64,000 nt of DNA, from NCBI GenBank assembly GCA_041557595.1, contig JBFFGE010000003.1, forward strand, positions 1,656-65,655. Reading direction: 5' to 3'. The position numbers and the translations under genes are program-made. Below are positions 1 to 64,000 of the stretch, one piece after another. The DNA comes from Alphaproteobacteria bacterium (GTDB lineage Bacteria; Pseudomonadota; Alphaproteobacteria; UBA8366). The notes below the pieces were generated by a model, which saw only the letters and a program-made list of their open reading frames with translations, was not told the origin of the DNA and did not search any database. The first letter of the stretch is position 1. Every line of letters begins with the position of its first letter.

Positions 1-1
1 C

Positions 2-712
2 GACGGCTGCAAGCTGGTGTCGCTCGATTACAGCCAGATCGAATTGCGCATCGTCGCCCATATGGCCGGCATCAAGGCGCTGGTCGACGCTTTTCGGGAC
101 GGCGCCGATATTCACGCGCTGACCGCGTCGCAGGTCTTCGGCATTCCGATGGAAGGGATGGATCCGATGGTGCGCCGCAAGGCCAAGGCGATCAATTTCG
201 GCATCATCTACGGCATCAGCGCGTTCGGCCTGGCCCGCCAGCTCGGCATCGAACAGCGCGAGGCGAAGGCCTATATCGAGACGTATTTCGAGCAATATCC
301 GGGCATCAACGACTATATGGAGCGGATGCGCGAGGAATGCCGGAAGACCGGCAAGGTGGAAACTTTGTTCGGCCGGCGCATCCATCTGCCCGGCATCAAC
401 GACAAGAACCCGATGCGCCGCAACTACGCGGAGCGCCAGGCGATCAACGCACCCATTCAGGGCACCGCCGCCGACATCATCAAACGCGCGATGCTCCGTG
501 TGCCGCCGGCGCTGAAACGCGAAAAACTAAAGGCGGACATGCTGCTGCAGGTGCATGACGAATTGTTGTTCGAAGTGCCGGACGCGCAGGTCGACGACAC
601 GATTGCCGCGGTGCGCGCGGTCATGGAGGGCGCGGCTGACCCGGCGGTGTCGCTGGAGGTGCCGCTGGTCGTGGATGCGGGAATTGGCGACAATTGGGAT
701 CAGGCGCACTGA
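2..712 (+). CDS. polA: DNA polymerase I, C-terminal polymerase domain (5' end lies outside the window)
   Basis: Frame is open from the window edge. Translation carries family-A polymerase motifs DYSQIELR, RRKAKAINFGIIYG and QVHDELLFE. Confidence 0.95.
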   Translation, partial: DGCKLVSLDYSQIELRIVAHMAGIKALVDAFRDGADIHALTASQVFGIPMEGMDPMVRRKAKAINFGIIYGISAFGLARQLGIEQREAKAYIETYFEQYPGINDYMERMREECRKTGKVETLFGRRIHLPGINDKNPMRRNYAERQAINAPIQGTAADIIKRAMLRVPPALKREKLKADMLLQVHDELLFEVPDAQVDDTIAAVRAVMEGAADPAVSLEVPLVVDAGIGDNWDQAH

Positions 713-755
713 TGCGCGGGCCCACAGGTTTTAGGAACATTGGGAGGGTCATCGG

Positions 756-1826
756 GTGCTGATTCGCCATGACAAACTGCGCGCCGTCGTACGCGCCATT
801 TGCGCCGCGGCCGGCAGCGAAAGCGACGAGGCGGCGAAAGTGGCGGACAATCTCGTCACCGCCAACCTGACCGGACATGACAGCCACGGCGTCGGCATGC
901 TGCCCCGCTATATCGCGTGCGCACAAACCGGCGCGTTGAAGATCAACGCGCATGTGCAGGTGGTGCGGGACGAAGGCTCGATGCTGGTGCTGGACGGCCA
1001 GACCGGCTATGGGCAGGTCATCGGCGGCGAGGCGATGGCGCTCGGTATCGAGCGGGCGCGGGAACACGGCGTCGCCGTGCTCGCGCTGCGCAACAGTTTT
1101 CACCTGTGCCGCATCGGCGCCTGGGCCGAACAATGCGCGGCCGCCGGAATGATCTCGTTCCACTATGTCAACGTGATCGGCCACAAGCCGCTGGTCGCGC
1201 CGTTTCGCGGCGGCGACGCGCGTTATGCGACCAACCCCTATACCTGTGTGCTGCCGTCGACCGATAACAACCCCACGACCCTGCTCGACATGGCGACCAG
1301 CGTGGTCGCCATGGGAAAGGTGCGCGTCGCCAAGAACAAGGGCGAGCAGGTCCGCGAAGGCGCGCTGATCGACGCGCAGGGCCGGCCGACTACCGATCCC
1401 AATACGATGTACACGCCGCCCTTCGGCGCCGTCCTGCCGTTCGGCGAACATAAAGGCTACGGCATGGCGCTGATGGCTGAGCTGCTGGCCGGCGTGATGA
1501 GCGGCGGACAGACGATGCGGGCCGAAACGCAGCGCCAGGACGACACCATTCTCAACAACATGCTGGCGATCATCATGGATCCGCGCCGCCTGGTGGACGA
1601 GGAATTCTATAAATCGGAAGTTGATGCGACGCTGGCACATGTGAAGGCGTCGCCGCCGCAGAACCCGGCGGAGCCGGTGTTGGTACCGGGCGACCCGGAA
1701 CGAATCAGCAAGGCCGAGCGCGAAGCCAACGGCGTCCCGATCGACGACAACACCTGGGAGGAAATTCTCGCCGCCGGAGAGTCGGTCGGACTCAAGCGGG
1801 GCGACGTCATGGGGATGGCCGCCTAG
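756..1826 (+). CDS. Ldh_2 family (malate/L-lactate/ureidoglycolate-type) NAD(P)H-dependent oxidoreductase
   Basis: 356-aa ORF with GTG start 8 nt after GGGAGGG. N-terminal pattern ...ANLTGHDSHGVGMLPRY... and EHKGYGMAL are typical of the Ldh_2 family. Confidence 0.8.
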   Translation: MLIRHDKLRAVVRAICAAAGSESDEAAKVADNLVTANLTGHDSHGVGMLPRYIACAQTGALKINAHVQVVRDEGSMLVLDGQTGYGQVIGGEAMALGIERAREHGVAVLALRNSFHLCRIGAWAEQCAAAGMISFHYVNVIGHKPLVAPFRGGDARYATNPYTCVLPSTDNNPTTLLDMATSVVAMGKVRVAKNKGEQVREGALIDAQGRPTTDPNTMYTPPFGAVLPFGEHKGYGMALMAELLAGVMSGGQTMRAETQRQDDTILNNMLAIIMDPRRLVDEEFYKSEVDATLAHVKASPPQNPAEPVLVPGDPERISKAEREANGVPIDDNTWEEILAAGESVGLKRGDVMGMAA

Positions 1827-1871
1827 CGAGGCCGGACGCACAAATCACAAAACGCAATTTGGGAGGACGCA

Positions 1872-2495
1872 ATGCTGAAGATCCTGGGACGCAAGACCTC
1901 GTCGAACGTCATGGAAGTGCTTTGGCTCTGTGCCGAACTTGGCATCGAGTATGATCGCGAAGATGTCGGCGGGCCGTTCGGCCGCAATGACGAGCCGGAA
2001 TATCTCGCCAAAAATCCGAACGGCCTGGTGCCGACCATCGAGGACGGCGATCTCATCCTCTGGGAATCCAATGCGATCGTCCGCTACCTCGCGGCGAAAC
2101 ACGGCGCGGGATCGCCGATCTGGCCGGACGATTTGCAGGCGCGTGCCGCGGCGGACAAGTGGATGGACTGGCAGCTCTCAAGGGTGGCGCCAATGATTAC
2201 GCCGATCTTCTGGAACCTGGTGCGCACGCCCGAGCCGGACCGCAACATGGATGCGGTCGCGGCCGCCATTAAATCGGGCTATGCGGTCTGGGGCATTCTG
2301 GACGCCCAGTTGTCGAAAACCGACTTCGTCGCCGGCAATGATTTTACGGTCGGCGACATTCCCGTCGGCATTCACGCCTTTCGCTGGTTCTCGCTGGTCG
2401 ACGACCGGCCGTCGATGCCCGGGCTCGAGGCCTGGTATGCCCGGCTCCAGGACCGGCCGGCCTATCGCGAGCACTGCATGAACCCGCTGGTATAA
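1872..2495 (+). CDS. glutathione S-transferase family protein
   Basis: 207-aa ORF with GGGAGG RBS. Thioredoxin-like N-terminal domain (NPNGLVPTIEDGDLILWESNAIVRYL) plus helical C-terminal domain. Confidence 0.85.
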   Translation: MLKILGRKTSSNVMEVLWLCAELGIEYDREDVGGPFGRNDEPEYLAKNPNGLVPTIEDGDLILWESNAIVRYLAAKHGAGSPIWPDDLQARAAADKWMDWQLSRVAPMITPIFWNLVRTPEPDRNMDAVAAAIKSGYAVWGILDAQLSKTDFVAGNDFTVGDIPVGIHAFRWFSLVDDRPSMPGLEAWYARLQDRPAYREHCMNPLV

Positions 2496-2556
2496 GGGCA
2501 ATCCGGTCCTTGCCATCGCGATGGCGTTGAATAGAGTCTAAGAAAAGGAGGACGCA

Positions 2557-2880
2557 ATGGTCGGACCGAGACGGGTACACGATATGGGGGGCCTCGATGC
2601 GGGGCCGGTGCCGCAGGAAGGGCATCAGCACGAGGCCTGGGAGAAACGCGTCGATGCCATTCGGATGCTGTGCGCGAAGTACGACCTGCTGCGCACCGAC
2701 GAGATGCGCCGCAACATCGAGGACCTCGGTCCCGGGGTGTATGACGAGCTCGGCTATTACGAACGCTGGTGCGCGGCGATCACCAATGTGCTGCTGCAGA
2801 AGAGCGTGATTTCGGTCGACGAGCTGGGCCGCAAGATGAAAGAGGTCGAAGACCGCTGGGAGAAGGCGCGCGCGGAATGA
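2557..2880 (+). CDS. nitrile hydratase family, beta-subunit N-terminal-half protein (split beta)
   Basis: 107 aa with strong AAGGAGG RBS. Shows the beta N-terminal pattern HDMGG...WEKR...D..R..IE.L.P..Y....YYERW. The stop overlaps the next start (ATGA at 2877-2880). Confidence 0.8.
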   Translation: MVGPRRVHDMGGLDAGPVPQEGHQHEAWEKRVDAIRMLCAKYDLLRTDEMRRNIEDLGPGVYDELGYYERWCAAITNVLLQKSVISVDELGRKMKEVEDRWEKARAE

Positions 2881-3176
2881 GCGAGCAATTCACCATCGGA
2901 GACCGGGTGCGGGTGCGCCGCGCCTATCCGCCGGGCCATGTCCGGGCGCCCTACTTCACCCGCGGCAAGACCGGCGTGGTTACGGCGATCGCCGGGCATT
3001 ACCGCAATCCGGAAGATTTGGCCTATGGCCGCTACGACGGCGAAATCCTGCCGCTCTACCGCGTGCGCTTCGAGCAGGCGGATTTGTGGGCGGAGTATCA
3101 AGGCGGTCCGAAGGACAGCACGATTGTCGACGTCTATGAGAATTGGTTGGAACCCGAGAAAGGAGGCGGCCGATGA
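2877..3176 (+). CDS. nitrile hydratase family, beta-subunit C-terminal (SH3-like) half protein (split beta)
   Basis: 99 aa. FTIGDRVRV...PGHVRAPYFTRGKTGVV...YRVRF...LW resembles the C-terminal barrel of NHase beta. ATGA overlaps on both sides (2877-2880 and 3173-3176). Confidence 0.75.
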   Translation: MSEQFTIGDRVRVRRAYPPGHVRAPYFTRGKTGVVTAIAGHYRNPEDLAYGRYDGEILPLYRVRFEQADLWAEYQGGPKDSTIVDVYENWLEPEKGGGR

Positions 3177-3838
3177 GCAGCCCCGACGAACACGTCCATG
3201 AGCATGACCACGACCACGATCATGACCACGACCGGACGTGTCAACCCGATATCGAGGATTCGCCCTATTCGCACTATCAGGTCATGGCGCAGGCGTTGGG
3301 CGAGGTGCTGATCGACAAGGGGATCATCACCGCCGATGAGCTGCGCGAACAGATCGAAGTGCAGGATTCCCGCAGCCCGGCCGAAGGGGCGAAACTGATC
3401 GCCCGCGCCTGGACGGATCCGGAATTCAAGGCGCAGTTCATGGCCGACGTGAATGCCGCCGCCGAATCGATGGGCGTGCCGGCCGGCGACATTCCGATCC
3501 GGGCGGTCGAGAACACGGCCGAGGTGCACAACGTGATCGTCTGCACCTTGTGTTCCTGCTATCCGCGCGGACTGCTCGGCGTGCCGCCGGACTGGTATAA
3601 ATCGCGGGCCTATCGCAGCCGAACCGTTCGCGAACCGCGCGCCATCCTGGCGGAATTCGGCACCGAGTTGCCGGACGATTTCGAAGTCCGGGTGCATGAC
3701 AGCACCGCCGACCTCCGGTACATCGTTCTGCCGATGCGGCCGGACGGGACGGACGGGATGGACGAGGCGTCGCTGGAGGCGCTGGTCAGCCGGGACTGCA
3801 TGATCGGCGTATCTCTGCCGCGTCGCCCGAAGGCGTGA
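3173..3838 (+). CDS. nitrile hydratase alpha-subunit-like / thiocyanate hydrolase gamma-like metal-centre subunit, cobalt-type motif
   Basis: 221 aa. The metal-binding claw VCTLCSCYP is encoded at 3542-3559, followed by PPDWYKSRAYRSRTVREPR. The N-terminus carries EHVHEHDHDHDHDHD. Confidence 0.85.
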   Translation: MSSPDEHVHEHDHDHDHDHDRTCQPDIEDSPYSHYQVMAQALGEVLIDKGIITADELREQIEVQDSRSPAEGAKLIARAWTDPEFKAQFMADVNAAAESMGVPAGDIPIRAVENTAEVHNVIVCTLCSCYPRGLLGVPPDWYKSRAYRSRTVREPRAILAEFGTELPDDFEVRVHDSTADLRYIVLPMRPDGTDGMDEASLEALVSRDCMIGVSLPRRPKA

Positions 3839-3881
3839 CGGCGCGCCCGCATTTTTACCAGTTGTAAACGCCTTCGCTTCT

Positions 3882-4496
3882 ATGAAGAAGTCCATGCGAC
3901 TTTTTCGCGCCTTGCTGTGTGTCCTCTTCGCCGCCGCCGTGCTGGGCGGCTGCTACCTGCCGAGCGAATTCAAGGCCGATCTCCGAATCGCGCCGAACGG
4001 CAACTACAATTTCAAATACGAAGGCCTGCTGGTGTATCTGCCGCTGGTGAAGAAGCTGTCGGAGGGCGAGCTCTCGGCGGAAGCGCTGCAAAAAGAAGTG
4101 TCGGTGATCGATCGCGATCTCGGTCGCGATTCCGGATTCAAGGAAATCGCCTATATCGACCGCGGCACCTTTCGCGTGCGCTATGCCCGGGTGGGCAACA
4201 TCGTCCAGGAAAAATCGTTCAATTTCGTGCGCTCGAGCGCGCGGATGCTGTCAATCGAAAGACGCTTGGATGGAACCGTTCACGTGATCGGCGACAAGCC
4301 GAACAAATCGCTCGCCACACAGCTCGCGCGCGGCGGCTTCGTGGTGCGCGGCACGCTGCGCGTCCAGACCGAGGCGCAGGTGGTTCGCCACAACGCCGCG
4401 GAAGTGACGGAGGCCGCCGCGAAGCTCTACATCTGGCGGATCGAGGGCGTCGAGCGAAAATCGCCCCGGCTGGTCTTCAACCTGCAGGGCCGCTGA
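3882..4496 (+). CDS. hypothetical lipoprotein
   Basis: 204-aa ORF. N-terminal signal with lipobox (MKKSMRLFRALLCVLFAAAVLGG-C). No family recognised and no obvious SD. Confidence 0.55.
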   Translation: MKKSMRLFRALLCVLFAAAVLGGCYLPSEFKADLRIAPNGNYNFKYEGLLVYLPLVKKLSEGELSAEALQKEVSVIDRDLGRDSGFKEIAYIDRGTFRVRYARVGNIVQEKSFNFVRSSARMLSIERRLDGTVHVIGDKPNKSLATQLARGGFVVRGTLRVQTEAQVVRHNAAEVTEAAAKLYIWRIEGVERKSPRLVFNLQGR

Positions 4497-4515
4497 CCGC
4501 CGGTTCGGTGGTGCG

Positions 4516-4953
4516 GTGACCGGCGCCGGATATGGCGGGCTGTTCCTCACCGCATTTCTCGCAGCCACGCTCCTGCCCCTGTCCTCGGAAGCGGTCCTCG
4601 CCGCGCTCGCTGCGGCGGAAGGATACGATCTGTACGTGTTGGTCGCCGTGGCGACCGCCGGCAATACGCTCGGCGCGCTGGTCAATTGGCTGCTGGGGCG
4701 GTTCTGCCTGCACTGGCGCGACCGGCGCTGGTTTCCGGTCGATACGACGCGGCTCGACCGGGCGTCGCACTGGTTTCGGCGCTACGGCGTCTGGTCGTTA
4801 TTGCTGGCCTGGATGCCGGTGATCGGCGACCCGCTGACCTTCATTGCCGGATTTCTCGGCATCCGTCTGCGGTATTTCGTGCCCCTGGTCGCGCTCGGCA
4901 AGGCGGCGCGCTACGCCGTCATCGCCGGCCTGGCGCAAGCGCTATTCGGGTAA
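4516..4953 (+). CDS. YqaA/DedA-type small membrane protein
   Basis: 145 aa, GTG start. Polytopic hydrophobic profile with the GDPLTF motif typical of YqaA/SNARE-associated family proteins. Confidence 0.7.
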   Translation: MTGAGYGGLFLTAFLAATLLPLSSEAVLAALAAAEGYDLYVLVAVATAGNTLGALVNWLLGRFCLHWRDRRWFPVDTTRLDRASHWFRRYGVWSLLLAWMPVIGDPLTFIAGFLGIRLRYFVPLVALGKAARYAVIAGLAQALFG

Positions 4954-4997
4954 GCGCGGCGCCGGGTTCGGGATGCGAAACGGGTATCGAACGCGGC

Positions 4998-6593
4998 TTA
5001 TGCGGCCGCGAAGATTCCGGCCTTCCTGACGTCGTCCTCGACATAGGATTCGAACTGCTTGAAGTTGTTCTCGAAACGGCCGCACAGATCGCGGGCGGTC
5101 GAATCGTAGGCCGTCTTGTCGGACCACGTGGTGCGCGGCTGCAGGACGCCTTCCGGCACGTCCGGGCAGTTTTGCGGCACCAGCACGCCGAAATTGGGAT
5201 CGGGCGCCGCCGCCACTTCGGCCAGCCGGCCGTCCAGCGCGGCCCGGACCATTGCGCGGGTATGTTCGATCTTCATGCGCGAACCGGTGCCATAGGCGCC
5301 GCCGGACCAGCCGGTATTGACCAGCCAGCACTTGGCGCCGGTCTTGCGGATCCGGTCGCCCAGCATCTTGGCGTAGACCGACGGATGGCGCGGCATGAAC
5401 GGCGCGCCGAAGCAGGTCGAGAAGGTAGCTTCCGGCTCGGTAACGCCCTTTTCGGTGCCGGCCACGCGTGCGGTATATCCCGACAGGAAGTGATACATCG
5501 CCTGGTCGGCGCTGAGCCGGCTGATCGGCGGCAGGACACCGAACGCGTCGGCGGTCAGCATGACCACGTTCTCCGGCTGTGCGCCCATTCCCCTGGTTTC
5601 GATATTCGGGATGAAGTCGATCGGATAGGACGCGCGGGTGTTTTCGGTCAATGAACCGTTGTCCAGGTCGAGCAACCGGGTCGTCGGGTCCATCACGACG
5701 TTTTCCAGGATCGTGCCGAAACGCCGGGTCGTCTCGTAAATTTCGGGTTCGGCCTTGGCCGAGAGGTTGATCACCTTGGCGTAACAGCCGCCCTCGAAAT
5801 TGAACACGCCGGTCGCGGACCAGCCGTGCTCATCGTCGCCGATCAGCGTCCGGGTGCCGTCGGCCGATAGAGTCGTCTTTCCGGTGCCCGACAGGCCGAA
5901 GAAGATGCTGACGTCGCCGCCGATGCCGATGTTGGCCGAGCAGTGCATGGGCAGCACGTCGTTTTCCGGCAGGATGTAGTTGAGGTAGGAAAACACCGAT
6001 TTCTTGATTTCGCCCGCATAGACGGTGCCGGCGATCAGCACCATTTTTTCGGCGAAATTCATCATCACCGCGCATTCGGAATTGGTGCCGTCGCGCTCGG
6101 GCACCGCCTGAAAATACGGTGCGTTGAGGATGGTGAGGTCGGGCTTGAAATTGGCCAGCTCTTCGCTGCTCGGTTCGATGAACATGTTGCGCGCGAACAG
6201 GCTGTGCCAGGGGCTCTCGGAAACGACCCGGACCGAGATCCGGTAATCCGGATCGGCGCCGGCGAACAAATCCTGCACATACAGCTTGCGGCCCTGGTAA
6301 TAGGCGCAAATTTGCCGGCGCATGTTCTCAAAGACTTCCGGAGTCGTCGGCCGATTGATCGGCCCCCACCAGATGTTGTCCTTGCTCGACGGTTCTTCGA
6401 CCAGGAACTTGTCGTTCGGCGACCGGCCCGTATGCTTGCCGGTCTCGACGACCAGCGCGCCGCCGGCGGAAATCTGGCCCAATCCGGCGGCCATTGTCGC
6501 TTCGTACAGCGGCGCGGCGCTCAGATTCCAATGCACGCTCTTCGCATTGGTGATGCCGTGGCCTTCCAGGCCGGCTTTATTGATGTGCTCCAC
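4998..6593 (-). CDS. pckA: phosphoenolpyruvate carboxykinase (ATP)
   Basis: 531 aa with the ATP-PEPCK kinase-1a loop FFGLSGTGKTTLSADG. Looks full length. Confidence 0.97.
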   Translation of the reverse strand: MEHINKAGLEGHGITNAKSVHWNLSAAPLYEATMAAGLGQISAGGALVVETGKHTGRSPNDKFLVEEPSSKDNIWWGPINRPTTPEVFENMRRQICAYYQGRKLYVQDLFAGADPDYRISVRVVSESPWHSLFARNMFIEPSSEELANFKPDLTILNAPYFQAVPERDGTNSECAVMMNFAEKMVLIAGTVYAGEIKKSVFSYLNYILPENDVLPMHCSANIGIGGDVSIFFGLSGTGKTTLSADGTRTLIGDDEHGWSATGVFNFEGGCYAKVINLSAKAEPEIYETTRRFGTILENVVMDPTTRLLDLDNGSLTENTRASYPIDFIPNIETRGMGAQPENVVMLTADAFGVLPPISRLSADQAMYHFLSGYTARVAGTEKGVTEPEATFSTCFGAPFMPRHPSVYAKMLGDRIRKTGAKCWLVNTGWSGGAYGTGSRMKIEHTRAMVRAALDGRLAEVAAAPDPNFGVLVPQNCPDVPEGVLQPRTTWSDKTAYDSTARDLCGRFENNFKQFESYVEDDVRKAGIFAAA

Positions 6594-6704
6594 TTTAACT
6601 TTCCTCCCGTCGGGCCGCCGGGTTGGGCCGAACGGCCTCCCTGGCGATTTTCCATGGTGATTGATATCTGGCGAATGGGGGTGAAATCAACTACGTCCTT
6701 CAGA

Positions 6705-7463
6705 TTACGACTTATGCCCTGATTCTCTTCGACCTTGCTTGGCGAGCGCGGCCAGTCGCGCGCGCGCCGAAGAGGGATCGAGAACAGGTTTTTCGAAGGC
6801 GATTCGCAAGAATCGTCCCGCGCGCGTCAGATCGATCCCTTCCGGATCGATGCCGCAAAGACGCCAGTCGGTCTCGGTCGATTGCGCGAGCGCCGCATAG
6901 AGCTGGATGGCGTCCGCGTGGTCGGTATTCATGTGATCCAGAATCTCCGGCTCCGCGTTGGCCAGCGCTTCCGCACCATCGGTATCGTAAAGAAACGCAT
7001 CGGCGGGCAGCCAATGGATTTCGCCGAAGCCGCCGATCAAATGGGCTCTTTCCGGCGTGACTTCATAGAAATTGAAATCGCCGAAATTCGCGTAGGCGGC
7101 GGCGCCGGAATGCCGTGCCAGATACCGGCCGGCCAGGCAGTCCTTTCGCGGTCCGTCGGCCAGACGGTGCGCGCGGCCTTGCACCGTGACGCGGGCCCCG
7201 GCCAGCCGGTCCGGGCCCGGCGCGGTGCCGTCGAAGAGCAGGGAAACCCGGTCGTCCTCGGCGATATTCCTGGTGTGATCGGCCAGGTCGGAGAGCAGCA
7301 GGACCGGGTGCGCATCCTGGCCGCAGGCGGTTTCGACCAGAGACGCGTAGGGTCGGCCGTCATGCGTTCGTTCGGCGGTGGCGAGGGTCGCCGCGCCGGC
7401 GCTCCGGATCAGGCGGCGGCAAATGTCGCCCGGGGCGGGCGCGGCAGGGTTCTGCGGGCTCAT
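6705..7463 (-). CDS. PNPOx-like / HugZ-family protein with C-terminal DUF2470-like region
   Basis: 252-aa ORF. Split-barrel FMN/heme-binding-like N-terminal half and HMNTDHADA motif in the C-terminal half. Its start overlaps the stop of the upstream SCO gene (7460-7463). Confidence 0.6.
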   Translation of the reverse strand: MSPQNPAAPAPGDICRRLIRSAGAATLATAERTHDGRPYASLVETACGQDAHPVLLLSDLADHTRNIAEDDRVSLLFDGTAPGPDRLAGARVTVQGRAHRLADGPRKDCLAGRYLARHSGAAAYANFGDFNFYEVTPERAHLIGGFGEIHWLPADAFLYDTDGAEALANAEPEILDHMNTDHADAIQLYAALAQSTETDWRLCGIDPEGIDLTRAGRFLRIAFEKPVLDPSSARARLAALAKQGRRESGHKS

Positions 7464-8128
7464 GATCTCGATTGTAGCGTGCCCGCGGCCGCCATGAGCC
7501 GGCGCATTTGCGCCGCCATTTCCTTGGGATCGGCGCCGCGCCGGAACAACGTCAGATAACGCCCATCCGGGCCCATGAAATAGACGAAGCTACTGTGGTC
7601 CATCAGATAATCGGTCGCATCGCCAGCCGAATCACCGGACCTGGAGCGCGCATAGAAAACCCGGTAGGCCTTGGCGGCCACGGCGATCTCGTCGGCGGTC
7701 CCGCTCAGGCCGACCAGACGCGGATGGAACTGCGCGACGTAGTCCGCGAGGAAGTCCGGCGTGTCGCGCGCCGGATCGATGGTGATGAACACCGGCTGTA
7801 TCGCGTCGGCCTGTCCGGCCAGCGCATCCAGCGCCGACCCCATGGTGGCGAGCTCGGTCGGGCATACATCGGGGCAGTACCCGTATCCGAAATAGATCAG
7901 CATGTAGCGGCCGCGAAAGCTGGCATCGCTGACCCGCCGGCCGCGATGGTCCACGAGGTTGAACGGGCCGCCGATATTCACCGTCGTCGCCGTCGTACCG
8001 GAAACGCGGTTGCCGGATTTGGGGTCGTCGCCGGAAATATTCCGCCAGACGATCCAGGTGGCGATTGCGATCACCACGAGCGCCACCAGCATGGCGCCAA
8101 TGACCGGTAGCGGAGGCTTGGATTTCAT
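7460..8128 (-). CDS. SCO1/SenC family copper chaperone (thioredoxin fold)
   Basis: 222 aa with an N-terminal TM anchor and a CPDVCP motif within FGYGYCPDVCPTEL. Confidence 0.9.
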   Translation of the reverse strand: MKSKPPLPVIGAMLVALVVIAIATWIVWRNISGDDPKSGNRVSGTTATTVNIGGPFNLVDHRGRRVSDASFRGRYMLIYFGYGYCPDVCPTELATMGSALDALAGQADAIQPVFITIDPARDTPDFLADYVAQFHPRLVGLSGTADEIAVAAKAYRVFYARSRSGDSAGDATDYLMDHSSFVYFMGPDGRYLTLFRRGADPKEMAAQMRRLMAAAGTLQSRS

Positions 8129-8368
8129 CGCCCTGTCCGGAGGTTGGGGCCGAGACCCTATGATCCGAGATTTGATTTCAACGCTGCATTAACCAATTTG
8201 ATATACTGTTGTTTCGGTGGGCCGCGATTAGACAAATCGACGCAGCGCGGCCCCTGCGTGAGTGCATCGAAGTCGCAACAAAGCCGTGAACGTGCCAAAA
8301 TGCTGCCATAGACACGGAAGATTGTGGTAGCGCGCCACCAACAGGTACAATTCGGCCAGGAGTTCGTC

Positions 8369-9067
8369 ATGCAGCAGACGATTGCGCTTGTCGATGACGA
8401 CAAGAACATTTTGACGTCCGTGTCGATGGCCCTCGAAGCGGAGGGCTATCACGTGCGGACCTACAACGACGGGGAAGAGGCGCTTCGCGGGCTGTCGCAA
8501 CAGCCTGTCGACCTTGCCATTCTCGACATTAAGATGCCGCGCATGGACGGCATGGAGCTGCTGCAGAAACTGCGCAGCGGCAGCAATTTGCCGGTCATCT
8601 TCCTGACCTCCAAGGACGATGAGGTCGATGAAGTGCTCGGCCTGCGCATGGGTGCGGACGACTATATCAAGAAGCCGTTTTCGCAACGGCTGCTGATCGA
8701 GCGGATCCGCACCTTGCTGCGCCGTTCAGAACTCGGCGACGAAACGCCGGTCAAGAAGGCGGATGCGGTGTTGGTGCGCGGTCCGCTGGTGCTCGACACC
8801 GAACGGCACTCGTGCTCGTGGGAAGGCCTGGATGTCCAGCTTACCGTAACGGAATTCCTGCTTCTCAAGGCGCTGGCGCAACGGCCCGGCCATGTCAAAA
8901 GCCGCGACCAGTTGATGGATGCGGCGTATGGCGAGAGCATCTACGTCGATGACCGCACCATCGACAGTCATATCAAGCGCCTTCGCAAGAAATTCCGTCA
9001 GGTGGACAACAGCTTTTCGCAAATCGAAACCTTGTACGGGGTGGGGTATCGTTACGGCGAGCAGTAA
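8369..9067 (+). CDS. chvI: OmpR-family response regulator ChvI
   Basis: ATG at 8369 follows CCAGGAG. Receiver domain (LVDDD...[14 protein letters not shown]) plus winged-helix domain. Lies next to chvG, hprK and pckA, as in other alphaproteobacteria. Confidence 0.9.
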
Positions 9068-9072
9068 CCGAT

Positions 9073-10806
9073 ATGGAATATGAGGCGGCGCTAAAGGCGA
9101 TTCGAAAAGGCCTGCGCTGGCCGGGCAGTCTGTCTCGCTTGGCCCGGCGTGGCAATCGCGGCCGCCTCGATCCGGCCGGGCGTATCCAGCCCGCGACGCC
9201 GCCGCCGAAAAAGCGGCGCCTGATGTCGCCCCTGACTCGGCGAATCCTGACGGTAAATGTTGTCGCCCTGCTGATCCCGATCGGCGGGCTTCTTTATGTT
9301 GGCCCCTATCGCGATACCTTGATCGACGCGGAGCTCGAATCCCTGCGCAGCCAGGGCGAAATGATCGCCGGCGCGATCGGCGAAAGCGCGATCGAGATCA
9401 CGCCGGCGGGCGGCCAGTTCATCGACCTGGAACCCGCCCGCCATATCGTCCGGCGCCTCAGCGCGGCGTCGCGCGTGCGTTCGCGGCTGTTCCTCAATTC
9501 CGGTGAAATGGTCGCGGACAGCAGCCAGCTGCTGGGTGGCCGCTGGGTCGTGCAGGTCGAGGCGCTGCCGCCGCCCCGCGAATCGAACTGGGCGCTGGAC
9601 TGGCTGATCGACAGCATCGATTTCGCCTTGGGATGGTTGTCCTACGGCGAAAAATTGGAGCCGTATCGCGAACGGGCGGACCAGCGCGCGGATGATTATC
9701 CGGAGGTGCAGCGGGCCTTTTCGGGCGAGATCATCGGCGTGGTCCGGTCCGGCGGCACCAGCGGGTACATGCTCACCGTGTCGATCCCGGTGCAGCGCTA
9801 CCGTCAGGTGATCGGCGTGCTGTTGCTGGCGAATGACGGCATCGAAATCGAGGCGTCGGTGCGCAATATCCGTCTCACTGTGCTCGCGGTGTTTGCCGGC
9901 GCGTTCGTCATCACCATCCTGCTGTCGCTCTACCTGGCGCGGACGATCGCCCAGCCGGTGCTGCGGCTTGCGGTCGCGGCGGAACGCGTGCGCCGCGGCT
10001 ATGGCACCAAGACGGAACGCATTCCCGATTTCACCAACCGGGGCGATGAAATCGGCGAGCTCTCGGGCGCCTTGCGCGAAATGACCGACGCCTTGCAGCA
10101 GCGCATGGATGCTATCGAACGATTCGCCGCCGATGTCAGCCATGAAATCAAGAATCCCCTGACCTCACTGCGCAGCGCGGTCGAAACCGCGGCCCGCGTG
10201 CCCGATACCCAGCAGCAGCGCCGCCTGATGGCGGTCATTCTGGAAGACGTGCAACGGCTCGACCGGCTGATCACCGACATTTCCAACGCGTCGCGGCTGG
10301 ATTCCGAGTTGAGCCGGGCCGAGACCGAACCGGTGGATATCGGTCGCATGCTGCAGGCTTTGGTGGATATGCACGAAACCACGCGCGGCCCGGGCACGCC
10401 CCGCTTGACGGTGCGGGTACGGAACGAGCGCGCCTTGCGGGTTCAAGGGGTCGAGGACCGGCTGGTTCAGGTGATGCGCAACCTGATCGCCAACGCACTG
10501 AGTTTCAGCCCCCCCGACGGCGAAATCGTGCTGACGGCGGCACGCATCAAGAATTATGTCGAGGTGGCCATCGAAGACAGCGGGCCCGGCATACCGGAGG
10601 CCAAGGTCAGCGCTATCTTCGACCGTTTCTATACGGAGCGCCCCAAGGGCGAAAAGTTCGGCAAGCATTCCGGGCTCGGTCTGTCCATTTCGAAACAGAT
10701 CATCGAGGCCCATGGCGGCACCATCACCGCCGAGAACCGCCATGCGGACGGCGATCCGGAGACCGTCGCGGGCGCCCGGTTCGTGGTGCGCCTGCCGGTC
10801 GTTTGA
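9073..10806 (+). CDS. chvG: sensor histidine kinase ChvG (ExoS/BvrS type)
   Basis: 577-aa ORF with two TM segments, HAMP, H-box FAADVSHEIKNPLTSL and N/G boxes. The start is uncertain; a long basic N-terminus is typical of this family. Confidence 0.88.
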   Translation: MEYEAALKAIRKGLRWPGSLSRLARRGNRGRLDPAGRIQPATPPPKKRRLMSPLTRRILTVNVVALLIPIGGLLYVGPYRDTLIDAELESLRSQGEMIAGAIGESAIEITPAGGQFIDLEPARHIVRRLSAASRVRSRLFLNSGEMVADSSQLLGGRWVVQVEALPPPRESNWALDWLIDSIDFALGWLSYGEKLEPYRERADQRADDYPEVQRAFSGEIIGVVRSGGTSGYMLTVSIPVQRYRQVIGVLLLANDGIEIEASVRNIRLTVLAVFAGAFVITILLSLYLARTIAQPVLRLAVAAERVRRGYGTKTERIPDFTNRGDEIGELSGALREMTDALQQRMDAIERFAADVSHEIKNPLTSLRSAVETAARVPDTQQQRRLMAVILEDVQRLDRLITDISNASRLDSELSRAETEPVDIGRMLQALVDMHETTRGPGTPRLTVRVRNERALRVQGVEDRLVQVMRNLIANALSFSPPDGEIVLTAARIKNYVEVAIEDSGPGIPEAKVSAIFDRFYTERPKGEKFGKHSGLGLSISKQIIEAHGGTITAENRHADGDPETVAGARFVVRLPVV

Positions 10807-10913
10807 CGGTGGCGATGGTCACGGCGGCCGGACTTGCGCCAAGGAATTAACGCTTGCATCCCTGCCCTTCCGACGGATTGACTTCATCTTCAGACGGGCT
10901 CAGGCTTTGCGGC

Positions 10914-11342
10914 ATGGAAACTGTCCACGGCACAACCGTTGCAATCGCGGGCGCGGGCGTGTTGCTGCGCGGCCCGTCGGCCAGCGGCAAATCGGATCTC
11001 GCTTTGCGCCTGATCGATGACGGCGCGATGCTTGTTGCGGACGACCGTACGGTGCTGGCGCCGGGTGACGGATCCGTGGTGGCGTCCGCGCCGCCGTCGA
11101 TCGCCGGCCGGATAGAGGTGCGCGGCCTCGGCATTGTGCCGGTCGCGGCGATCGATACGGTGCCGTTGCGGCTGGTGGTGGATTTGATCGAGCCGGAACG
11201 GGCCGAGCGCATGCCGCCGGCGCGCCATGTCGACCTGATGGGGGCGGAGCTTCCGTTGCTGCGCCTCCCCGCGTTTCATGCGTCGACCCCCTCGAAGATC
11301 AGGCTGGCCCTGCGGGTGCCGGCCGGCGAGATCATACGATGA
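10914..11342 (+). CDS. hprK: short alphaproteobacterial HPr kinase/phosphorylase (C-terminal domain only)
   Basis: METVHGT start at 10914 and P-loop GPSASGKS. ATGA overlap with rapZ. Confidence 0.85.
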   Translation: METVHGTTVAIAGAGVLLRGPSASGKSDLALRLIDDGAMLVADDRTVLAPGDGSVVASAPPSIAGRIEVRGLGIVPVAAIDTVPLRLVVDLIEPERAERMPPARHVDLMGAELPLLRLPAFHASTPSKIRLALRVPAGEIIR

Positions 11343-12262
11343 CGTCGACGGACCCGAACGCTCCCAGCGAGAATAGCCTGGTGCTGGTCACCGGCATGTC
11401 GGGCGCCGGGCGAACGACGGCGCTGAAGACCCTGGAAGATCTCGGCTACGAAGCGGTGGATAATTTGCCGCTGTCTCTGTTGGGCGGGCTCGTCCGGTCG
11501 GGTCCGGACATGGGCGGCAAGGGTCCGCGGCGGCCGCTCGCCATCGGCGTGGATATCCGCACCCGCGATTTCGGGGTCGATCCGTTTATCGATGAACTCG
11601 ATCGCTTGATCGGCGCGGCGGGACTCGACGTTCGCACCGTGTTCCTGGATTGCGACGACGACTTCCTGCTGCGCCGCTATGCGGAAACGCGTCGCCGCCA
11701 CCCGCTCGATTCCGATCGCCCGGTTCCCGAAATGATCCAGATCGAGCGGCGCTTGCTGTCGCGGTTGCGCGCCCGCGCGGATGTGGTGATCGACACGACC
11801 GGCATGTCGCCCTGGAATCTGCGGGAACGTTTGCGCGATCAATTCATCGGCGATGGCGGCGTCGGCATGAGCCTGTTCGTGACCTCGTTCGGGTTCCGCT
11901 TCGGTGTGCCGCGCGAGGCGGATTTGGTGTTCGACGTCCGGTTCCTCAACAATCCGCACTACGATCCGGCGTTGCGCGACCTCACGGGCCAAGACCGCGC
12001 GGTCCAGGAAGCGGTCGCGGCCGACCGGGATTTCGAAGGGTATTTCGGTGCGGTAACCGGCCTGCTGAAGATCTCTCTGCCGCGCTATGCGGAGGAAGGC
12101 AAGAGCTACCTGACGATTGCCATCGGGTGCACCGGCGGGCGGCATCGCAGCGTCTTCGTGGCGACGCGCCTTGCGGAATGGCTATCCGCCAACGGCTGGA
12201 GGGTCGGCGTTTCCCATCGCGATATCGACGGCGGCACCGATAGAATTGTGAGCCCGACATGA
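11339..12262 (+). CDS. rapZ: RNase adapter / P-loop ATPase RapZ
   Basis: 307 aa with Walker A VTGMSGAGRTTA and C-terminal CTGGRHRSV motif. Confidence 0.9.
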   Translation: MTSTDPNAPSENSLVLVTGMSGAGRTTALKTLEDLGYEAVDNLPLSLLGGLVRSGPDMGGKGPRRPLAIGVDIRTRDFGVDPFIDELDRLIGAAGLDVRTVFLDCDDDFLLRRYAETRRRHPLDSDRPVPEMIQIERRLLSRLRARADVVIDTTGMSPWNLRERLRDQFIGDGGVGMSLFVTSFGFRFGVPREADLVFDVRFLNNPHYDPALRDLTGQDRAVQEAVAADRDFEGYFGAVTGLLKISLPRYAEEGKSYLTIAIGCTGGRHRSVFVATRLAEWLSANGWRVGVSHRDIDGGTDRIVSPT

Positions 12263-12299
12263 TACAACAGCGGCAAGGTTCTCTCGTGGAGTGCGGGGC

Positions 12300-12731
12300 A
12301 TGATCGGCATCGTTCTCGTGACGCATGGCGACCTGGCGGCGGAATTTCTGTCGGCGCTCGAGCATATCGTCGGCGCGCAGCGCAACGTGATGACCGTGTG
12401 CATCGGCGCCGATGACGATTTGGAGCAGCGCCGGGCGGATATTCTCGACTCGATCACCAGGGCCGATGACGGCGCCGGCGTGGTGCTGCTGACCGATATG
12501 TTCGGCGGCACGCCCTGCAATCTGGCGATTTCGGTGATGGATCAGGCGCAAGTCGAAGTGATTGCGGGGGTAAACCTGCCCATGCTGGTGCGGTTGGCGT
12601 CGATTCGCGACCGGTTGCCGCTGGCCGAGGCGGTCATCAGCGCCCAGGAAGCCGGGCGGAAATACATCAATGTGGCGTCCCGGTTGCTTGCGGAGCAGGC
12701 TGCGCCGGGATCGACGGGGGCAGATGGTTGA
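12300..12731 (+). CDS. PTS EIIA component, mannose family
   Basis: MIGIVLVTHGDLAAEF carries the phosphorylatable His in the VTHG context. Conserved position after hprK/rapZ. Confidence 0.85.
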   Translation: MIGIVLVTHGDLAAEFLSALEHIVGAQRNVMTVCIGADDDLEQRRADILDSITRADDGAGVVLLTDMFGGTPCNLAISVMDQAQVEVIAGVNLPMLVRLASIRDRLPLAEAVISAQEAGRKYINVASRLLAEQAAPGSTGADG

Positions 12732-12990
12732 AGCGACTTTCGAAATTACCAACCGGCGGGGCCTGCACGCGCGGGCAGCGGCGAAATTCGCCCAACTGGC
12801 CGGCATGTTCGACGCCAAGATCACCGTCTCGAAAGATGGAGCCACGGTTTCCGGGGAGTCGATCATGGGCTTGATGATGCTGTCGGCGGCAACCGGAAGC
12901 TCGATCCTGGTGCAGGCGGAGGGGGATGGCGCGCAGGCGGCGCTCGACGCGTTGGAAACACTCGTCGCGGGCGGGTTCGACGAGGACTGA
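12724..12990 (+). CDS. ptsH: HPr-family phosphocarrier protein
   Basis: 88 aa. Active-site GLHARAA (His15 equivalent) and ESIMGLMML (Ser46 equivalent). 8-nt overlap with the EIIA gene. Confidence 0.9.
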   Translation: MVEATFEITNRRGLHARAAAKFAQLAGMFDAKITVSKDGATVSGESIMGLMMLSAATGSSILVQAEGDGAQAALDALETLVAGGFDED

Positions 12991-13117
12991 TCCGATTGGC
13001 TATGGCCCGTTTGCATCCTTGTCGCTAGCGGACGCCGCTGTTATACCCCGCCCTGAGAGCGCCTGAAATTTTGGCTGGCGCAGTACCAGACCCGCTTGAT
13101 CCCCGAGGAAAAGACAT

Positions 13118-14413
13118 ATGACCGCCGCACAAGACTTTAAGGTTGCCGACTCCGATCTGGCCGACTGGGGCCGCAAGGAAATCGCCATCGCCGAGACCGA
13201 GATGCCGGGCCTGATGGCGTTGCGCGAGGAATTCGGCGCCGAACAGCCGCTGAAAGACGCGCGGATCGCCGGCTGTCTGCATATGACGATTCAGACGGCG
13301 GTGCTGATCGAAACCCTGACGGCGCTCGGCGCCGAGGTGCGCTGGTCTTCCTGCAATATTTTCTCGACCCAGGATCAGGCGGCCGCGGCGATCGCGGCGA
13401 CCGGCGTTCCGGTCTTCGCCTGGAAAGGCATGAGCGAAGAGGAATTCTGGTGGGCGATCGATCAGACGATCGAGGGACCGAACGGTTGGCGGCCGAACAT
13501 CTTGCTCGACGACGGCGGCGATCTGACCAAGGTCATGCACGAGAAATTCGCCCCTTTGATGAAGGATGTGGTCGGCCTGTCGGAGGAAACGACGACTGGC
13601 GTCCACCGTCTCTATGAAATGGAGCGGGACGGGTCGCTCGCGGTGCCGGCGATCAACGTCAACGACTCGGTGACCAAATCGAAATTCGACAATTTATATG
13701 GCTGCCGGGAAAGCCTGGTGGACGGGATCAAGCGTGCGACCGACGTCATGATCGCCGGCAAGATCGCCGTGGTGTGCGGCTATGGCGATGTGGGCAAGGG
13801 ATCCGCGGCCTCGCTTCGTGGCCTGGGCGCCCGTGTCCTGATCACCGAGATCGATCCGATTTGCGCGCTGCAGGCGGCCATGGAGGGGTACGAAGTCGTG
13901 ACCATGGAGGACGCCGCGGCGCTCGGCGATATCTTCGTGACGACGACGGGCAATGTGGATGTGATCACCATCGAGCACATGCGGCAAATGAAGGACCGGG
14001 CGATCGTCAGCAATATCGGGCATTTCGATTCCGAGATTCAGATCGAGGCGCTGCGCAATTATCCCTGGCACAACGTCAAGCCGCAGGTCGACGAGATCGA
14101 GTTTCCCGACGGTAAGCGGTTGATCGTCCTGGCCGAGGGACGGTTGGTCAATCTCGGTTGCGCCACCGGCCACCCGAGCTTCGTGATGTCGGCGTCCTTC
14201 ACCAATCAGGTGCTGGCGCAAATCGAATTGTGGCGCAATTCGAAGAATTACGAGAAGAAGGTCTATGTCCTGCCCAAGCATCTCGACGAAAAGGTCGCGG
14301 CGCTGCACCTCGAAAAACTGGGGGTCAAGCTCACCACCCTGACGAAGACCCAGGCCGAGTATCTTGGCATGTCGCCGGCCGGACCCTTCAAGCCGGATTA
14401 CTACCGCTACTGA
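13118..14413 (+). CDS. ahcY: adenosylhomocysteinase
   Basis: 431 aa with NAD-binding loop [11 protein letters not shown] and C-terminal PFKPDYYRY. Confidence 0.97.
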
Positions 14414-14488
14414 CCCAATTCCGGGCGCGCGGAGGTCGCGGTTGCGCTTGTGGGTCAAGGACATGCTGCCTAGACTGCGCCGCGTGAC

Positions 14489-14761
14489 TAGCCCGCACTT
14501 CTCATACTCTGCGCGGTCTGCGTCGCGTCCAGGCGGTTGCTCCGCCAGGAGCGGGCCGAAAAGCGTAGCCCATGCTACGGTTGAGGGCCGCGACGCCGCG
14601 GACGGCCGCCTGGGCGCGACCCTGCGGGCGGCGCCGTCGCGCCCCCCGACAGGATGCGTCAAGCCGCTTGCCCGATGCCCCGCATCGCGCTGCACGGCTT
14701 TCCTGCCCTGTCGGGGCGACGGCGCCGCGCAGGCCACGGAGAGTAGGAGAAGTGCGGGCTA
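14489..14761. mobile_element. MITE-like non-coding element: 269-bp body with about 32-bp imperfect terminal inverted repeats, flanked by TA on both sides
   Basis: Left arm 14491-14522 (GCCCGCACTTCTCATACTCTGCGCGGTCTGCG) matches the reverse complement of 14728-14759 at 28 of 32 positions by hand alignment. TA is present at 14489-14490 and 14760-14761. Nested internal inverted repeats lie at 14631-14653/14707-14725, 14673-14687 and 14564-14579. Confidence 0.45.
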
Positions 14762-16827
14762 GAGCGCCAATCGCACTCATGGCCATCTGTCTTTGGATGG
14801 GCCCCATCGCGATCCGTCCCGGCCTTGCGGCGGATGCCGGCATGGCTGCCCCGCTCGGCGCGCTGGGGTTCATCGTCGCGGGGCTGCTGCTGGCGGTCTA
14901 CCTGTTGTGGCGCCGCCTCCAGGCCGCCAAGGCGCGGCTCGAGGGAATGGAGCGGCGCACTGTCAAGCTCAACGACGACCTCGAGCGGCAATGGGCCGCC
15001 ACCGCGCATCTCCAATCCGTGCTCGACGCGCTCCCGTTTCCGGTCTGGTGGCGCGGGCCGGACCTGTCGATCGACGGGCGGAACAGCGCCGCCGCGGCGC
15101 TCATCGATCCGCCGCCCCTGATCGAGCCGCGGATAGCGGCGCGGGCGCTCAAGGCCGGTGCGGCGCAATCGGAAAGCCGGCACTTCATCATGGACGGCGA
15201 ACGGCGGCTCCTGGAATTGACCGAGTCGATTATTGGGCCGGACACCGGGCCGGGCGCCGCCGGGACGGTCGGTCATGCCGCCGATGTGACGACGCTGGAG
15301 CGGGTGCAGACCGATCTCGCCGAACATGTCGCGGCGCATGACGAGGTTCTGGAGCGGCTGGCTGCCGCGATCGCGGTGTTCGGTCCCGACCGCCGGCTCA
15401 AGTTTTTCAACACCGCGTTTACCCGGCTCTGGCGCATCGATGCGTCGCATATCCACGACGAGCCGACCTATAGCGAGCTGCTGGATATCCTGCGCGATTT
15501 GCGCCGGCTGCCGGAGATCGTCGATTTTCCGATGTACAAGCAAGAACAGGATTTGCTTTTCACATCGCTGATCGACCCGACCGAATCCATGTTGCACTTG
15601 CCGGACAATCGGACGCTTCGGCTGGTCACCGCGCCGCATCCCTTCGGCGGCTTGCTGTTCGTGTATGAGGACGTCACCGACCGCTTGGCGCTCGAGCGGT
15701 CGTACAACACCCTGATCGCGGTGCAGCGGGAAACGCTGAACAATTTCCACGAGGCCGTGGCGGTCTACGGCGCGGACGGCCGGCTGCGGCTTTGGAACCC
15801 CGCTCTGGTCCGGCATTGGCGTTTCAATGAATTCGATCTGCAGGGCGAACCCAGAATCGGCGAATTGCTCGACAAGGTGCGGCATTATTTCAAGCCCGGC
15901 ACGGATTGGGCATGGCTGCGGGAAAAACTGGTTCTCCAGGTGACCGAACCGAAGCCGCTGAGCGGCCGCCTGGAGCGCACCAACGGCACGACGCTGCAAT
16001 ACACCATAGTGCCCTTGCCGGATGGCGGCTGTCTGGTGACCTATCTCGATGTCACCGATAGCATCCGCGTCCAGCGCGTGCTCGAGGACCGCTATGCCGC
16101 CCTCGAGCAGGCGGATAAATTGAAGACCGAGTTTATCGCGCGCATGAGTTACGAATTGCGGACGCCGCTCAACTCGATCCAGGGCTTTACCGAGTTGCTG
16201 TTACGCGACGAGGCGGTCGACGGCCTTTCCAGTCGGCAGCAGGAATATCTCGACGATATCGGCACCGCGGCCGGCCAGCTTCTGGCCATGATCAACAACG
16301 TGCTCGACTATGCGGCAATCGAAGCGGGGTATTTGGAAATCAAACGCCAGCCGACCGATCTGGAACCGTTGCTGCAGGATGAGGTAAAGCGCGCGCTGCC
16401 GGCGGCGGATGCGCGCGGACTGACCTTGACCCTGGAATGCGCGGCCGAGATCGGTTCCGTTATGCTCGACCCAAGCCGCTTTCGCCAGGTCGTCCGCAAT
16501 TTGTTGTCGAACGCCATGAAATTCACCCCGGCCGGGGGTGCGGTCGCGATCTCTGCGCTGCGCGACGACGGCGACATGGTGCTTTCCATTTCCGACACGG
16601 GGATCGGTTTCGACGACAGCAGCGGCGACCGCCTGTTGAAGCGTTTCGAGGTCGGCGAGGGGCCGGTGCGCGGCGCCGGCGTCGGTCTCGGTCTGGCGCT
16701 GGTCCGCAGCCTGGTCGAGCTGCACGGGGGCACGACCAGCTTGTCGTCGAAGGCCGGCGACGGGACCGTCGCAACATGCCGCATCCCGATCGGCCGGCCG
16801 GACCGGCAACTCGCGACGACGCGTTAG
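14752..16827 (+). CDS. divL: DivL-type PAS sensor kinase homologue (phospho-acceptor His replaced by Tyr)
   Basis: The ORF is open from 14572, but its first roughly 60 codons lie inside the repeat element. GTG 14752 or ATG 14779 precede the TM segment. Multiple PAS-like repeats are present. The DHp box reads MSYELRTPLN, with TAC at 16150-16152. N, G1 and G2 boxes are present. Confidence 0.75.
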   Translation: MRARAPIALMAICLWMGPIAIRPGLAADAGMAAPLGALGFIVAGLLLAVYLLWRRLQAAKARLEGMERRTVKLNDDLERQWAATAHLQSVLDALPFPVWWRGPDLSIDGRNSAAAALIDPPPLIEPRIAARALKAGAAQSESRHFIMDGERRLLELTESIIGPDTGPGAAGTVGHAADVTTLERVQTDLAEHVAAHDEVLERLAAAIAVFGPDRRLKFFNTAFTRLWRIDASHIHDEPTYSELLDILRDLRRLPEIVDFPMYKQEQDLLFTSLIDPTESMLHLPDNRTLRLVTAPHPFGGLLFVYEDVTDRLALERSYNTLIAVQRETLNNFHEAVAVYGADGRLRLWNPALVRHWRFNEFDLQGEPRIGELLDKVRHYFKPGTDWAWLREKLVLQVTEPKPLSGRLERTNGTTLQYTIVPLPDGGCLVTYLDVTDSIRVQRVLEDRYAALEQADKLKTEFIARMSYELRTPLNSIQGFTELLLRDEAVDGLSSRQQEYLDDIGTAAGQLLAMINNVLDYAAIEAGYLEIKRQPTDLEPLLQDEVKRALPAADARGLTLTLECAAEIGSVMLDPSRFRQVVRNLLSNAMKFTPAGGAVAISALRDDGDMVLSISDTGIGFDDSSGDRLLKRFEVGEGPVRGAGVGLGLALVRSLVELHGGTTSLSSKAGDGTVATCRIPIGRPDRQLATTR

Positions 16828-17385
16828 ATGCTTTCATCCGCACGGGCCCGGATGATAAAATCATCCTCCATGAATACGCCAGCGCAGGGCCGACCTTGCG
16901 TGTCGCTCCGTGTCGCTTCGGAGGCGGACACCGTACAGATTGCCGAATCCGTGGCGTCGATTGCCCGGCGCGGCGACATTATCGCCCTGTCGGGCGGGCT
17001 CGGGTCGGGCAAGACCGCTTTCGCCCGCGGATTCATCCGGGCGCTCGCCGGCCGCGAAGAGGAGGTGCCGAGCCCGACATTCACGCTGCTGCAAATCTAT
17101 GATGCGGCGCCGACGCCGATCTACCATTTCGATCTGTACCGTATCGAGGCGCCGTCGGAAGTCTGGGAGCTGGGCTTCGACGAAGCGCCGTCGGACGGTA
17201 TCGTCCTGATCGAATGGCCGGAACGGCTCGGCGCGCTTATGCACGCCGACCGTCTCGAGATTACGATCTCGATACCGGCGGGCGCCGGAGAGACGGAGCG
17301 CTGCATCGCTATCGCCGCGGGCGCGTCGTGGGTCGATCGCCTCGGCATCGTGGAGGCCGCGATGCGGTGCGGTCGCGATGACTGA
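16828..17385 (+). CDS. tsaE: tRNA t6A37 biosynthesis ATPase TsaE
   Basis: P-loop LSGGLGSGKTAFARG and the HFDLYR motif. The start is uncertain (ATG 16828, 16852 or 16870). ATG 16828 directly abuts the divL stop. Confidence 0.85.
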   Translation: MLSSARARMIKSSSMNTPAQGRPCVSLRVASEADTVQIAESVASIARRGDIIALSGGLGSGKTAFARGFIRALAGREEEVPSPTFTLLQIYDAAPTPIYHFDLYRIEAPSEVWELGFDEAPSDGIVLIEWPERLGALMHADRLEITISIPAGAGETERCIAIAAGASWVDRLGIVEAAMRCGRDD

Positions 17386-18388
17386 CCGCAATCAGGCAAT
17401 CGCCGACTTCCTGGCGGCGCAGGGTTGGGGCGACGCGCGGCGCGATCCGTTGGCCGCCGATGCGTCGTTCCGGCGATACGAGCGATTGTGGCGCGGCGCC
17501 GACCGCATGCTGCTGATGGATGCGCCGCCGCCGCAGGAAGATGTCCGCCCCTTCGTCGCCATTGCGGACCACCTCCACCGCCTCGGCCTGAGCGCGCCCC
17601 GCATCCGGGCTGCGGACACGCGCGCCGGGTTGTTGCTGCTGGAGGATCTGGGGGACGATACCTATACGCGGCTGATCGCGGCGGGGCGCGAGGAGGCGCC
17701 GCTCTACGAACTGGCGATCGACGTGTTGGCGGAATTGCACCGGCGGTTCGATCCGGACGCGGCGCAGGACGTGCCGCCCTATGACGACGCCCGGCTGCTG
17801 GACGAAGCCGCTTTGCTGGTCGATTGGTATCTGCCGGCGATCCGGAACGCGCCGACCGCAGACGCATTGCGCGACGAATATCTGGCGCTCTGGCGCGAAG
17901 CCCTGTCCTCCGCGCGCGCCGTGCCGGCGACGCTGGTGTTGCGGGACTACCATGTGGACAACCTCATGCTGCTGGACGGCCGATCCGGCATCGCGGCCTG
18001 CGGGCTACTCGACTTCCAGGATGCGGTGATCGGCCCGGTCAGCTATGACGTGGTGTCGTTGTGCGAAGATGCCCGGCGCGATGTGCCGCCCGCCCTGACC
18101 CGGCGCCTGCTCGACCGGTATTTCGACGCGATGCCGGATCTCGACCGGGATGCCTTCCGGGCGTCTTATGCGGTGATGGGGGCGCAGCGCAGCGCCAAGA
18201 TCCTGGGTATCTTCACCCGCCTCGACCGGCGCGACGGCAAGCCGGTGTACCTGAAGCACATCGGGCGCGTGTGGCGATGGCTGGCGGGCAATTTGGCGCA
18301 TCCGGCCCTGTCCGGCGTGCGGGCATGGTTCGACCGTGAAATACCAATCGGCGATCGCGTCGCGCCGCTGCCGGGAGGATCCGAATGA
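17378..18388 (+). CDS. amgK: aminoglycoside-phosphotransferase-fold kinase, AmgK-like (anomeric MurNAc/GlcNAc kinase)
   Basis: 336 aa with catalytic loop LRDYHVDNLMLL. Conserved pairing with the downstream MurU-like gene. Confidence 0.75.
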   Translation: MTDRNQAIADFLAAQGWGDARRDPLAADASFRRYERLWRGADRMLLMDAPPPQEDVRPFVAIADHLHRLGLSAPRIRAADTRAGLLLLEDLGDDTYTRLIAAGREEAPLYELAIDVLAELHRRFDPDAAQDVPPYDDARLLDEAALLVDWYLPAIRNAPTADALRDEYLALWREALSSARAVPATLVLRDYHVDNLMLLDGRSGIAACGLLDFQDAVIGPVSYDVVSLCEDARRDVPPALTRRLLDRYFDAMPDLDRDAFRASYAVMGAQRSAKILGIFTRLDRRDGKPVYLKHIGRVWRWLAGNLAHPALSGVRAWFDREIPIGDRVAPLPGGSE

Positions 18389-19098
18389 CGGCGATACGAA
18401 GCGCAATGGTGCTCTCGGCGGGGCTTGGCCTTCGCATGCGGCCGCTCACCGAAACCCGCCCGAAACCGCTCGTGGAATTGCAGGGGCGCGCGCTGTTGGA
18501 TCATGCGCTCGACCGGCTGCGTGCCGCGGGCGTGGCGCGCCTCGTGGTCAACACGCATTACAAGGCGGAGATGATCGAGCGCCATCTGGCCGGACAGCCC
18601 GATGTCCGCCTGTCGTTCGAGCCGGATCGGCTCGAGACCGGCGGCGGCGTGAGCCGGGCGCTTCCCTTGCTGGGCGAGGATCCGTTCTTCGTCGTCAACA
18701 GCGACGCAGTGTGGCGCGATGGCCCGGAACCGGCGCTGGACCGCCTCGCGGCGGCCTGGGACGGCGCGGCGATGGACGCGCTGCTGTTGCTGCAGCCGAC
18801 GGGCCGCGCGGTCGGATACGCCGGCGCCGGCGATTACGATTGTTCGGCCGACGGCCGGATCCTGCGGCGCGGCAAGGACGCGACCGGCGGCTATGTGTTC
18901 GCCGGCGTGCAAGTGCTTCATCCGCGGCTGTTCGCCGGCGCGCCGGACGGGGCGTTCTCGTTGAACGTGCTGTTTGACCGGGCGCAGGCGGAAGGGCGCT
19001 TGCATGGATTGCCGCATGACGGCGCGTGGTATCACGTCGGCACGCCGGAGGATCTCATCCGCGCCGAGGACGCCATGGCGGACGGCACCGGACCATGA
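18385..19098 (+). CDS. murU: nucleotidyltransferase, MurU-like (MurNAc-1-P uridylyltransferase)
   Basis: 237 aa with N-terminal MVLSAGLGLRMRPLT signature. ATGA overlaps on both sides. Confidence 0.75.
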   Translation: MTAIRSAMVLSAGLGLRMRPLTETRPKPLVELQGRALLDHALDRLRAAGVARLVVNTHYKAEMIERHLAGQPDVRLSFEPDRLETGGGVSRALPLLGEDPFFVVNSDAVWRDGPEPALDRLAAAWDGAAMDALLLLQPTGRAVGYAGAGDYDCSADGRILRRGKDATGGYVFAGVQVLHPRLFAGAPDGAFSLNVLFDRAQAEGRLHGLPHDGAWYHVGTPEDLIRAEDAMADGTGP

Positions 19099-22000
19099 GC
19101 GAGCGCGTCGGCGTTTTTTCCATTCCGCCGGGCGCTTCCTTCGTCGATTCCCTGGCCGCGGGCGTGCTCGCCGATGCGGGCGACGATCCGCTGCGCCTCG
19201 CCGATACGACGATCCTGCTGCCGACCCGGCGCGCCTGCCGGGCGCTGCGCGACGCGTTCCTGCGGCAGGCCGAGGGTGCGGCCTTGCTGCTGCCGCGGAT
19301 GCGTCCGATCGGCGATGTCGAGCCCGAGGAGGCGGCGGTCGGCGAGTTGCCGGGATATGAGGAACTGGCGCTGCCGCCGGCGATATCCGAGTCGCGCCGG
19401 CTGCTGCTGATGGCGCAGTTGATCCTGGCCTGGGACCGCGCGACCGATGGCGAAGAACTCGGCCGCATCACCGACGATCACGCGGTGCGGCTGGCACAGG
19501 AACTCGCGCGGTTGATCGATCAGGTGCAGATCGAGCGGCTCGACTTCGACCGGCTCGCGACCCTGGTGCGGGGCGAGCATGCGCGCCATTGGGAACGGAC
19601 GGTCGAATTCCTGAAGATCGCCACCGCGCAATGGCCGCTTCTGCTTGCCGCCGAAGGCGCGCTCGATCCGGCCGAGCGCCGCAATCGATTGATCGAATCG
19701 GTGGTTCGCCGCTGGACCGCCGCGCCGCCGGCGGGCGCGGTCATCACGGCCGGCTCGACCGGTAGCGTGCCGGCGACCGCCGATTTGCTCGCGGTTGTCG
19801 CCGGCCTGCCCCGGGGCGCCGTCGTGCTGCCCGGGCTCGATCGGGACATGGACGCGCGCGCCTGGGATGCGGCCGCGGAGGATCAAACCCATCCGCAATT
19901 CGGTCTGCACCGGTTGCTTGGGCGGCTCAACCTCGCGCGGGACGAAGTTCGGGATTGGCCTTCCCCGGTCGCGCCGACGCCGCAATCCGTGGCCCGCGCC
20001 GCCCTGGCGAGCGAGGCGCTGCGGCCGGCCGAAACCACCGACGCCTGGCGCGATCTCGGGGAGATCCCCGTGGCCGCGCTCGAGGGCGTCGAACGGATCA
20101 ATTGCCCGGGGGAAAAGGAGGAGGCGGAGGTCATTGCCCTGATGCTGCGCCGGGCGCTCGAGACGCCGGACCATACCGCCGCCCTGGTGACGCCCGACCG
20201 ACGGCTGGCACGGCGGGTCGTGGTCGCGCTGCGCCGATGGGACATCGAAATCGACGATTCGGCCGGCCAGCCCCTGGCCGATACGGCGCCGGGCGTGTTC
20301 CTGCGTCTGACCGCCCGGATGGCGGCGGAAGGATTCGCGCCGGTGGCCCTCCTCGCCGTCTGCAAGCATCCGCTCGCGCTTGGCGGCGCCGCGCCGGGGA
20401 TCCTGCGCCGGCGGGCGCGGCTGCTCGAACGGTGGGTGCTGCGGGGGCCGCGGCCCGCGCCGGGAATCGCCGAGCTGCGCGCCGCCCTGAATGCGCTGAC
20501 CGGACGGGAGGCGCCGCCCGCGGCGGAGAAAACAGAGATTGCGGCCTTGCTCGACGATCTCGAAGACGGATTCGCGGCACTCGGCGGGCTGTTGTCGCGG
20601 GAGCGCGTCTCCCTGGCCGAGCTGATGGATCTGCATGTGTCGGCGGCGGAGCGGCTGGCGGGCGGCGATACGGAAGCGGGGTCGGCGCGCCTGTGGAGCG
20701 GCGAGGCCGGCGAAACGCTCGCCGAGTTTGTCCTGGAACTTCGCGACGCCGCGGCCGCGCTGCCCGATTTTCCGCCGGGCAACTATCCCGACATGCTGGA
20801 CGCCCTGATGGAGGGCAGGACGGTGCGGCCGCGCCATAGCCGCCATCCGCGCCTGCATATCTGGGGACCGCTCGAGGCGCGGCTTCAGCACGCCGACCTG
20901 ATCGTGCTCGGCGGCCTCAACGAAGGGGTGTGGCCCGGCGAACAGCGTCCGGATCCCTGGATGAACCGGCCGATGCGGATGGAGTTCGGGCTGCCCCTGC
21001 AGGAACGCCGGATCGGATTGTCGGCGCATGACTTCGTGCAACTGCTGTGTGCGCCGCGGGTCGCGTTGACGCGATCGCAAAAACTCGAGGGAACGCCGAC
21101 GGTGCCGTCGCGCTGGCTGCTGCGGCTTTCGGCAGTTCTGGACGGCGCGAAAGTGGACGATCCGCTGGCGCCCGAGGTCAATTGGCGTGCGTTGCAACGG
21201 GGCCTGTTGAGCGTCGACGGACACCGGCCCGTCAAGGCGCCGATGCCGGCGCCGCCCCTCGATGCCCGGCCGCGCCGGTTGTCGGTGACACAGATCGAAA
21301 CCTGGCGGCGCGATCCGTACGGTATCTATGCCCGGCATATCCTCGGATTGCGGCCGCTCGACCCCCTCGAAGCGGATCCGGGCGCGGCGGATCGCGGCAC
21401 CATTATCCACGCGGCGCTCGATCAGTATTTAAGCACGCAGGCGGATATGCCCGACGGCGAGGCTTATGAGCGGCTGCTATCGGTCGGCAGAGAGGCCTTC
21501 GGCGCCTATCTCGCATGGCCGTCGGTCTATGCCTTCTGGTGGCCGCGCTTCATGCGCATCGCCCGCTGGTTCGTCGACCGCGAGGCGGCGACCCGCGCCG
21601 CGATCGCCGAAACGACCACCGAGGTGCGCGGCTCGCTGATCCTCGACGGACCGGCCGGGCCCTTTGAGCTGACCGCGGTGGCCGACCGCATCGACCGGGA
21701 CGCCGCCGGCGGCTTGGTCATCATCGACTACAAGACGGGATCGCCGCCGAGCGACAAGGACATTCGCGAAGGCTGGGCGCCGCAGCTGCCGCTCGAGGCG
21801 GCCATCGCAAGCCGAGGCGGTTTTGCAGATGTGCCCGCGGCGGCGGTGACCGGGCTCGCGCATTGGCGACTGTCGGGCGGCGTGCCGCCGGCGCAGGAAT
21901 TCGCCGTCAAGGACGATCCCGCCGACCTCGCAGCGGCCGCGCTGGAGGGCGTGTGCACCCTGCTGGCCGCCTTCGACGATGCGCAGACGCCCTACCATGC

Positions 22001-22109
22001 GGTGCCCGATTCGCGGCATGAGCCCAGGTTCAACGACTATGCCCACCTCGCCCGCATTCGCGAATGGGCCGGGCATGACGGCGATCAAGAGGGCGGAGAC
22101 GAAGCATGA
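19095..22109 (+). CDS. addB: double-strand break repair protein AddB (alphaproteobacterial type)
   Basis: 1004 aa starting at MSERVGVF. C-terminal PD-(D/E)XK-like IIDYKTG. Coupled to addA by ATGA at 22106-22109. Confidence 0.9.
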   Translation: MSERVGVFSIPPGASFVDSLAAGVLADAGDDPLRLADTTILLPTRRACRALRDAFLRQAEGAALLLPRMRPIGDVEPEEAAVGELPGYEELALPPAISESRRLLLMAQLILAWDRATDGEELGRITDDHAVRLAQELARLIDQVQIERLDFDRLATLVRGEHARHWERTVEFLKIATAQWPLLLAAEGALDPAERRNRLIESVVRRWTAAPPAGAVITAGSTGSVPATADLLAVVAGLPRGAVVLPGLDRDMDARAWDAAAEDQTHPQFGLHRLLGRLNLARDEVRDWPSPVAPTPQSVARAALASEALRPAETTDAWRDLGEIPVAALEGVERINCPGEKEEAEVIALMLRRALETPDHTAALVTPDRRLARRVVVALRRWDIEIDDSAGQPLADTAPGVFLRLTARMAAEGFAPVALLAVCKHPLALGGAAPGILRRRARLLERWVLRGPRPAPGIAELRAALNALTGREAPPAAEKTEIAALLDDLEDGFAALGGLLSRERVSLAELMDLHVSAAERLAGGDTEAGSARLWSGEAGETLAEFVLELRDAAAALPDFPPGNYPDMLDALMEGRTVRPRHSRHPRLHIWGPLEARLQHADLIVLGGLNEGVWPGEQRPDPWMNRPMRMEFGLPLQERRIGLSAHDFVQLLCAPRVALTRSQKLEGTPTVPSRWLLRLSAVLDGAKVDDPLAPEVNWRALQRGLLSVDGHRPVKAPMPAPPLDARPRRLSVTQIETWRRDPYGIYARHILGLRPLDPLEADPGAADRGTIIHAALDQYLSTQADMPDGEAYERLLSVGREAFGAYLAWPSVYAFWWPRFMRIARWFVDREAATRAAIAETTTEVRGSLILDGPAGPFELTAVADRIDRDAAGGLVIIDYKTGSPPSDKDIREGWAPQLPLEAAIASRGGFADVPAAAVTGLAHWRLSGGVPPAQEFAVKDDPADLAAAALEGVCTLLAAFDDAQTPYHAVPDSRHEPRFNDYAHLARIREWAGHDGDQEGGDEA

Positions 22110-25100
22110 CGACGTCAAGCGCGCCCGATCCCGGTCGTCGCCAACGGCGCGCCTCCGATCCGGCGGCCAATGTCTGGGTCGCCGCCTCGGCGGGCAGCGG
22201 CAAGACCAAGGTTCTGACCGACCGGGTGTTGCGCCTGATGCTCGACGGCGCGCCGCCGGAACGAATTCTCTGCCTGACGTTTACCAAGGCGGCGGCCGCC
22301 GAAATGGCCAACCGGGTCAATGCCACGCTCGGCAAATGGGCCATCGACGCGGACGCCGAATTGCGGGCGGATCTGTCGAAGTTGACCGGCGCGGCGCCGG
22401 ACGACGCCGGCATTGCGGCGGCCCGGCGGCTGTTCGCGCAGGTGCTCGACGTGCCGGGCGGCCTCAAGATCCAGACGATCCACAGTTTCTGCGAATCCCT
22501 GTTGTCGCGGTTCCCGGTCGAGGCGCGGGTACCCCCGCACGCCCAGGTGATGGACGAGCGTGGCGCGGCCGAATTGATCCAGATTGCCCGGGATGCGGTG
22601 CTGGCGCGGGTCAGGAACACGCCGGAACTCGCCGATGCCCTGGCCGTCGTGACCGAATACGCCCAGGAGGATCAGTTCGCCGGCCTGCTCGATCATATGG
22701 CGGCCGAGCGCGGCCGTTTGCGCCGCGCGCTCGCCGCCGGCGACTGGGCCGGCGATATCCACCGCCATTTCGGCATCGAAGCCGACCTCGAGGAGGGCGA
22801 TGTCATTGCCGCGGCCAGTGAGGATGCGGCCTTTGCATTGGAGGATCTGCAACGCGCGGCGGCGGCCTTGGCGCAAGGGACCGAAAAAACCGATCAACCG
22901 CGTGGCCGCGTCATCGCCGAATGGCTGTCAGCCGAACCGGCGGAGCGACGCCGGAATTTCGAGGAATACCGCCGGACGTATTTCAACGCCGACGGCGCGG
23001 CGACAAAGACCTTGGCGACCAAGGCGGTCCAGACGGCGCTGCCGGATGCCGCCGACATCCTGTTCCGGGAACAGCAGCGCCTTGCCGAGGTGCTGGATCG
23101 CTGCCGCGCCATCGTGACGGCGCGGGCGAGCGTGGCGCTCCTGTGCCTCGGCGCGGCGATCCTGGACGCCTATGAGGCGGCCAAGCGGCGGCGCGTGCAG
23201 CTCGACTACGACGACCTCATCATCAAGGCGCGCAACCTCCTGAAGGATCAGGGAGACGGTTTCGCCGCCTGGGTTCTGTACAAGATCGACGGCGGGCTGG
23301 ATCATATCCTGATCGACGAATCGCAGGATACCAATCCGGATCAATGGGAAATCGTCGCCGCGCTGGCCGACGAATTCTTCGCCGGCGAAGGCGCGCGAGA
23401 CATCGATCGCAGCGTGTTTGCGGTCGGCGACGTGAAACAGTCGATCTTCAGTTTCCAACGCGCCGATCCCGCGGCATTCCGGCACTACCGCGATCATTTC
23501 GACCGTCGCGTGCGCGCCGCGGAGCGCAAGTGGGATCCGGTCGAGCTGGACGTGTCCTTCCGATCCACCGAGGCGGTGTTGCAGGCGGTCGATGCGGTCT
23601 TCGCGCACAGTCCGGCGCGGGACGGCGTCGTCGAGCCGGGCGACACCCTGAACCATGTCGCCTTCCGCGCCGGGCAGGGCGGGCTGGTCGAGCTGTGGCC
23701 CGTGGTCGAGCCGGAATCCCCTGAAAGCCCCTCCTGGGAGCCGCCGGTGCTGCGGCGCACCCTGCTGGCGCCGCAGCGGCGGCTTGCCACGGTCATCGCG
23801 CGGCAGGTCGTGCGGTGGATCGAGGGCGACACGCTGCCGTCGCGCAACCGCCCTGTGCGGGCCGGCGACATCATGATCCTGCTGCGCACGCGGGGTGCCT
23901 TGATGGAGGAACTGGTGCGGGCGCTCAAGACCGCCGGCGTGCCGGTCGCTGGCGTCGACCGAATGGCGCTGACCGACCAGCTCGCGGTGATGGATTTGAT
24001 CGCCCTGGGTCAATTTCTGCTGCTGCCGGGGGACGACCTGATCCTGGCCACGGTCCTCAAAGGACCCCTGATCGGTCTGGACGACGACGCCCTGTTCACA
24101 CTGGCTTACGGCCGGGGCAGCCGAAATTTGTGGCAACGGCTCGGCGATCTCTCCGGCGAGTCGGAAAGCTTCGGTGCGGCGCACGCCTGGCTGGCGGGAC
24201 TGCTGTCCGAGACGGATTTCCGGCCGCCTTACGAGCTCTTCGCCTCGGTGCTGACGCGCGCGGCGATTCGTCCCGGCGTCAGCGGCTGGCAATGCATGAT
24301 CGAACGGTTGGGTCCCGAAGCGGAAGACCCGATCGATGAGTTTCTTGCGCAGGCGCTGGCGTTCGAGCGCAGCCACGCGCCGTCGCTACAGGGTTTCCTG
24401 CGCTGGCTCGAGGCCGGGTCGGTGGAGATCAAGCGCGATCTGGAGCAAGGCGAGCGGGACGAGGTGCGGGTCATGACGGTGCATGGCGCCAAGGGGCTGC
24501 AGGCGCCGATCGTCATCCTGCCGGACGCTCCGAGCAAGCCCCGGGGCGGCCAGGGACCGGAACTGCTGTGGCTCGACGGAACGCAGCCGGTGTGGCCGCC
24601 GAAACGGGAAATGGAGGAAACCCTGTGCCGTCAGGCGCGCGCGGAGGCGAATCGCCGCCGCGACGAGGAATACCGGCGCCTGCTCTATGTGGCGATGACC
24701 CGTGCCGAGGACCGCCTCTATGTGTGCGGCGCCGCGGGCGGCCAGAAGATCCCCGAGGATTCCTGGTACGGCCTTGTCGCCGCAGGGCTGGAGGGGGTCG
24801 CGCAAACGGCGGAATTCGACTTCCGCGATGCCGGGCCATCGGGCTGGCACGGAACCGGGTTGCGGCTGGTCAACGCGCAGGAGGCGCGCCCGCAGACCGG
24901 GGACGCGACCGGGCTCGAGCGGATGATATCGCCGTCGCGGGAAGCGTGGATGGATCGCCCCGCCCCGCCGGAACCGCTGCCGCCCCGGCCGCTCGCGCCA
25001 TCGCGGCCATCCGGCGCGGAACCGCCGGTGCTGTCGCCGGTCGACCGGTCGGAGGCGGTGGGTATGCGGCGCGGATCGATCATTCACCGGCTGCTGCAGG

Positions 25101-25570
25101 CGCTGCCGGATCTGCCGGTCGGCGCGCGTCGCGGGGCCTGTGCCGACTATCTCGGCCAACCGGGACAGGGGCTCGACGCCGACGCCCAGGCGGAGATTGC
25201 GGACGAGGTGATGGCGATCCTGGAGTCGCCCGATTACGAAGCCTTTTTCGGGCCCAACAGCCGCGCCGAAGTCCCGGTAATCGGGGCCGTGGAAGGGCCG
25301 GACGGGCCGACCGTCGTTTCCGGGCAAGTCGACCGGCTGGTGGTCGAGCCGGACCGGATTCTCGTGCTGGACTATAAATCCGCCCGCCCGGCGCCGCGCA
25401 CCGCCGCCGAGACCGCCCCTGCCTATCTGTGGCAGATGGCGGCGTATCGCGCCGTGTTGCGGCAGATCTGGCCGGATCGGCCGGTGGAATGCGGCTTGCT
25501 TTGGACCGCTGTGCCGCGGCTATCGATGGTCACGGAATGGCTGCTTGACCCGCCGATGGGGCGTTCCTAG
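22106..25570 (+). CDS. addA: double-strand break repair helicase-nuclease AddA
   Basis: 1154 aa with UvrD-like Walker A AASAGSGKTKVL, DESQDT box and C-terminal nuclease LVLDYKS. Confidence 0.95.
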   Translation: MTTSSAPDPGRRQRRASDPAANVWVAASAGSGKTKVLTDRVLRLMLDGAPPERILCLTFTKAAAAEMANRVNATLGKWAIDADAELRADLSKLTGAAPDDAGIAAARRLFAQVLDVPGGLKIQTIHSFCESLLSRFPVEARVPPHAQVMDERGAAELIQIARDAVLARVRNTPELADALAVVTEYAQEDQFAGLLDHMAAERGRLRRALAAGDWAGDIHRHFGIEADLEEGDVIAAASEDAAFALEDLQRAAAALAQGTEKTDQPRGRVIAEWLSAEPAERRRNFEEYRRTYFNADGAATKTLATKAVQTALPDAADILFREQQRLAEVLDRCRAIVTARASVALLCLGAAILDAYEAAKRRRVQLDYDDLIIKARNLLKDQGDGFAAWVLYKIDGGLDHILIDESQDTNPDQWEIVAALADEFFAGEGARDIDRSVFAVGDVKQSIFSFQRADPAAFRHYRDHFDRRVRAAERKWDPVELDVSFRSTEAVLQAVDAVFAHSPARDGVVEPGDTLNHVAFRAGQGGLVELWPVVEPESPESPSWEPPVLRRTLLAPQRRLATVIARQVVRWIEGDTLPSRNRPVRAGDIMILLRTRGALMEELVRALKTAGVPVAGVDRMALTDQLAVMDLIALGQFLLLPGDDLILATVLKGPLIGLDDDALFTLAYGRGSRNLWQRLGDLSGESESFGAAHAWLAGLLSETDFRPPYELFASVLTRAAIRPGVSGWQCMIERLGPEAEDPIDEFLAQALAFERSHAPSLQGFLRWLEAGSVEIKRDLEQGERDEVRVMTVHGAKGLQAPIVILPDAPSKPRGGQGPELLWLDGTQPVWPPKREMEETLCRQARAEANRRRDEEYRRLLYVAMTRAEDRLYVCGAAGGQKIPEDSWYGLVAAGLEGVAQTAEFDFRDAGPSGWHGTGLRLVNAQEARPQTGDATGLERMISPSREAWMDRPAPPEPLPPRPLAPSRPSGAEPPVLSPVDRSEAVGMRRGSIIHRLLQALPDLPVGARRGACADYLGQPGQGLDADAQAEIADEVMAILESPDYEAFFGPNSRAEVPVIGAVEGPDGPTVVSGQVDRLVVEPDRILVLDYKSARPAPRTAAETAPAYLWQMAAYRAVLRQIWPDRPVECGLLWTAVPRLSMVTEWLLDPPMGRS

Positions 25571-25636
25571 ATTCATGGGTACGCGTAGCGCGCAGTCGCG
25601 CCCCAATCCGTACGGCCCCATTGAAGGAGCAAGTTT

Positions 25637-25960
25637 ATGAGTTCACCCGTTAAAGTAGGCGACGACGATTTCGAAAACAGCGTATTGAAAGCAAAAGGGC
25701 CGGTTTTGGTTGATTTCTGGGCGGAATGGTGCGGCCCCTGCAAAATGATCGCCCCGGCGCTGGAAGAAATCGCCGGCGATATGGCGGGCAAGGTTACGGT
25801 CGCCAAGCTGAACATCGACGACAACCCGCACACGCCGTCGAAATTCGACGTGCGCGGCATTCCGACGCTGATTTTGTTCAAGGATGGACAGGTCGCGGCC
25901 CGCAAGGTCGGCGCGTTGCCGAAAAGCAAGCTCGTCGAATGGGTCGAATCCGTAATCTGA
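25637..25960 (+). CDS. trxA: thioredoxin
   Basis: 107 aa with WAEWCGPCK active site and AAGGAG RBS. Confidence 0.97.
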
Positions 25961-25987
25961 TCCGGTCGAGCCTCTCGCAGACTTGGG

Positions 25988-26010
25988 CCCCGCCGGATCG
26001 GTGGGGTTTT
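25988..26010 (+). terminator. candidate rho-independent terminator of trxA
   Basis: CCCCGCC-GGATC-GGTGGGG stem-loop (one G.U pair) followed by TTTT, 28 nt after the trxA stop. Confidence 0.5.
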
Positions 26011-26060
26011 CGTCTGTCTGGGCAAGGGAAAGCGCGCGGCTGCCGCCCGTTTCGACGATG

Positions 26061-27416
26061 TCAGCGGGCGGCGCTGTGGGCGTCGTCGTCCCCGTCTTTC
26101 CGCCGGTCCTGCGCCAGGACCAGCCCCGCCAGGTAAAGCGAGCCGCATATCAAGATGCGGGCCGGGCCCTTCTCGGTTGTCACGATATCGGCCAGGGCGC
26201 TTTCGACCGACGGCGCCGGGGCGCTGCGAATATCGACCTCGGACGCCGCTTCCGCGGCTTCCGCCGCGCTCAGGCTGCCCTCCTCACCGTCGATCGTCAC
26301 CGCCCGCAAGGCGGACACCAACTCGTTCATCGGTCGCAGGAAATGCTGCGGCGTCTTGCGTTGCATCATGCCGAAAATCAGATAGATCGGCTTGTCTTGC
26401 CAGGCGCGGAGGGTTCCCGCCAGCGCCTCGCCGGCGGCCGGGTTGTGGCCGCCGTCGAGCCATACTTCCCAGCCATCGGGCAACACGGCGGCCAGCCGGT
26501 CCGCGTCGAGATGCTGCAATCGCGCCGGCCATTGGGCCGCCGGCAGCCCCTCGGCAATCGCGGTGTCTGGTATTTCGAGCGCGCCGAACCGTTCGAGGCA
26601 GGCGATGGCCGTTCCCGCATTGATGAGCTGATGCGGGCCGATCAGGCCCGGCCGCGGAACGTCGAGCGAGATTTGCGAAGACCGATACCGGATGCCGGAA
26701 TCCGTCGGCTCGACGGCCCAATCACGGCCATAGAGAAACGGGCGGGCGCCGGCCGCCGCCGCCTGTTGCAGCAGCACCGCCTTCGCCTGGTCGTATTGCG
26801 GCGCGATGATCGAGGGAACGTCCGGTTTCTGGATCGCCCCTTTTTCGGCGGCGATGCGGCGGATGGTATCGCCGAGAAAATGCATATGGTCCATCGAAAC
26901 CGGCGTGATCACCGTGGCCGCCGGCCGGTCGATCACGTTGGTCGCGTCGAAACGGCCGCCGAGGCCGGTTTCCAGCAACAGGACATCGGCCTTGCTCCGG
27001 CTGAAGGCGAGCAGCGCGGCCGCGGTGGTAATTTCAAAAAAGGTGATCGTATCGCCCTTATTCACGCGCTCGCACTCGGTCAGCACGTCGACCAGCTCCG
27101 ATTCGGCGATCTCGGCGCCGGCCAGTCGAATCCGTTCGTGAAAGCGTACGAGGTGCGGCGAGGTATAGGTGTGGACCCGGTGTCCCGCGGTTTCCAGAAT
27201 GGCCCGCATGAAGGCGATGACCGATCCCTTGCCGTTGGTCCCCGCGACATGGATCGTCGGCGGCAGCCGATCTTGCGGCCGCCCCAGCCGTTCCAGCAGG
27301 ATCAGGATGCGATCCAACGAGAGATCGATGATTTTCGGGTGCAGGCGGTGCAGACGCTCGAGAACGTCGGCGCTGCTTTGGCTAGTCGTCGGCCGCTTGC
27401 GGGCGAGCTTGAACAT
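26061..27416 (-). CDS. folC: bifunctional folylpolyglutamate synthase / dihydrofolate synthase
   Basis: 451 aa with Mur-ligase P-loop HVAGTNGKGS. Confidence 0.92.
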   Translation of the reverse strand: MFKLARKRPTTSQSSADVLERLHRLHPKIIDLSLDRILILLERLGRPQDRLPPTIHVAGTNGKGSVIAFMRAILETAGHRVHTYTSPHLVRFHERIRLAGAEIAESELVDVLTECERVNKGDTITFFEITTAAALLAFSRSKADVLLLETGLGGRFDATNVIDRPAATVITPVSMDHMHFLGDTIRRIAAEKGAIQKPDVPSIIAPQYDQAKAVLLQQAAAAGARPFLYGRDWAVEPTDSGIRYRSSQISLDVPRPGLIGPHQLINAGTAIACLERFGALEIPDTAIAEGLPAAQWPARLQHLDADRLAAVLPDGWEVWLDGGHNPAAGEALAGTLRAWQDKPIYLIFGMMQRKTPQHFLRPMNELVSALRAVTIDGEEGSLSAAEAAEAASEVDIRSAPAPSVESALADIVTTEKGPARILICGSLYLAGLVLAQDRRKDGDDDAHSAAR

Positions 27417-28344
27417 CGTTTGCGATCTGTGTGTCGGTGGCTGCGGGGCTGGCGGCGGCCTGCTCGCCGGGCAGGGAGAGGATCTCGCCGGTTGGCTGCC
27501 GCTTGAGCAAGATTGAGATGCTGCGGATCAACGTGTCGCGGAGCTCGGACCGCTGCACGACAATGTCGACGATGCCATGCTCCTGGAGATATTCCGCGCG
27601 CTGGAAGCCTTCGGGCAGCGTTTCCCGCACGGTTTGCTCGATCACGCGTGCGCCGGCAAAGCCGATCATCGCGCCCGCTTCGGCGATGTGCAGGTCGCCC
27701 AGCATGGCAAAGCTCGCCGTTACGCCGCCGGTGGTCGGATCGGCCAGCAGGACGATGTAGGGCAAGCCCGCCTCCTTTACCTCCTGCACGGCGATTACGG
27801 TTCGCGGTAGTTGCATCAGCGACAGGGCGCCTTCCTGCATGCGCGCGCCGCCGGAGGCGGGCACGGCGATCAGCGGGGCCTGTTGCGCGACGGCGAGACG
27901 GGCGGCGGCAATGATGCCGTCGCCGACCGCCATGCCCATGGAGCCGCCCATGAATCCGAAGTCCAGGGCGACGACCACCGTGTCGATGCCGCCGATCTTG
28001 CCATGCGCGACAATAACCGCGTCGTCCTCGCCGCTTTTGGCACGCGCGTCGCGCAAGCGGTCGGTGTATTTCTTCTGGTCGCGGAAACGCAGCGGATCGG
28101 CGGTTACCGAGGGCAGCTCGATGCGATGGTACTCGCCGCCGTCGAACAGCAATTCCATGCGTTGAATGGCGCCGAGCCGCATGTGGTGTCCGCAATGCTG
28201 GCAGACATGCAAATTGACCTCGAGATCGCGATGAAAAATCATCTGCCCGCATTTCGGGCATTTGTGCCACAGGTTGTCCGGCACGTCCGTGCGCGTAACG
28301 AGGGCCCGAAGCTTGGGTCGAACGAAATTTGTCAGCCAGTTCAT
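27382..28344 (-). CDS. accD: acetyl-CoA carboxylase carboxyltransferase beta subunit
   Basis: 320 aa with N-terminal zinc ribbon CPKCGQ...CQHCGHH and a carboxyltransferase domain. Confidence 0.95.
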
Positions 28345-29162
28345 GCGCTGCGCACTCCTGCCGCCAATTCGCCAACGAATTGCAGGACGGACTCCACCAG
28401 ATCCGCCGCGGGCTCGCCGGTCGCGTCGAGCGCGTTTTCGATGCGGCGGACAATCGCCGATCCGACGACGGCGGCGTCGGCGGCCTGCGAAATCGCGCGC
28501 GCTTCCGCGCCGGTATTGATGCCGAAGCCGACGGCGATCGGCAGGTCGGTCTGGACGCGCAATCGGGCGACCGCCGCGCGCACGTCGTCTTCCTGCACCG
28601 TCTTGGTCCCGGTGATGCCCATAATCGACACGTAATAGACGAATCCGCTGGCATTTGATAGCACAACCGGCAGCCGGGCAGCGTCGGTTGTCGGCGTGGC
28701 AAGCCGGATCCAGTTGAGCCCGGCCGCGACCGCGGGTTCGCAGAGTTCGACGTCTTCTTCGGGCGGCAGGTCGACGACGATCAGGCCATCCACGCCGGCT
28801 TTCTTGGCGTCGCGCAGGAACGCGTCAACGCCGTAGATAAAGATCGGATTATAATATCCCATTAAAATCAAGGGAGTATCATCGTCCGTCTCGCGGAATG
28901 CCTGCGCGATTGCCAGCGTATGTTTCATCGTCGCCCCGGCGCGCAGCGCGCGTTGCGAGGATGCCTGGATGGCGGGTCCGTCGGCCATCGGATCGGTAAA
29001 GGGCATGCCCAACTCGATCAAATCGGCGCCGGCCGCCGGCAGGCCGAGAATAATCCGTTTCGACGTTTCGTGATCGGGATCGCCGGCCGTGAGGAAGGTC
29101 ACCAATCCACCCCGGCCTTCGGCGCGCAAGGCGGCGAAGCGCTTTTCGATCCGGCCGGTCAT
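28341..29162 (-). CDS. trpA: tryptophan synthase alpha chain
   Basis: 273 aa from MTGRIEKRF, with [17 protein letters not shown]. The longer track ORF (to 29657) runs out of frame through trpB and is rejected. Confidence 0.93.
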
Positions 29163-30370
29163 ATTTTCATCCCGAGGGCATCCGCCACGGTGAAGATGTC
29201 CTTGTCGCCGCGTCCGCACAAATTCATGCAGAGGATATGATCCTTCGGCAGGTCGCCGGCGATCTTGGCGACATAGGCCAGGGCATGCGCCGGTTCGAGC
29301 GCGGGGATGATGCCTTCGGTGCGGCTGCACAGCTGGAAGGCGTCGAGTGCTTCGCGGTCGGTGGCGGAGACGTACTCGACCCGATTGCTGTCGTGCAGCC
29401 AGGCATGCTCCGGGCCGATTCCCGGATAGTCGAGGCCCGCCGAGATGGAGTGCGCTTCGGTGATCTGGCCGTCCGCGTCCTGCAGCAGATAGGTCCGGTT
29501 GCCGTGCAGGACCCCGGGCGCGCCGCCGGTGACCGATGCGGCGTGTTCGCCGGTGTCGATGCCCTTGCCCGCGGCCTCGACGCCGAACATGCGCACGTCG
29601 GCGTCGTCCAGGAAGGGATGAAACAGACCCATGGCATTCGATCCGCCGCCGATGCACGCGACCAGGCTGTCCGGCAGGCGGCCTTCGGCACGTATCATCT
29701 GTTCGCGGACTTCCGTGCCGATCACCGATTGGAAATCGCGCACCATGGCCGGGTAAGGGTGCGGCCCCGCGACCGTGCCGATGATGTAAAATGTATCCTC
29801 GACATTGGCGACCCAGTCGCGAAGCGCGTCGTTCATCGCGTCCTTCAGCGTCGACCGACCGCTGGTCACCGGGCGGACTTCCGCGCCGAGCAGGTTCATG
29901 CGGAAGACATTCGGCTTTTGCCGTTCAACATCGGTTGCGCCCATATAGATGACGCAGGGTAAATCGAACAATGCGCACACGGTCGCCACCGCGACGCCAT
30001 GTTGCCCGGCGCCCGTCTCGGCAATGATCCGCCGTTTGCCCATGCGTTTTGCGAGCAGGATTTGGCCCAGGCAATTGTTGATCTTGTGCGAGCCTGTGTG
30101 ATTGAGCTCGTCGCGCTTGAAATAGATCTTCGCGCCACCGAAATGTTCGGTCAGCCGCCCGGCGAAGTAGAGCGGGCTCGGCCGGCCGGCGTAAAATTCG
30201 AGGAGATAGTCCAGCTCGCGCTGAAATTCCGGGTCCGCCTTGGCGTCTTCATACGCCTGCTCGACCGCCAGGATCAGCGGCATCAGGGTCTCTGCGACGA
30301 AACGTCCGCCGAAGGAGCCGAAATGGCCGCGCTCGTCCGGTCCGGCGCGAAAGGAATTGGGCTTAGCCAT
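29159..30370 (-). CDS. trpB: tryptophan synthase beta chain
   Basis: 403 aa from MAKPNSF, with PLP-lysine motif [13 protein letters not shown] overlap with trpA at 29159-29162. Confidence 0.96.
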
Positions 30371-30477
30371 TAATACTCCGGTCAAATTCGGATGCCGGCA
30401 GCGCATTGGAAAGGGGGGTAATAGTGCACCTGCCGCCACAAGTCCATATGCGAATTCCGCCGCAAGACCGCCCCATT

Positions 30478-31134
30478 CTACAGCGCCGCGACAGCGTCGA
30501 GAAACGCACGGATCAGCGCCGGATTTTTTTTGCCGGGGCTGTCTTCGACGCCGGATGAGGTGTCGACCACCCGCGCGCCCGACTGGCGCACCGCCTCGGC
30601 GACATTGTCGGCGGTCAGGCCGCCCGCCAGCATCCAGGGCAGCGGCCAGTCGCGGCCGGCGAGCAGCCGCCAATCGAACGCGAGCGCATTGCCGCCCGGC
30701 AGCGCGCCGGCCATCGATTTCGGCGGCAGGGCGTCGAACATCAGCCAATCCGCCACGCCGACAAAGGCCGCGGCTCGATCGATATCGGCGGCGGCGCCGA
30801 CCCGTATCACCTTCATCACGAGACGGCCGCTGCGCCGTTTGAGCGCGGCCACCCGTTCCGGCGCTTCATTGCCATGCAATTGCAAGAGTTCGAGCGGCAC
30901 CTGGCCGACCACGCTGTCGATCAGCGCGTCATCGGGATCGACGAATAGCCCGGTCCGAACCACGCGCCGGTTGGTCCGGTCGACCATCGACGACAGCGCC
31001 CGGGCGGCCTCCGCCGTCACCGCGCGCGGGCTCGGCGGATAGAAGACGAACCCCACATGGCTGGCGCCGCCGTCGACCGCGGCGGTCAGCGCGGGCGCGT
31101 CATTGATGCCGCAGATTTTCGCGGAAACGGTCAT
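30478..31134 (-). CDS. trpF: phosphoribosylanthranilate isomerase
   Basis: 218 aa with KICGI N-terminus. Conserved position upstream of trpB-trpA. Confidence 0.9.
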
Positions 31135-31850
31135 GGGGCGCCGGACTCGGCGAGCTCGGCGATGATCCGCCGGGCCGCATCGGCGGGATCCGGCGCTTCG
31201 GTGATCGGCCGCCCGATGACCAGATAGTTCGCGCCGTCGCGCATCGCCTCGGCAGGGCCGGCGACACGTTTTTGATCGTCGCTCGTGCTCCAGGAAGGCC
31301 GAATGCCCGGAACCACGAGGGTAAAATCCGGACCACAGGCGGCGCGGATGTCGCGGGCTTCGCGGGCGGAACAGACGACACCGTCGAGGCCGCAGTTGCG
31401 CGCCAGCAGCGCGAGCCGCCGCGCCTGATCCACTGCCGGGCCCATCTGTCCGACCGCGGCCAGGTCATCGCCGTCCAGGCTGGTCAGCACGGTCACCGCG
31501 ATCACCAGCGGCTTTGCAACGCCATGCGCCGTGGCCGCGGCGTCCGCCGCGTCGCGGGCGGCGGTCATCATGGCCGCGCCGCCGCCGGCATGAACATTCA
31601 GAATTCTCGGCGCCAGCGGTATCACCGCCCGAATCGCGCCGGCGACCGTATTGGGAATGTCGTGGAATTTCAGGTCCAGAAAGATCGGCAGGCCGCACGC
31701 GGCAACCCGTTCGATGCCCGCCGGCCCATTCGCATTGACGAATTCCAGCCCCACCTTGAGCCCGCCGACCGTGCCCGCGACCCGCGTGGCAAGATCGGTC
31801 GCCCGGTCGATGTCGGGCGTATCGAGGGCGACGTAAACGGGATTGTCCAT
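31131..31850 (-). CDS. pyrF: orotidine 5'-phosphate decarboxylase
   Basis: 239 aa with VALD...DLKFHDIPNTV signature. ATGA overlap with trpF. Confidence 0.93.
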   Translation of the reverse strand: MDNPVYVALDTPDIDRATDLATRVAGTVGGLKVGLEFVNANGPAGIERVAACGLPIFLDLKFHDIPNTVAGAIRAVIPLAPRILNVHAGGGAAMMTAARDAADAAATAHGVAKPLVIAVTVLTSLDGDDLAAVGQMGPAVDQARRLALLARNCGLDGVVCSAREARDIRAACGPDFTLVVPGIRPSWSTSDDQKRVAGPAEAMRDGANYLVIGRPITEAPDPADAARRIIAELAESGAP

Positions 31851-31949
31851 GCTGCGGTCCGGCGCTGTGAGGATGTGCGGTTCTTTACACCGCGCGGCGG
31901 CGAGAGGAAAGAGCCGGACACGCGGTGCGGCGGTCGCCGACGGCCGGGT

Positions 31950-33098
31950 TCAGCCTAGCGGCTCCTCGACCAGCCCCGCGCGCTGCAGTTCGGCAGCGGC
32001 GAGACAGAGATGATACAGACTCGACGCCGGCAGGTCGTCGCGGCAGGGCGTGCCGGCCGCATCGAGATGTTCACGCCAGGCGCCGGGCGCCGCGCCGTCC
32101 AGATGGTTGCGGAACAACGCATCGATCTGCCGGTTCAGCCGCCGTCTCACCTCTGCGTCGCCCGTCGACTCCCAGCGAACCAGATGCGCCTTGATGGCCT
32201 CGGCCTGCGGCCACAGGCGGCATCCGGCCTCGAGAATTCCGCCGTGGTTGTCGACCGCATCGATCACGCCGCCATTGTCGGGATTGATCCCATGGGCGAC
32301 GGCAAACCGATACAGCGTCTCGCTTTTTTCCGACAAGCTGTCGTCGCCGGAAAGCCGCCGGTAGCGGTCGAGCAGCCATACCCATTCGAAATGATGGCCC
32401 GGTTCGACCCGGCGACCGACGTCGCCCGGCGCCGGATTCAGCGCGGCGTCGAAATATTCGCGCAGGCTGCCGTCGACGAAAAAGCGGCGCCGGAAAAGGT
32501 CCAGGACAGAGCGCGACCGGTGCAGCCAGTGCAGATCGCCGGTGACCGCAAACCACTCGAGAAACGCCTCGAGGAGATGCATGTGGGGGTTTTGCCGCCG
32601 CGGGCCTTCCACACTCCCGCCCGCGCCGTCCAGTCCTTCCCGATATCCGCCTGCCGGATCGGCGAGCGCGGCGTCGATAAAGGCGATGGTTTCGCCGGCG
32701 AGGGCGCGCGCCGAGGAATCGGGCTCGGCATCGTGATAGGCGGCAAGCGCCAGCAACACGAAACCATGGGTGTAGAGATCGCGGCGGTCATCCGCGGGGT
32801 TGCCGTCGCCGGCTACGGAAAAACGCCATCCGCCGTCCGGATGGCGGCAATGATCGCATAAAAAGGCGAATCCGCTTCGCGCGGCGCCGCGCGGCGCCGG
32901 ATCGCCGGTTCGCTCGGCGTCGCGGCAAAATGTGTAGATCTGCCGCGCCTGCACCAGACTGCGCTTGGCGTCATCCTCAAAGGGCTGACGCCCGGCGTCG
33001 AGCCGTTCGTGAAAGCCGCCATAGCGCCCGTCCAAGCCGTGCCGGCGCCAATACGGCAGCGTCCGGTCGAACATCCAGGCGGTCAATCTGTGGGACAT
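31950..33098 (-). CDS. AGE-family (N-acylglucosamine 2-epimerase / mannose-6-P isomerase-like) alpha/alpha-barrel protein
   Basis: 382 aa with repeated W/H-rich barrel motifs (QARQIYTF, HMHLLEAF, GHHFEWVWLL, RLWPQAEA) typical of the AGE superfamily. Confidence 0.75.
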   Translation of the reverse strand: MSHRLTAWMFDRTLPYWRRHGLDGRYGGFHERLDAGRQPFEDDAKRSLVQARQIYTFCRDAERTGDPAPRGAARSGFAFLCDHCRHPDGGWRFSVAGDGNPADDRRDLYTHGFVLLALAAYHDAEPDSSARALAGETIAFIDAALADPAGGYREGLDGAGGSVEGPRRQNPHMHLLEAFLEWFAVTGDLHWLHRSRSVLDLFRRRFFVDGSLREYFDAALNPAPGDVGRRVEPGHHFEWVWLLDRYRRLSGDDSLSEKSETLYRFAVAHGINPDNGGVIDAVDNHGGILEAGCRLWPQAEAIKAHLVRWESTGDAEVRRRLNRQIDALFRNHLDGAAPGAWREHLDAAGTPCRDDLPASSLYHLCLAAAELQRAGLVEEPLG

Positions 33099-33100
33099 GC

Positions 33101-33142
33101 TAGACCATTTCTTGTTTAAATCGAATCATATGAAATGGTCTA
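33101..33142. promoter_or_regulatory. perfect 11-bp inverted repeat (TAGACCATTTC / GAAATGGTCTA) with a 20-bp AT-rich spacer, abutting the AGE gene start codon
   Basis: Read directly: 33101-33111 and 33132-33142 are exact reverse complements. The AGE start codon is at 33096-33098. Confidence 0.5.
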
Positions 33143-33171
33143 ACTCTTGGTTCTTACGCAAATACGTCGTC

Positions 33172-33190
33172 GCGAACCGTTTCGGTTCGC
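33172..33190 (-). other. GC-rich hairpin GCGAACCG-TTT-CGGTTCGC downstream of lapA
   Basis: Perfect 8-bp stem, 36 nt after the lapA stop. No clean U-tract follows, so terminator function is uncertain. Confidence 0.35.
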
Positions 33191-33225
33191 TCGGGACTTG
33201 CTCTAAGGCCGCCGCGCGGCTGTTG

Positions 33226-33612
33226 TCAGGACCGGTGCGCCGCCGCCGGTTCGGCGCGGTTTGCGCCGTTTTCCGGCGACATGTCGCTCGGGCCGGGCAA
33301 GGCGGTATTGATCGCCTCCCGCTCCGCCGATTCGGCCCTGCGCGCGAGGCCGCTCAGCTCCAGTTCCAGGGTTTCGACCTTTTTGCGCGCGCCGCGGGCG
33401 CGCCACCAGGCCCGGCCGCTGCCGAACCATGACACCAGCCCGCCGATAAGAATTCCGAGGGCAAGACCCAACAAGACGGTGAGGCCCAGCGGCAGTTCGG
33501 TTCGCCACGACAGCAACCAGGATTCAAACGTGACCATCTGATTATTTGTCATAACCAGATCGACCGTTAGAACGACAATCGTGAAGGCGAAAACCCAGAA
33601 TAGTATCTTCAT
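33226..33612 (-). CDS. lapA: LapA-family (DUF1049) inner-membrane protein
   Basis: MKILFWVF start at 33612 (alternative start 33648). Two TM helices followed by a charged coiled tail. Conserved position after ihfB. Confidence 0.75.
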   Translation of the reverse strand: MKILFWVFAFTIVVLTVDLVMTNNQMVTFESWLLSWRTELPLGLTVLLGLALGILIGGLVSWFGSGRAWWRARGARKKVETLELELSGLARRAESAEREAINTALPGPSDMSPENGANRAEPAAAHRS

Positions 33613-33694
33613 ATCGCGCGCCTCACCGGCCGGGTCGAATGCGGACAACCCAGCTCAAGCAACCCGCCATGGGACGCCTTTAGCCGATGGATCG

Positions 33695-33985
33695 CTAACC
33701 CGGTGAATTAACGTTCAACATATCGCGAAGCTGCTTGCCCATCTTGAAAAAAGGCACCGCTTTGCGCGCGACCTGAACGGTTTCTCCGGTGCGAGGATTA
33801 CGGCCTTGGCGCGCATCCCGAACTTTTACGGAAAACGCTCCGAAGCCGCGTAATTCGACCCTATCGCCATCCGCGAGCGCGGCAGAAATTTCGTCGAAAA
33901 TAGTCGAAACAATTCGCTCGACATCGCGTTGATACAAGTGCGGATTGAGTTCCGCGATTTTTTGAATGAGTTGTGATTTTGTCAT
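33695..33985 (-). CDS. ihfB: integration host factor beta subunit
   Basis: 96 aa from MTKSQL, with GFGAFSV and GRNPRTGE motifs of HU/IHF. Confidence 0.95.
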
Positions 33986-34187
33986 CGAACCCCAATTTCT
34001 CCTAAATGCACCTAACCGCCCCTCGGACAAATGCACCTGCGCCATTGGTTAAATAACAGCTCCCAAATGGTTATAACCCACCCTTCTAAAAGGGTGCCAG
34101 AGGGCGCGCAGGCCGTCAAGCCGCTCAATGTTGTAGCACAGGAAACTCTAAAATTTACGGCTGTTTGTGACATTTTTTGGAACGATC

Positions 34188-34229
34188 TTTTTTTTAGGCC
34201 CGCCGCGAATGGCGGCGGGCCTAAAAAAA
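34188..34229. other. long perfect hairpin T8-AGGCCCGCCGC-(GAATG)-GCGGCGGGCCT-A7 just downstream of rpsA
   Basis: 11-bp GC stem extended by up to 7 A-T pairs. The T-run precedes and the A-run follows the stem on both strands, the reverse of a canonical bidirectional terminator. Confidence 0.6.
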
Positions 34230-34254
34230 TGTCAATTGACCATTTAATCGACGG

Positions 34255-36132
34255 TCAGTCGGAAGCGGCGTCTTTGGCCTTGTCGCCTTCATCTTTATCG
34301 GCTGCGGCCTTTTTGGCTTTTGGTTTCGCTTTGGCCTTGGTTTTCGGTGCGGCCTTTTTCTCGTCGGCCGTGTTATCGGCCGCGGTTTCTTCGGCGGCTT
34401 TTTCCGTCGCCGGAGCAGCCGACTCGCCGGCGTCCTGCTGGGCTTGATTCTCCCTCGATTTGAGGGCCGCGCCCAGGATGTCGCCAAGCGATGCGCCCGA
34501 ATCGGAACTGCCGTACTCGGCCATCGCTTCTTTTTCTTCCTGCACTTCGCGCGCCTTGATCGAGAGGCTCAGCTTCCGGCTCGACTTGTCGATCGCCAGG
34601 ACCTTTGCGTCGACCTTTTCGCCCGCCGCGAACCGATCGGGCCGCTGCTCGGAGCGATCGGCGGACAGGTCCGATTTCCGGATAAAGCCATGCACGCCGT
34701 CATTGACCGAAACTTCGACGCCGTTGTCGACGATCGCGGTAATGGTGCAGGTGACGGTCGCGCCCTTCTTGATTTCGGCCATGCCGCTGGCAAACGGATC
34801 GTCGGAGAGTTGTTTGATACCGAGGCTGATGCGCTCCTTGTCGGTATCGACATCGAGCACCTTGGCTTTGACCATCTGCCCTTTTTCGTAATCCGCGATT
34901 GCTTCCTCGCCGGATCGGCTCCAATCGATGTCGGAGAGATGCACCATGCCGTCGATTTCGCCGGGAAGGCCGACGAACAGGCCGAATTCGGTGATATTCT
35001 TGATCTCGCCTTCGACCTCGGTGCCGACCGGGAACTGGTCGGAGAAGCCTTCCCACGGATTGCCCAGGCATTGCTTCAAGCCAAGGCTGATCCGGCGTTT
35101 CTGCGGATCGACGTCGAGGACCATGACCTCGACTTCCTGGCTCGTCGACACGATTTTGCCCGGATGGACGTTCTTTTTCGTCCAGCTCATTTCGGACACG
35201 TGCACGAGGCCTTCGATGCCGGATTCCAGTTCGACGAATGCGCCGTAATCGGTAATGTTGGTGACCCGGCCCTTCAGCTTCGTTCGGACCGGATACTTCG
35301 CCTCGACGCCGTCCCACGGGTCCGCCTCGAGCTGCTTCATGCCGAGGCTGATGCGCTGTGTCTCCGAATTGAAGCGGATCACCTGCACCTCGATGGTTTC
35401 ACCGATCTGCAGCGCTTCCGACGGATGGTTTATGCGCCGCCAGGCGATATCGGTGACATGCAGCAGGCCGTCGACGCCGCCTAGGTCGATGAACGCGCCG
35501 TAATCGGTGATGTTCTTGACGACGCCCTTGAGCACCTGCCCTTCGCGCAGGTTCTCGATCAGTTCGGTGCGCTGTTCGGCGCGGCTCTCTTCGAGCACGG
35601 CGCGACGCGAAACGACGATATTGCCGCGGCTGCGGTCCATCTTGAGAATTTGAAAAGGCTGCGGCGTGCCCATCAGCGGCGTAACGTCGCGCACCGGGCG
35701 GATGTCGACCTGGCTGCCCGGCAGGAATGCAACGGCGCCCTGAAGATCGACCGTGAAGCCACCCTTGACCCGACCGAAAATTGTCCCGGTGACACGGCTG
35801 GTGTCTTCGAAGGCTTTTTCCAATTCGACCCAGGCTTCCTCCCGGCGGGCTTTCTCCCGCGACAGCATCGCCTCGCCGTTCTTGCCTTCCATCCGTTCGA
35901 GGTACACCTCGACGGTGTCGCCCGCCTTGATTTCGGATTCCTGGCCCGGGCCAAAGAATTCCTTCAACGAAATCCGGCCTTCGGACTTCAGCCCTACATC
36001 GACCAGCGCGTAATCATTCTCGATCGCGATCACCATGCCCTTGAGCACGGTTCCCTCAAGGCCTTCATGCGCTCCAAGCGATTCGTTGAGCAGATCTTCG
36101 AAACTTTCGCGTTTTGCAGCGTCCGCTGACAT
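34255..36132 (-). CDS. rpsA: 30S ribosomal protein S1 with Lys/Ala-rich C-terminal extension
   Basis: 625 aa from MSADAAK with six S1 (OB-fold) repeats. The last roughly 65 aa are low complexity (KKAAPKTKAKAKPKAKKAAADKDEGDKAKD). Confidence 0.95.
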   Translation of the reverse strand: MSADAAKRESFEDLLNESLGAHEGLEGTVLKGMVIAIENDYALVDVGLKSEGRISLKEFFGPGQESEIKAGDTVEVYLERMEGKNGEAMLSREKARREEAWVELEKAFEDTSRVTGTIFGRVKGGFTVDLQGAVAFLPGSQVDIRPVRDVTPLMGTPQPFQILKMDRSRGNIVVSRRAVLEESRAEQRTELIENLREGQVLKGVVKNITDYGAFIDLGGVDGLLHVTDIAWRRINHPSEALQIGETIEVQVIRFNSETQRISLGMKQLEADPWDGVEAKYPVRTKLKGRVTNITDYGAFVELESGIEGLVHVSEMSWTKKNVHPGKIVSTSQEVEVMVLDVDPQKRRISLGLKQCLGNPWEGFSDQFPVGTEVEGEIKNITEFGLFVGLPGEIDGMVHLSDIDWSRSGEEAIADYEKGQMVKAKVLDVDTDKERISLGIKQLSDDPFASGMAEIKKGATVTCTITAIVDNGVEVSVNDGVHGFIRKSDLSADRSEQRPDRFAAGEKVDAKVLAIDKSSRKLSLSIKAREVQEEKEAMAEYGSSDSGASLGDILGAALKSRENQAQQDAGESAAPATEKAAEETAADNTADEKKAAPKTKAKAKPKAKKAAADKDEGDKAKDAASD

Positions 36133-36330
36133 AATGTTCAACAATCCTTTCCGATAAAAATCAGAAACGTATGCCTGCCGGTTGTATCCGGCGGTCTTCG
36201 AGAGAGCCCTGGCCGCCGGCGCCCCATGCGCAGACGTTCACCACACGACGGCTCTCGGCGTCGCTGTTCTGCAGGTAGTTCGGATTGCCGGATCACGGCA
36301 AAGGCTCGAACCGAGCCGGCCTGGGCGTTC

Positions 36331-36978
36331 CTATGGCGGCCCAAGCGCTTGCCGTTCTTCGACATACGCCAGCGCGGCGTCAAACGCCGCATCGGCGGTC
36401 ATCTCGCTCGTATCGATGCGCTTTGCATCCTCGGCTGCGAGTAATGGCGCAGCCGAACGGCTCGAGTCCCGAGCGTCTCGTTCCTTTAAGTCCTGCAGGA
36501 CGCGCGAATATATACTGGTCTCACCGCGTTCAAGCAACTCCTTATGGCGGCGCGCCGCGCGAACGTCGATGGCAGCGGTGACATAGAGTTTAACCTCGGC
36601 TTCCGGGCAAACGACCGTGCCGATGTCTCGGCCGTCGATTACCGCGCCGCCGCCGCCATTCGGCGGGTGCGTCGCAAAGGTCCGCTGAAAATCGAGCAAG
36701 GCCTCCCGGACTTCCAGAATCGCCGCCACCTTGGAGGCCGCGACGGCCGCGTCGTCGCCGGCGAGCGCCGCATCGTCAAGGTCCGAGGCGCGCAGCAACT
36801 TGGCCTTTTGCAGCGCGATTCCGGCATCTTCCGGATCGCCGCCAGCACGTAGCACGGCCAGCCCGACGGCCCGGTACAGCTTGCCGGAATCGAGGTGCGC
36901 ATAGCCAAAATGGCCGGCCAACCGGCGCGCCAGGGTACCCTTGCCGGAGGCGGCGGGGCCGTCGATCGCGATGATCAC
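36331..36978 (-). CDS. cmk: cytidylate kinase
   Basis: 215 aa, GTG start, P-loop [17 protein letters not shown] overlap with aroA. Confidence 0.93.
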
Positions 36979-38318
36979 CCGTCACCCGCCGCAGCGGCAA
37001 GCGTGCCGCCGATGCCGCCGATCATCTCGGCAAATCCGGGAAAGCTGGTATCGATCGCCGTGCCGTCGTCGATGGTGACCGGGCGTTCGGCGGCGAGGCC
37101 GAGGATCAGGAAACTCATCGCAATACGGTGGTCGAAATGGGTGGCGACCGGCGTGTTGTTGCCGCCGCGCGGCCGGCCGTCGACGCCGGTTACGATCAGG
37201 TCGTCTTCACCGGCCGTGACCTCGACGCCGCAGGCGCCGAGCCCGTCGGCGATGGCGGCCAGGCGGTCGCTTTCCTTGACCCGCAATTCGGCAAGGCCGC
37301 GCATCACCGTGCGGCCCTTCGCGGCGGCGGCCGCCACCGCCAGGATCGGGTACTCGTCAATCATCGCAGGCGCGCGTTCCGCCGGCACCTCGACGCCCAC
37401 CAGCGGACCGTGCCGTGCGGTCAGATCGGCAACGGGCTCGCCGGCCAGATCGCGCCGGTTGGCGATCGTCAGGTCGGCGCCCATCTCCTGCAAGGTCTCG
37501 ATCAGGCCGATGCGGCCGGGGTTCATGCCGACCGTCCGCACGGTTACGGATGAGCCCGGCACCATCAGTGCGGCGACCAGGGGAAAAGCGGCGGAGCTGA
37601 TATCGGCGGGAACGTCGATCGTCGCGGCGGTCAATTCCGGCTGGCCGGTGACGGTTATCCTGTTGCCGCCGTCCTGCAAGGGGACGACCGCGACCGATGC
37701 GCCGAAATGCCGCAGCATGCGCTCGGTATGGTCGCGGGTCGGACGTTCCTCGATCACCGTGGTTTCGCCCGGCGCGTTGAGGCCGGCCAACAGAACCGCC
37801 GACTTGACTTGCGCCGATGCGACCGGCGGCGTGTATTCGACCGGCATGGCTTCTGCCGCACCGACCACCGTTAGCGGCAAGCGGCCGCCGTCGCGCGTCA
37901 AAATCGTCGCCCCGAAACCGCGCAACGGCGCCGCGACCCGTTCCATCGGGCGCGATCGCAGCGAGTGGTCTCCGGTCATGACGCAGGTTATCGGATGACT
38001 GGCGAGGACGCCGAGCAGAAGCCGCGCCGCGGTTCCCGAATTGCCCATATCGAGAACGTCGTCGGGTTCGCTCAAACCGCCGATGCCGACGCCGTGGATG
38101 GTCCAGCAACCGGGGCCGGTCTGGGACGCCGCCGCGCCGAGGGCGCGAATCGCCGCAAGGGTGCGGAGGACATCTTCGCCTTCCAGCAGGCCGGCGACGC
38201 GCGTTTCGCCAACCGCGAGCGCGCCGATCAAGACGGCGCGGTGCGAAATGGACTTGTCGCCCGGTACGGGGCATTCGCCGGCCAATGCGCTGGCGGGGGA
38301 TGCGATCATTGGCTGCAT
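36975..38318 (-). CDS. aroA: 3-phosphoshikimate 1-carboxyvinyltransferase
   Basis: [10 protein letters not shown] motif. Start chosen at MQPMIAS (38318), preceded by AAGGAA; the ORF is open to 38360. Confidence 0.93.
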
Positions 38319-38495
38319 GCCATGGATTCCTTTGGCTCGATCCGGTGCAGTCTCTACCATAAAGCCGTTGCACCGTCATAGATTTGCGACATTCGCCGGC
38401 GCGACGGCCTGAAAAGACAAAAAGCCCTTGATAGATTGTAGAGATCGTGGCAATTGGCACGCGCCTTCCAGCCGGCCAATTTTAAGGAGATTGCC

Positions 38496-38846
38496 GTGGC
38501 GAAACCGGAATGGGGAACCAAGCGCCTGTGTACGGGCTGTGGCGACCGTTTCTATGATTTGCAACGCGATCCGATCGTGTGTCCGAAATGCGGTGTCGTT
38601 TTCGATCCCGAGCAGGTGACCCGTCTCAAACGGGCCCGCAACTCACCGCCACCCGAGCCGAAGCCGAAGCCGGCAGTCGTAGCCGCCAATGACGACGCAG
38701 CCGCCGTTGTCGCGGACGACGATATCGATGATATCGATGACGACGACGCCGATGATATAATTCCGGACGAGGATGATGATAGCAGTGACGATATTGACGA
38801 GTTGGTCGAAGGTGTCGAGGTCGTCAAGGAGAAACCCGACGAATAG
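38496..38846 (+). CDS. TIGR02300-like (FYDLN_acid) zinc-ribbon protein with polyacidic tail
   Basis: GTG 38496 lies 6 nt after AAGGAG. CTGCGDRFYDLQRDPIVCPKCG zinc ribbon, then a D/E-rich C-terminus. Confidence 0.8.
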   Translation: MAKPEWGTKRLCTGCGDRFYDLQRDPIVCPKCGVVFDPEQVTRLKRARNSPPPEPKPKPAVVAANDDAAAVVADDDIDDIDDDDADDIIPDEDDDSSDDIDELVEGVEVVKEKPDE

Positions 38847-38956
38847 ACGGCCCGTTCCCGGCAGGTGAATTTTCCCTTGCCTCCGGACGGCGCGTATTTA
38901 TAACGGTCCCGTCCCACCAGGTGCCAAACCGGCCGCGGCGGGCGCGACCATTCCAT

Positions 38957-39032
<76 letters not shown>

Positions 39033-39126
39033 TCATTTCAATAGGTTGGGTGCGCTTAGCTGGGCCTCTGCCCTTTCAGTAAGCACATAGTAAGCACGTC
39101 TACCTAATTTCGCGACCAGTCGGAGA

Positions 39127-39143
39127 GGGGGTGCCCCCCCCCC
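39127..39143. repeat. homopolymer pair G5-TG-C10
   Basis: Read directly: GGGGG TG CCCCCCCCCC. The C10 run (39134-39143) forms the 5' edge of repeat copy A, whereas copy B has only C4. Confidence 0.9.
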
Positions 39144-39237
39144 TCGGCCTTCGCGTGGTTACGCTAGTTCCACCTCTCTAGCGGCCCCCAAAAACTCGCC
39201 GCTTTAGCGGAGCCGAAATACTCGGGAGTCCGCTTTC
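39140..39237 (+). repeat. 98-bp dispersed repeat, copy A (two tandem hairpins)
   Basis: Gap-free hand alignment with 39909-40006 gives 9 mismatches in 98 positions. Contains AGCGGC...GCCGCT and AGCGGA...TCCGCT stems, the second followed by TTC. Confidence 0.85.
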
Positions 39238-39398
39238 GCGTGTATTACGTCCAGTCTTCCCCCAACATCGGGTACTGGGTCAGTTTGAAAATGGGCCGGG
39301 TTGACATATTCTGGCAGCTTGATCCCGATCAACGCATAGACCTGTCCGGCGTTCCAATTTCCTTATCGTTGAACTTGATGTCTTGAACGGAGCCAAAG

Positions 39399-39818
39399 AT
39401 GGTCGAAAAGTCCCACACTGCTGGTTCGTGGCAAAATCTCTACGAGCCACTCCGCGCATTCGGTCAAACTGTCGCCGATTGGTTTGCACCGCGTTCCGAC
39501 GCATCCGCGATGGAAGACTTCTACGAAATCAATGTCGAACTACCTGGTGTAAAAGCTGAAGACATTGATGTGTCGATGCATGACAACAGTCTCGTCGTTC
39601 GTGGTGAGAAGCGGTTCGAACGCGAGGAAAAGGGACGGACCTACTACTTCTCTGAACGAGAGCACGGTTCTTTCCAGAGGACATTTCGGCTCCCGCCCGA
39701 TGCGGACAGCGAAAAGATCGAAGCGACGTACAGTGACGGCGTTATGTGCTTGAAGATTGCCAAGCGGGCATCATCGGCGGCGGCGGCGGGCAAAAAGATC
39801 AAGGTCCGCACTCCCTAG
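39399..39818 (+). CDS. Hsp20/alpha-crystallin family small heat-shock protein
   Basis: 139 aa with alpha-crystallin domain pattern (YEINVELPGVKAEDIDVSMHDNSLVVRGEK...GSFQRTFRLP...A.Y.DGVL.L.I.K). Confidence 0.9.
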   Translation: MVEKSHTAGSWQNLYEPLRAFGQTVADWFAPRSDASAMEDFYEINVELPGVKAEDIDVSMHDNSLVVRGEKRFEREEKGRTYYFSEREHGSFQRTFRLPPDADSEKIEATYSDGVMCLKIAKRASSAAAAGKKIKVRTP

Positions 39819-39908
39819 GTCAAGGAGTTGAGTTGCCACCTTTAGCCGGATCCAGGTCCTAAATTAAAAAACTGACAATCTGCGTCAAAGCAGCAATCCC
39901 TTTGGTTT

Positions 39909-40006
39909 CCCCTCGGCCTTCGCGGCGTTGCGCTTGTTTGCCCTCTCTAGCGGCCCCCAAATACTCGCCGCTCTAGCGGAGCCGAAATACTCGGGAGTCC
40001 GCTTTC
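39909..40006 (+). repeat. 98-bp dispersed repeat, copy B
   Basis: Direct-orientation copy of 39140-39237, 91 nt downstream of the hsp20 stop. Confidence 0.85.
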
Positions 40007-40109
40007 TCCCGGATTAGGCGCGCGGCTGGCGTGTTGCCAGTGTGCGTTGCCGCGGACTTCCAGAGCCGGATCGTTCGGCATGATCTTCCTCAATGCGAGA
40101 AGATGATTT

Positions 40110-40385
40110 GTGATGGGATTATACCAAATGCGTTGGTTTTCCCGTGCAATCGTATTGGGCTGTTTTTTGTTGCTAATGACGGCTTGCAGTCGAGATGAAA
40201 ATCGAGACCGCTGGTGGCCTGCGCCTGACCCTCTCCCCTTTGATATTGCCTTATTGTGCGGGGAAGCTGGACACATGGTCGCCGAATGGCAGCGGAGGCA
40301 GTATGAGGCGGACGTGAGGCGCGCGGGGTCGGCGATGGTACGCTGCGACCGTCAAGAATCTGCGGGAACGGGCCGGGCGGATTGA
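40110..40385 (+). CDS. hypothetical small lipoprotein
   Basis: 91-aa ORF in the AT-richer islet. Has a signal with a lipobox-like LLMTAC (alternative start ATG 40128). No family recognised. Confidence 0.4.
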   Translation: MMGLYQMRWFSRAIVLGCFLLLMTACSRDENRDRWWPAPDPLPFDIALLCGEAGHMVAEWQRRQYEADVRRAGSAMVRCDRQESAGTGRAD

Positions 40386-40422
40386 AAAGCGGCAGGAAGC
40401 GGCTTGAAAGTAGGAGGGCGGG

Positions 40423-40812
40423 ATGCGCGTGTTAATTGGAGCGATGCTGGTCTATGTCGTCGCTTCAACGCCTGTATCTGCCGAAGAAAAGTCACTCGAT
40501 GAGCGATTGCGGGAACGGCAGCAGGAACGAGAAAAGGCGAAAGAGGTCTTCTTCTGCACGGATACGAACGTTGCGGGCCTCGTGTGGGACAAGAAGAACC
40601 CGCAAGGTGACGGGCGAGTGCAAAAGTTTAACGGTTTTCGCTACACCATGAGGATCAATTCAAAGACAGCGCGTTTGATGACAATCACCGCAGGCGGACG
40701 CGCAGGTCGAGAAGTTTCTCTCCAGCGGCGGTTCAAGCCGGCGTCGTGCAATCCGCCAAAAGAGGACAAGAATGCCGGCGCCAAAGAAAGCGGGAGCAAC
40801 CCAGAACGGTAA
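40423..40812 (+). CDS. hypothetical secreted protein (3' end uncertain)
   Basis: 129-aa ORF with a signal peptide (AST PVSA-EE). The last roughly 50 codons overlap the convergent membrane-protein ORF and look like read-through sequence. Confidence 0.4.
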   Translation: MRVLIGAMLVYVVASTPVSAEEKSLDERLRERQQEREKAKEVFFCTDTNVAGLVWDKKNPQGDGRVQKFNGFRYTMRINSKTARLMTITAGGRAGREVSLQRRFKPASCNPPKEDKNAGAKESGSNPER

Positions 40813-41313
40813 ATCGAGCCAGGCGAAGGGTGTCAGTAACAACGCCCATCCGGGCAAATACTGGCTGATCCAGATCCCGCGCGTAACGACGAAGCGCGGA
40901 TGGGAAAAGGCGTCGGGTATGGGCGGCGCAGGCACGGTCAACTTGCCAAGAGCGAATGTCTCCGCCTGCATCATCGCGGCGTAGATATCGTCTGAAATTG
41001 GAAACCCCTGTAGCCAGAGTCCACCCACGAGCCATCCGACACCAGTGGCGAGCAAGGCCCATTTCCAGACGCCGAGCCGGCCGAACCGGTTGCCGACGCG
41101 CGCGACAAAGCCGGTGATATCCGGCGCGCTCTCCCATTTCCAGCAGGTCAGACCGCTAACGAGGAGGGCGAGGAGCGCAAACCCGGCGGTCCAGTGGGGC
41201 GAGAATGACGTTACGCCGACGACCCAGGGCGCCGCCAAACCGAGCAGCGCCAACGGGACAAGCCGAGCCAATTGCCGGACGATTGGCATTTGAGGAGGCA
41301 TCACCATCTCCAA
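40660..41313 (-). pseudogene. truncated GT-C-fold (ArnT/PMT-like) membrane glycosyltransferase, N-terminal roughly 190 residues only
   Basis: TM helices plus a first-loop pattern SDDIYAAMMQAE...GKL...SQYLPGWALLLTPF...LVLFWRIARRRL resemble the N-terminus of 450-600-aa GT-C enzymes. The ORF then degenerates (ERNFSTCASACGDCHQTRCL) and stops. Confidence 0.4.
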
Positions 41314-41511
41314 ATGTGCGCTCCGACGCGGGTGTTGCCACCTCGCGGTCCACGAGGCCGGTTTCTGTGCATCTCCTTACCGGAAGCGCATTTCGGCGGC
41401 AACCAATGCGGGCTATGTGCCTCTTGCGTCGACGGCCGAGCACGCCAAAACTGCATATTGCCAAACAGCGGGCTCTTTCGGGGAAAATCGGTCGGCAATT
41501 TCGCTGGATCT

Positions 41512-42519
41512 TTACGGATGCGTAAAATCTTCCGCTAGATTATCGGCTCTTTTGCGACGTTCCCACGCCGCTGCGGTTTCGATGATTCCGCCCAGGTTCG
41601 CAATGCGCGGCTCCCAAGAGAGCAACCGCGCGGCACGGCGGGCATCTGCGATTGCTTCGACCGGGTCGCCGGGGCGACGGCTGTCGACATGCCGCGGCAC
41701 CGTCTTGCCTAACACTCGTTCGACCGCCGAAATGACGTCATAGACGGAGTACCCTTTGCCGACGCCGAGGTTTATCGCCGTGGACTCTCCGCCGCTCAAC
41801 AGATAGTCGAGCGTCGCGACATGCGCCTGGGCCAAATCGCTTACATGGATGTAGTCACGAATCGCGGTGCCGTCCGGCGTGTCGTAATCGTCGCCGAAAA
41901 CGGTTAGCGGCTTCGATAGGCCGAATGCGGCGCGAATGGCCAAGGGAACAAGATGCGTTTCCGGGTCGTGGCATTCGCCAAGCTCGCCATCCGGGTCGGC
42001 GCCGGCGGCATTGAAGTATCGCAGGGATGCCCAGCGAAGCCCGCATGTCGCGCCGAAGTCTTCGATCATCCGTTCGCCGATGAGTTTGGAATACGCATAG
42101 GGATTCGTCGGACGGAGGCGATGGTTCTCGCGGATCGGCGTGGTCTCCGGATTGCCATAAATCGATGCGGTGCTCGAGAAAACCAGGGCGGAAACCTTCG
42201 CCTTTCGTATCGCTCGGAGCAGCGTGTGGGTCCCGAGCACATTGTTTTCATAGTATTTCTGTGGATTGGCGACCGAATCACCGGCATCGATATAGGCGGC
42301 GAAATGCATCACGGCGTCCGGTTTGTATTTTTGCAGAACCTCGGCCAATCGGGACGCGTCGCGCACATTCCCCTCTTCGAGCGCGCCCCATTTCACGAAG
42401 TCGCAGTCGCCGGATTCCAGGCTGTCATAAACGACAGGGTCGTGCGCCGCCCGTGCGAGCGCTTTGCATGTATGGCTACCGATATAGCCGGCGCCACCGG
42501 TTACGAGAACGCGTGCCAT
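41512..42519 (-). CDS. galE: UDP-glucose 4-epimerase
   Basis: 335 aa with Rossmann VTGGAGYIGSH and catalytic YAYSK. Confidence 0.92.
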   Translation of the reverse strand: MARVLVTGGAGYIGSHTCKALARAAHDPVVYDSLESGDCDFVKWGALEEGNVRDASRLAEVLQKYKPDAVMHFAAYIDAGDSVANPQKYYENNVLGTHTLLRAIRKAKVSALVFSSTASIYGNPETTPIRENHRLRPTNPYAYSKLIGERMIEDFGATCGLRWASLRYFNAAGADPDGELGECHDPETHLVPLAIRAAFGLSKPLTVFGDDYDTPDGTAIRDYIHVSDLAQAHVATLDYLLSGGESTAINLGVGKGYSVYDVISAVERVLGKTVPRHVDSRRPGDPVEAIADARRAARLLSWEPRIANLGGIIETAAAWERRKRADNLAEDFTHP

Positions 42520-42815
42520 AGACCCTCACGACTGAAATTCGGTGGCTTGATCAGCCCAGGGATAGCAATAGTAAGATGTGCGGACCTGAAAAATACAGTG
42601 GGCTAAAGGTTTAGCCATCACGAGGGGCCAATTGCATCGCCGATGGATCGGACACCGCCCATACCCGGCATGGAGTCAATTCTTGATGGCGGTCCGGAAT
42701 GACACCGTCACGCGCGCGGCGCGAAGGGTGGGCCATTCGGGCCGAGGCGGGTTCCCGGCTTGAATTTTCGGTAGGGGCGGTCGCGCGGGTCTAGCGGGCA
42801 TCCGCCCGGTTCGAA

Positions 42816-45587
42816 TTAGACGGACATCGCCATTTTCTCGATCCGCGCGGCGCAGTACTTGAATTCGGGGATCTTGCCGAAGGGGTCGACCTGCGGATTG
42901 GTCAGCATATTCGCCGGCGCTTCCGAAAAGCAGAATGGAATGAAGATCATGCCGTCCGCGACGTCGCGATCGGCGCGCGCCTTGAGCGTTATGGCGCCGC
43001 GCCGGGTGGCGACGGTAATCATGTCGCCGGCGGTAATGCCGAGCCGCGCCATTTCCCGGGGATTGAGGCCGGCGATCGCCTCCGGCTCCAGTTGGTCGAG
43101 AGTCGCCGCGCGGCGGGTCATCGATCCGGTATGCCAATGCTCCAGCAGGCGGCCCGTCGTCAGCACGAACGGGAAATCGTCGTCCGGCATTTCGTCCGGC
43201 GGCAGCAGGTCGGTGGGGACGATCTTGGCCCGGCCCGACACCGTGGGGAACGATTGCGCAAACATGATCTCGTTGCCCGGTTTGTCGGGCGCGTCGCAGG
43301 GATAGGTAACCGCGTCCTCGCGGAGCAGGCGGTCCCAGGTAATGTTGTTGAGCGAGGGCATGACCTCGGCCATTTCGGCGAAGACCTCCGATACCTGGGC
43401 GTAGGGCCAGTCCAATCCGATGCGCCGTGCGATCTCGGTAATCAGCTCCCAGTCCTGCCGCGCCTGTCCGGGCGGATCGATAACCGGGCGGGCGAGCTGT
43501 ACCTCGCGGTTGGTGTTGGTGAAGGTGCCCCATTTTTCCGCATGGGCGGACGCGGGCAGGATCACATCGGCATGCCAGGCGGTTTCGGTCAGGAAAATAT
43601 CCTGCACGACGAGGTGCTCCAGCGCGGCGAGCGCTTCGCGGGCGTGCTGCACATCGGGGTCGGACATGGCGGGGTTTTCGCCCAGAATATACATGCCCTT
43701 GATCTTGCCGTCGTTGATCGCATGCATGATCTCGACAACGGTCAGGCCTTTCACGGGATCGAGCGTCGTGCCCCAGAATTCCTCGAACCGGGCGCGGATG
43801 TCATCGTCTTCGACGGATTGATAGTCCGGAAAGACCATCGGGATCAGGCCGGCGTCGGACGCCCCTTGCACGTTGTTTTGACCGCGCAGCGGATGCAGGC
43901 CGGTGCCGGGGCGGCCGATTTGCCCGGTCGTTAAGGCGAGAGCGATCAGGCATCTGGCGTTGTCCGTGCCGTGCGTGTGTTGCGATATGCCCATGCCCCA
44001 GAAGATGATGGACCGTTCCGATTTGGCGTAGAGGCGCGCGATCTCGCGGATTTTGTCGGCCGGAATATCGCAGACCGCCTGCATGTCTTCGGGCGAAAAA
44101 TCGCGGACCTTTTCCTTGAGCGCTTCGAAACCTTCCGTATGCGCCTGGATGTACTGGATGTCGTACAGGTCTTCCTCGACGATGGTGTGGAGCATGGCGT
44201 TGAGAAGCGCCACGTCCCGGCCGGGCTTGAATTGCAGGATATGATCGGCATAGCGCGCGATGCCCTGGTTCTGGCCGCGCGGATCCATGACGACGAGTTG
44301 GGCGCCCCGGTCCGCGGCATTCTTGAGGAAGGTCGCGGCGACGGGATGATTTTCGGCCGGCCGCGCGCCGATAACGATGATGCAATCGGAATCCTTTGCC
44401 GCCGTAAACGGGGCCGTTACCGCGCCGGAGTTGAGGCCTTCCATCAACGCCGCGACGGAAGACGCATGGCACAGCCGGGTGCAATGATCGACATTGTTGG
44501 TCTCGAAGCCCTGCCGAATGAGTTTCTGGAACAGATAGGCTTCTTCGTTCGAACCTTTCGCGGAGCCGAATCCGGCGATCGCCTTGCCGCCGTCGCGATG
44601 ATGGATTTCCGTCAGGCCCGACGCGGCGAGGGCGAGCGCCTCTTCCCAGCTTGCCTCGCGGAACACTTGCGCCCAATCGCTCGCCTCGAGGCGCATGTTG
44701 GCGTCTTTGGCGACGCCCTCTTTGCGAATAAGCGGCGTCTTCAGTCGGTCGGGGTGATGAATGTAGTCGAAGCCGAAGCGCCCTTTGACGCAGAGCCGGT
44801 TCTCGTTCGCCGGTCCATCGCGGCCATCGACGTAGAGGATCTTGTTGTCCTTTACGTGCACCGTTGTCTGGCAACCGACACCGCAATACGGGCACAGCGT
44901 ATCGACACTCTTGTCTTCGAAGGCGATGCGTTTGCCGGATTTCTCGTCGATGAGGCTGCGTTCCATGAGCGCGCCGGTCGGACACGCCTGTACGCACTCG
45001 CCGCAGGCGACACAGGTGCTGTCGCCCATGCCTTCATCGAAGTCGAAGACGACCTTTGCCTGATGGCCGCGATACGCCATGCCGATGACGTCGTTCATCT
45101 GCACTTCGCGGCAGGCCCGGACGCACAGACCGCAATTGATGCAGGCGTCGAGGTTTACGGCGATCGCGGAATGGCTGTAGTCGGCGGCGGGTTTTCGGTC
45201 CGACGGGTAGCGGCTCGTAGGCTCGATCTCCATCGATGCGACCCAATCCCAAAACTTGGATTTCGGGTCGTGGCTTTCGGGCTGCTGCGGCTGATCGGCG
45301 AGCAGCAGTTCGAAAACCATCTTGCGCGCCTTTTTCGCCCGATCCGTCGCCGTTTTGACTTTCATTCCGGCGGAGACCTTGCGTTGGCACGACGCCGCCA
45401 GGACGCGCTCGCCCTCGACTTCGACCATGCAGGCGCGGCAATTGCCGTCGGCGCGGTATCCGGGCTCCGGTTGCCAGCAAAGATGCGGTATCGTTTCGCC
45501 CTGGCGTTGCGCCGCTTGCCAAATGGTCTCGTCCGGATCCGCTTCGACGTCGCGGCCGTTCAATTCAAATGTAATCTTTTTCTTCAT
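42816..45587 (-). CDS. fdsA: NAD-dependent formate dehydrogenase, molybdopterin catalytic alpha subunit (Cys type)
   Basis: 923 aa from MKKKITFELNG. N-terminal 2Fe-2S/4Fe-4S Cys clusters, molybdopterin domain with VDHCTRLCHASSV (Cys at the Sec/Cys position) and HPLRGQNNVQGA. No in-frame stop. Confidence 0.93.
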   Translation of the reverse strand: MKKKITFELNGRDVEADPDETIWQAAQRQGETIPHLCWQPEPGYRADGNCRACMVEVEGERVLAASCQRKVSAGMKVKTATDRAKKARKMVFELLLADQPQQPESHDPKSKFWDWVASMEIEPTSRYPSDRKPAADYSHSAIAVNLDACINCGLCVRACREVQMNDVIGMAYRGHQAKVVFDFDEGMGDSTCVACGECVQACPTGALMERSLIDEKSGKRIAFEDKSVDTLCPYCGVGCQTTVHVKDNKILYVDGRDGPANENRLCVKGRFGFDYIHHPDRLKTPLIRKEGVAKDANMRLEASDWAQVFREASWEEALALAASGLTEIHHRDGGKAIAGFGSAKGSNEEAYLFQKLIRQGFETNNVDHCTRLCHASSVAALMEGLNSGAVTAPFTAAKDSDCIIVIGARPAENHPVAATFLKNAADRGAQLVVMDPRGQNQGIARYADHILQFKPGRDVALLNAMLHTIVEEDLYDIQYIQAHTEGFEALKEKVRDFSPEDMQAVCDIPADKIREIARLYAKSERSIIFWGMGISQHTHGTDNARCLIALALTTGQIGRPGTGLHPLRGQNNVQGASDAGLIPMVFPDYQSVEDDDIRARFEEFWGTTLDPVKGLTVVEIMHAINDGKIKGMYILGENPAMSDPDVQHAREALAALEHLVVQDIFLTETAWHADVILPASAHAEKWGTFTNTNREVQLARPVIDPPGQARQDWELITEIARRIGLDWPYAQVSEVFAEMAEVMPSLNNITWDRLLREDAVTYPCDAPDKPGNEIMFAQSFPTVSGRAKIVPTDLLPPDEMPDDDFPFVLTTGRLLEHWHTGSMTRRAATLDQLEPEAIAGLNPREMARLGITAGDMITVATRRGAITLKARADRDVADGMIFIPFCFSEAPANMLTNPQVDPFGKIPEFKYCAARIEKMAMSV

Positions 45588-45637
45588 CTTGCGCTCCGCG
45601 CATTGCCGTCGACGGTCGGGAATTGGATGCAGCCATG

Positions 45638-47323
45638 TTATTTCAGGTCGTCCGGAAAGTATCGTAATGCGCTCAGGAGTGGGTTCGGGGCGGCTTGCCC
45701 CAAACCGCAAATCGACGCTTCGGCCATGACCTCGGCGAGGTCGCGAAGAAGTTCTTCGTCCCAATCCGGCCGGGTCATGAGCTGCACGGCTTTCGACGTT
45801 CCGTTGCGGCACGGCGTGCATTGTCCGCAGCTTTCATCCTCGAAGAAGCGCATGAGGTTGAGGGCGGCATCCCTGATGTTGTCCTGGTCGGACAGGAAGA
45901 CCACCGCGTGGCTGCCGACGAAGCAGCCGTGTTTTTCGAGCGTTCCGAAGTCCAGGGGAATGTTTGCCAAATCGGCGGGGAGAATGCCGCCGGAAGCCCC
46001 GCCGGGAAGATAGCCTTTAAGCGTATGACCGTCCGCCATGCCGCCGGAAGCGGCGAGAAGGTCTTCCGCGGTCGAACCCGCCGGCATCAGCTTGACGCCC
46101 GGCGTCTTCACGCGGCCCGAAACCGAATAGGTGCGCAATCCCTTCGCGCCATTCTTGCCCTGCGTCGCAAACCATTCGGCGCCGTTTTCGATGATCGCCG
46201 GGACCCAGTAAAGCGTCTCGACGTTGTTGACCAGGGTCGGCCGGTCGAAGACGCCGACCTGCGCAACATAGGGCGGTCGATGGCGGGGGAGGCCGCGCTT
46301 GCCCTCGATGCTCTCGATCATCGCGCTTTCTTCACCGCAGATGTAGGCGCCGGCGCCGCGTCGAAGATGGACTTTCGTGTGGTCGACCAGCCCCGCATTT
46401 TTGGCCGCCGAGATCTCGCATTTGAGGATCGCCAGGACGGCCGGGTATTCGTCGCGGATGTACAGGAAGACTTCCTCGGCCTCGACGGCCCAGGCGGCGA
46501 TCAGCATGCCTTCGAGAAATTTGTGCGGTTCGGTCTCCAGGAAATGGCGATCCTTGAAGGTTCCCGGCTCGCCCTCGTCTCCGTTGACGGCCATCAGGCG
46601 CGGACCCTCGGTGTCGCGCACCAGGCCCCACTTTCTGCCGGTCGGAAAGCCTGCCCCTCCCAGACCGCGCAGGCCGCCGTCCGAAAGGGTCGCAATGACG
46701 TCGTCGACGCTTCTCGCGCCATCGAGGCAACTCTCGAGAACGCCGTACCCGCCGCCCGCGCGGTAGGTTTCGTAGTCCTGATAGTGCGGCATCTCGGGAT
46801 GGACATCCCCCGCCGCCGCGAGGGTCTGTACGGTCTCAACGGTCGCATGGGGGACATGGCGATGTCCGATCTCGCAGACCGGCGCCTGATGGCAGGCCCC
46901 CATACAGGGTGCGCGAACCAAGCGAACGCCCGCCAAGTCGGCGGCCGCGAGGTCACGATGCAGTTCTTCGGCGCCGGCAAGTGCGCAGCTAAGACTGTCG
47001 CACACGCGCACCGTGGTCGGCGCCGGCCGCTCGGCGCCGTCGGGCACGACATCGAAATGCGCGTAAAACGTGGCGACTTCGTACACCTCCGCCATCGGGA
47101 TGCGCAGAAGTTCGGCGAGGCTGTGCAGATGCGATGCGGGCAAGCATTTTTCCGCATCCTGGATCAGGTGCAGATATTCGATCAACAACGCGCGTTCAAA
47201 GGGGCCGTCGCCGATCAGCGCACGGACGGAGTCGATTTCGGTCTCTTTGGCGACCCGGCCTTTCGGGTGGAGGAGCGCCTTACGTCGGCCCGCGCCGGGA
47301 TGTACTGAAGAGTCACCGGCCAT
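45638..47323 (-). CDS. fdsB: formate dehydrogenase diaphorase subunit, fused NuoE-like (FdsG) + NuoF-like (FdsB) domains
   Basis: 561 aa. The N-terminal roughly 150 aa are a thioredoxin-like 2Fe-2S module (CDSLSC...CMGAC). This is followed by the NuoF-type FMN/NAD module (GLRGLGGAGFPTGRKW, ESCGQCTPCR). Confidence 0.88.
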   Translation of the reverse strand: MAGDSSVHPGAGRRKALLHPKGRVAKETEIDSVRALIGDGPFERALLIEYLHLIQDAEKCLPASHLHSLAELLRIPMAEVYEVATFYAHFDVVPDGAERPAPTTVRVCDSLSCALAGAEELHRDLAAADLAGVRLVRAPCMGACHQAPVCEIGHRHVPHATVETVQTLAAAGDVHPEMPHYQDYETYRAGGGYGVLESCLDGARSVDDVIATLSDGGLRGLGGAGFPTGRKWGLVRDTEGPRLMAVNGDEGEPGTFKDRHFLETEPHKFLEGMLIAAWAVEAEEVFLYIRDEYPAVLAILKCEISAAKNAGLVDHTKVHLRRGAGAYICGEESAMIESIEGKRGLPRHRPPYVAQVGVFDRPTLVNNVETLYWVPAIIENGAEWFATQGKNGAKGLRTYSVSGRVKTPGVKLMPAGSTAEDLLAASGGMADGHTLKGYLPGGASGGILPADLANIPLDFGTLEKHGCFVGSHAVVFLSDQDNIRDAALNLMRFFEDESCGQCTPCRNGTSKAVQLMTRPDWDEELLRDLAEVMAEASICGLGQAAPNPLLSALRYFPDDLK

Positions 47324-47412
47324 GCTTGTTTGCCCCAGAATACCATTTCATATGCGCGAGCCATCTGCGCAGTGACGTCTACTGTCGAACGAACTTGTTG
47401 CTGACCCAGGTA

Positions 47413-47434
47413 GCATACGGATTTGGGTATACCA
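47413..47434. promoter_or_regulatory. operator-like motif, split variant GCATACGG-ATTTGG-GTATACCA, upstream of fdsB
   Basis: Same half-elements as the site at 47661-47676 with a 6-nt insertion. Lies 90-111 nt from the fdsB start. Confidence 0.45.
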
Positions 47435-47660
47435 TATGCCTAAATGACGCACCTGTCGACAGGCGCGGGTGTGTGCCGGGCGTGCACGGCGGATGCAAAA
47501 GGCCGGATGCCGCCGGCAAAACTTGCAACGTGCGGCGGTGTATCGTTCACAGGTCAGCTAAGCAAAATGTGACGGTTTAACAATCGCAAGGGTCGGCCTG
47601 AATCCATCTATGGTGGATAAAGCAGCGTCTAAAATCCGTCTTGCGACGGTCATCATATTT

Positions 47661-47676
47661 GCATACGGTATACCAA
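47661..47676. promoter_or_regulatory. operator-like motif GCATACGGTATACCAA upstream of tctC
   Basis: Matches GCATAC-N4-TACCAA. Related copies are at 51128-51143 and 60187-60202 (reverse orientation). Confidence 0.5.
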
Positions 47677-47842
47677 ACCCTCGCGGTTTCCGAAGTGACG
47701 CAGACATTGCCGCACCGGAAAAAGTCAACGGTTTGCCGACCTTCAAGCGAGGGATGGTTGAGCGATCGGTCGGAAGGCGCCGCAAGAGCAGCCGGATCGG
47801 TAACACGGCATAAACAAAACAAATTTCACGGAGGAAGCGTCA

Positions 47843-48838
47843 ATGCCTGTACGGAAGAAAGCTTCGTTGCTTGTTTTAGGACTCGGATCAACCGCAATGG
47901 TGATTATGGCCGGCGCGACTGCGGCGAACGCCGAATGGAAGCCGGCAAAGCCAATTGAGTTTGTCGTGATGGCCGGCAAGGGCGGCGGCGCCGACAAGGC
48001 CGTTCGGCTCATGCAATCCATCATCGCGAAAGAGAAATTAGGGCCGGTCGTCAATCCGGTGAACAAACCCGGCGGGACCGGCGCGGAAGCCCTCGTGTAT
48101 ATGAATCAAAAGAAGGGGGACGATCATACGATCATGTTCACCCTGAACAGCTTTTACACGACGCCGTTGAGGCAGCCGAATCTTGGGGTCGATATCGCAA
48201 CCTTCACCCCCGTTATGCGCATGGCGGAAGATACCTTCTGTTTGTGGGTCAATAAGGCCCGCAAGGATGGCCAGGAAATCAAGACCGTGCCGCAGTTCGT
48301 GAAAGCGGCCAAGGCTGCCGGCAGCAAATGGATCATGGCGGGCACGGGCAAGGCGTCCGAAGACAACCTGCTCACCGATTTCTTGAACACTGCATACGGT
48401 TTGAAGATGAAGTATGTGCCGTACAAGGGCGGTGGACGCGTCGCCAAGGAATTGGCCGGCAACAATGCGGATTCGACCGTCAACAACCCGTCCGAGCAAA
48501 TGGGCTTTTACGAGGCCGGCAAGACCCGTCCGATTGCTTGTTTCACGCCGGAGCGGATCGGTCTCTTCAAAGAGGCACCGACCTTTAAGGAACTCGGTCA
48601 GGACTTCGTCTACTACATGCAGCGGACCGTCGTGGGTGCGCCGGGCATGAGCGACGGCGCCAAGAAATACTATAAGGACCTTTTCACGAAGGTCTTCAAT
48701 TCCAAAGATTGGCAATCCTACCGAAACAAGAGAGCCCTTGTCGGCGAGGCGCTCACCGGCCCGGAGTTGGTGTCATATTGGAAGAAAGAGCGCGATATCC
48801 ATCGTGCAATGTTGAAGAAGATGGGCGCCATAAAGTAA
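47843..48838 (+). CDS. tctC: tripartite tricarboxylate transporter (TTT) substrate-binding protein, Bug/TctC family
   Basis: 331 aa with a signal peptide ending ANA-EW. Shows Bug-family patterns (PIEFVVMAGKGGGAD, YVPYKGGG). GGAGGA RBS. Confidence 0.88.
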   Translation: MPVRKKASLLVLGLGSTAMVIMAGATAANAEWKPAKPIEFVVMAGKGGGADKAVRLMQSIIAKEKLGPVVNPVNKPGGTGAEALVYMNQKKGDDHTIMFTLNSFYTTPLRQPNLGVDIATFTPVMRMAEDTFCLWVNKARKDGQEIKTVPQFVKAAKAAGSKWIMAGTGKASEDNLLTDFLNTAYGLKMKYVPYKGGGRVAKELAGNNADSTVNNPSEQMGFYEAGKTRPIACFTPERIGLFKEAPTFKELGQDFVYYMQRTVVGAPGMSDGAKKYYKDLFTKVFNSKDWQSYRNKRALVGEALTGPELVSYWKKERDIHRAMLKKMGAIK

Positions 48839-48898
48839 CGCCGGGACGATCGATTCCGGCGCGAGCCGAATTGTCCATGTGATTTGGAGGGGTGGGTC

Positions 48899-49414
48899 AT
48901 GACCGTGCGCAAAGCCGAGTTGTTCATGGCTCTGATCATGGCCTCCCTCTCCGGTTACCTCATGTGGAAGAGCGCCGAACTGCCGATCGGCTGGATTGCC
49001 GATGAAGGGCCTGGTGGCGGCGCCTGGCCTTTCTGGCTTGCCACGGTAATGTTGCTGAGTTGCGGCTGGATCCTTGTGAACTGGGTGCGGCGCACTTCCT
49101 GGCCCTCGAAATCGGAGGCGCCGTTTTTCGAATCCGGCGTATTGAAAGACGTCAGTGCCGTGGCGATCGCGCTGACGGTTACCATTGCGCTGTTCGACTA
49201 CATCGGCGCCTATCTTTCGCTGTTCTTCTTCATCGCGTTTTATGTCGGCGTTCTTGGGCGTCACCGATTGCTGACGACCGCGCTCTTCAGCGTGCTCACG
49301 CCGATCATCACCTTTTTCTTTTTCGAGATCGGGGTGAAAATTATTCTCCCGAAAGGTTTCACGGAACCGTTCTTCTTTCCGATCTTCAAGTTTTTTGGAA
49401 TGGGCGGGCTTTAG
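48899..49414 (+). CDS. tctB: TTT small membrane subunit, TctB family
   Basis: 171 aa with four TM segments. ATG lies 7 nt after GGAGGGG. Positioned between tctC and tctA. Confidence 0.8.
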   Translation: MTVRKAELFMALIMASLSGYLMWKSAELPIGWIADEGPGGGAWPFWLATVMLLSCGWILVNWVRRTSWPSKSEAPFFESGVLKDVSAVAIALTVTIALFDYIGAYLSLFFFIAFYVGVLGRHRLLTTALFSVLTPIITFFFFEIGVKIILPKGFTEPFFFPIFKFFGMGGL

Positions 49415-49520
49415 GGCGCGAAAAATCGCGCTGCCGTCCAGGAGGCATGTTCGCAAGCAAGAACAATGGTGCTCCGTCGGGCTTCGGGTGGAAACGAATA
49501 AGTAGGGACAAGAATTTTCC

Positions 49521-51074
49521 ATGGTCGAGACGCTTGGTTTCCTAATCGACGGATTTGCCGTGGCACTCCAGCCGATGAATCTCGCCCTGATTGTCTTCGG
49601 TTGCGCGGTCGGTTTGTTCATCGGTGCAATGCCCGGCCTCGGCTCCGTGAATGGCGTGGCAATACTTCTGCCTCTCACCTTTCTGGTACCGCCGACCGGC
49701 GCGATCATATTCCTGGCGGCCCTCTATTACGGCGCCATGTATGGCGGGGCGGTGTCGTCGATTATGCTGGGGATACCCGGCGCCTCCACCGCCGTTGCCA
49801 CCACGTTCGACGGCCGGCCGCTCGCGAAACAGGGATTGGCCGACAAGGCGCTGGTCGCGGCAGCCTTTGCCTCGTTCGTCGGCGGCACGATTTCCGTCGT
49901 CCTGTTTACGCTGGCCGCGCCGCCGCTGGCGCATATCGCGCTTGTCTTCGGATCGCCCGAGGAATTTGCGTTGATGATGCTGGCCTTCGCGACCTTCGTC
50001 GGCCTGGGCGGGGACGATATCGCCAAGACGCTGTTTTCGATCTGCATAGGGCTGGTGCTCGCCGCCATCGGCACGGACATCATGACCGGCGAGCCGCGGT
50101 TGATGCTGTTCGACTATCCCGGCTTCCTCAGCAAGATCAACTTTCTAATCCTCGCAATCGGTATTTACGGCATCGGCGAGATGCTGTGGACCATCGAAGA
50201 GCACCGGCGCAACGGCGGCAAGTCCATGCTGTCCGACGCCACCATCAGCCTCAAACGATCGCTCTCCCATCTGCGCGAGCTTCTCAAGACGTGGAAGACG
50301 ATGGTGATGGGATCCGTGCTCGGGTATTTCGTCGGCATTCTTCCCGCGGCCGGGGCGACCCCGGGTTCGCTGATGGCCTATGGGTTCGGGAAGCAGATTT
50401 CGAAAAATCCGGAAACCTTCGGCAAGGGCAACATCGAAGGCGTTGTCGCGCCGGAATCCGCAAACAACGCCGCATCGACCGGATCGATGCTTCCGATGCT
50501 GACGCTCGGCATTCCAGGATCACCGACGACGGCTATTCTGTTGGGCGGCATGGTCATCTGGGGGCTGGAACCGGGTCCCCGTCTCTTTACCGATCAAAAG
50601 GAATTCGTTTGGGGATTGATCGCATCGCTCTATGCGGCAAATCTGTTCGCACTGATCATCAACGTCGCCTTCATTCCCGCATTCATCGCCGTTCTGCGTT
50701 TGCCCTTTACGCTGCTTGCGCCGATCATTTTCGTGCTCTGTATCGTTGGCGGCTATGCGCCGACCCAGCGTTTGTTCGATGTCTGGCTGATGCTGATATT
50801 CGGCGTCGTCGGTTACCTCATGCGCAAGCTCGAATATCCGGTCGCACCGGCGGTCCTGGCGATCGTTCTGGGGCCTCTTGCGGAGCCGGCCCTTCGGCAA
50901 TCGCTGCTGATCAGCGGGGGCAGTTTTTCGATCTTCCTCGACATAGCCGAGCGGCCCTATGCCGCCGTGATTATGTACGTCGCGATCATCCTTCTCCTGC
51001 TGCCCCTCCTCGGACCGTTGAGACGATGGATGAAGGAACGCACTGACGAGAAGGTCACCGAGCGACGGGGTTAA
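49521..51074 (+). CDS. tctA: TTT large permease, TctA family
   Basis: 517 aa, polytopic, with TctA signatures (GAMPGLG, GIPGS repeated). Confidence 0.9.
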   Translation: MVETLGFLIDGFAVALQPMNLALIVFGCAVGLFIGAMPGLGSVNGVAILLPLTFLVPPTGAIIFLAALYYGAMYGGAVSSIMLGIPGASTAVATTFDGRPLAKQGLADKALVAAAFASFVGGTISVVLFTLAAPPLAHIALVFGSPEEFALMMLAFATFVGLGGDDIAKTLFSICIGLVLAAIGTDIMTGEPRLMLFDYPGFLSKINFLILAIGIYGIGEMLWTIEEHRRNGGKSMLSDATISLKRSLSHLRELLKTWKTMVMGSVLGYFVGILPAAGATPGSLMAYGFGKQISKNPETFGKGNIEGVVAPESANNAASTGSMLPMLTLGIPGSPTTAILLGGMVIWGLEPGPRLFTDQKEFVWGLIASLYAANLFALIINVAFIPAFIAVLRLPFTLLAPIIFVLCIVGGYAPTQRLFDVWLMLIFGVVGYLMRKLEYPVAPAVLAIVLGPLAEPALRQSLLISGGSFSIFLDIAERPYAAVIMYVAIILLLLPLLGPLRRWMKERTDEKVTERRG

Positions 51075-51127
51075 GCACATGGACGCCCTCTGTGGAAGGC
51101 GGCCGCAGTGTATGCAGGACCCCACAG

Positions 51128-51143
51128 TTGGTCTATTGTATGC
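51128..51143. promoter_or_regulatory. operator-like motif TTGGTCTATTGTATGC upstream of the first GntR gene
   Basis: Reverse complement GCATACAATAGACCAA has one deviation from GCATAC-N4-TACCAA. An extra GTATGC lies at 51110-51115. The site is 76-91 nt before ATG 51219. Confidence 0.45.
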
Positions 51144-51218
51144 CAAGTTAATGTCCATTCGAGGCGCCGACCGCGCGGCGCGCCGGCGGGTTCTTTCGAC
51201 AATTTGGAACGACGATTG

Positions 51219-51905
51219 ATGGCTATCGCTGAATTAAACATCGCACCGATCAAGGAAACGCCCAGCTTGAAAGCGCGCGCCTACCGGGCGATCAAATCCG
51301 CGATTCTGGAGATGAACATCTATGCCGACGAGACGGATCTGCGGCTGGACGAGCGCGGATTGTCGCAGCGGCTTGGAATCAGCAGAACGCCCATTCGCGA
51401 AGCCATATCCCAACTCGATCAGGAAGGGTTTGTCAGGATCGTGCCGCGGAAGGGCATCTACATCATCCGCAAGACCAAGGCGGAAATCCACGACATGATC
51501 ACCGTGTGGGCCGCCCTCGAGAGCATGGCGGCGCGGTTGATTTCCAAGGGCGCCGACGACGGAGACATCAAAAGACTGAGAGCGCTCGTCGATCAATTCT
51601 CGCAGGATGAAGTCGCCGCCAAGACCGGCGAATATTCGGATGCGAATATCGAATTTCACCAAGCGATCATTCGCATGAGCGGCTGTCCGCTGATCAGCGA
51701 GATTACCGACGGTCTGTTCTTTCACGTCCGCGCCATTCGTCATCGCTCGATTTTCAAACTGGACCGCGCGCGCAGATCGATCGTCGACCACAAGGAAATC
51801 GTTGCCGCGATCGAAGCGCGCGATACCGAGCGGGCCGAGCGGCTCGTTCGGGACCACACAATGAAGTTGCGCGATCACGTCGAGCAATATGTCGAACTCG
51901 ACTGA
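51219..51905 (+). CDS. GntR-family transcriptional regulator, FadR/FCD subfamily (paralogue 1)
   Basis: 228 aa from MAIAELN. Winged HTH (LSQRLGISRTPIREAISQLDQEGFV) plus an FCD-type helical domain. Confidence 0.88.
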   Translation: MAIAELNIAPIKETPSLKARAYRAIKSAILEMNIYADETDLRLDERGLSQRLGISRTPIREAISQLDQEGFVRIVPRKGIYIIRKTKAEIHDMITVWAALESMAARLISKGADDGDIKRLRALVDQFSQDEVAAKTGEYSDANIEFHQAIIRMSGCPLISEITDGLFFHVRAIRHRSIFKLDRARRSIVDHKEIVAAIEARDTERAERLVRDHTMKLRDHVEQYVELD

Positions 51906-52000
51906 CGCGGGACCGCCGGCATTCGGTTGCCTGCGCAAGTCGACGGCAAGTCGATGGTAAGGTGACGGTATTCAACGAACCGCCGTAGCACCGGTTCGCG

Positions 52001-53851
52001 ATGACGGTTCGAACCGATGCGTCTCGAATGACCGAGGTTGGGGACCAGCTTTTGCCAGCAACGCAGGGCGAAATTTTCGGACCGTGGAACCCGGGTATCA
52101 GGTCGGTGCTGCCGCGGGACGTGCTCCCGCTTTCGACGATGTTCCGGCCGGAAAATGTCGAGACGAGTCTGGATCAAGCACAGGACTTGAGCGATTTTTG
52201 CGGGTTGCCTGCGGTTCAACTCGTGGCATTCCGCGCCGAAAGGCTTGTCATTCATGAACTGCTGATTCGCGTCACGGCCGATCTCGAGGTACGGGACGGG
52301 TCCACCTATGAAGATCTCGGCATAAATTTTCGCAGGATTGCGAATACGATTTTGACGGAACTCCTGGCGCCGAAGGCAACCGGTTTCGTCGAGCTGCTTG
52401 ATGAAGTCCGACGCAATGCGAGGGATTTAATAACCGCCGAACTGTCCCAAAACCTGTTTGGCGAGAAACCGCGCGACGCGGTCGCGGAGCGGCGCCCACT
52501 TCTTCTGCGCCTAGCCGGATGGCGTCGAGGCACGGCGGACGGCAAAACGAACCGAGAAAGCACGGAAGAACGCGAGACGAGGGCGATCGCGGCATGGCAA
52601 TCCATGGCGAAGACCGCTGGAAGTCCGCTCGAAAAATCCTGTTATGGCGCACTGGCAAGAATGGCGAACGCGGTCATGGCGCGCCGGGGCCGACTCGCGG
52701 GCGGCGCGGCACTCATCGCCGATATCGCCGTCGCGCGGGTGAACAACGAATACGGCAGCGATGTCATCGGCGCGGCGATCGATCCGCTCTTCCGCGAAGC
52801 GGCCAGGCAAAACGGCTACCGCTTCCTGCCGTGCCAGGCGCGCCCGGTGGTGATGAACGTGAAGGGCGCGTCGGCGGCCGGCAAAAGTACGATAAGACCG
52901 TATCAACATGCGCTCGCCGATCGGATCGGGATTCCCTGGACGGACTTTGCTCTGATAAGCCCCGATATCTGGCGCAAACTGCTGTTGGACTATCAATCCT
53001 TGGGGGCAGCCTATAAGTACGCCGGAATGCTGACCGGCCATGAATTGGAGGTCATCGACAAGAAACTCGACAAATACATGGCGGGAAAGGCCTCCGGCGG
53101 CGCGATGACCCACCTCTCGATCGACCGTTTTCGCTTTGACAGTTTTCTCCCCGAATCCCAGGTAGACGCGGCGAGCAAACTCCTCACCCGTTTCGGCGAT
53201 CTCGTTTACATGTTCTTCATGATCACGCCGCCCGAAGCGACGGTCGAGCGCGCCTGGTTGCGCGGACAGAAGTTCGGCCGATACAAGGCGGTCGACGATC
53301 TACTCGACCACAATATCGAGGCGTATACCGGCATGCCGGAATTGTTCTTCACATGGGCGCTGCGGACGCAGCGGCGCGTGCATTATGAGTTCCTGGACAA
53401 CAGCGTCCCGAAAGATCATTTGCCGCGCACCGTTGCGTTTGGATGGAACGGCGAAATGAACATCCTCGACGTCAATTCGATGCTCGATATCGACCGCTTC
53501 AAGAAAATCGACGTGAATGCGAAATCGCCGGAAGACGTCTATGTCGCGTCGGCGCAGGCGCCGGAGAACAATGTCGACTTCATAAAGCAATGCGCCCGGA
53601 TGATCCCGGCGCTGAACTTCGCGGATATCGAGACCGGATGTCTCTACGCGCGTATGGAACACGGCCGTTGGACGTGGCAGGACCGAGAGGTCTTTGCCGA
53701 GAAGTTAAGAGACCCGGAAGCCGGCGCCGGCCTGCGGGCGATCGGCACGGGACCCGCGCCGACCGCATTACCCGGTAACGAACCGCGCCGGTTACTGCGC
53801 GAAGATGCGCATACAATTGGCGCATGGGCCGACGGCGGAAAGCCCGTTTGA
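52001..53851 (+). CDS. uncharacterised 616-aa P-loop NTPase/kinase-like protein
   Basis: Long uninterrupted ORF with coding-like third-position GC. Walker A KGASAAGKST is encoded at 52865-52891, followed by LISPDIWRKLL and a candidate Walker B LSIDRF. No TM or signal. Flanking domains of roughly 280 aa (N) and 200 aa (C) are unrecognised. Confidence 0.7.
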   Translation: MTVRTDASRMTEVGDQLLPATQGEIFGPWNPGIRSVLPRDVLPLSTMFRPENVETSLDQAQDLSDFCGLPAVQLVAFRAERLVIHELLIRVTADLEVRDGSTYEDLGINFRRIANTILTELLAPKATGFVELLDEVRRNARDLITAELSQNLFGEKPRDAVAERRPLLLRLAGWRRGTADGKTNRESTEERETRAIAAWQSMAKTAGSPLEKSCYGALARMANAVMARRGRLAGGAALIADIAVARVNNEYGSDVIGAAIDPLFREAARQNGYRFLPCQARPVVMNVKGASAAGKSTIRPYQHALADRIGIPWTDFALISPDIWRKLLLDYQSLGAAYKYAGMLTGHELEVIDKKLDKYMAGKASGGAMTHLSIDRFRFDSFLPESQVDAASKLLTRFGDLVYMFFMITPPEATVERAWLRGQKFGRYKAVDDLLDHNIEAYTGMPELFFTWALRTQRRVHYEFLDNSVPKDHLPRTVAFGWNGEMNILDVNSMLDIDRFKKIDVNAKSPEDVYVASAQAPENNVDFIKQCARMIPALNFADIETGCLYARMEHGRWTWQDREVFAEKLRDPEAGAGLRAIGTGPAPTALPGNEPRRLLREDAHTIGAWADGGKPV

Positions 53852-53891
53852 CGGACCGTCTTGCCGATGCCGCTCGGCCGCGCGAGTGCGC

Positions 53892-56027
53892 CTACAGCAG
53901 GCCTGCGCCGCGCGCCCATCGGTACTTCGCACCCAGCACGTTGACCGGGAGCTCGGTCGTATAGGGGTAGGCGACAATGCCGCGCTCGTAGAGGTACTCC
54001 GACGCTTCCTCGACCTCGACATCGCCGACGAGCGACGCGACGACGGGTTTATCGATGCCCTTCTCGCGCGCATCCTCGACGACTTTGGCGGTCAGCTTCG
54101 CGAACACCATCGGCGGCGTCACGATCGTATGCCAGTATCCCAGGATCAGCGCATGGATCCGTTCGTCCTGCAATCCCAGTTTGATCGTGTTCGCATAAGT
54201 CTGCGGCGGCTCGCCGCCGGTGATGTCGACCGGGTTGCCGGCCGCGCCGAAGGGCGGAATGAATTTTCGGAATGCGGCGTCCAGATCTTTCGGCATGCGC
54301 ATCAATTTCAGGCCGTTATCGACACAGGAATCCGAGAGCAGGACACCCGAGCCGCCGGCGCCGGTGATGATCACCACGTTCTCGCCCTTCGGGGTGGGCA
54401 ATTTCGGAATCCCGCGGGCGAATTGCAGCATATCGTTCAAGGTTCGCGCGCGAATGACGCCCGATTGCTTGAGCACGTCTTCGTATATCTTGTCGTTGCC
54501 GGCCAACGCGCCGGTGTGCGACGCGGCGGCCCGCGCGCCCATCGACGTGCGGCCCGCCTTGAGGACGATGATCGGCTTGGACTTCGAGACGCGCTTCGCG
54601 ACCTCGGCGAAGGAACGACCGTCCTTTAGATCCTCGAGATGCATCGCCATGACTTCGGTATTCTTATCCTGCTCGAAATAGACGAGCAGGTCGTCTTCAT
54701 CCAGGTCGGATTTGTTGCCGAGACCGACAATGGCCGAGACCCCCATCTTGGTCGAGCGGCTGAAGCCGATGATCGACATGCCGACGCCGCCGCTCTGCGA
54801 CGACAGCGCGACCTTTCCCTTGACGTCGTATGGCGTACAGAACGTGGCGCACAGGTTCTGCGGGGTGTAGTAGAAGCCATAGATGTTGGGGCCCATGACG
54901 CGGACGTTGTATTTTCGGGCGACCGCGAGCATTTCGTCCTGCAGCGCCACTTCGCCGGTCTCCGCGAAGCCCGACGGGATCATGACCGCGCCGGGTATTT
55001 TCTTCTCGCCGACTTCCTTCAATGCGCCGGTCACGAAGGGCGCGGGAATGGCGAAGACGGCGACGTCGACCTTGCCGGCGATGTCCTTGACGCTCTTGTA
55101 GCATTTGTAGCCGAGGACCTTGTCCGCCTTCGGATTGATCGGATAGATGTTGCCCTTGTAACCGCCATTGATCAGGTTCTTCATCACCGAATTGCCGATC
55201 TTGCCGTCTTCCGCGGATGCGCCGATCACGGCGACGGCTTTCGGATTCATGATCCGTTTCATCGCCGTCAGAATGTCTTCCTGCGACGGCCGGAACGGCG
55301 CTTGCTGCGGTTTCAGGTCGATCAGGATGCGCACATCGACGGCGGTCGCGCCTTTCTTGCGGACGAAGACCGGGTTGAGGTCGAGTTCGCCGATTTCCGG
55401 AAAATCGGATACCAGCTTCGAGACGTTCTTGATCAGCGTCGCCAGCGCCTTGCGGTCGACCGGATCGGCACCGCGGACGCCCTTGAGCATTTCGGCGCCC
55501 TCGATGCCGTCGAGCATGGACAGCGCATCGCGCTGGGTCGCAGGTGCGAGTCGGAAGGTAATGTCTTTCATCACTTCCACGAGGATACCGCCGAGACCGA
55601 AAGCGACCAGCTTGCCGAAACTGGGATCGGTCACCGCGCCGATAAGAACTTCCTGCGCGCCGTCCGGCGACAACATTTTCTGGACCTGCACGCCGTCGAT
55701 GCGCGCCTTCTTGTCGTATTTGCGCCCGTTGGCGACGATTGTCGCGAAGGCTTTCCTGGCCTCGCCGACGCTGGAGACGCCGACCACGACGCCGCCCGCA
55801 TCGGTCTTGTGAAGGATGTCTTCCGAGACGATTTTCATCACGACCGGGAAGCCGATCCGCTTGGCGAGGGCGGCCGCCTTGTCGGCGGTCGCGGCGATGC
55901 CGTCGCGCGGCAGAGGAATTTCGTAGGCCGAACAAATCTTCTTGCATTCGGCGGCCGACAGCGCGGACCGGCCCGCTTTCAGTGCCTTATCGAGGACGGT
56001 GCGAACCGCCTTTTTGTTGAAAGCCAT
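53892..56027 (-). CDS. ADP-forming acyl-CoA synthetase (NDP-forming, acetate--CoA ligase family), domain order ATP-grasp then CoA-binding/ligase-CoA
   Basis: 711 aa from MAFNKK. The N-terminal ATP-grasp subdomain (GFPVVMKIVSEDILHKTDAGGV) comes first. It is followed by a CoA-binding Rossmann domain (VAVIGAS...GNIYPINP) and the phosphohistidine loop AASHTGALAG. Confidence 0.85.
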   Translation of the reverse strand: MAFNKKAVRTVLDKALKAGRSALSAAECKKICSAYEIPLPRDGIAATADKAAALAKRIGFPVVMKIVSEDILHKTDAGGVVVGVSSVGEARKAFATIVANGRKYDKKARIDGVQVQKMLSPDGAQEVLIGAVTDPSFGKLVAFGLGGILVEVMKDITFRLAPATQRDALSMLDGIEGAEMLKGVRGADPVDRKALATLIKNVSKLVSDFPEIGELDLNPVFVRKKGATAVDVRILIDLKPQQAPFRPSQEDILTAMKRIMNPKAVAVIGASAEDGKIGNSVMKNLINGGYKGNIYPINPKADKVLGYKCYKSVKDIAGKVDVAVFAIPAPFVTGALKEVGEKKIPGAVMIPSGFAETGEVALQDEMLAVARKYNVRVMGPNIYGFYYTPQNLCATFCTPYDVKGKVALSSQSGGVGMSIIGFSRSTKMGVSAIVGLGNKSDLDEDDLLVYFEQDKNTEVMAMHLEDLKDGRSFAEVAKRVSKSKPIIVLKAGRTSMGARAAASHTGALAGNDKIYEDVLKQSGVIRARTLNDMLQFARGIPKLPTPKGENVVIITGAGGSGVLLSDSCVDNGLKLMRMPKDLDAAFRKFIPPFGAAGNPVDITGGEPPQTYANTIKLGLQDERIHALILGYWHTIVTPPMVFAKLTAKVVEDAREKGIDKPVVASLVGDVEVEEASEYLYERGIVAYPYTTELPVNVLGAKYRWARGAGLL

Positions 56028-56201
56028 GTGCCTTCTCCCTGAGGTGAATTTATTTTTAGAAAAAATTGCCGCGCGTCCGGCGCACCTCATTTCTTGGTGC
56101 GTCGGAGAGGCCGGGCATTCGTTCGTGTGAACTCGCGATGATCTTATTTCGGGCGCTAGACGACGCCTGTAACAAAGAGACCGGTCTTGAAACAATTCTC
56201 G

Positions 56202-57464
56202 TTATGCAATTTCGCCCACGGCACCCGATTTGACGACGTCTTCGAATTCCTCACCCGAATACCCGAGAACTTCCTTCAAGATTTCGACCGTGTGTTCGCC
56301 GAGCAGCGGCGACCGCTTGACGTCCGCCGGACTGTCGGAAAGCTTTACCGGGCAACCGACCGTAAGATAGGGTCCGCGCTCCGGATGATCGACTTCCACG
56401 ATCGTGCCGGTTTTGCGCAGCGACGGCTCCTCGGCCAGTTCCTTCATTGAAAGGATCGGGCCGCACGGAATATCGAGCGGATTGCAGGCATCCATCACCT
56501 CGAATTTGGTCTTGGTCTTGGTCCATTCCTCGATGCGGTCGAAAATTTGTGGAATCTTGTCGAGGCGGGCATCGGGTTTCGCAAATCCCGGATCGTCCTT
56601 CCAGTCGGGCTGTCCGATCAGGTCGCAGATATTACCCCAGACCGCGGCCTGGGTGATGAAGTAGACATAGGCATTCGGATCGGATTCCCAGCCCTTGCAT
56701 TTGAGGATCCAGCCCGGCTGACCGCCGCCCGAATCGTTGCCCGCACGCGGCGTTGCGTCGCCGAACGGGATGCCCTGGCCGTGCTGGCTGTATTCCGTCA
56801 GCGGCCCGCGTTCGAGACGCTGCTGGTCGCGCAGTTTGACGCGGCATAAATTCAGGACGCCGTCCTGCATGGATGCGAGAACTTTCTGTCCGCGCCCGGT
56901 TTGTTCGCGTTGAAACAGTGCGGTGACGATCCCCAGCGCAAGATGGAGCCCCGTGCCGCTGTCGCCGATTTGGGCGCCGGTGACCGTCGGCGGACCGTCG
57001 AGGAAACCGGTGGTCGACGCGGAGCCGCCCGTACACTGGGCCACATTCTCATAGACCTTGCAGTCTTCATACGGGCCGGGGCCGAATCCCTTGATCGACG
57101 CCAGGATCATGCGCGGGTTCAACTCCTGAACCCGCTCCCAACCGAACCCCATGCGATCCAATGCGCCGGGCGCGAAGTTTTCGACCATGACATCGCAGGT
57201 CTTGATCAACCTTTCGAGGACCGCCTTGCCTGTCTCGTTCTTGGTGTTGAGCTCGATGGAGCGCTTGTTGTGATTCAGCATGGTGAAGTAGAGCGAATCC
57301 GCCCCCGGCACATCGACGAGCTGCTTGCGCGTAGCATCGCCGACGCCGGGCCGTTCGACCTTGATCACGTCCGCGCCGAACCAGGCAAGAAGTTGCGTGC
57401 ATGTCGGGCCGGATTGCACATGGGTGAAATCGAGAATTTTTATGCCTTCAAGCGCCTTACCCAT
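56202..57464 (-). CDS. frc: formyl-CoA:oxalate CoA-transferase (family III CoA-transferase)
   Basis: 420 aa from [37 protein letters not shown]. Adjacent to oxc. Confidence 0.9.
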
Positions 57465-57532
57465 CGGGGTCTCCTTATTGCGTATGCGGACAGGGCGGCG
57501 CAACGCCGCCGCCCTGTCTCATCTGTCGCGCG

Positions 57533-59281
57533 TTATTTGTACATCGTTTGGCGTTTGGTGCCCGGCGCGTATTCGTTGGGATCGATCCAGACATTGACGA
57601 CGGCACATTTGCCCGTCTTGGCGATGGCTTCGCGGGCGCGTTGAAGCGCCGGTTGAATCTGGTCGGCTTCGCGGACCTCTTCGCCGTAGCCGCCGATCAT
57701 CTCGCCGAACTTCGAGAATTCGACGTCGCCGAGCTTGTTGCCGATGTCGCCGCGATTGGGGCCGTATTTGGCGAGCTGACCGTACCGGATCTGGTTCATC
57801 GCCGAATTGTTGCCGACGACGGCCAGGTAGGGCGCGCCGAAGCGTTGCGCCGTTTCCATATCGAACGACGTCATGCCGAACGAACCGTCGCCATAGAGGC
57901 ACATGACCTCTTTCCCCGGATGCGCGAGTTTGGCGGCCATCGAGAAACCGGTTCCGACGCCCAGCGACCCGAGGGCGCCCGGGTCCATCCACTGTCCCGG
58001 GTTCCGCGGCCGTACGGCTTGTGCCGAAATCGTGACGATGTCGCCGCCATCGCCGATATAGATGGTGTCCTCGCCAAGGAACTCGTTGATTTCCCAGGCA
58101 AGGCGATAGGGATGAATCGGACTGCTGTCGGACAGGAACAGGGGCATCAGTTTGTCGAGCTTGCTCGCTTCGATGCCGCGCAGCTGTTCCATCCATTCTT
58201 GCCGCTTCTTGCGGGCGCCCTTTTCGATCCGCCCGCTCGCCGCTTGGGCAACCGCGGTCAGAATTGCGCCGGGATCGCCGACAAGGCCAAGGCTGATATC
58301 GCGGTTCTTGCCGACGGTGCGGTAGTCCATGTCGATCTGGACGAGCGTTGCGGCCTTGGAAATGCGCTTGCCGTAGCCCATGCGGAAGTCGAACGGGGTG
58401 CCGACGATAAGAATGACGTCGGCATCCTTGAACGCATCGGACCGTGTGCGGTCGAAATGGTGCGGGTCGTCCTGCGGAAGCATTCCCCGGCTGGCGCCAT
58501 TCATGTACGCCGGAATGTCCAGTGCCCGAATGAATGCGATCGCCTCGTTATGGCCTTGCGATGCCCAGACCTGTTGCCCGAACAAGACTGCCGGGCGTTC
58601 CGATTTCACCAGAATGTCGGCGAGGCGTTCGATGTCTGCGGGATCGCCGATCGATTTCGTCGATGCCCGATACTGCCCGGCTTGCGGCAGGACGGCCTGG
58701 TCGATCGGGATTTCCGCGTCGAGAATGTCGCGCGGAATTTCGAGATAGGACGGACCGTACGCGCCGGCGAAACATTCCCGGGCGGCCATCGAGATCATGT
58801 CGGCGACACGGTTGGTGGAGAACACGCCCGACGCGAATTTGGTGATCGGCGTCATCATGTCGACATGCGGCAGATCCTGCAGCGAACCCTGCTTGTGTTG
58901 GGTGAGCGAGCTTTGTCCGCCGATATGCAGGATCGGGCTCTCCGAGCGAAACGCCGTGGCGACGCCGGTGACCGCGTTGGTGCAGCCGGGGCCGGCGGTC
59001 GTGACAACACAGCCGAGCTTGCCGGTCTGGCGGGCGTACCCGTCGGCCGCATGTGCCGCGGTTTGCTCGTGCCGGACGTCAACGATCCGGATGCCCTCGT
59101 CGATGCAGCCGTCGTAGATGTCGATGATATGGCCACCGCAGAGCGTGAATACCGTATCGACCCCTTCGGCTTTGAGGGCCTTGGCGACAAGGCCGCCGCC
59201 CGAGATCGTAGATCCGTCCTTGGTTTTTTGCGCTAGCGTATCGTCTGCGGTTGCGGACCGGGCGGTTGCGGGTGTCGCCAT
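57533..59281 (-). CDS. oxc: oxalyl-CoA decarboxylase (ThDP-dependent)
   Basis: 582 aa with ThDP motif GDGSFGM...NNSAMN. N-terminal pyrimidine-binding domain with HEQTAAHAADGYAR. Confidence 0.9.
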   Translation of the reverse strand: MATPATARSATADDTLAQKTKDGSTISGGGLVAKALKAEGVDTVFTLCGGHIIDIYDGCIDEGIRIVDVRHEQTAAHAADGYARQTGKLGCVVTTAGPGCTNAVTGVATAFRSESPILHIGGQSSLTQHKQGSLQDLPHVDMMTPITKFASGVFSTNRVADMISMAARECFAGAYGPSYLEIPRDILDAEIPIDQAVLPQAGQYRASTKSIGDPADIERLADILVKSERPAVLFGQQVWASQGHNEAIAFIRALDIPAYMNGASRGMLPQDDPHHFDRTRSDAFKDADVILIVGTPFDFRMGYGKRISKAATLVQIDMDYRTVGKNRDISLGLVGDPGAILTAVAQAASGRIEKGARKKRQEWMEQLRGIEASKLDKLMPLFLSDSSPIHPYRLAWEINEFLGEDTIYIGDGGDIVTISAQAVRPRNPGQWMDPGALGSLGVGTGFSMAAKLAHPGKEVMCLYGDGSFGMTSFDMETAQRFGAPYLAVVGNNSAMNQIRYGQLAKYGPNRGDIGNKLGDVEFSKFGEMIGGYGEEVREADQIQPALQRAREAIAKTGKCAVVNVWIDPNEYAPGTKRQTMYK

Positions 59282-59423
59282 TTTTCAAACCCTTCCTAAA
59301 TGGTCAAGTTGGTGCTGTCGGCGGAAATAGGTTCCGACTTGGATTTGGTTTCTTCTGTTTTCCGTAATGCCGTGGGCATCTTGTTCTTTCGTCGCTTAAA
59401 AGGGGCGATGATACGGTGTCGTT

Positions 59424-60113
59424 TCAATCCAGATAGTGGGCGTTCTCGTCGACATGCGCCGCGAGCCCGAGCGTGTGCTCTCGCACCAGCCGTTCCGCGA
59501 GGTCGGCGTCTCGTTGCTCCAGCGCTTCGATAATGTTCATGTGATCGATAATGGACCGGCTCGCGCGATCGTTTTCGGAAATCGTCCGCATGCGGATCCA
59601 TCGCATGTGGGCGAGAAGATTCTCTGCCATCTGATTGAGCAACGCGCAGTCGCTCATGCTCAGGATCGCTTGGTGAAATTGAATGTTGGTCTCGGAATAT
59701 TCGTCGATTTCGGCCTGCACCCGGTCGTCGTCGAAGGTCGCGAACATCTTGCGCAGCGTGGCGATTTCCCGGTCCGTCGCGCGCAGCGTGATGAGGCGCG
59801 CCGCCATGCCTTCCAGCGCGGCCCATACGGTGATCATCTCGAGAATCGCCTGCTTGGTCTTGCGGACGACGAAGGCGCCCCGGCGCGGTATGACCTTGAC
59901 GAAGCCCTCCTGCTCCAACCGGGAGATGGCTTCCCGCACCGGCGTCCGGCTTACGCCGAATTCCTCGGACAGCATGCGCTCGTCGAGGCGCGGTTCCTCG
60001 GTTTGGGCGTAGATGTTCATGGAGGTGATCGCGCGTTTCAGGCCGTCATAGACCTTGTCCTTGAGGACAAAATTCGCCTCGATCGGTTCGATGACCAGCT
60101 TTGCCGTCGCCAT
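59424..60113 (-). CDS. GntR-family transcriptional regulator, FadR/FCD subfamily (paralogue 2)
   Basis: 229 aa. Aligns along its whole length with the 51219-51905 product (roughly half the positions identical by eye, e.g. RLDER.LS...G.SRTP.REAIS.L.QEGFV, ITVWAALE.MAARLI). Confidence 0.88.
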   Translation of the reverse strand: MATAKLVIEPIEANFVLKDKVYDGLKRAITSMNIYAQTEEPRLDERMLSEEFGVSRTPVREAISRLEQEGFVKVIPRRGAFVVRKTKQAILEMITVWAALEGMAARLITLRATDREIATLRKMFATFDDDRVQAEIDEYSETNIQFHQAILSMSDCALLNQMAENLLAHMRWIRMRTISENDRASRSIIDHMNIIEALEQRDADLAERLVREHTLGLAAHVDENAHYLD

Positions 60114-60186
60114 GGTTTGTCCCAGGTTTTTGCGCGGTTGCCGTCGTCCCCTGACTCCGAATCCCCGACGGCCGCGAAAGTAGTAT

Positions 60187-60202
60187 TTGGTATTTTGTAT
60201 GC
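60187..60202. promoter_or_regulatory. operator-like motif TTGGTATTTTGTATGC in the GntR2 / OYE divergent region
   Basis: Reverse complement GCATACAAAATACCAA matches GCATAC-N4-TACCAA exactly. It is followed by CATATGCGATTTGG, which recurs near 47418-47440. Confidence 0.5.
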
Positions 60203-60440
60203 CATATGCGATTTGGACGCAACATCAATCTGGGCACTGTTGGGTGGCCATCGACCGACCCGTGAGTGACGGCGATCCGGGTTGAAATATCGACGGAATT
60301 CCGCGTGGATCGATGTAATTTTCGTCCGCTGAGAGGGTGTCCGACTTTCCGCCGTTGCGGTTATTCGCCGGGATCGGCGTATACTTCGTCCCATCGCGCA
60401 CGGCGCTGTCGCGAGCATAAGAATAGAGAGAAGATTTGAG

Positions 60441-61565
60441 ATGGGAGCGCTGTTATTCGAGCCGCTCGAGCTGCGCGGAGTTCGATTGAACAATCGTATC
60501 GTCGTCGCGCCGATGACCCAGTTTTCGACCGATGACGGGGTGGCGGGAGACTGGCATCTGATGCATCTGGGACAGTTCGCGGTCTCGGGCGCCGGTCTGG
60601 TCCTGCCGGAATCGACCTATGTGTCGGCGGCGGCGCGCAACACGCCGCTCTGTCTTTCGCTGTATAACGATCCCCAGGAAGCCGGCGTCAAGCGGATAGC
60701 CGATTTCTTCGCGGCCCATGGGACGGCGGCGCTCGGCGTTCAGCTGTGCCATGGCGGTCGCCGCGCATCGGCGCGCGTTCCCTGGGAGGGTGGCGGCCCC
60801 TTGCCGGTTTCGGACGGCGGCACCGTGACGGTCGCACCGTCGGCCATTCCAATCTCCGATGAATGGCCCGATCCGCACGCACTGACCAAATCGGAAATCG
60901 CGGCCGTTATCCAGTGTTTCGTGGAGGCGGCGCGGCGGGCCGAGCGGGCGGGCATTCGGGTGATCGAGCTGCATGGCGCGCATGGCTATCTGATCCATCA
61001 GTTTCTGTCGCCGATCAGCAATCGGCGCACCGACTCCTATGGTGGCAGTCTTCAGAACCGGATGCGGTTTCCGCTCGAATTGTATGAGGCGGTGCGCGCG
61101 GTCTGGCCGGATGAACTGCCGATCGGCCTGCGGATTTCGGCGACCGACTGGATCGAGGGAGGCTGGACCGTGGACGAAACCGTCGAGTTGTCCCGCGCGC
61201 TCGATGCGCTGGGATGCGACTATATGCATGTCTCCAGCGGCGGGCTCAGCCCCGCGCAAAAAATCGTCACGGGCCCCGGTTACCAGACCGGATTCGCGGC
61301 GGCGGTGAAGGATGCCGTGCGGATGGCGGTCATTACGGTCGGTCAAATTCGCGATCCGATTCAGGCGGAGACGATCCTGCGCACCGGGCTGGCGGATGCG
61401 GTGGCGCTGGCGCGTTCGATGCTCTACAACCCGCACTGGCCGATGCTGGCCGCGCGCGAACTAGGCGCCGATATCGCCTATCCGCGTCAATACGAGCGCG
61501 GGCATCCGGACCGCTGGGGCGCGATGGGCATCAACGCGCCGGGTAATCGGGAGCCGAAGACGTAG
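60441..61565 (+). CDS. NADH:flavin oxidoreductase, Old Yellow Enzyme family
   Basis: 374 aa. Shows LELRGVRLNNRIVVAPM and HGAHGYLIHQFLSP motifs of the OYE TIM barrel. Confidence 0.9.
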   Translation: MGALLFEPLELRGVRLNNRIVVAPMTQFSTDDGVAGDWHLMHLGQFAVSGAGLVLPESTYVSAAARNTPLCLSLYNDPQEAGVKRIADFFAAHGTAALGVQLCHGGRRASARVPWEGGGPLPVSDGGTVTVAPSAIPISDEWPDPHALTKSEIAAVIQCFVEAARRAERAGIRVIELHGAHGYLIHQFLSPISNRRTDSYGGSLQNRMRFPLELYEAVRAVWPDELPIGLRISATDWIEGGWTVDETVELSRALDALGCDYMHVSSGGLSPAQKIVTGPGYQTGFAAAVKDAVRMAVITVGQIRDPIQAETILRTGLADAVALARSMLYNPHWPMLAARELGADIAYPRQYERGHPDRWGAMGINAPGNREPKT

Positions 61566-61603
61566 CCCGGTCGAAAGTCCGTGGGGTGAATATACCCATC
61601 ATC

Positions 61604-63733
61604 CTATTTGGCGGCGTCCGGCCCGAAGCGTTGCCACGCATAGACGCCGGCCAGGAGCGCGGCGCCGGCGATATTGGCGCCGTAACCCGGCAGATTTGCC
61701 GGCAATTGCAGATCGAGCGGCAAGAAGCAAAGGATCGCCGCGACTGCGAGCAGGCTCCATTCGATCCAGGTCGCCCGCCGCCGGAAAAACGACATCGTCC
61801 AGCTTGCGAAGGCCAGGGTTCCGACGGTCGCCGTTGCCATGGTCCAGATCGCGCCGAGCGGATTCGAGAAATCGAGGATCGGCGTGAAGGCAAACAGCAG
61901 CGGCATGATGTAAAGCATTTTCGCGAAACGGAAGCTCATCCATCCGGTTTTCCAGGGATCGCCCTGGGCGATCGAGGCGGCGACGAACGCGCCGAGACAG
62001 ACTGGCGGCGTAATATTGGAATCCTGCGACAACCAGAAGACGATCAGATGCGCCGCGATGACGGCGACACCCAATTGCTCCAGCGCGGGACCGGCCAGCA
62101 CCACCAGCACCAAATACGATGCGGTGATCGGCAGCGCCATGCCCATCAAAAGCGAGGTGAGCGCCACCAGAAGTACCGCCAGGAAGACGCTGCCGCCGGA
62201 CAGGTCCACCAGGATCAGACTCATCTTGAGCCCCAATCCGGTCATCGCGATCATGCCGACGATAACGCCGACCGCCGCCGCTGCGCCGCCGACCAGCAGC
62301 GAATTCCGCGTTCCGGTCACAAGCGTTTCAATAATGACCCGCGGTCCCATGACCGGACCGGACATTCCACCGAAGCCGGCTTTCGCGATGGCGGCGCGGA
62401 CCCAGTTGATGATCAGGATCGATCCGATCGCCATCGCCGCGCACCAGTCGGGCGAGTAACCGGCGATCAGGAAGGCGATCAATACGGCAAATGGGACCAC
62501 ATGATACCAGCCCGCCCGGAAGACCGCGCCGGGCCGCTGCATCTCGCTTTCAGGCAGGCCTTCGATGCCGTTCTTCTTCGCCTCGAAATGCACGATCATG
62601 CCGATCGATAACAGATAGAGCAGGGCCGGAACCGCGGCGATGGCGATAATGTCCACATAGGGGACGCCGGTGATCTCCGCCATGATGAAGACGCCCGATC
62701 CCATCACCGGCGGCAGCAATTGCCCGCCCAGCGAGGCGGAATTCTCGACCGCGCCGGCGACGACGGGACGGAAACCGACGCGCTTCATCAGAGGAATGGT
62801 GAAGGTGCCGGTGGAAACGATGTTGGCCAGGCTGCTGCCCGAGATCGATCCGAAGACGGCCGAGGCCAGCACTGCGACCTTGGCGGGGCCGCCGGCCGAC
62901 CGGCCAGCGATGGTCAGCGGGAACTCGATGAAGAATTTGCCCATGCCCGAACTCTGCATGAACGCGCCGAGAAAAATGAAGATCAAGACGTACTGCGCCA
63001 TGACCGTCGTCATGATCCCGAAAATGCCTTCCTGCGAATAGAAGGTGTAGTCGAGAATGCGCTCCATCCCGGCGCCGCGATGGGCGACCGCTTCCGGGAA
63101 GTAATTCCCGAAATAGGCGTAGCCGATGGCAAACAAGGCGATGCCGGGGATCCACGGGCCGATCGCCCGCCGCGCCACTTCCAGCGCAAGCACGACGGAT
63201 ACGGCGGCCATCCCGAGATCGACCTTTGTCCAGGCGCCGGCCCGGTCGACGATCTCGGCATAGTTGATCATGTAGTAGCCGAGCGTCAGTCCTGAGAGCC
63301 CGATCAACGCGAGATCGGTCGCTTTCTCATAGCGAAAGGAAACGAGTAGCGCCGCGCCGACCACCGCCCAGGCGACCCAATCGACGAGACCGGCACCGTC
63401 CGCCTCGACCCGATCCATTCGGAAGACGGCAACGGCGACGGCGGCGGTAATCGCGCCCGCCAGGGCGAAGTCGGGTATGCCCGGCGATATCCAGCGTTGC
63501 CCGCCGCGCATCGGCAGGACCAGCAGCGCCAGGACCCAAGTCACCAGCGTATAGACGCCCAGGTGAATATGATCCTCGGCGATTCCGGGTCCGGCGGACC
63601 AGAGGGCGAACAGCCCGAGCGCGACGGCCGGAACCTGGAAGATGGCTTTCCAGCATCCGGCAAGTTGCGACGCTACGCCGACCGGCGAATCCGATTGCCC
63701 GGCGTCGCTGGGGACCGCGTCAGGACCCGGCAT
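61604..63733 (-). CDS. TRAP transporter fused permease (TAXI-type, DctQ-DctM fusion)
   Basis: 709 aa, highly polytopic. Immediately downstream of a TAXI-type binding-protein gene. Confidence 0.85.
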   Translation of the reverse strand: MPGPDAVPSDAGQSDSPVGVASQLAGCWKAIFQVPAVALGLFALWSAGPGIAEDHIHLGVYTLVTWVLALLVLPMRGGQRWISPGIPDFALAGAITAAVAVAVFRMDRVEADGAGLVDWVAWAVVGAALLVSFRYEKATDLALIGLSGLTLGYYMINYAEIVDRAGAWTKVDLGMAAVSVVLALEVARRAIGPWIPGIALFAIGYAYFGNYFPEAVAHRGAGMERILDYTFYSQEGIFGIMTTVMAQYVLIFIFLGAFMQSSGMGKFFIEFPLTIAGRSAGGPAKVAVLASAVFGSISGSSLANIVSTGTFTIPLMKRVGFRPVVAGAVENSASLGGQLLPPVMGSGVFIMAEITGVPYVDIIAIAAVPALLYLLSIGMIVHFEAKKNGIEGLPESEMQRPGAVFRAGWYHVVPFAVLIAFLIAGYSPDWCAAMAIGSILIINWVRAAIAKAGFGGMSGPVMGPRVIIETLVTGTRNSLLVGGAAAAVGVIVGMIAMTGLGLKMSLILVDLSGGSVFLAVLLVALTSLLMGMALPITASYLVLVVLAGPALEQLGVAVIAAHLIVFWLSQDSNITPPVCLGAFVAASIAQGDPWKTGWMSFRFAKMLYIMPLLFAFTPILDFSNPLGAIWTMATATVGTLAFASWTMSFFRRRATWIEWSLLAVAAILCFLPLDLQLPANLPGYGANIAGAALLAGVYAWQRFGPDAAK

Positions 63734-63757
63734 GAAAGTCGCGGATCAAGGCCGGCC

Positions 63758-64000
63758 CTAGTTGACCGATTTGCCCATTTCCTTCCAGAATTTGGCCGCG
63801 CCCGGATGCAGCGGGACGACCAGGTTTTTCAGGCCGTTCTCGACGGTCATCTGCTTGACGCGACCGCCGATTGCACCGGTGAGAAATTTTCGGCCGGACT
63901 CGGAATACGCACCCTTGAGGATCTTATAGACCGCGTCGGCCGGAACATCCTTGTTGGCGATCATCAAGCTGCCGGTACCGATCGTCATCGTGTCGTTGTC
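63758..64000 (-). CDS. TAXI-family TRAP solute-binding protein, C-terminal part (5' end outside the window)
   Basis: The frame stays open to the window edge. The C-terminus NLVVPLHPGAAKFWKEMG is typical of TAXI receptors. Confidence 0.75.
   Translation of the reverse strand, partial: DNDTMTIGTGSLMIANKDVPADAVYKILKGAYSESGRKFLTGAIGGRVKQMTVENGLKNLVVPLHPGAAKFWKEMGKSVN

Follow-up and report, generated by a model that had tools for sequence, protein, structure and literature searches.

The E. coli prototype FadR is released from DNA by an acyl-CoA effector. The box bound by E. coli UxuR is AAATTGGTATACCAATTT, and an engineered sensor promoter carries a UxuR site between its -35 and -10 elements (PMC8092373). 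For the FadR subfamily the published consensus is NyGTM-N0-1-KACNy (PMC4494728), and NanR binds closely spaced repeats as several cooperating dimers (PMC8012715; PMC4494728). AkgR of Rhodobacter sphaeroides, a GntR-family protein from an alphaproteobacterium, controls sucCDAB and sdh and acts at the sucC promoter; it is an activator with the motif GTGATCAC-N13-GTGATCAC, and its predicted extended regulon includes tctA and fdh in some species (PMC4323418). Our literature search found no regulator described for the alphaproteobacterial oxc/frc oxalate pathway, nor any prior description of an oxalate-specific GntR/FCD regulator or of the motif strings reported here.

Here we analyse a window of 64,000 nucleotides from an alphaproteobacterial contig, JBFFGE010000003.1. 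A preliminary description of this DNA had noted a GCATAC-N4-TACCAA element recurring in four promoter regions of an oxalate/formate cluster. The recurrence holds, and the element itself proves to be a fragment of a 19-bp palindrome, whose full form is 24 bp long. The four sites are in all likelihood operators of the two FCD-type GntR proteins encoded in the cluster, GntR1 and GntR2, as judged from sequence comparison.

Genes and regulators of the oxalate/formate cluster

The genes of the cluster are as follows.

42816..47323, minus strand: fdsB-fdsA operon, NAD-linked formate dehydrogenase (TIGR01591, 748 bits versus a cutoff of 666; NuoF/NuoE-like domains)
47843..51074, plus strand: tctC-tctB-tctA operon, tripartite tricarboxylate-type transporter (Pfam TctC, TctB, TctA)
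51219..51905, plus strand: gntR1, GntR-family regulator with an FCD effector domain, 228 aa (Pfam GntR and FCD)
53892..59281, minus strand: downstream genes of the probable gntR2 operon (ThDP enzyme, frc, acs)
53892-56027, minus strand: acs, fused ADP-forming acyl-CoA synthetase, downstream in the same probable operon
56202-57503, minus strand: frc, formyl-CoA transferase, canonical (TIGR03253, 711.7 bits versus a cutoff of 504)
57533-59281, minus strand: ThDP enzyme, the "oxc" of the window (TIGR03254, 212.6 bits versus a cutoff of 739; 24.5% identical to canonical Oxc)
59424..60113, minus strand: gntR2, paralogous GntR/FCD regulator, 229 aa, 53% identical to GntR1 (Pfam GntR and FCD)

The formate dehydrogenase subunits are a NuoE/NuoF fusion and a molybdopterin alpha subunit. 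The ThDP enzyme scores so far below the TIGR03254 cutoff that its identity as a canonical oxalyl-CoA decarboxylase was rejected, and there is no other Oxc homolog within the window. The gene order gntR-oxc-frc is conserved in relatives, where a canonical oxc directly follows gntR (L012, 988 bits; L081, 1006 bits). In the window, gntR2, the ThDP enzyme gene, frc and acs probably form one operon with gntR2 as its first gene. The P-loop protein encoded downstream of gntR1 gave zero matches in Pfam, NCBIfam and the PDB. Some related loci carry an OxlT oxalate/formate antiporter; in L034 an OxlT-type gene (8239-9756, minus strand) is divergent from gntR1 (10001-10684), about 245 bp from the gntR1 start, and occupies the place held by the divergent tct operon in other loci. 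The tctCBA operon is thus a candidate oxalate uptake system, and probably the uptake system of the regulon proposed below.

Both regulators contain an N-terminal winged helix (PF00392) and a C-terminal FCD domain (PF07729). With the NCBIfam models for UxuR, ExuR, LldR, PdhR, NanR and related proteins both score far below the cutoffs, so neither is an ortholog of these regulators; NanR is the second-best NCBIfam match for both, at 75-78 bits versus a cutoff of 260. GntR1 orthologs, 65-76% identical, were found in 80 Hyphomicrobiaceae-type loci. Residues R46, S55-R56-T57-P58, R60 and P76-R77-G79 of the winged helix-turn-helix and the wing are invariant across both paralog clades. We take R46, S/T-R-T-x at 55-58 and R60 to be the equivalents of the DNA contacts seen in FadR-DNA structures. 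As their DNA-reading residues are identical, GntR1 and GntR2 probably read the same boxes, and boxes of the one are inseparable by sequence from boxes of the other. In the FCD domain, H147, H191 and H213 align with histidines of the FCD protein TM0439 that are presumably its metal ligands. The three are invariant in 15 sequences, and the alignment refers to PDB entries 3sxy/3fms.

Four copies of a palindromic box

Four promoter regions of the cluster share an imperfect 19-bp palindrome, TTGGYATA-N3-TATRCCAA. Its building units are TGG/CCA triplets spaced by 7 bp, with the heptads inverted about the centre (TGG-TGG on the left, CCA-CCA on the right); among relatives the full 24-bp form is TGG-N4-TGG-TATA-CCA-N4-CCA. 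The sites in the window, with mismatches to the palindrome and matrix scores, are listed below.

Predicted operator A, 47658..47676, plus strand, upstream of tctC: TTTGCATACGGTATACCAA, 2 mismatches, 23.9 bits
Predicted operator B, extended 47418..47442 with the 19-bp palindrome at 47424-47442, minus strand, upstream of fdsB: TGGGTATACCATATGCCTA, 3 mismatches, 21.0 bits
Predicted operator C, 60187..60211 with the palindrome at 60187-60205, minus strand, upstream of gntR2: TTGGTATTTTGTATGCCAT, 3 mismatches, 27.9 bits (the highest score)
Predicted operator D, 51128..51146, plus strand, upstream of gntR1: TTGGTCTATTGTATGCCAA, 2 mismatches, 22.1 bits
47340..47355, no strand assigned, adjoining the fdsB start: ATACCATTTCATATGC, present but unsupported as a site; at most an isolated minus-strand TGGTAT half-site

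The window sites are thus degenerate, each departing from the palindrome at 2-3 positions. In triplet phase, operator A reads TTG-CATA-CGG-TATA-CCA, the extended four-triplet form of operator B reads CGG-ATTT-GGG-TATA-CCA-TATG-CCT, and that of operator C, on the minus strand, reads TCG-CATA-TGG-CATA-CAA-AATA-CCA. At the position of operator C the closest relative, L086, has TGGTATACAAAATACCA. The consensus 10-bp core in relatives is TGGTATACCA; the cores of the window sites are CGGTATACCA, GGGTATACCA and, twice, TTGTATGCCA, with 1-2 mismatches to it.

The recurrence is well beyond chance, as had been proposed. The original fragment, GCATACNNNNTACCAA (GCATAC-N4-TACCAA), has 3 matches in the window with ≤1 mismatch versus 0.02 expected, a count reached in 0/100 shuffles, and the pattern TTGGCATA-N3-TATGCCAA with ≤3 mismatches has exactly 4 (47424, 47658, 51128 and 60187) versus 0.045 expected. 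A weight matrix trained on other genomes only ranks the same four sites at the top of the window with 21-28 bits. Outside the four promoter regions its best score is 11.1 bits, and the 95th percentile of the shuffle maxima is 17.2; scores of 12.5-18.6, above 11.1, come solely from overlaps of sites A-C shifted by 7 bp. When the matrix was iterated over all loci it drifted toward the 10-bp core and its specificity fell, and for this reason the fixed 19-bp pattern and anchored counts were used instead. The boxes escaped an inverted-repeat finder on account of their imperfect arms, and a plasmid similarity search of 47000-52000 gave zero matches.

The individual strings listed in the preliminary description are all in place: GCATACGGTATACCAA at 47661-47676, GCATACAAAATACCAA as the reverse complement of 60187-60202, GCATACAATAGACCAA as the reverse complement of 51128-51143 with GTATGC at 51110-51115, GCATACGGATTTGGGTATACCA at 47413-47434, GTAT(A/G)CCATATGC at 47427-47439 and 60197-60209, and the string at 47340-47355. 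On the gene map every quoted copy lies between genes. Several had been given a different meaning there. What had been taken for a "split version" upstream of fdsB and a "second shared box" belongs to a single extended operator at 47418-47442, of which they form the left and right parts. GGATTTGG, or CG(G)ATTTGG, put forward as a second motif, occurs 5 times versus 3.2 expected, which places its copy upstream of oxc (59341-59348) at chance level. As a box, 47340-47355 falls below the 4-bit listing threshold of the matrix scan and is not matched in any of 27 orthologous regions upstream of fdsB.

Conservation in related loci

The comparison set comprised 89 related loci (1.5 Mb), mostly from Hyphomicrobiaceae, 80 of the GntR1 type and 9 of the GntR2 type (L081-L089). 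With ≤3 mismatches the 19-bp pattern has 98 matches in this set versus 2.0 in shuffles. Of the non-coding matches, 45 fall in the divergent region between tctA and gntR and about 19 some 100 bp upstream of fdsB; a further cluster precedes tctC. The box thus recurs at orthologous places in the upstream regions of fdsB, tctC (or tctA) and gntR, in flanks that have diverged.

Conservation is strongest at the regulator genes. A box is found within 400 bp upstream of gntR1 in 79/80 GntR1-type loci, and overall upstream of the locus's own gntR gene in 88/89, including 9/9 of the GntR2 type; this near-constant presence at a fixed distance is a classic signature of autoregulation. The 19-mer sites of nine loci (L001, L054, L056, L058, L068, L071, L073, L074 and L079) lie 77-105 bp upstream of gntR1, and in all 9 loci with GntR2 orthologs the 5' edge of the box is 50-104 bp upstream of gntR2. 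In the window, operator D is 73 bp from the gntR1 start (51219), an autoregulatory position, and operator C is 74 bp from the gntR2 start (60113). The core TGGTATACCA occurs at ≤1 mismatch upstream of gntR1 in 74/80 loci, and an unbiased 8-mer enrichment recovered ATACCATA in 70/80 gntR1 upstream regions versus 21/3488 background chunks. At fdsB, 12 of the 16 matching loci have the orthologous site at a distance of 82-126 bp upstream of the gene (101 bp in the window, with the fdsB start at 47323); at tctC, relatives with the same gene order, L056, L078, L032, L081, L082 and L086, have it 165-192 bp upstream (167 bp in the window, with the tctC start at 47843).

Two targets suggested earlier found no support. 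The site at 60187 had been assigned to the divergent region shared by gntR2 and an OYE gene; it occupies the conserved autoregulatory position of gntR2 and is separated from the OYE start by 236 bp. An OYE homolog is absent from all 80 GntR1-type loci (tblastn), and in the GntR2-type loci with gene calls none of the neighbours of gntR2 is of the OYE type (PF00724), so that OYE is not supported as a target. Nor is there a site upstream of oxc, the gntR2-oxc gap lacking the motif in the window and in relatives alike. The oxc-frc genes form an operon behind gntR. Matches to TCGGCATGGGCTATGCCAT inside oxc in 12 loci were rejected as operators, being conserved coding sequence of canonical Oxc.

Promoter geometry and proposed mechanism

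The promoter scanner, run over the site regions, made a single detection:

47431..47459, minus strand: putative fdsB promoter, -35 TCGACA (47459-47454), 17-nt spacer, -10 TATGGT (47436-47431)

This promoter matches the consensus at 9/12 positions, and its -10 lies inside operator B. A spacing of 17-18 nt separates TCGACA from the following TATGGT ahead of fdsB, both in the window and in at least 10 orthologous loci, and gntR1 orthologs have cTTG 26 nt before the box core. For sites A, C and D the proposed promoters are weak and come from visual inspection. At site A, 167 bp from the tctC start, the possible promoter TTGCGA (47641-47646), 17 nt, TACGGT (47664-47669) did not pass the scanner and was assigned by eye; no convincing -35 was found at sites C and D, and the centre of site C is not oriented toward gntR2. 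The conserved -35 upstream and the -10-like hexamer formed by the box's asymmetric centre, which faces the nearest downstream gene in 64/69 sites, suggest repression by promoter occlusion.

We propose that the boxes lie downstream of the -35, with the asymmetric centre supplying a -10-like hexamer (TATGGT, TACGGT or TATTGT), and that binding of one dimer, or of two on the 24-bp form, would block access to the -10/start region and thereby repress transcription. The repressor may be released when a small pathway carboxylate or acyl-CoA binds the metal-containing FCD domain; candidate ligands would be oxalate, formate, oxalyl-CoA and formyl-CoA. The proposed regulon of the window would consist of fdsBA, tctCBA, gntR1 and gntR2-ThDP-frc-acs, with gntR1 and gntR2 autoregulated, the former possibly together with the downstream P-loop gene. 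It would span formate dehydrogenase, a TTT transporter, frc, the ThDP enzyme and NDP-forming CoA ligases; TctCBA is predicted to import oxalate, and the non-canonical ThDP enzyme to replace Oxc.

What this offers is a predicted operator, two candidate repressors and a testable promoter-occlusion mechanism across about 90 Hyphomicrobiaceae-type loci, with possible use of an oxalate- or formate-responsive promoter/repressor pair as a biosensor. As a conventional GntR regulon it would be useful to the specialist and not surprising.

Occurrence outside the cluster and alternative explanations

The box is not private to the oxalate/formate regulon. On 31 metagenome contigs the identical 19-mer is found in the intergenic promoter between mdh and sucC, about 57 bp ahead of a canonical sucC, and the DNA retrieved for these contigs contains no gntR gene; the box that precedes sucC in other Alphaproteobacteria reads TTGGTATATGGTATGCCAA. 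AkgR was rejected as the regulator of the sucC-site box, since its motif differs. SucCD-like genes within some oxalate clusters also have the box, and a motif-first metagenome scan found six unrelated FCD regulators (26-34% identity) with the identical 19-mer beside their own genes. The 19-mer at sucC without a nearby gntR indicates that another regulator of the same specificity may exist and could bind here too. It could even be that such an unlinked regulator of the same family, also controlling sucCD in Alphaproteobacteria, is what binds the boxes, with GntR1 and GntR2 playing a minor part or having other targets. The sucC contigs and the SucCD-like genes with boxes speak for this, but the box stands upstream of gntR itself in nearly every locus at a fixed distance, and independent FCD regulators carry it beside their own genes as well; we consider this explanation improbable. 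Of the earlier proposal that the sites are operators of one or both FCD-type GntR regulators and define a single regulon, the predicted operators linking the promoters into one regulon stand, strongly backed by the 89-locus conservation, the GntR and FCD domains, the invariant winged helix-turn-helix and wing and the UxuR-like core; OYE, the oxc site and a regulon-exclusive box do not.

Alternatively, the element might serve chiefly as a promoter, either as an extended -10 or as a site for an alternative sigma factor, rather than as a repressor operator. Its asymmetric centre (TGG, or the -10-like TATGGT) points strictly toward the nearest downstream gene in 64/69 sites, and the TATGGT hexamer is properly spaced from a conserved -35. 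However, the symmetric outer arms TTGG...CCAA are conserved on both sides of the -10, where a promoter does not need them, the arms are retained around a variable centre in GntR2-type loci, and the 10-bp core is that of a known GntR box, which together make a promoter-only reading very improbable. Activation or dual regulation from these sites is the converse case. Some GntR-family regulators activate, as AkgR does on sucCDAB (PMC4323418), and site A is far from the tctC start codon (167 bp); yet at fdsB and at gntR orthologs the box and the predicted -10 overlap, a geometry typical of repression, and we give activation little weight. For chance repeats, remnants of small mobile repeats or hairpins in 5' leader RNA, nothing speaks except the short palindromic nature of the sequence. 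The window count, the orthologous positions within diverged flanks and the 98 versus 2.0 matches effectively refute such readings, an Rfam search of 47000-61000 returned nothing relevant, and with the predicted -10 inside the box most of it would not be transcribed; we give them next to no credence.

A bolder extension, which we regard as doubtful though worth stating, treats the 24-bp form as a composite operator: four TGG/CCA half-sites at 7 bp would make overlapping 17-bp palindromes with an embedded -10, occupied by two dimers or by a mixed GntR1/GntR2 tetramer, the two paralogous sensors would integrate two pathway signals, and the same regulator class would gate sucCD across Alphaproteobacteria. 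If so, oxalate and formyl-CoA turnover would be coupled to substrate-level phosphorylation, and a TTT-family transporter would be assigned to oxalate uptake. Repression by GntR1 and GntR2 through the four boxes is the reading that we carry into the comparison below.

Comparison with known regulators

Among the closest described systems are UxuR and ExuR of E. coli, which are FCD-type GntR proteins of the FadR subfamily with a GntR winged helix-turn-helix and an FCD domain like those of GntR1 and GntR2. The UxuR operator core TTGGTATACCAA is identical to the 10-bp consensus core of the relatives' boxes (PMC8092373), and effector binding at the metal of the FCD domain may, by analogy, be a further common feature. 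The palindrome here (TGG-N11-CCA, 17-19 bp) is longer than that of UxuR, with extra TGG/CCA triplets at 7 bp and an embedded -10, and the regulon and effector of UxuR/ExuR are those of hexuronates, whereas the present genes belong to an oxalate/formate cluster. Measured against the FadR-subfamily consensus, the GT-AT-AC core of the box matches, but a G rather than a pyrimidine precedes GT (PMC4494728).

NanR of E. coli is likewise an FCD-type GntR repressor, and its repeat unit TGGTATA(W) is the heptad repeated here. The NanR operator (GGTATA)3 consists of three direct repeats, whereas the boxes here are inverted, with two direct and two inverted units in the 24-bp form; an operator of the NanR type, with three direct GGTATA repeats and three dimers, was therefore rejected, the heptads being inverted and the NanR cutoff missed. 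The NanR regulon also differs from an oxalate/formate regulon. Membership in the AkgR regulon of Rhodobacterales was rejected too, as the box is not GTGATCAC-N13-GTGATCAC. FadR, finally, is a dimeric winged helix-turn-helix protein on an inverted repeat with TGGT...ACCA, like the box described here, but its C-terminal domain is the FadR_C variant whereas that of GntR1 and GntR2 is an FCD domain with a histidine triad, and its operator spacing and regulon differ as well.

A 19-bp palindrome in four promoter regions

All the strings quoted in the preliminary description, which had linked four promoter regions of the cluster by a recurrent GCATAC-N4-TACCAA motif, were found at their coordinates, and all are intergenic in our ORF and domain map.

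Genes of the oxalate/formate cluster (window coordinates, strand)
42816-45821, -, fdsA
45638-47323, -, fdsB, NuoE/NuoF-fusion subunit of an NAD-linked formate dehydrogenase
47843-48838, +, tctC
48884-49414, +, tctB
49521-51074, +, tctA
51219-51905, +, gntR1
52001-53851, +, P-loop protein, 616 aa, unannotatable
53892-56027, -, acs, fused ADP-forming acyl-CoA synthetase
56202-57503, -, frc
57533-59281, -, ThDP enzyme
59424-60113, -, gntR2
60441-61565, +, OYE

Taken at their longest, the fdsA and fdsB ORFs share 184 bp (45638-45821); fdsA probably begins downstream of the start of its longest ORF.

With at most one mismatch, GCATAC-N4-TACCAA has three matches in the window versus 0.02 expected, so its recurrence is far beyond chance. 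Run on 80 related loci, the pattern returned variants such as GCATACCATATGCCAA; with their flanks added these become TTGGCATACCATATGCCAA, which is a palindrome of 19 bp with the structure TTGGCATA-N3-TATGCCAA (the box). Exactly four window sites match this consensus with up to three mismatches (0.045 expected), each carrying two or three.

Box sites in the window
Site B, 47424-47442, 101 bp upstream of fdsB; + strand triplets CGG-ATTT-GGG-TATA-CCA-TATG-CCT
Site A, 47658-47676, 167 bp upstream of tctC; + strand triplets TTG-CATA-CGG-TATA-CCA
Site D, 51128-51146, 73 bp upstream of gntR1; + strand triplets TGG-TCTA-TTG-TATG-CCA
Site C, 60187-60205, 74 bp upstream of gntR2; - strand triplets TCG-CATA-TGG-CATA-CAA-AATA-CCA

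A weight matrix derived from other genomes only, with the window left out, ranked sites A-D as its top four (21-28 bits); 7-bp-shifted overlaps of sites A-C score 12.5-18.6 bits, and the next match outside the four promoter regions 11 bits. Anchored counts gave TGG/CCA triplets every 7 bp as the building plan of the box. Upstream of gntR1 orthologs the commonest form is the 24-bp cTGG-TGTA-TGG-TATA-CCA-GAAA-CCA, and many other sites contain three of the four triplets. Three elements that had been described separately, namely the "split version" at 47413-47434, the "second shared box" GTAT(A/G)CCATATGC and the CGGATTTGG copy at 47418, are thus better seen as pieces of one extended putative operator. 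GGATTTGG occurs five times versus 3.2 expected, which is chance level, and its copy upstream of the ThDP enzyme gene (then called oxc) is therefore without support; the 142-bp gap between that gene and gntR2 holds no box. ATACCATTTCATATGC at 47340-47355 falls short of the score threshold, and 27 orthologous fdsB leaders contain nothing equivalent to it.

The two putative autoregulatory sites, C and D, have GGCATACAA-N-A-N-ACCAA in common (window 51110-51145), while A and B have GGTATACC in common; these may be two operator subclasses, with two sites each.

Conservation of the box in related loci

GntR1 and GntR2 are paralogs (53% identical), each with GntR and FCD domains. A profile search, taking one genome per species, gave 80 GntR1-type loci, mostly from Hyphomicrobiaceae MAGs, in which the orthologs are 65-76% identical and the order fdsA-fdsB, tct operon, gntR, then oxc and frc is kept. 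Orthologs of GntR2, fetched by exact-protein look-up (nine loci, 74-91% identity), occupy the same position in other genomes, usually as fdsAB <> tctCBA-gntR2-oxc-frc, sometimes with acs or a sucCD-like gene added. The window is unusual in having both paralogs and an inverted gntR2-ThDP-frc-acs block. Two typical Hyphomicrobiaceae-type clusters bear the labels Leptospira interrogans and Bacteroidota (L071 and L050), which probably reflect contamination or mis-binning of those assemblies.

In the 1.5 Mb of the 89 loci, the 19-bp pattern has 98 matches with up to three mismatches, versus 2.0 in shuffles. Twelve fell in a conserved coding stretch of canonical oxc and were excluded. Among the remainder, 45 lie in the tctA/gntR divergent region and about 19 lie about 100 bp upstream of fdsB; in loci with tctC and gntR on one strand, others lie 165-190 bp upstream of tctC. 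The window distances (fdsB 101, tctC 167, gntR1 73 and gntR2 74 bp) agree with these relatives. An unbiased 8-mer count found ATACCATA in 70 of 80 gntR1 upstream regions versus 21 of 3488 background chunks, and conservation does not extend into the flanks of the box. In all nine GntR2-type loci the 5' edge of a box is 50-104 bp upstream of gntR2, and none has a box in the gntR2-oxc interval. Every one of them that includes the tctC upstream region has a box there, with its 5' edge at 164-201 bp in L081, L082 and L086 and at 65 and 269 bp in L089.

The earlier reading of these motifs as operators of the cluster's FCD-type GntR regulators was largely right, given the matching promoter positions across 89 loci, and imprecise as to the unit, which is the 19-bp palindrome. 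We consider it quite probable, on this comparative pattern, that the sites serve the cluster regulators as GntR/FCD operators. OYE, the divergent neighbour of gntR2, has no homolog in the 80 GntR1-type loci (tblastn), and no OYE-type gene was called beside gntR2 in the GntR2-type loci that have gene calls; because of this absence, site C is best read as a putative autoregulatory operator of the gntR2 operon rather than an OYE site.

Overlap of the box with predicted promoters

Upstream of fdsB, in the window and at least 10 orthologs, a -35-like TCGACA is followed after 17-18 nt by TATGGT inside the box, and gntR1 orthologs have a conserved cTTG 26 nt before the box core. The box is asymmetric at its central triplet alone, and at 64 of 69 sites this triplet spells TGG in the direction of the closest gene downstream. 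Since the centre follows the downstream gene, the simplest explanation is that TA-TGG-T would double as the -10 element. The spacing, the conserved cTTG and the orientation together make it reasonably likely that the regulators act as repressors by promoter occlusion: a regulator bound at the box would cover the -10/start region, and effector binding would release it. The promoters proposed for sites A, C and D were read by eye: TTGCGA-17-TACGGT at A, and poor ones at C and D. The centre of site C is not oriented toward gntR2.

A 20-bp palindrome, CGCACCTGTCGACAGGCGCG, at 47448-47467 has the putative fdsB -35 (TCGACA) at its centre, and 'cTCGACAgg' is partly conserved among orthologs. The palindrome could represent either an additional regulator site or just the -35 element.

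Occurrence of the box outside the cluster

Metagenome contigs were scanned for exact TTGGYATACCATATRCCAA, giving at least 121 sites.

Context of metagenome sites (counts among the matches listed)
Oxalate-cluster context (fdsB, tct, gntR, TerC, cluster-type sucC): 30 sites
Canonical sucC, box about 57 bp upstream, mdh-sucC intergenic: 31 sites
Adjoining unrelated FCD regulator genes, 26-34% identity: 6 sites
Unclassified: 54 sites, 21 of them near contig ends

All 67 assignable sites among these matches are in promoter regions, which speaks against a random scatter of the box among them. The box is not private to the oxalate/formate regulon.

The FCD regulators in the third class are 26-34% identical to GntR1/2 and have the same exact 19-mer beside their own genes (L139 633-651, L123 3100-3118, L092 3603-3621, and L132, L146 and L164). 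Because such unrelated genes carry it, the box is, as judged from sequence, tied to FCD regulators independently of the oxalate cluster.

At sucC, an identical 19-mer, TTGGTATATGGTATGCCAA, stands behind conserved GGTTGCAG (TTGCAG -35) in at least 31 metagenome contigs (for example L160 4246-4264, L154 2155-2173 and L129 6076-6094), and no gntR lies near the box in those contigs. Either sucCD is under relatives of the cluster regulators, or one specificity is common to several FCD paralogs. The sites suggest that some Alphaproteobacteria control succinyl-CoA synthetase through a GntR-type system that differs from AkgR and is so far undescribed.

Link of the cluster to oxalate

The frc product is canonical (711 bits versus a cutoff of 504). 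In most relatives the position of the ThDP enzyme, after gntR, is taken by canonical oxalyl-CoA decarboxylase (988-1006 bits in L012 and L081, versus a cutoff of 739). The window enzyme is not a canonical Oxc (TIGR03254, 212 bits versus 739; 24.5% identical); its best matches, PRK05858 (442 bits) and 2-hydroxyacyl-CoA lyase (358 bits), are both below cutoff, and no canonical oxc or other Oxc homolog occurs elsewhere in the window. The same ThDP type follows gntR in L047, L056, L076, L077, L078, L086 and L087. In L034 the divergent neighbour of gntR1 encodes a canonical OxlT-type oxalate/formate antiporter (8239-9756, -; 586 bits versus a cutoff of 335). The one box of that locus is about 1.1 kb past the antiporter 3' end, about 190 bp upstream of a TerC-like membrane gene (7344-8114, +); in L143, L159 and L169 the boxes of fdsB likewise have TerC-like genes beside them.

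SucCD-like CoA ligase genes lie directly behind the box in four GntR1-type loci (L021 4101-6158, L033 3974-6063, L047 18603-19487 and L077 17410-18291) and beside the fds genes in L089 (4314-6358); the gntR2 operon of the window has the gene for a fused ADP-forming acyl-CoA synthetase instead. These ligase genes hint that the pathway recovers ATP from a CoA thioester.

The P-loop ORF directly 3' of gntR1 has a Walker-A-like GASAAGKST motif and no match in Pfam, NCBIfam or PDB. Since a 52% identical homolog in L056 (4383-6206) sits between two boxes, upstream of fdsB, the gene may be a regulon member.

The regulators and known systems

The wHTH/wing residues R46, S55-R56-T57-P58, R60 and P76-R77-G79 are invariant in both paralog clades. 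We take them to be the equivalents of the DNA contacts in FadR-DNA structures; with these contacts invariant, GntR1 and GntR2 should read the same boxes. In the FCD domain, three invariant histidines line up with histidines of TM0439, which suggests a metal-bound carboxylate or acyl-CoA as effector. Neither protein reached an NCBIfam equivalog model, and the two form a distinct, unnamed FCD clade. No description of an oxalate-pathway GntR/FCD regulator or of the box turned up in the literature searched.

The 10-bp core of the box, TGGTATACCA, is identical to that of the E. coli UxuR box (PMC8092373), and the GT-AT-AC core of the published FadR-subfamily consensus resembles it (PMC4494728). In Rhodobacter, sucCDAB has a known GntR regulator, AkgR, whose motif differs from the box (PMC4323418). 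NanR loads three dimers on a (GGTATA)3 operator (PMC8012715); the TGGTATA heptad is repeated in the cluster box as well, but there it is inverted with a 7-bp period, so that the box does not fit the NanR definition. What we describe is a well-supported regulon prediction for a known regulator family, mildly unusual in the -10 inside the operator, the half-sites phased at 7 bp, the one box common to two paralogous regulators and its presence at sucC promoters. The predicted system would otherwise work like the UxuR/ExuR, FadR and LldR-type repressors.
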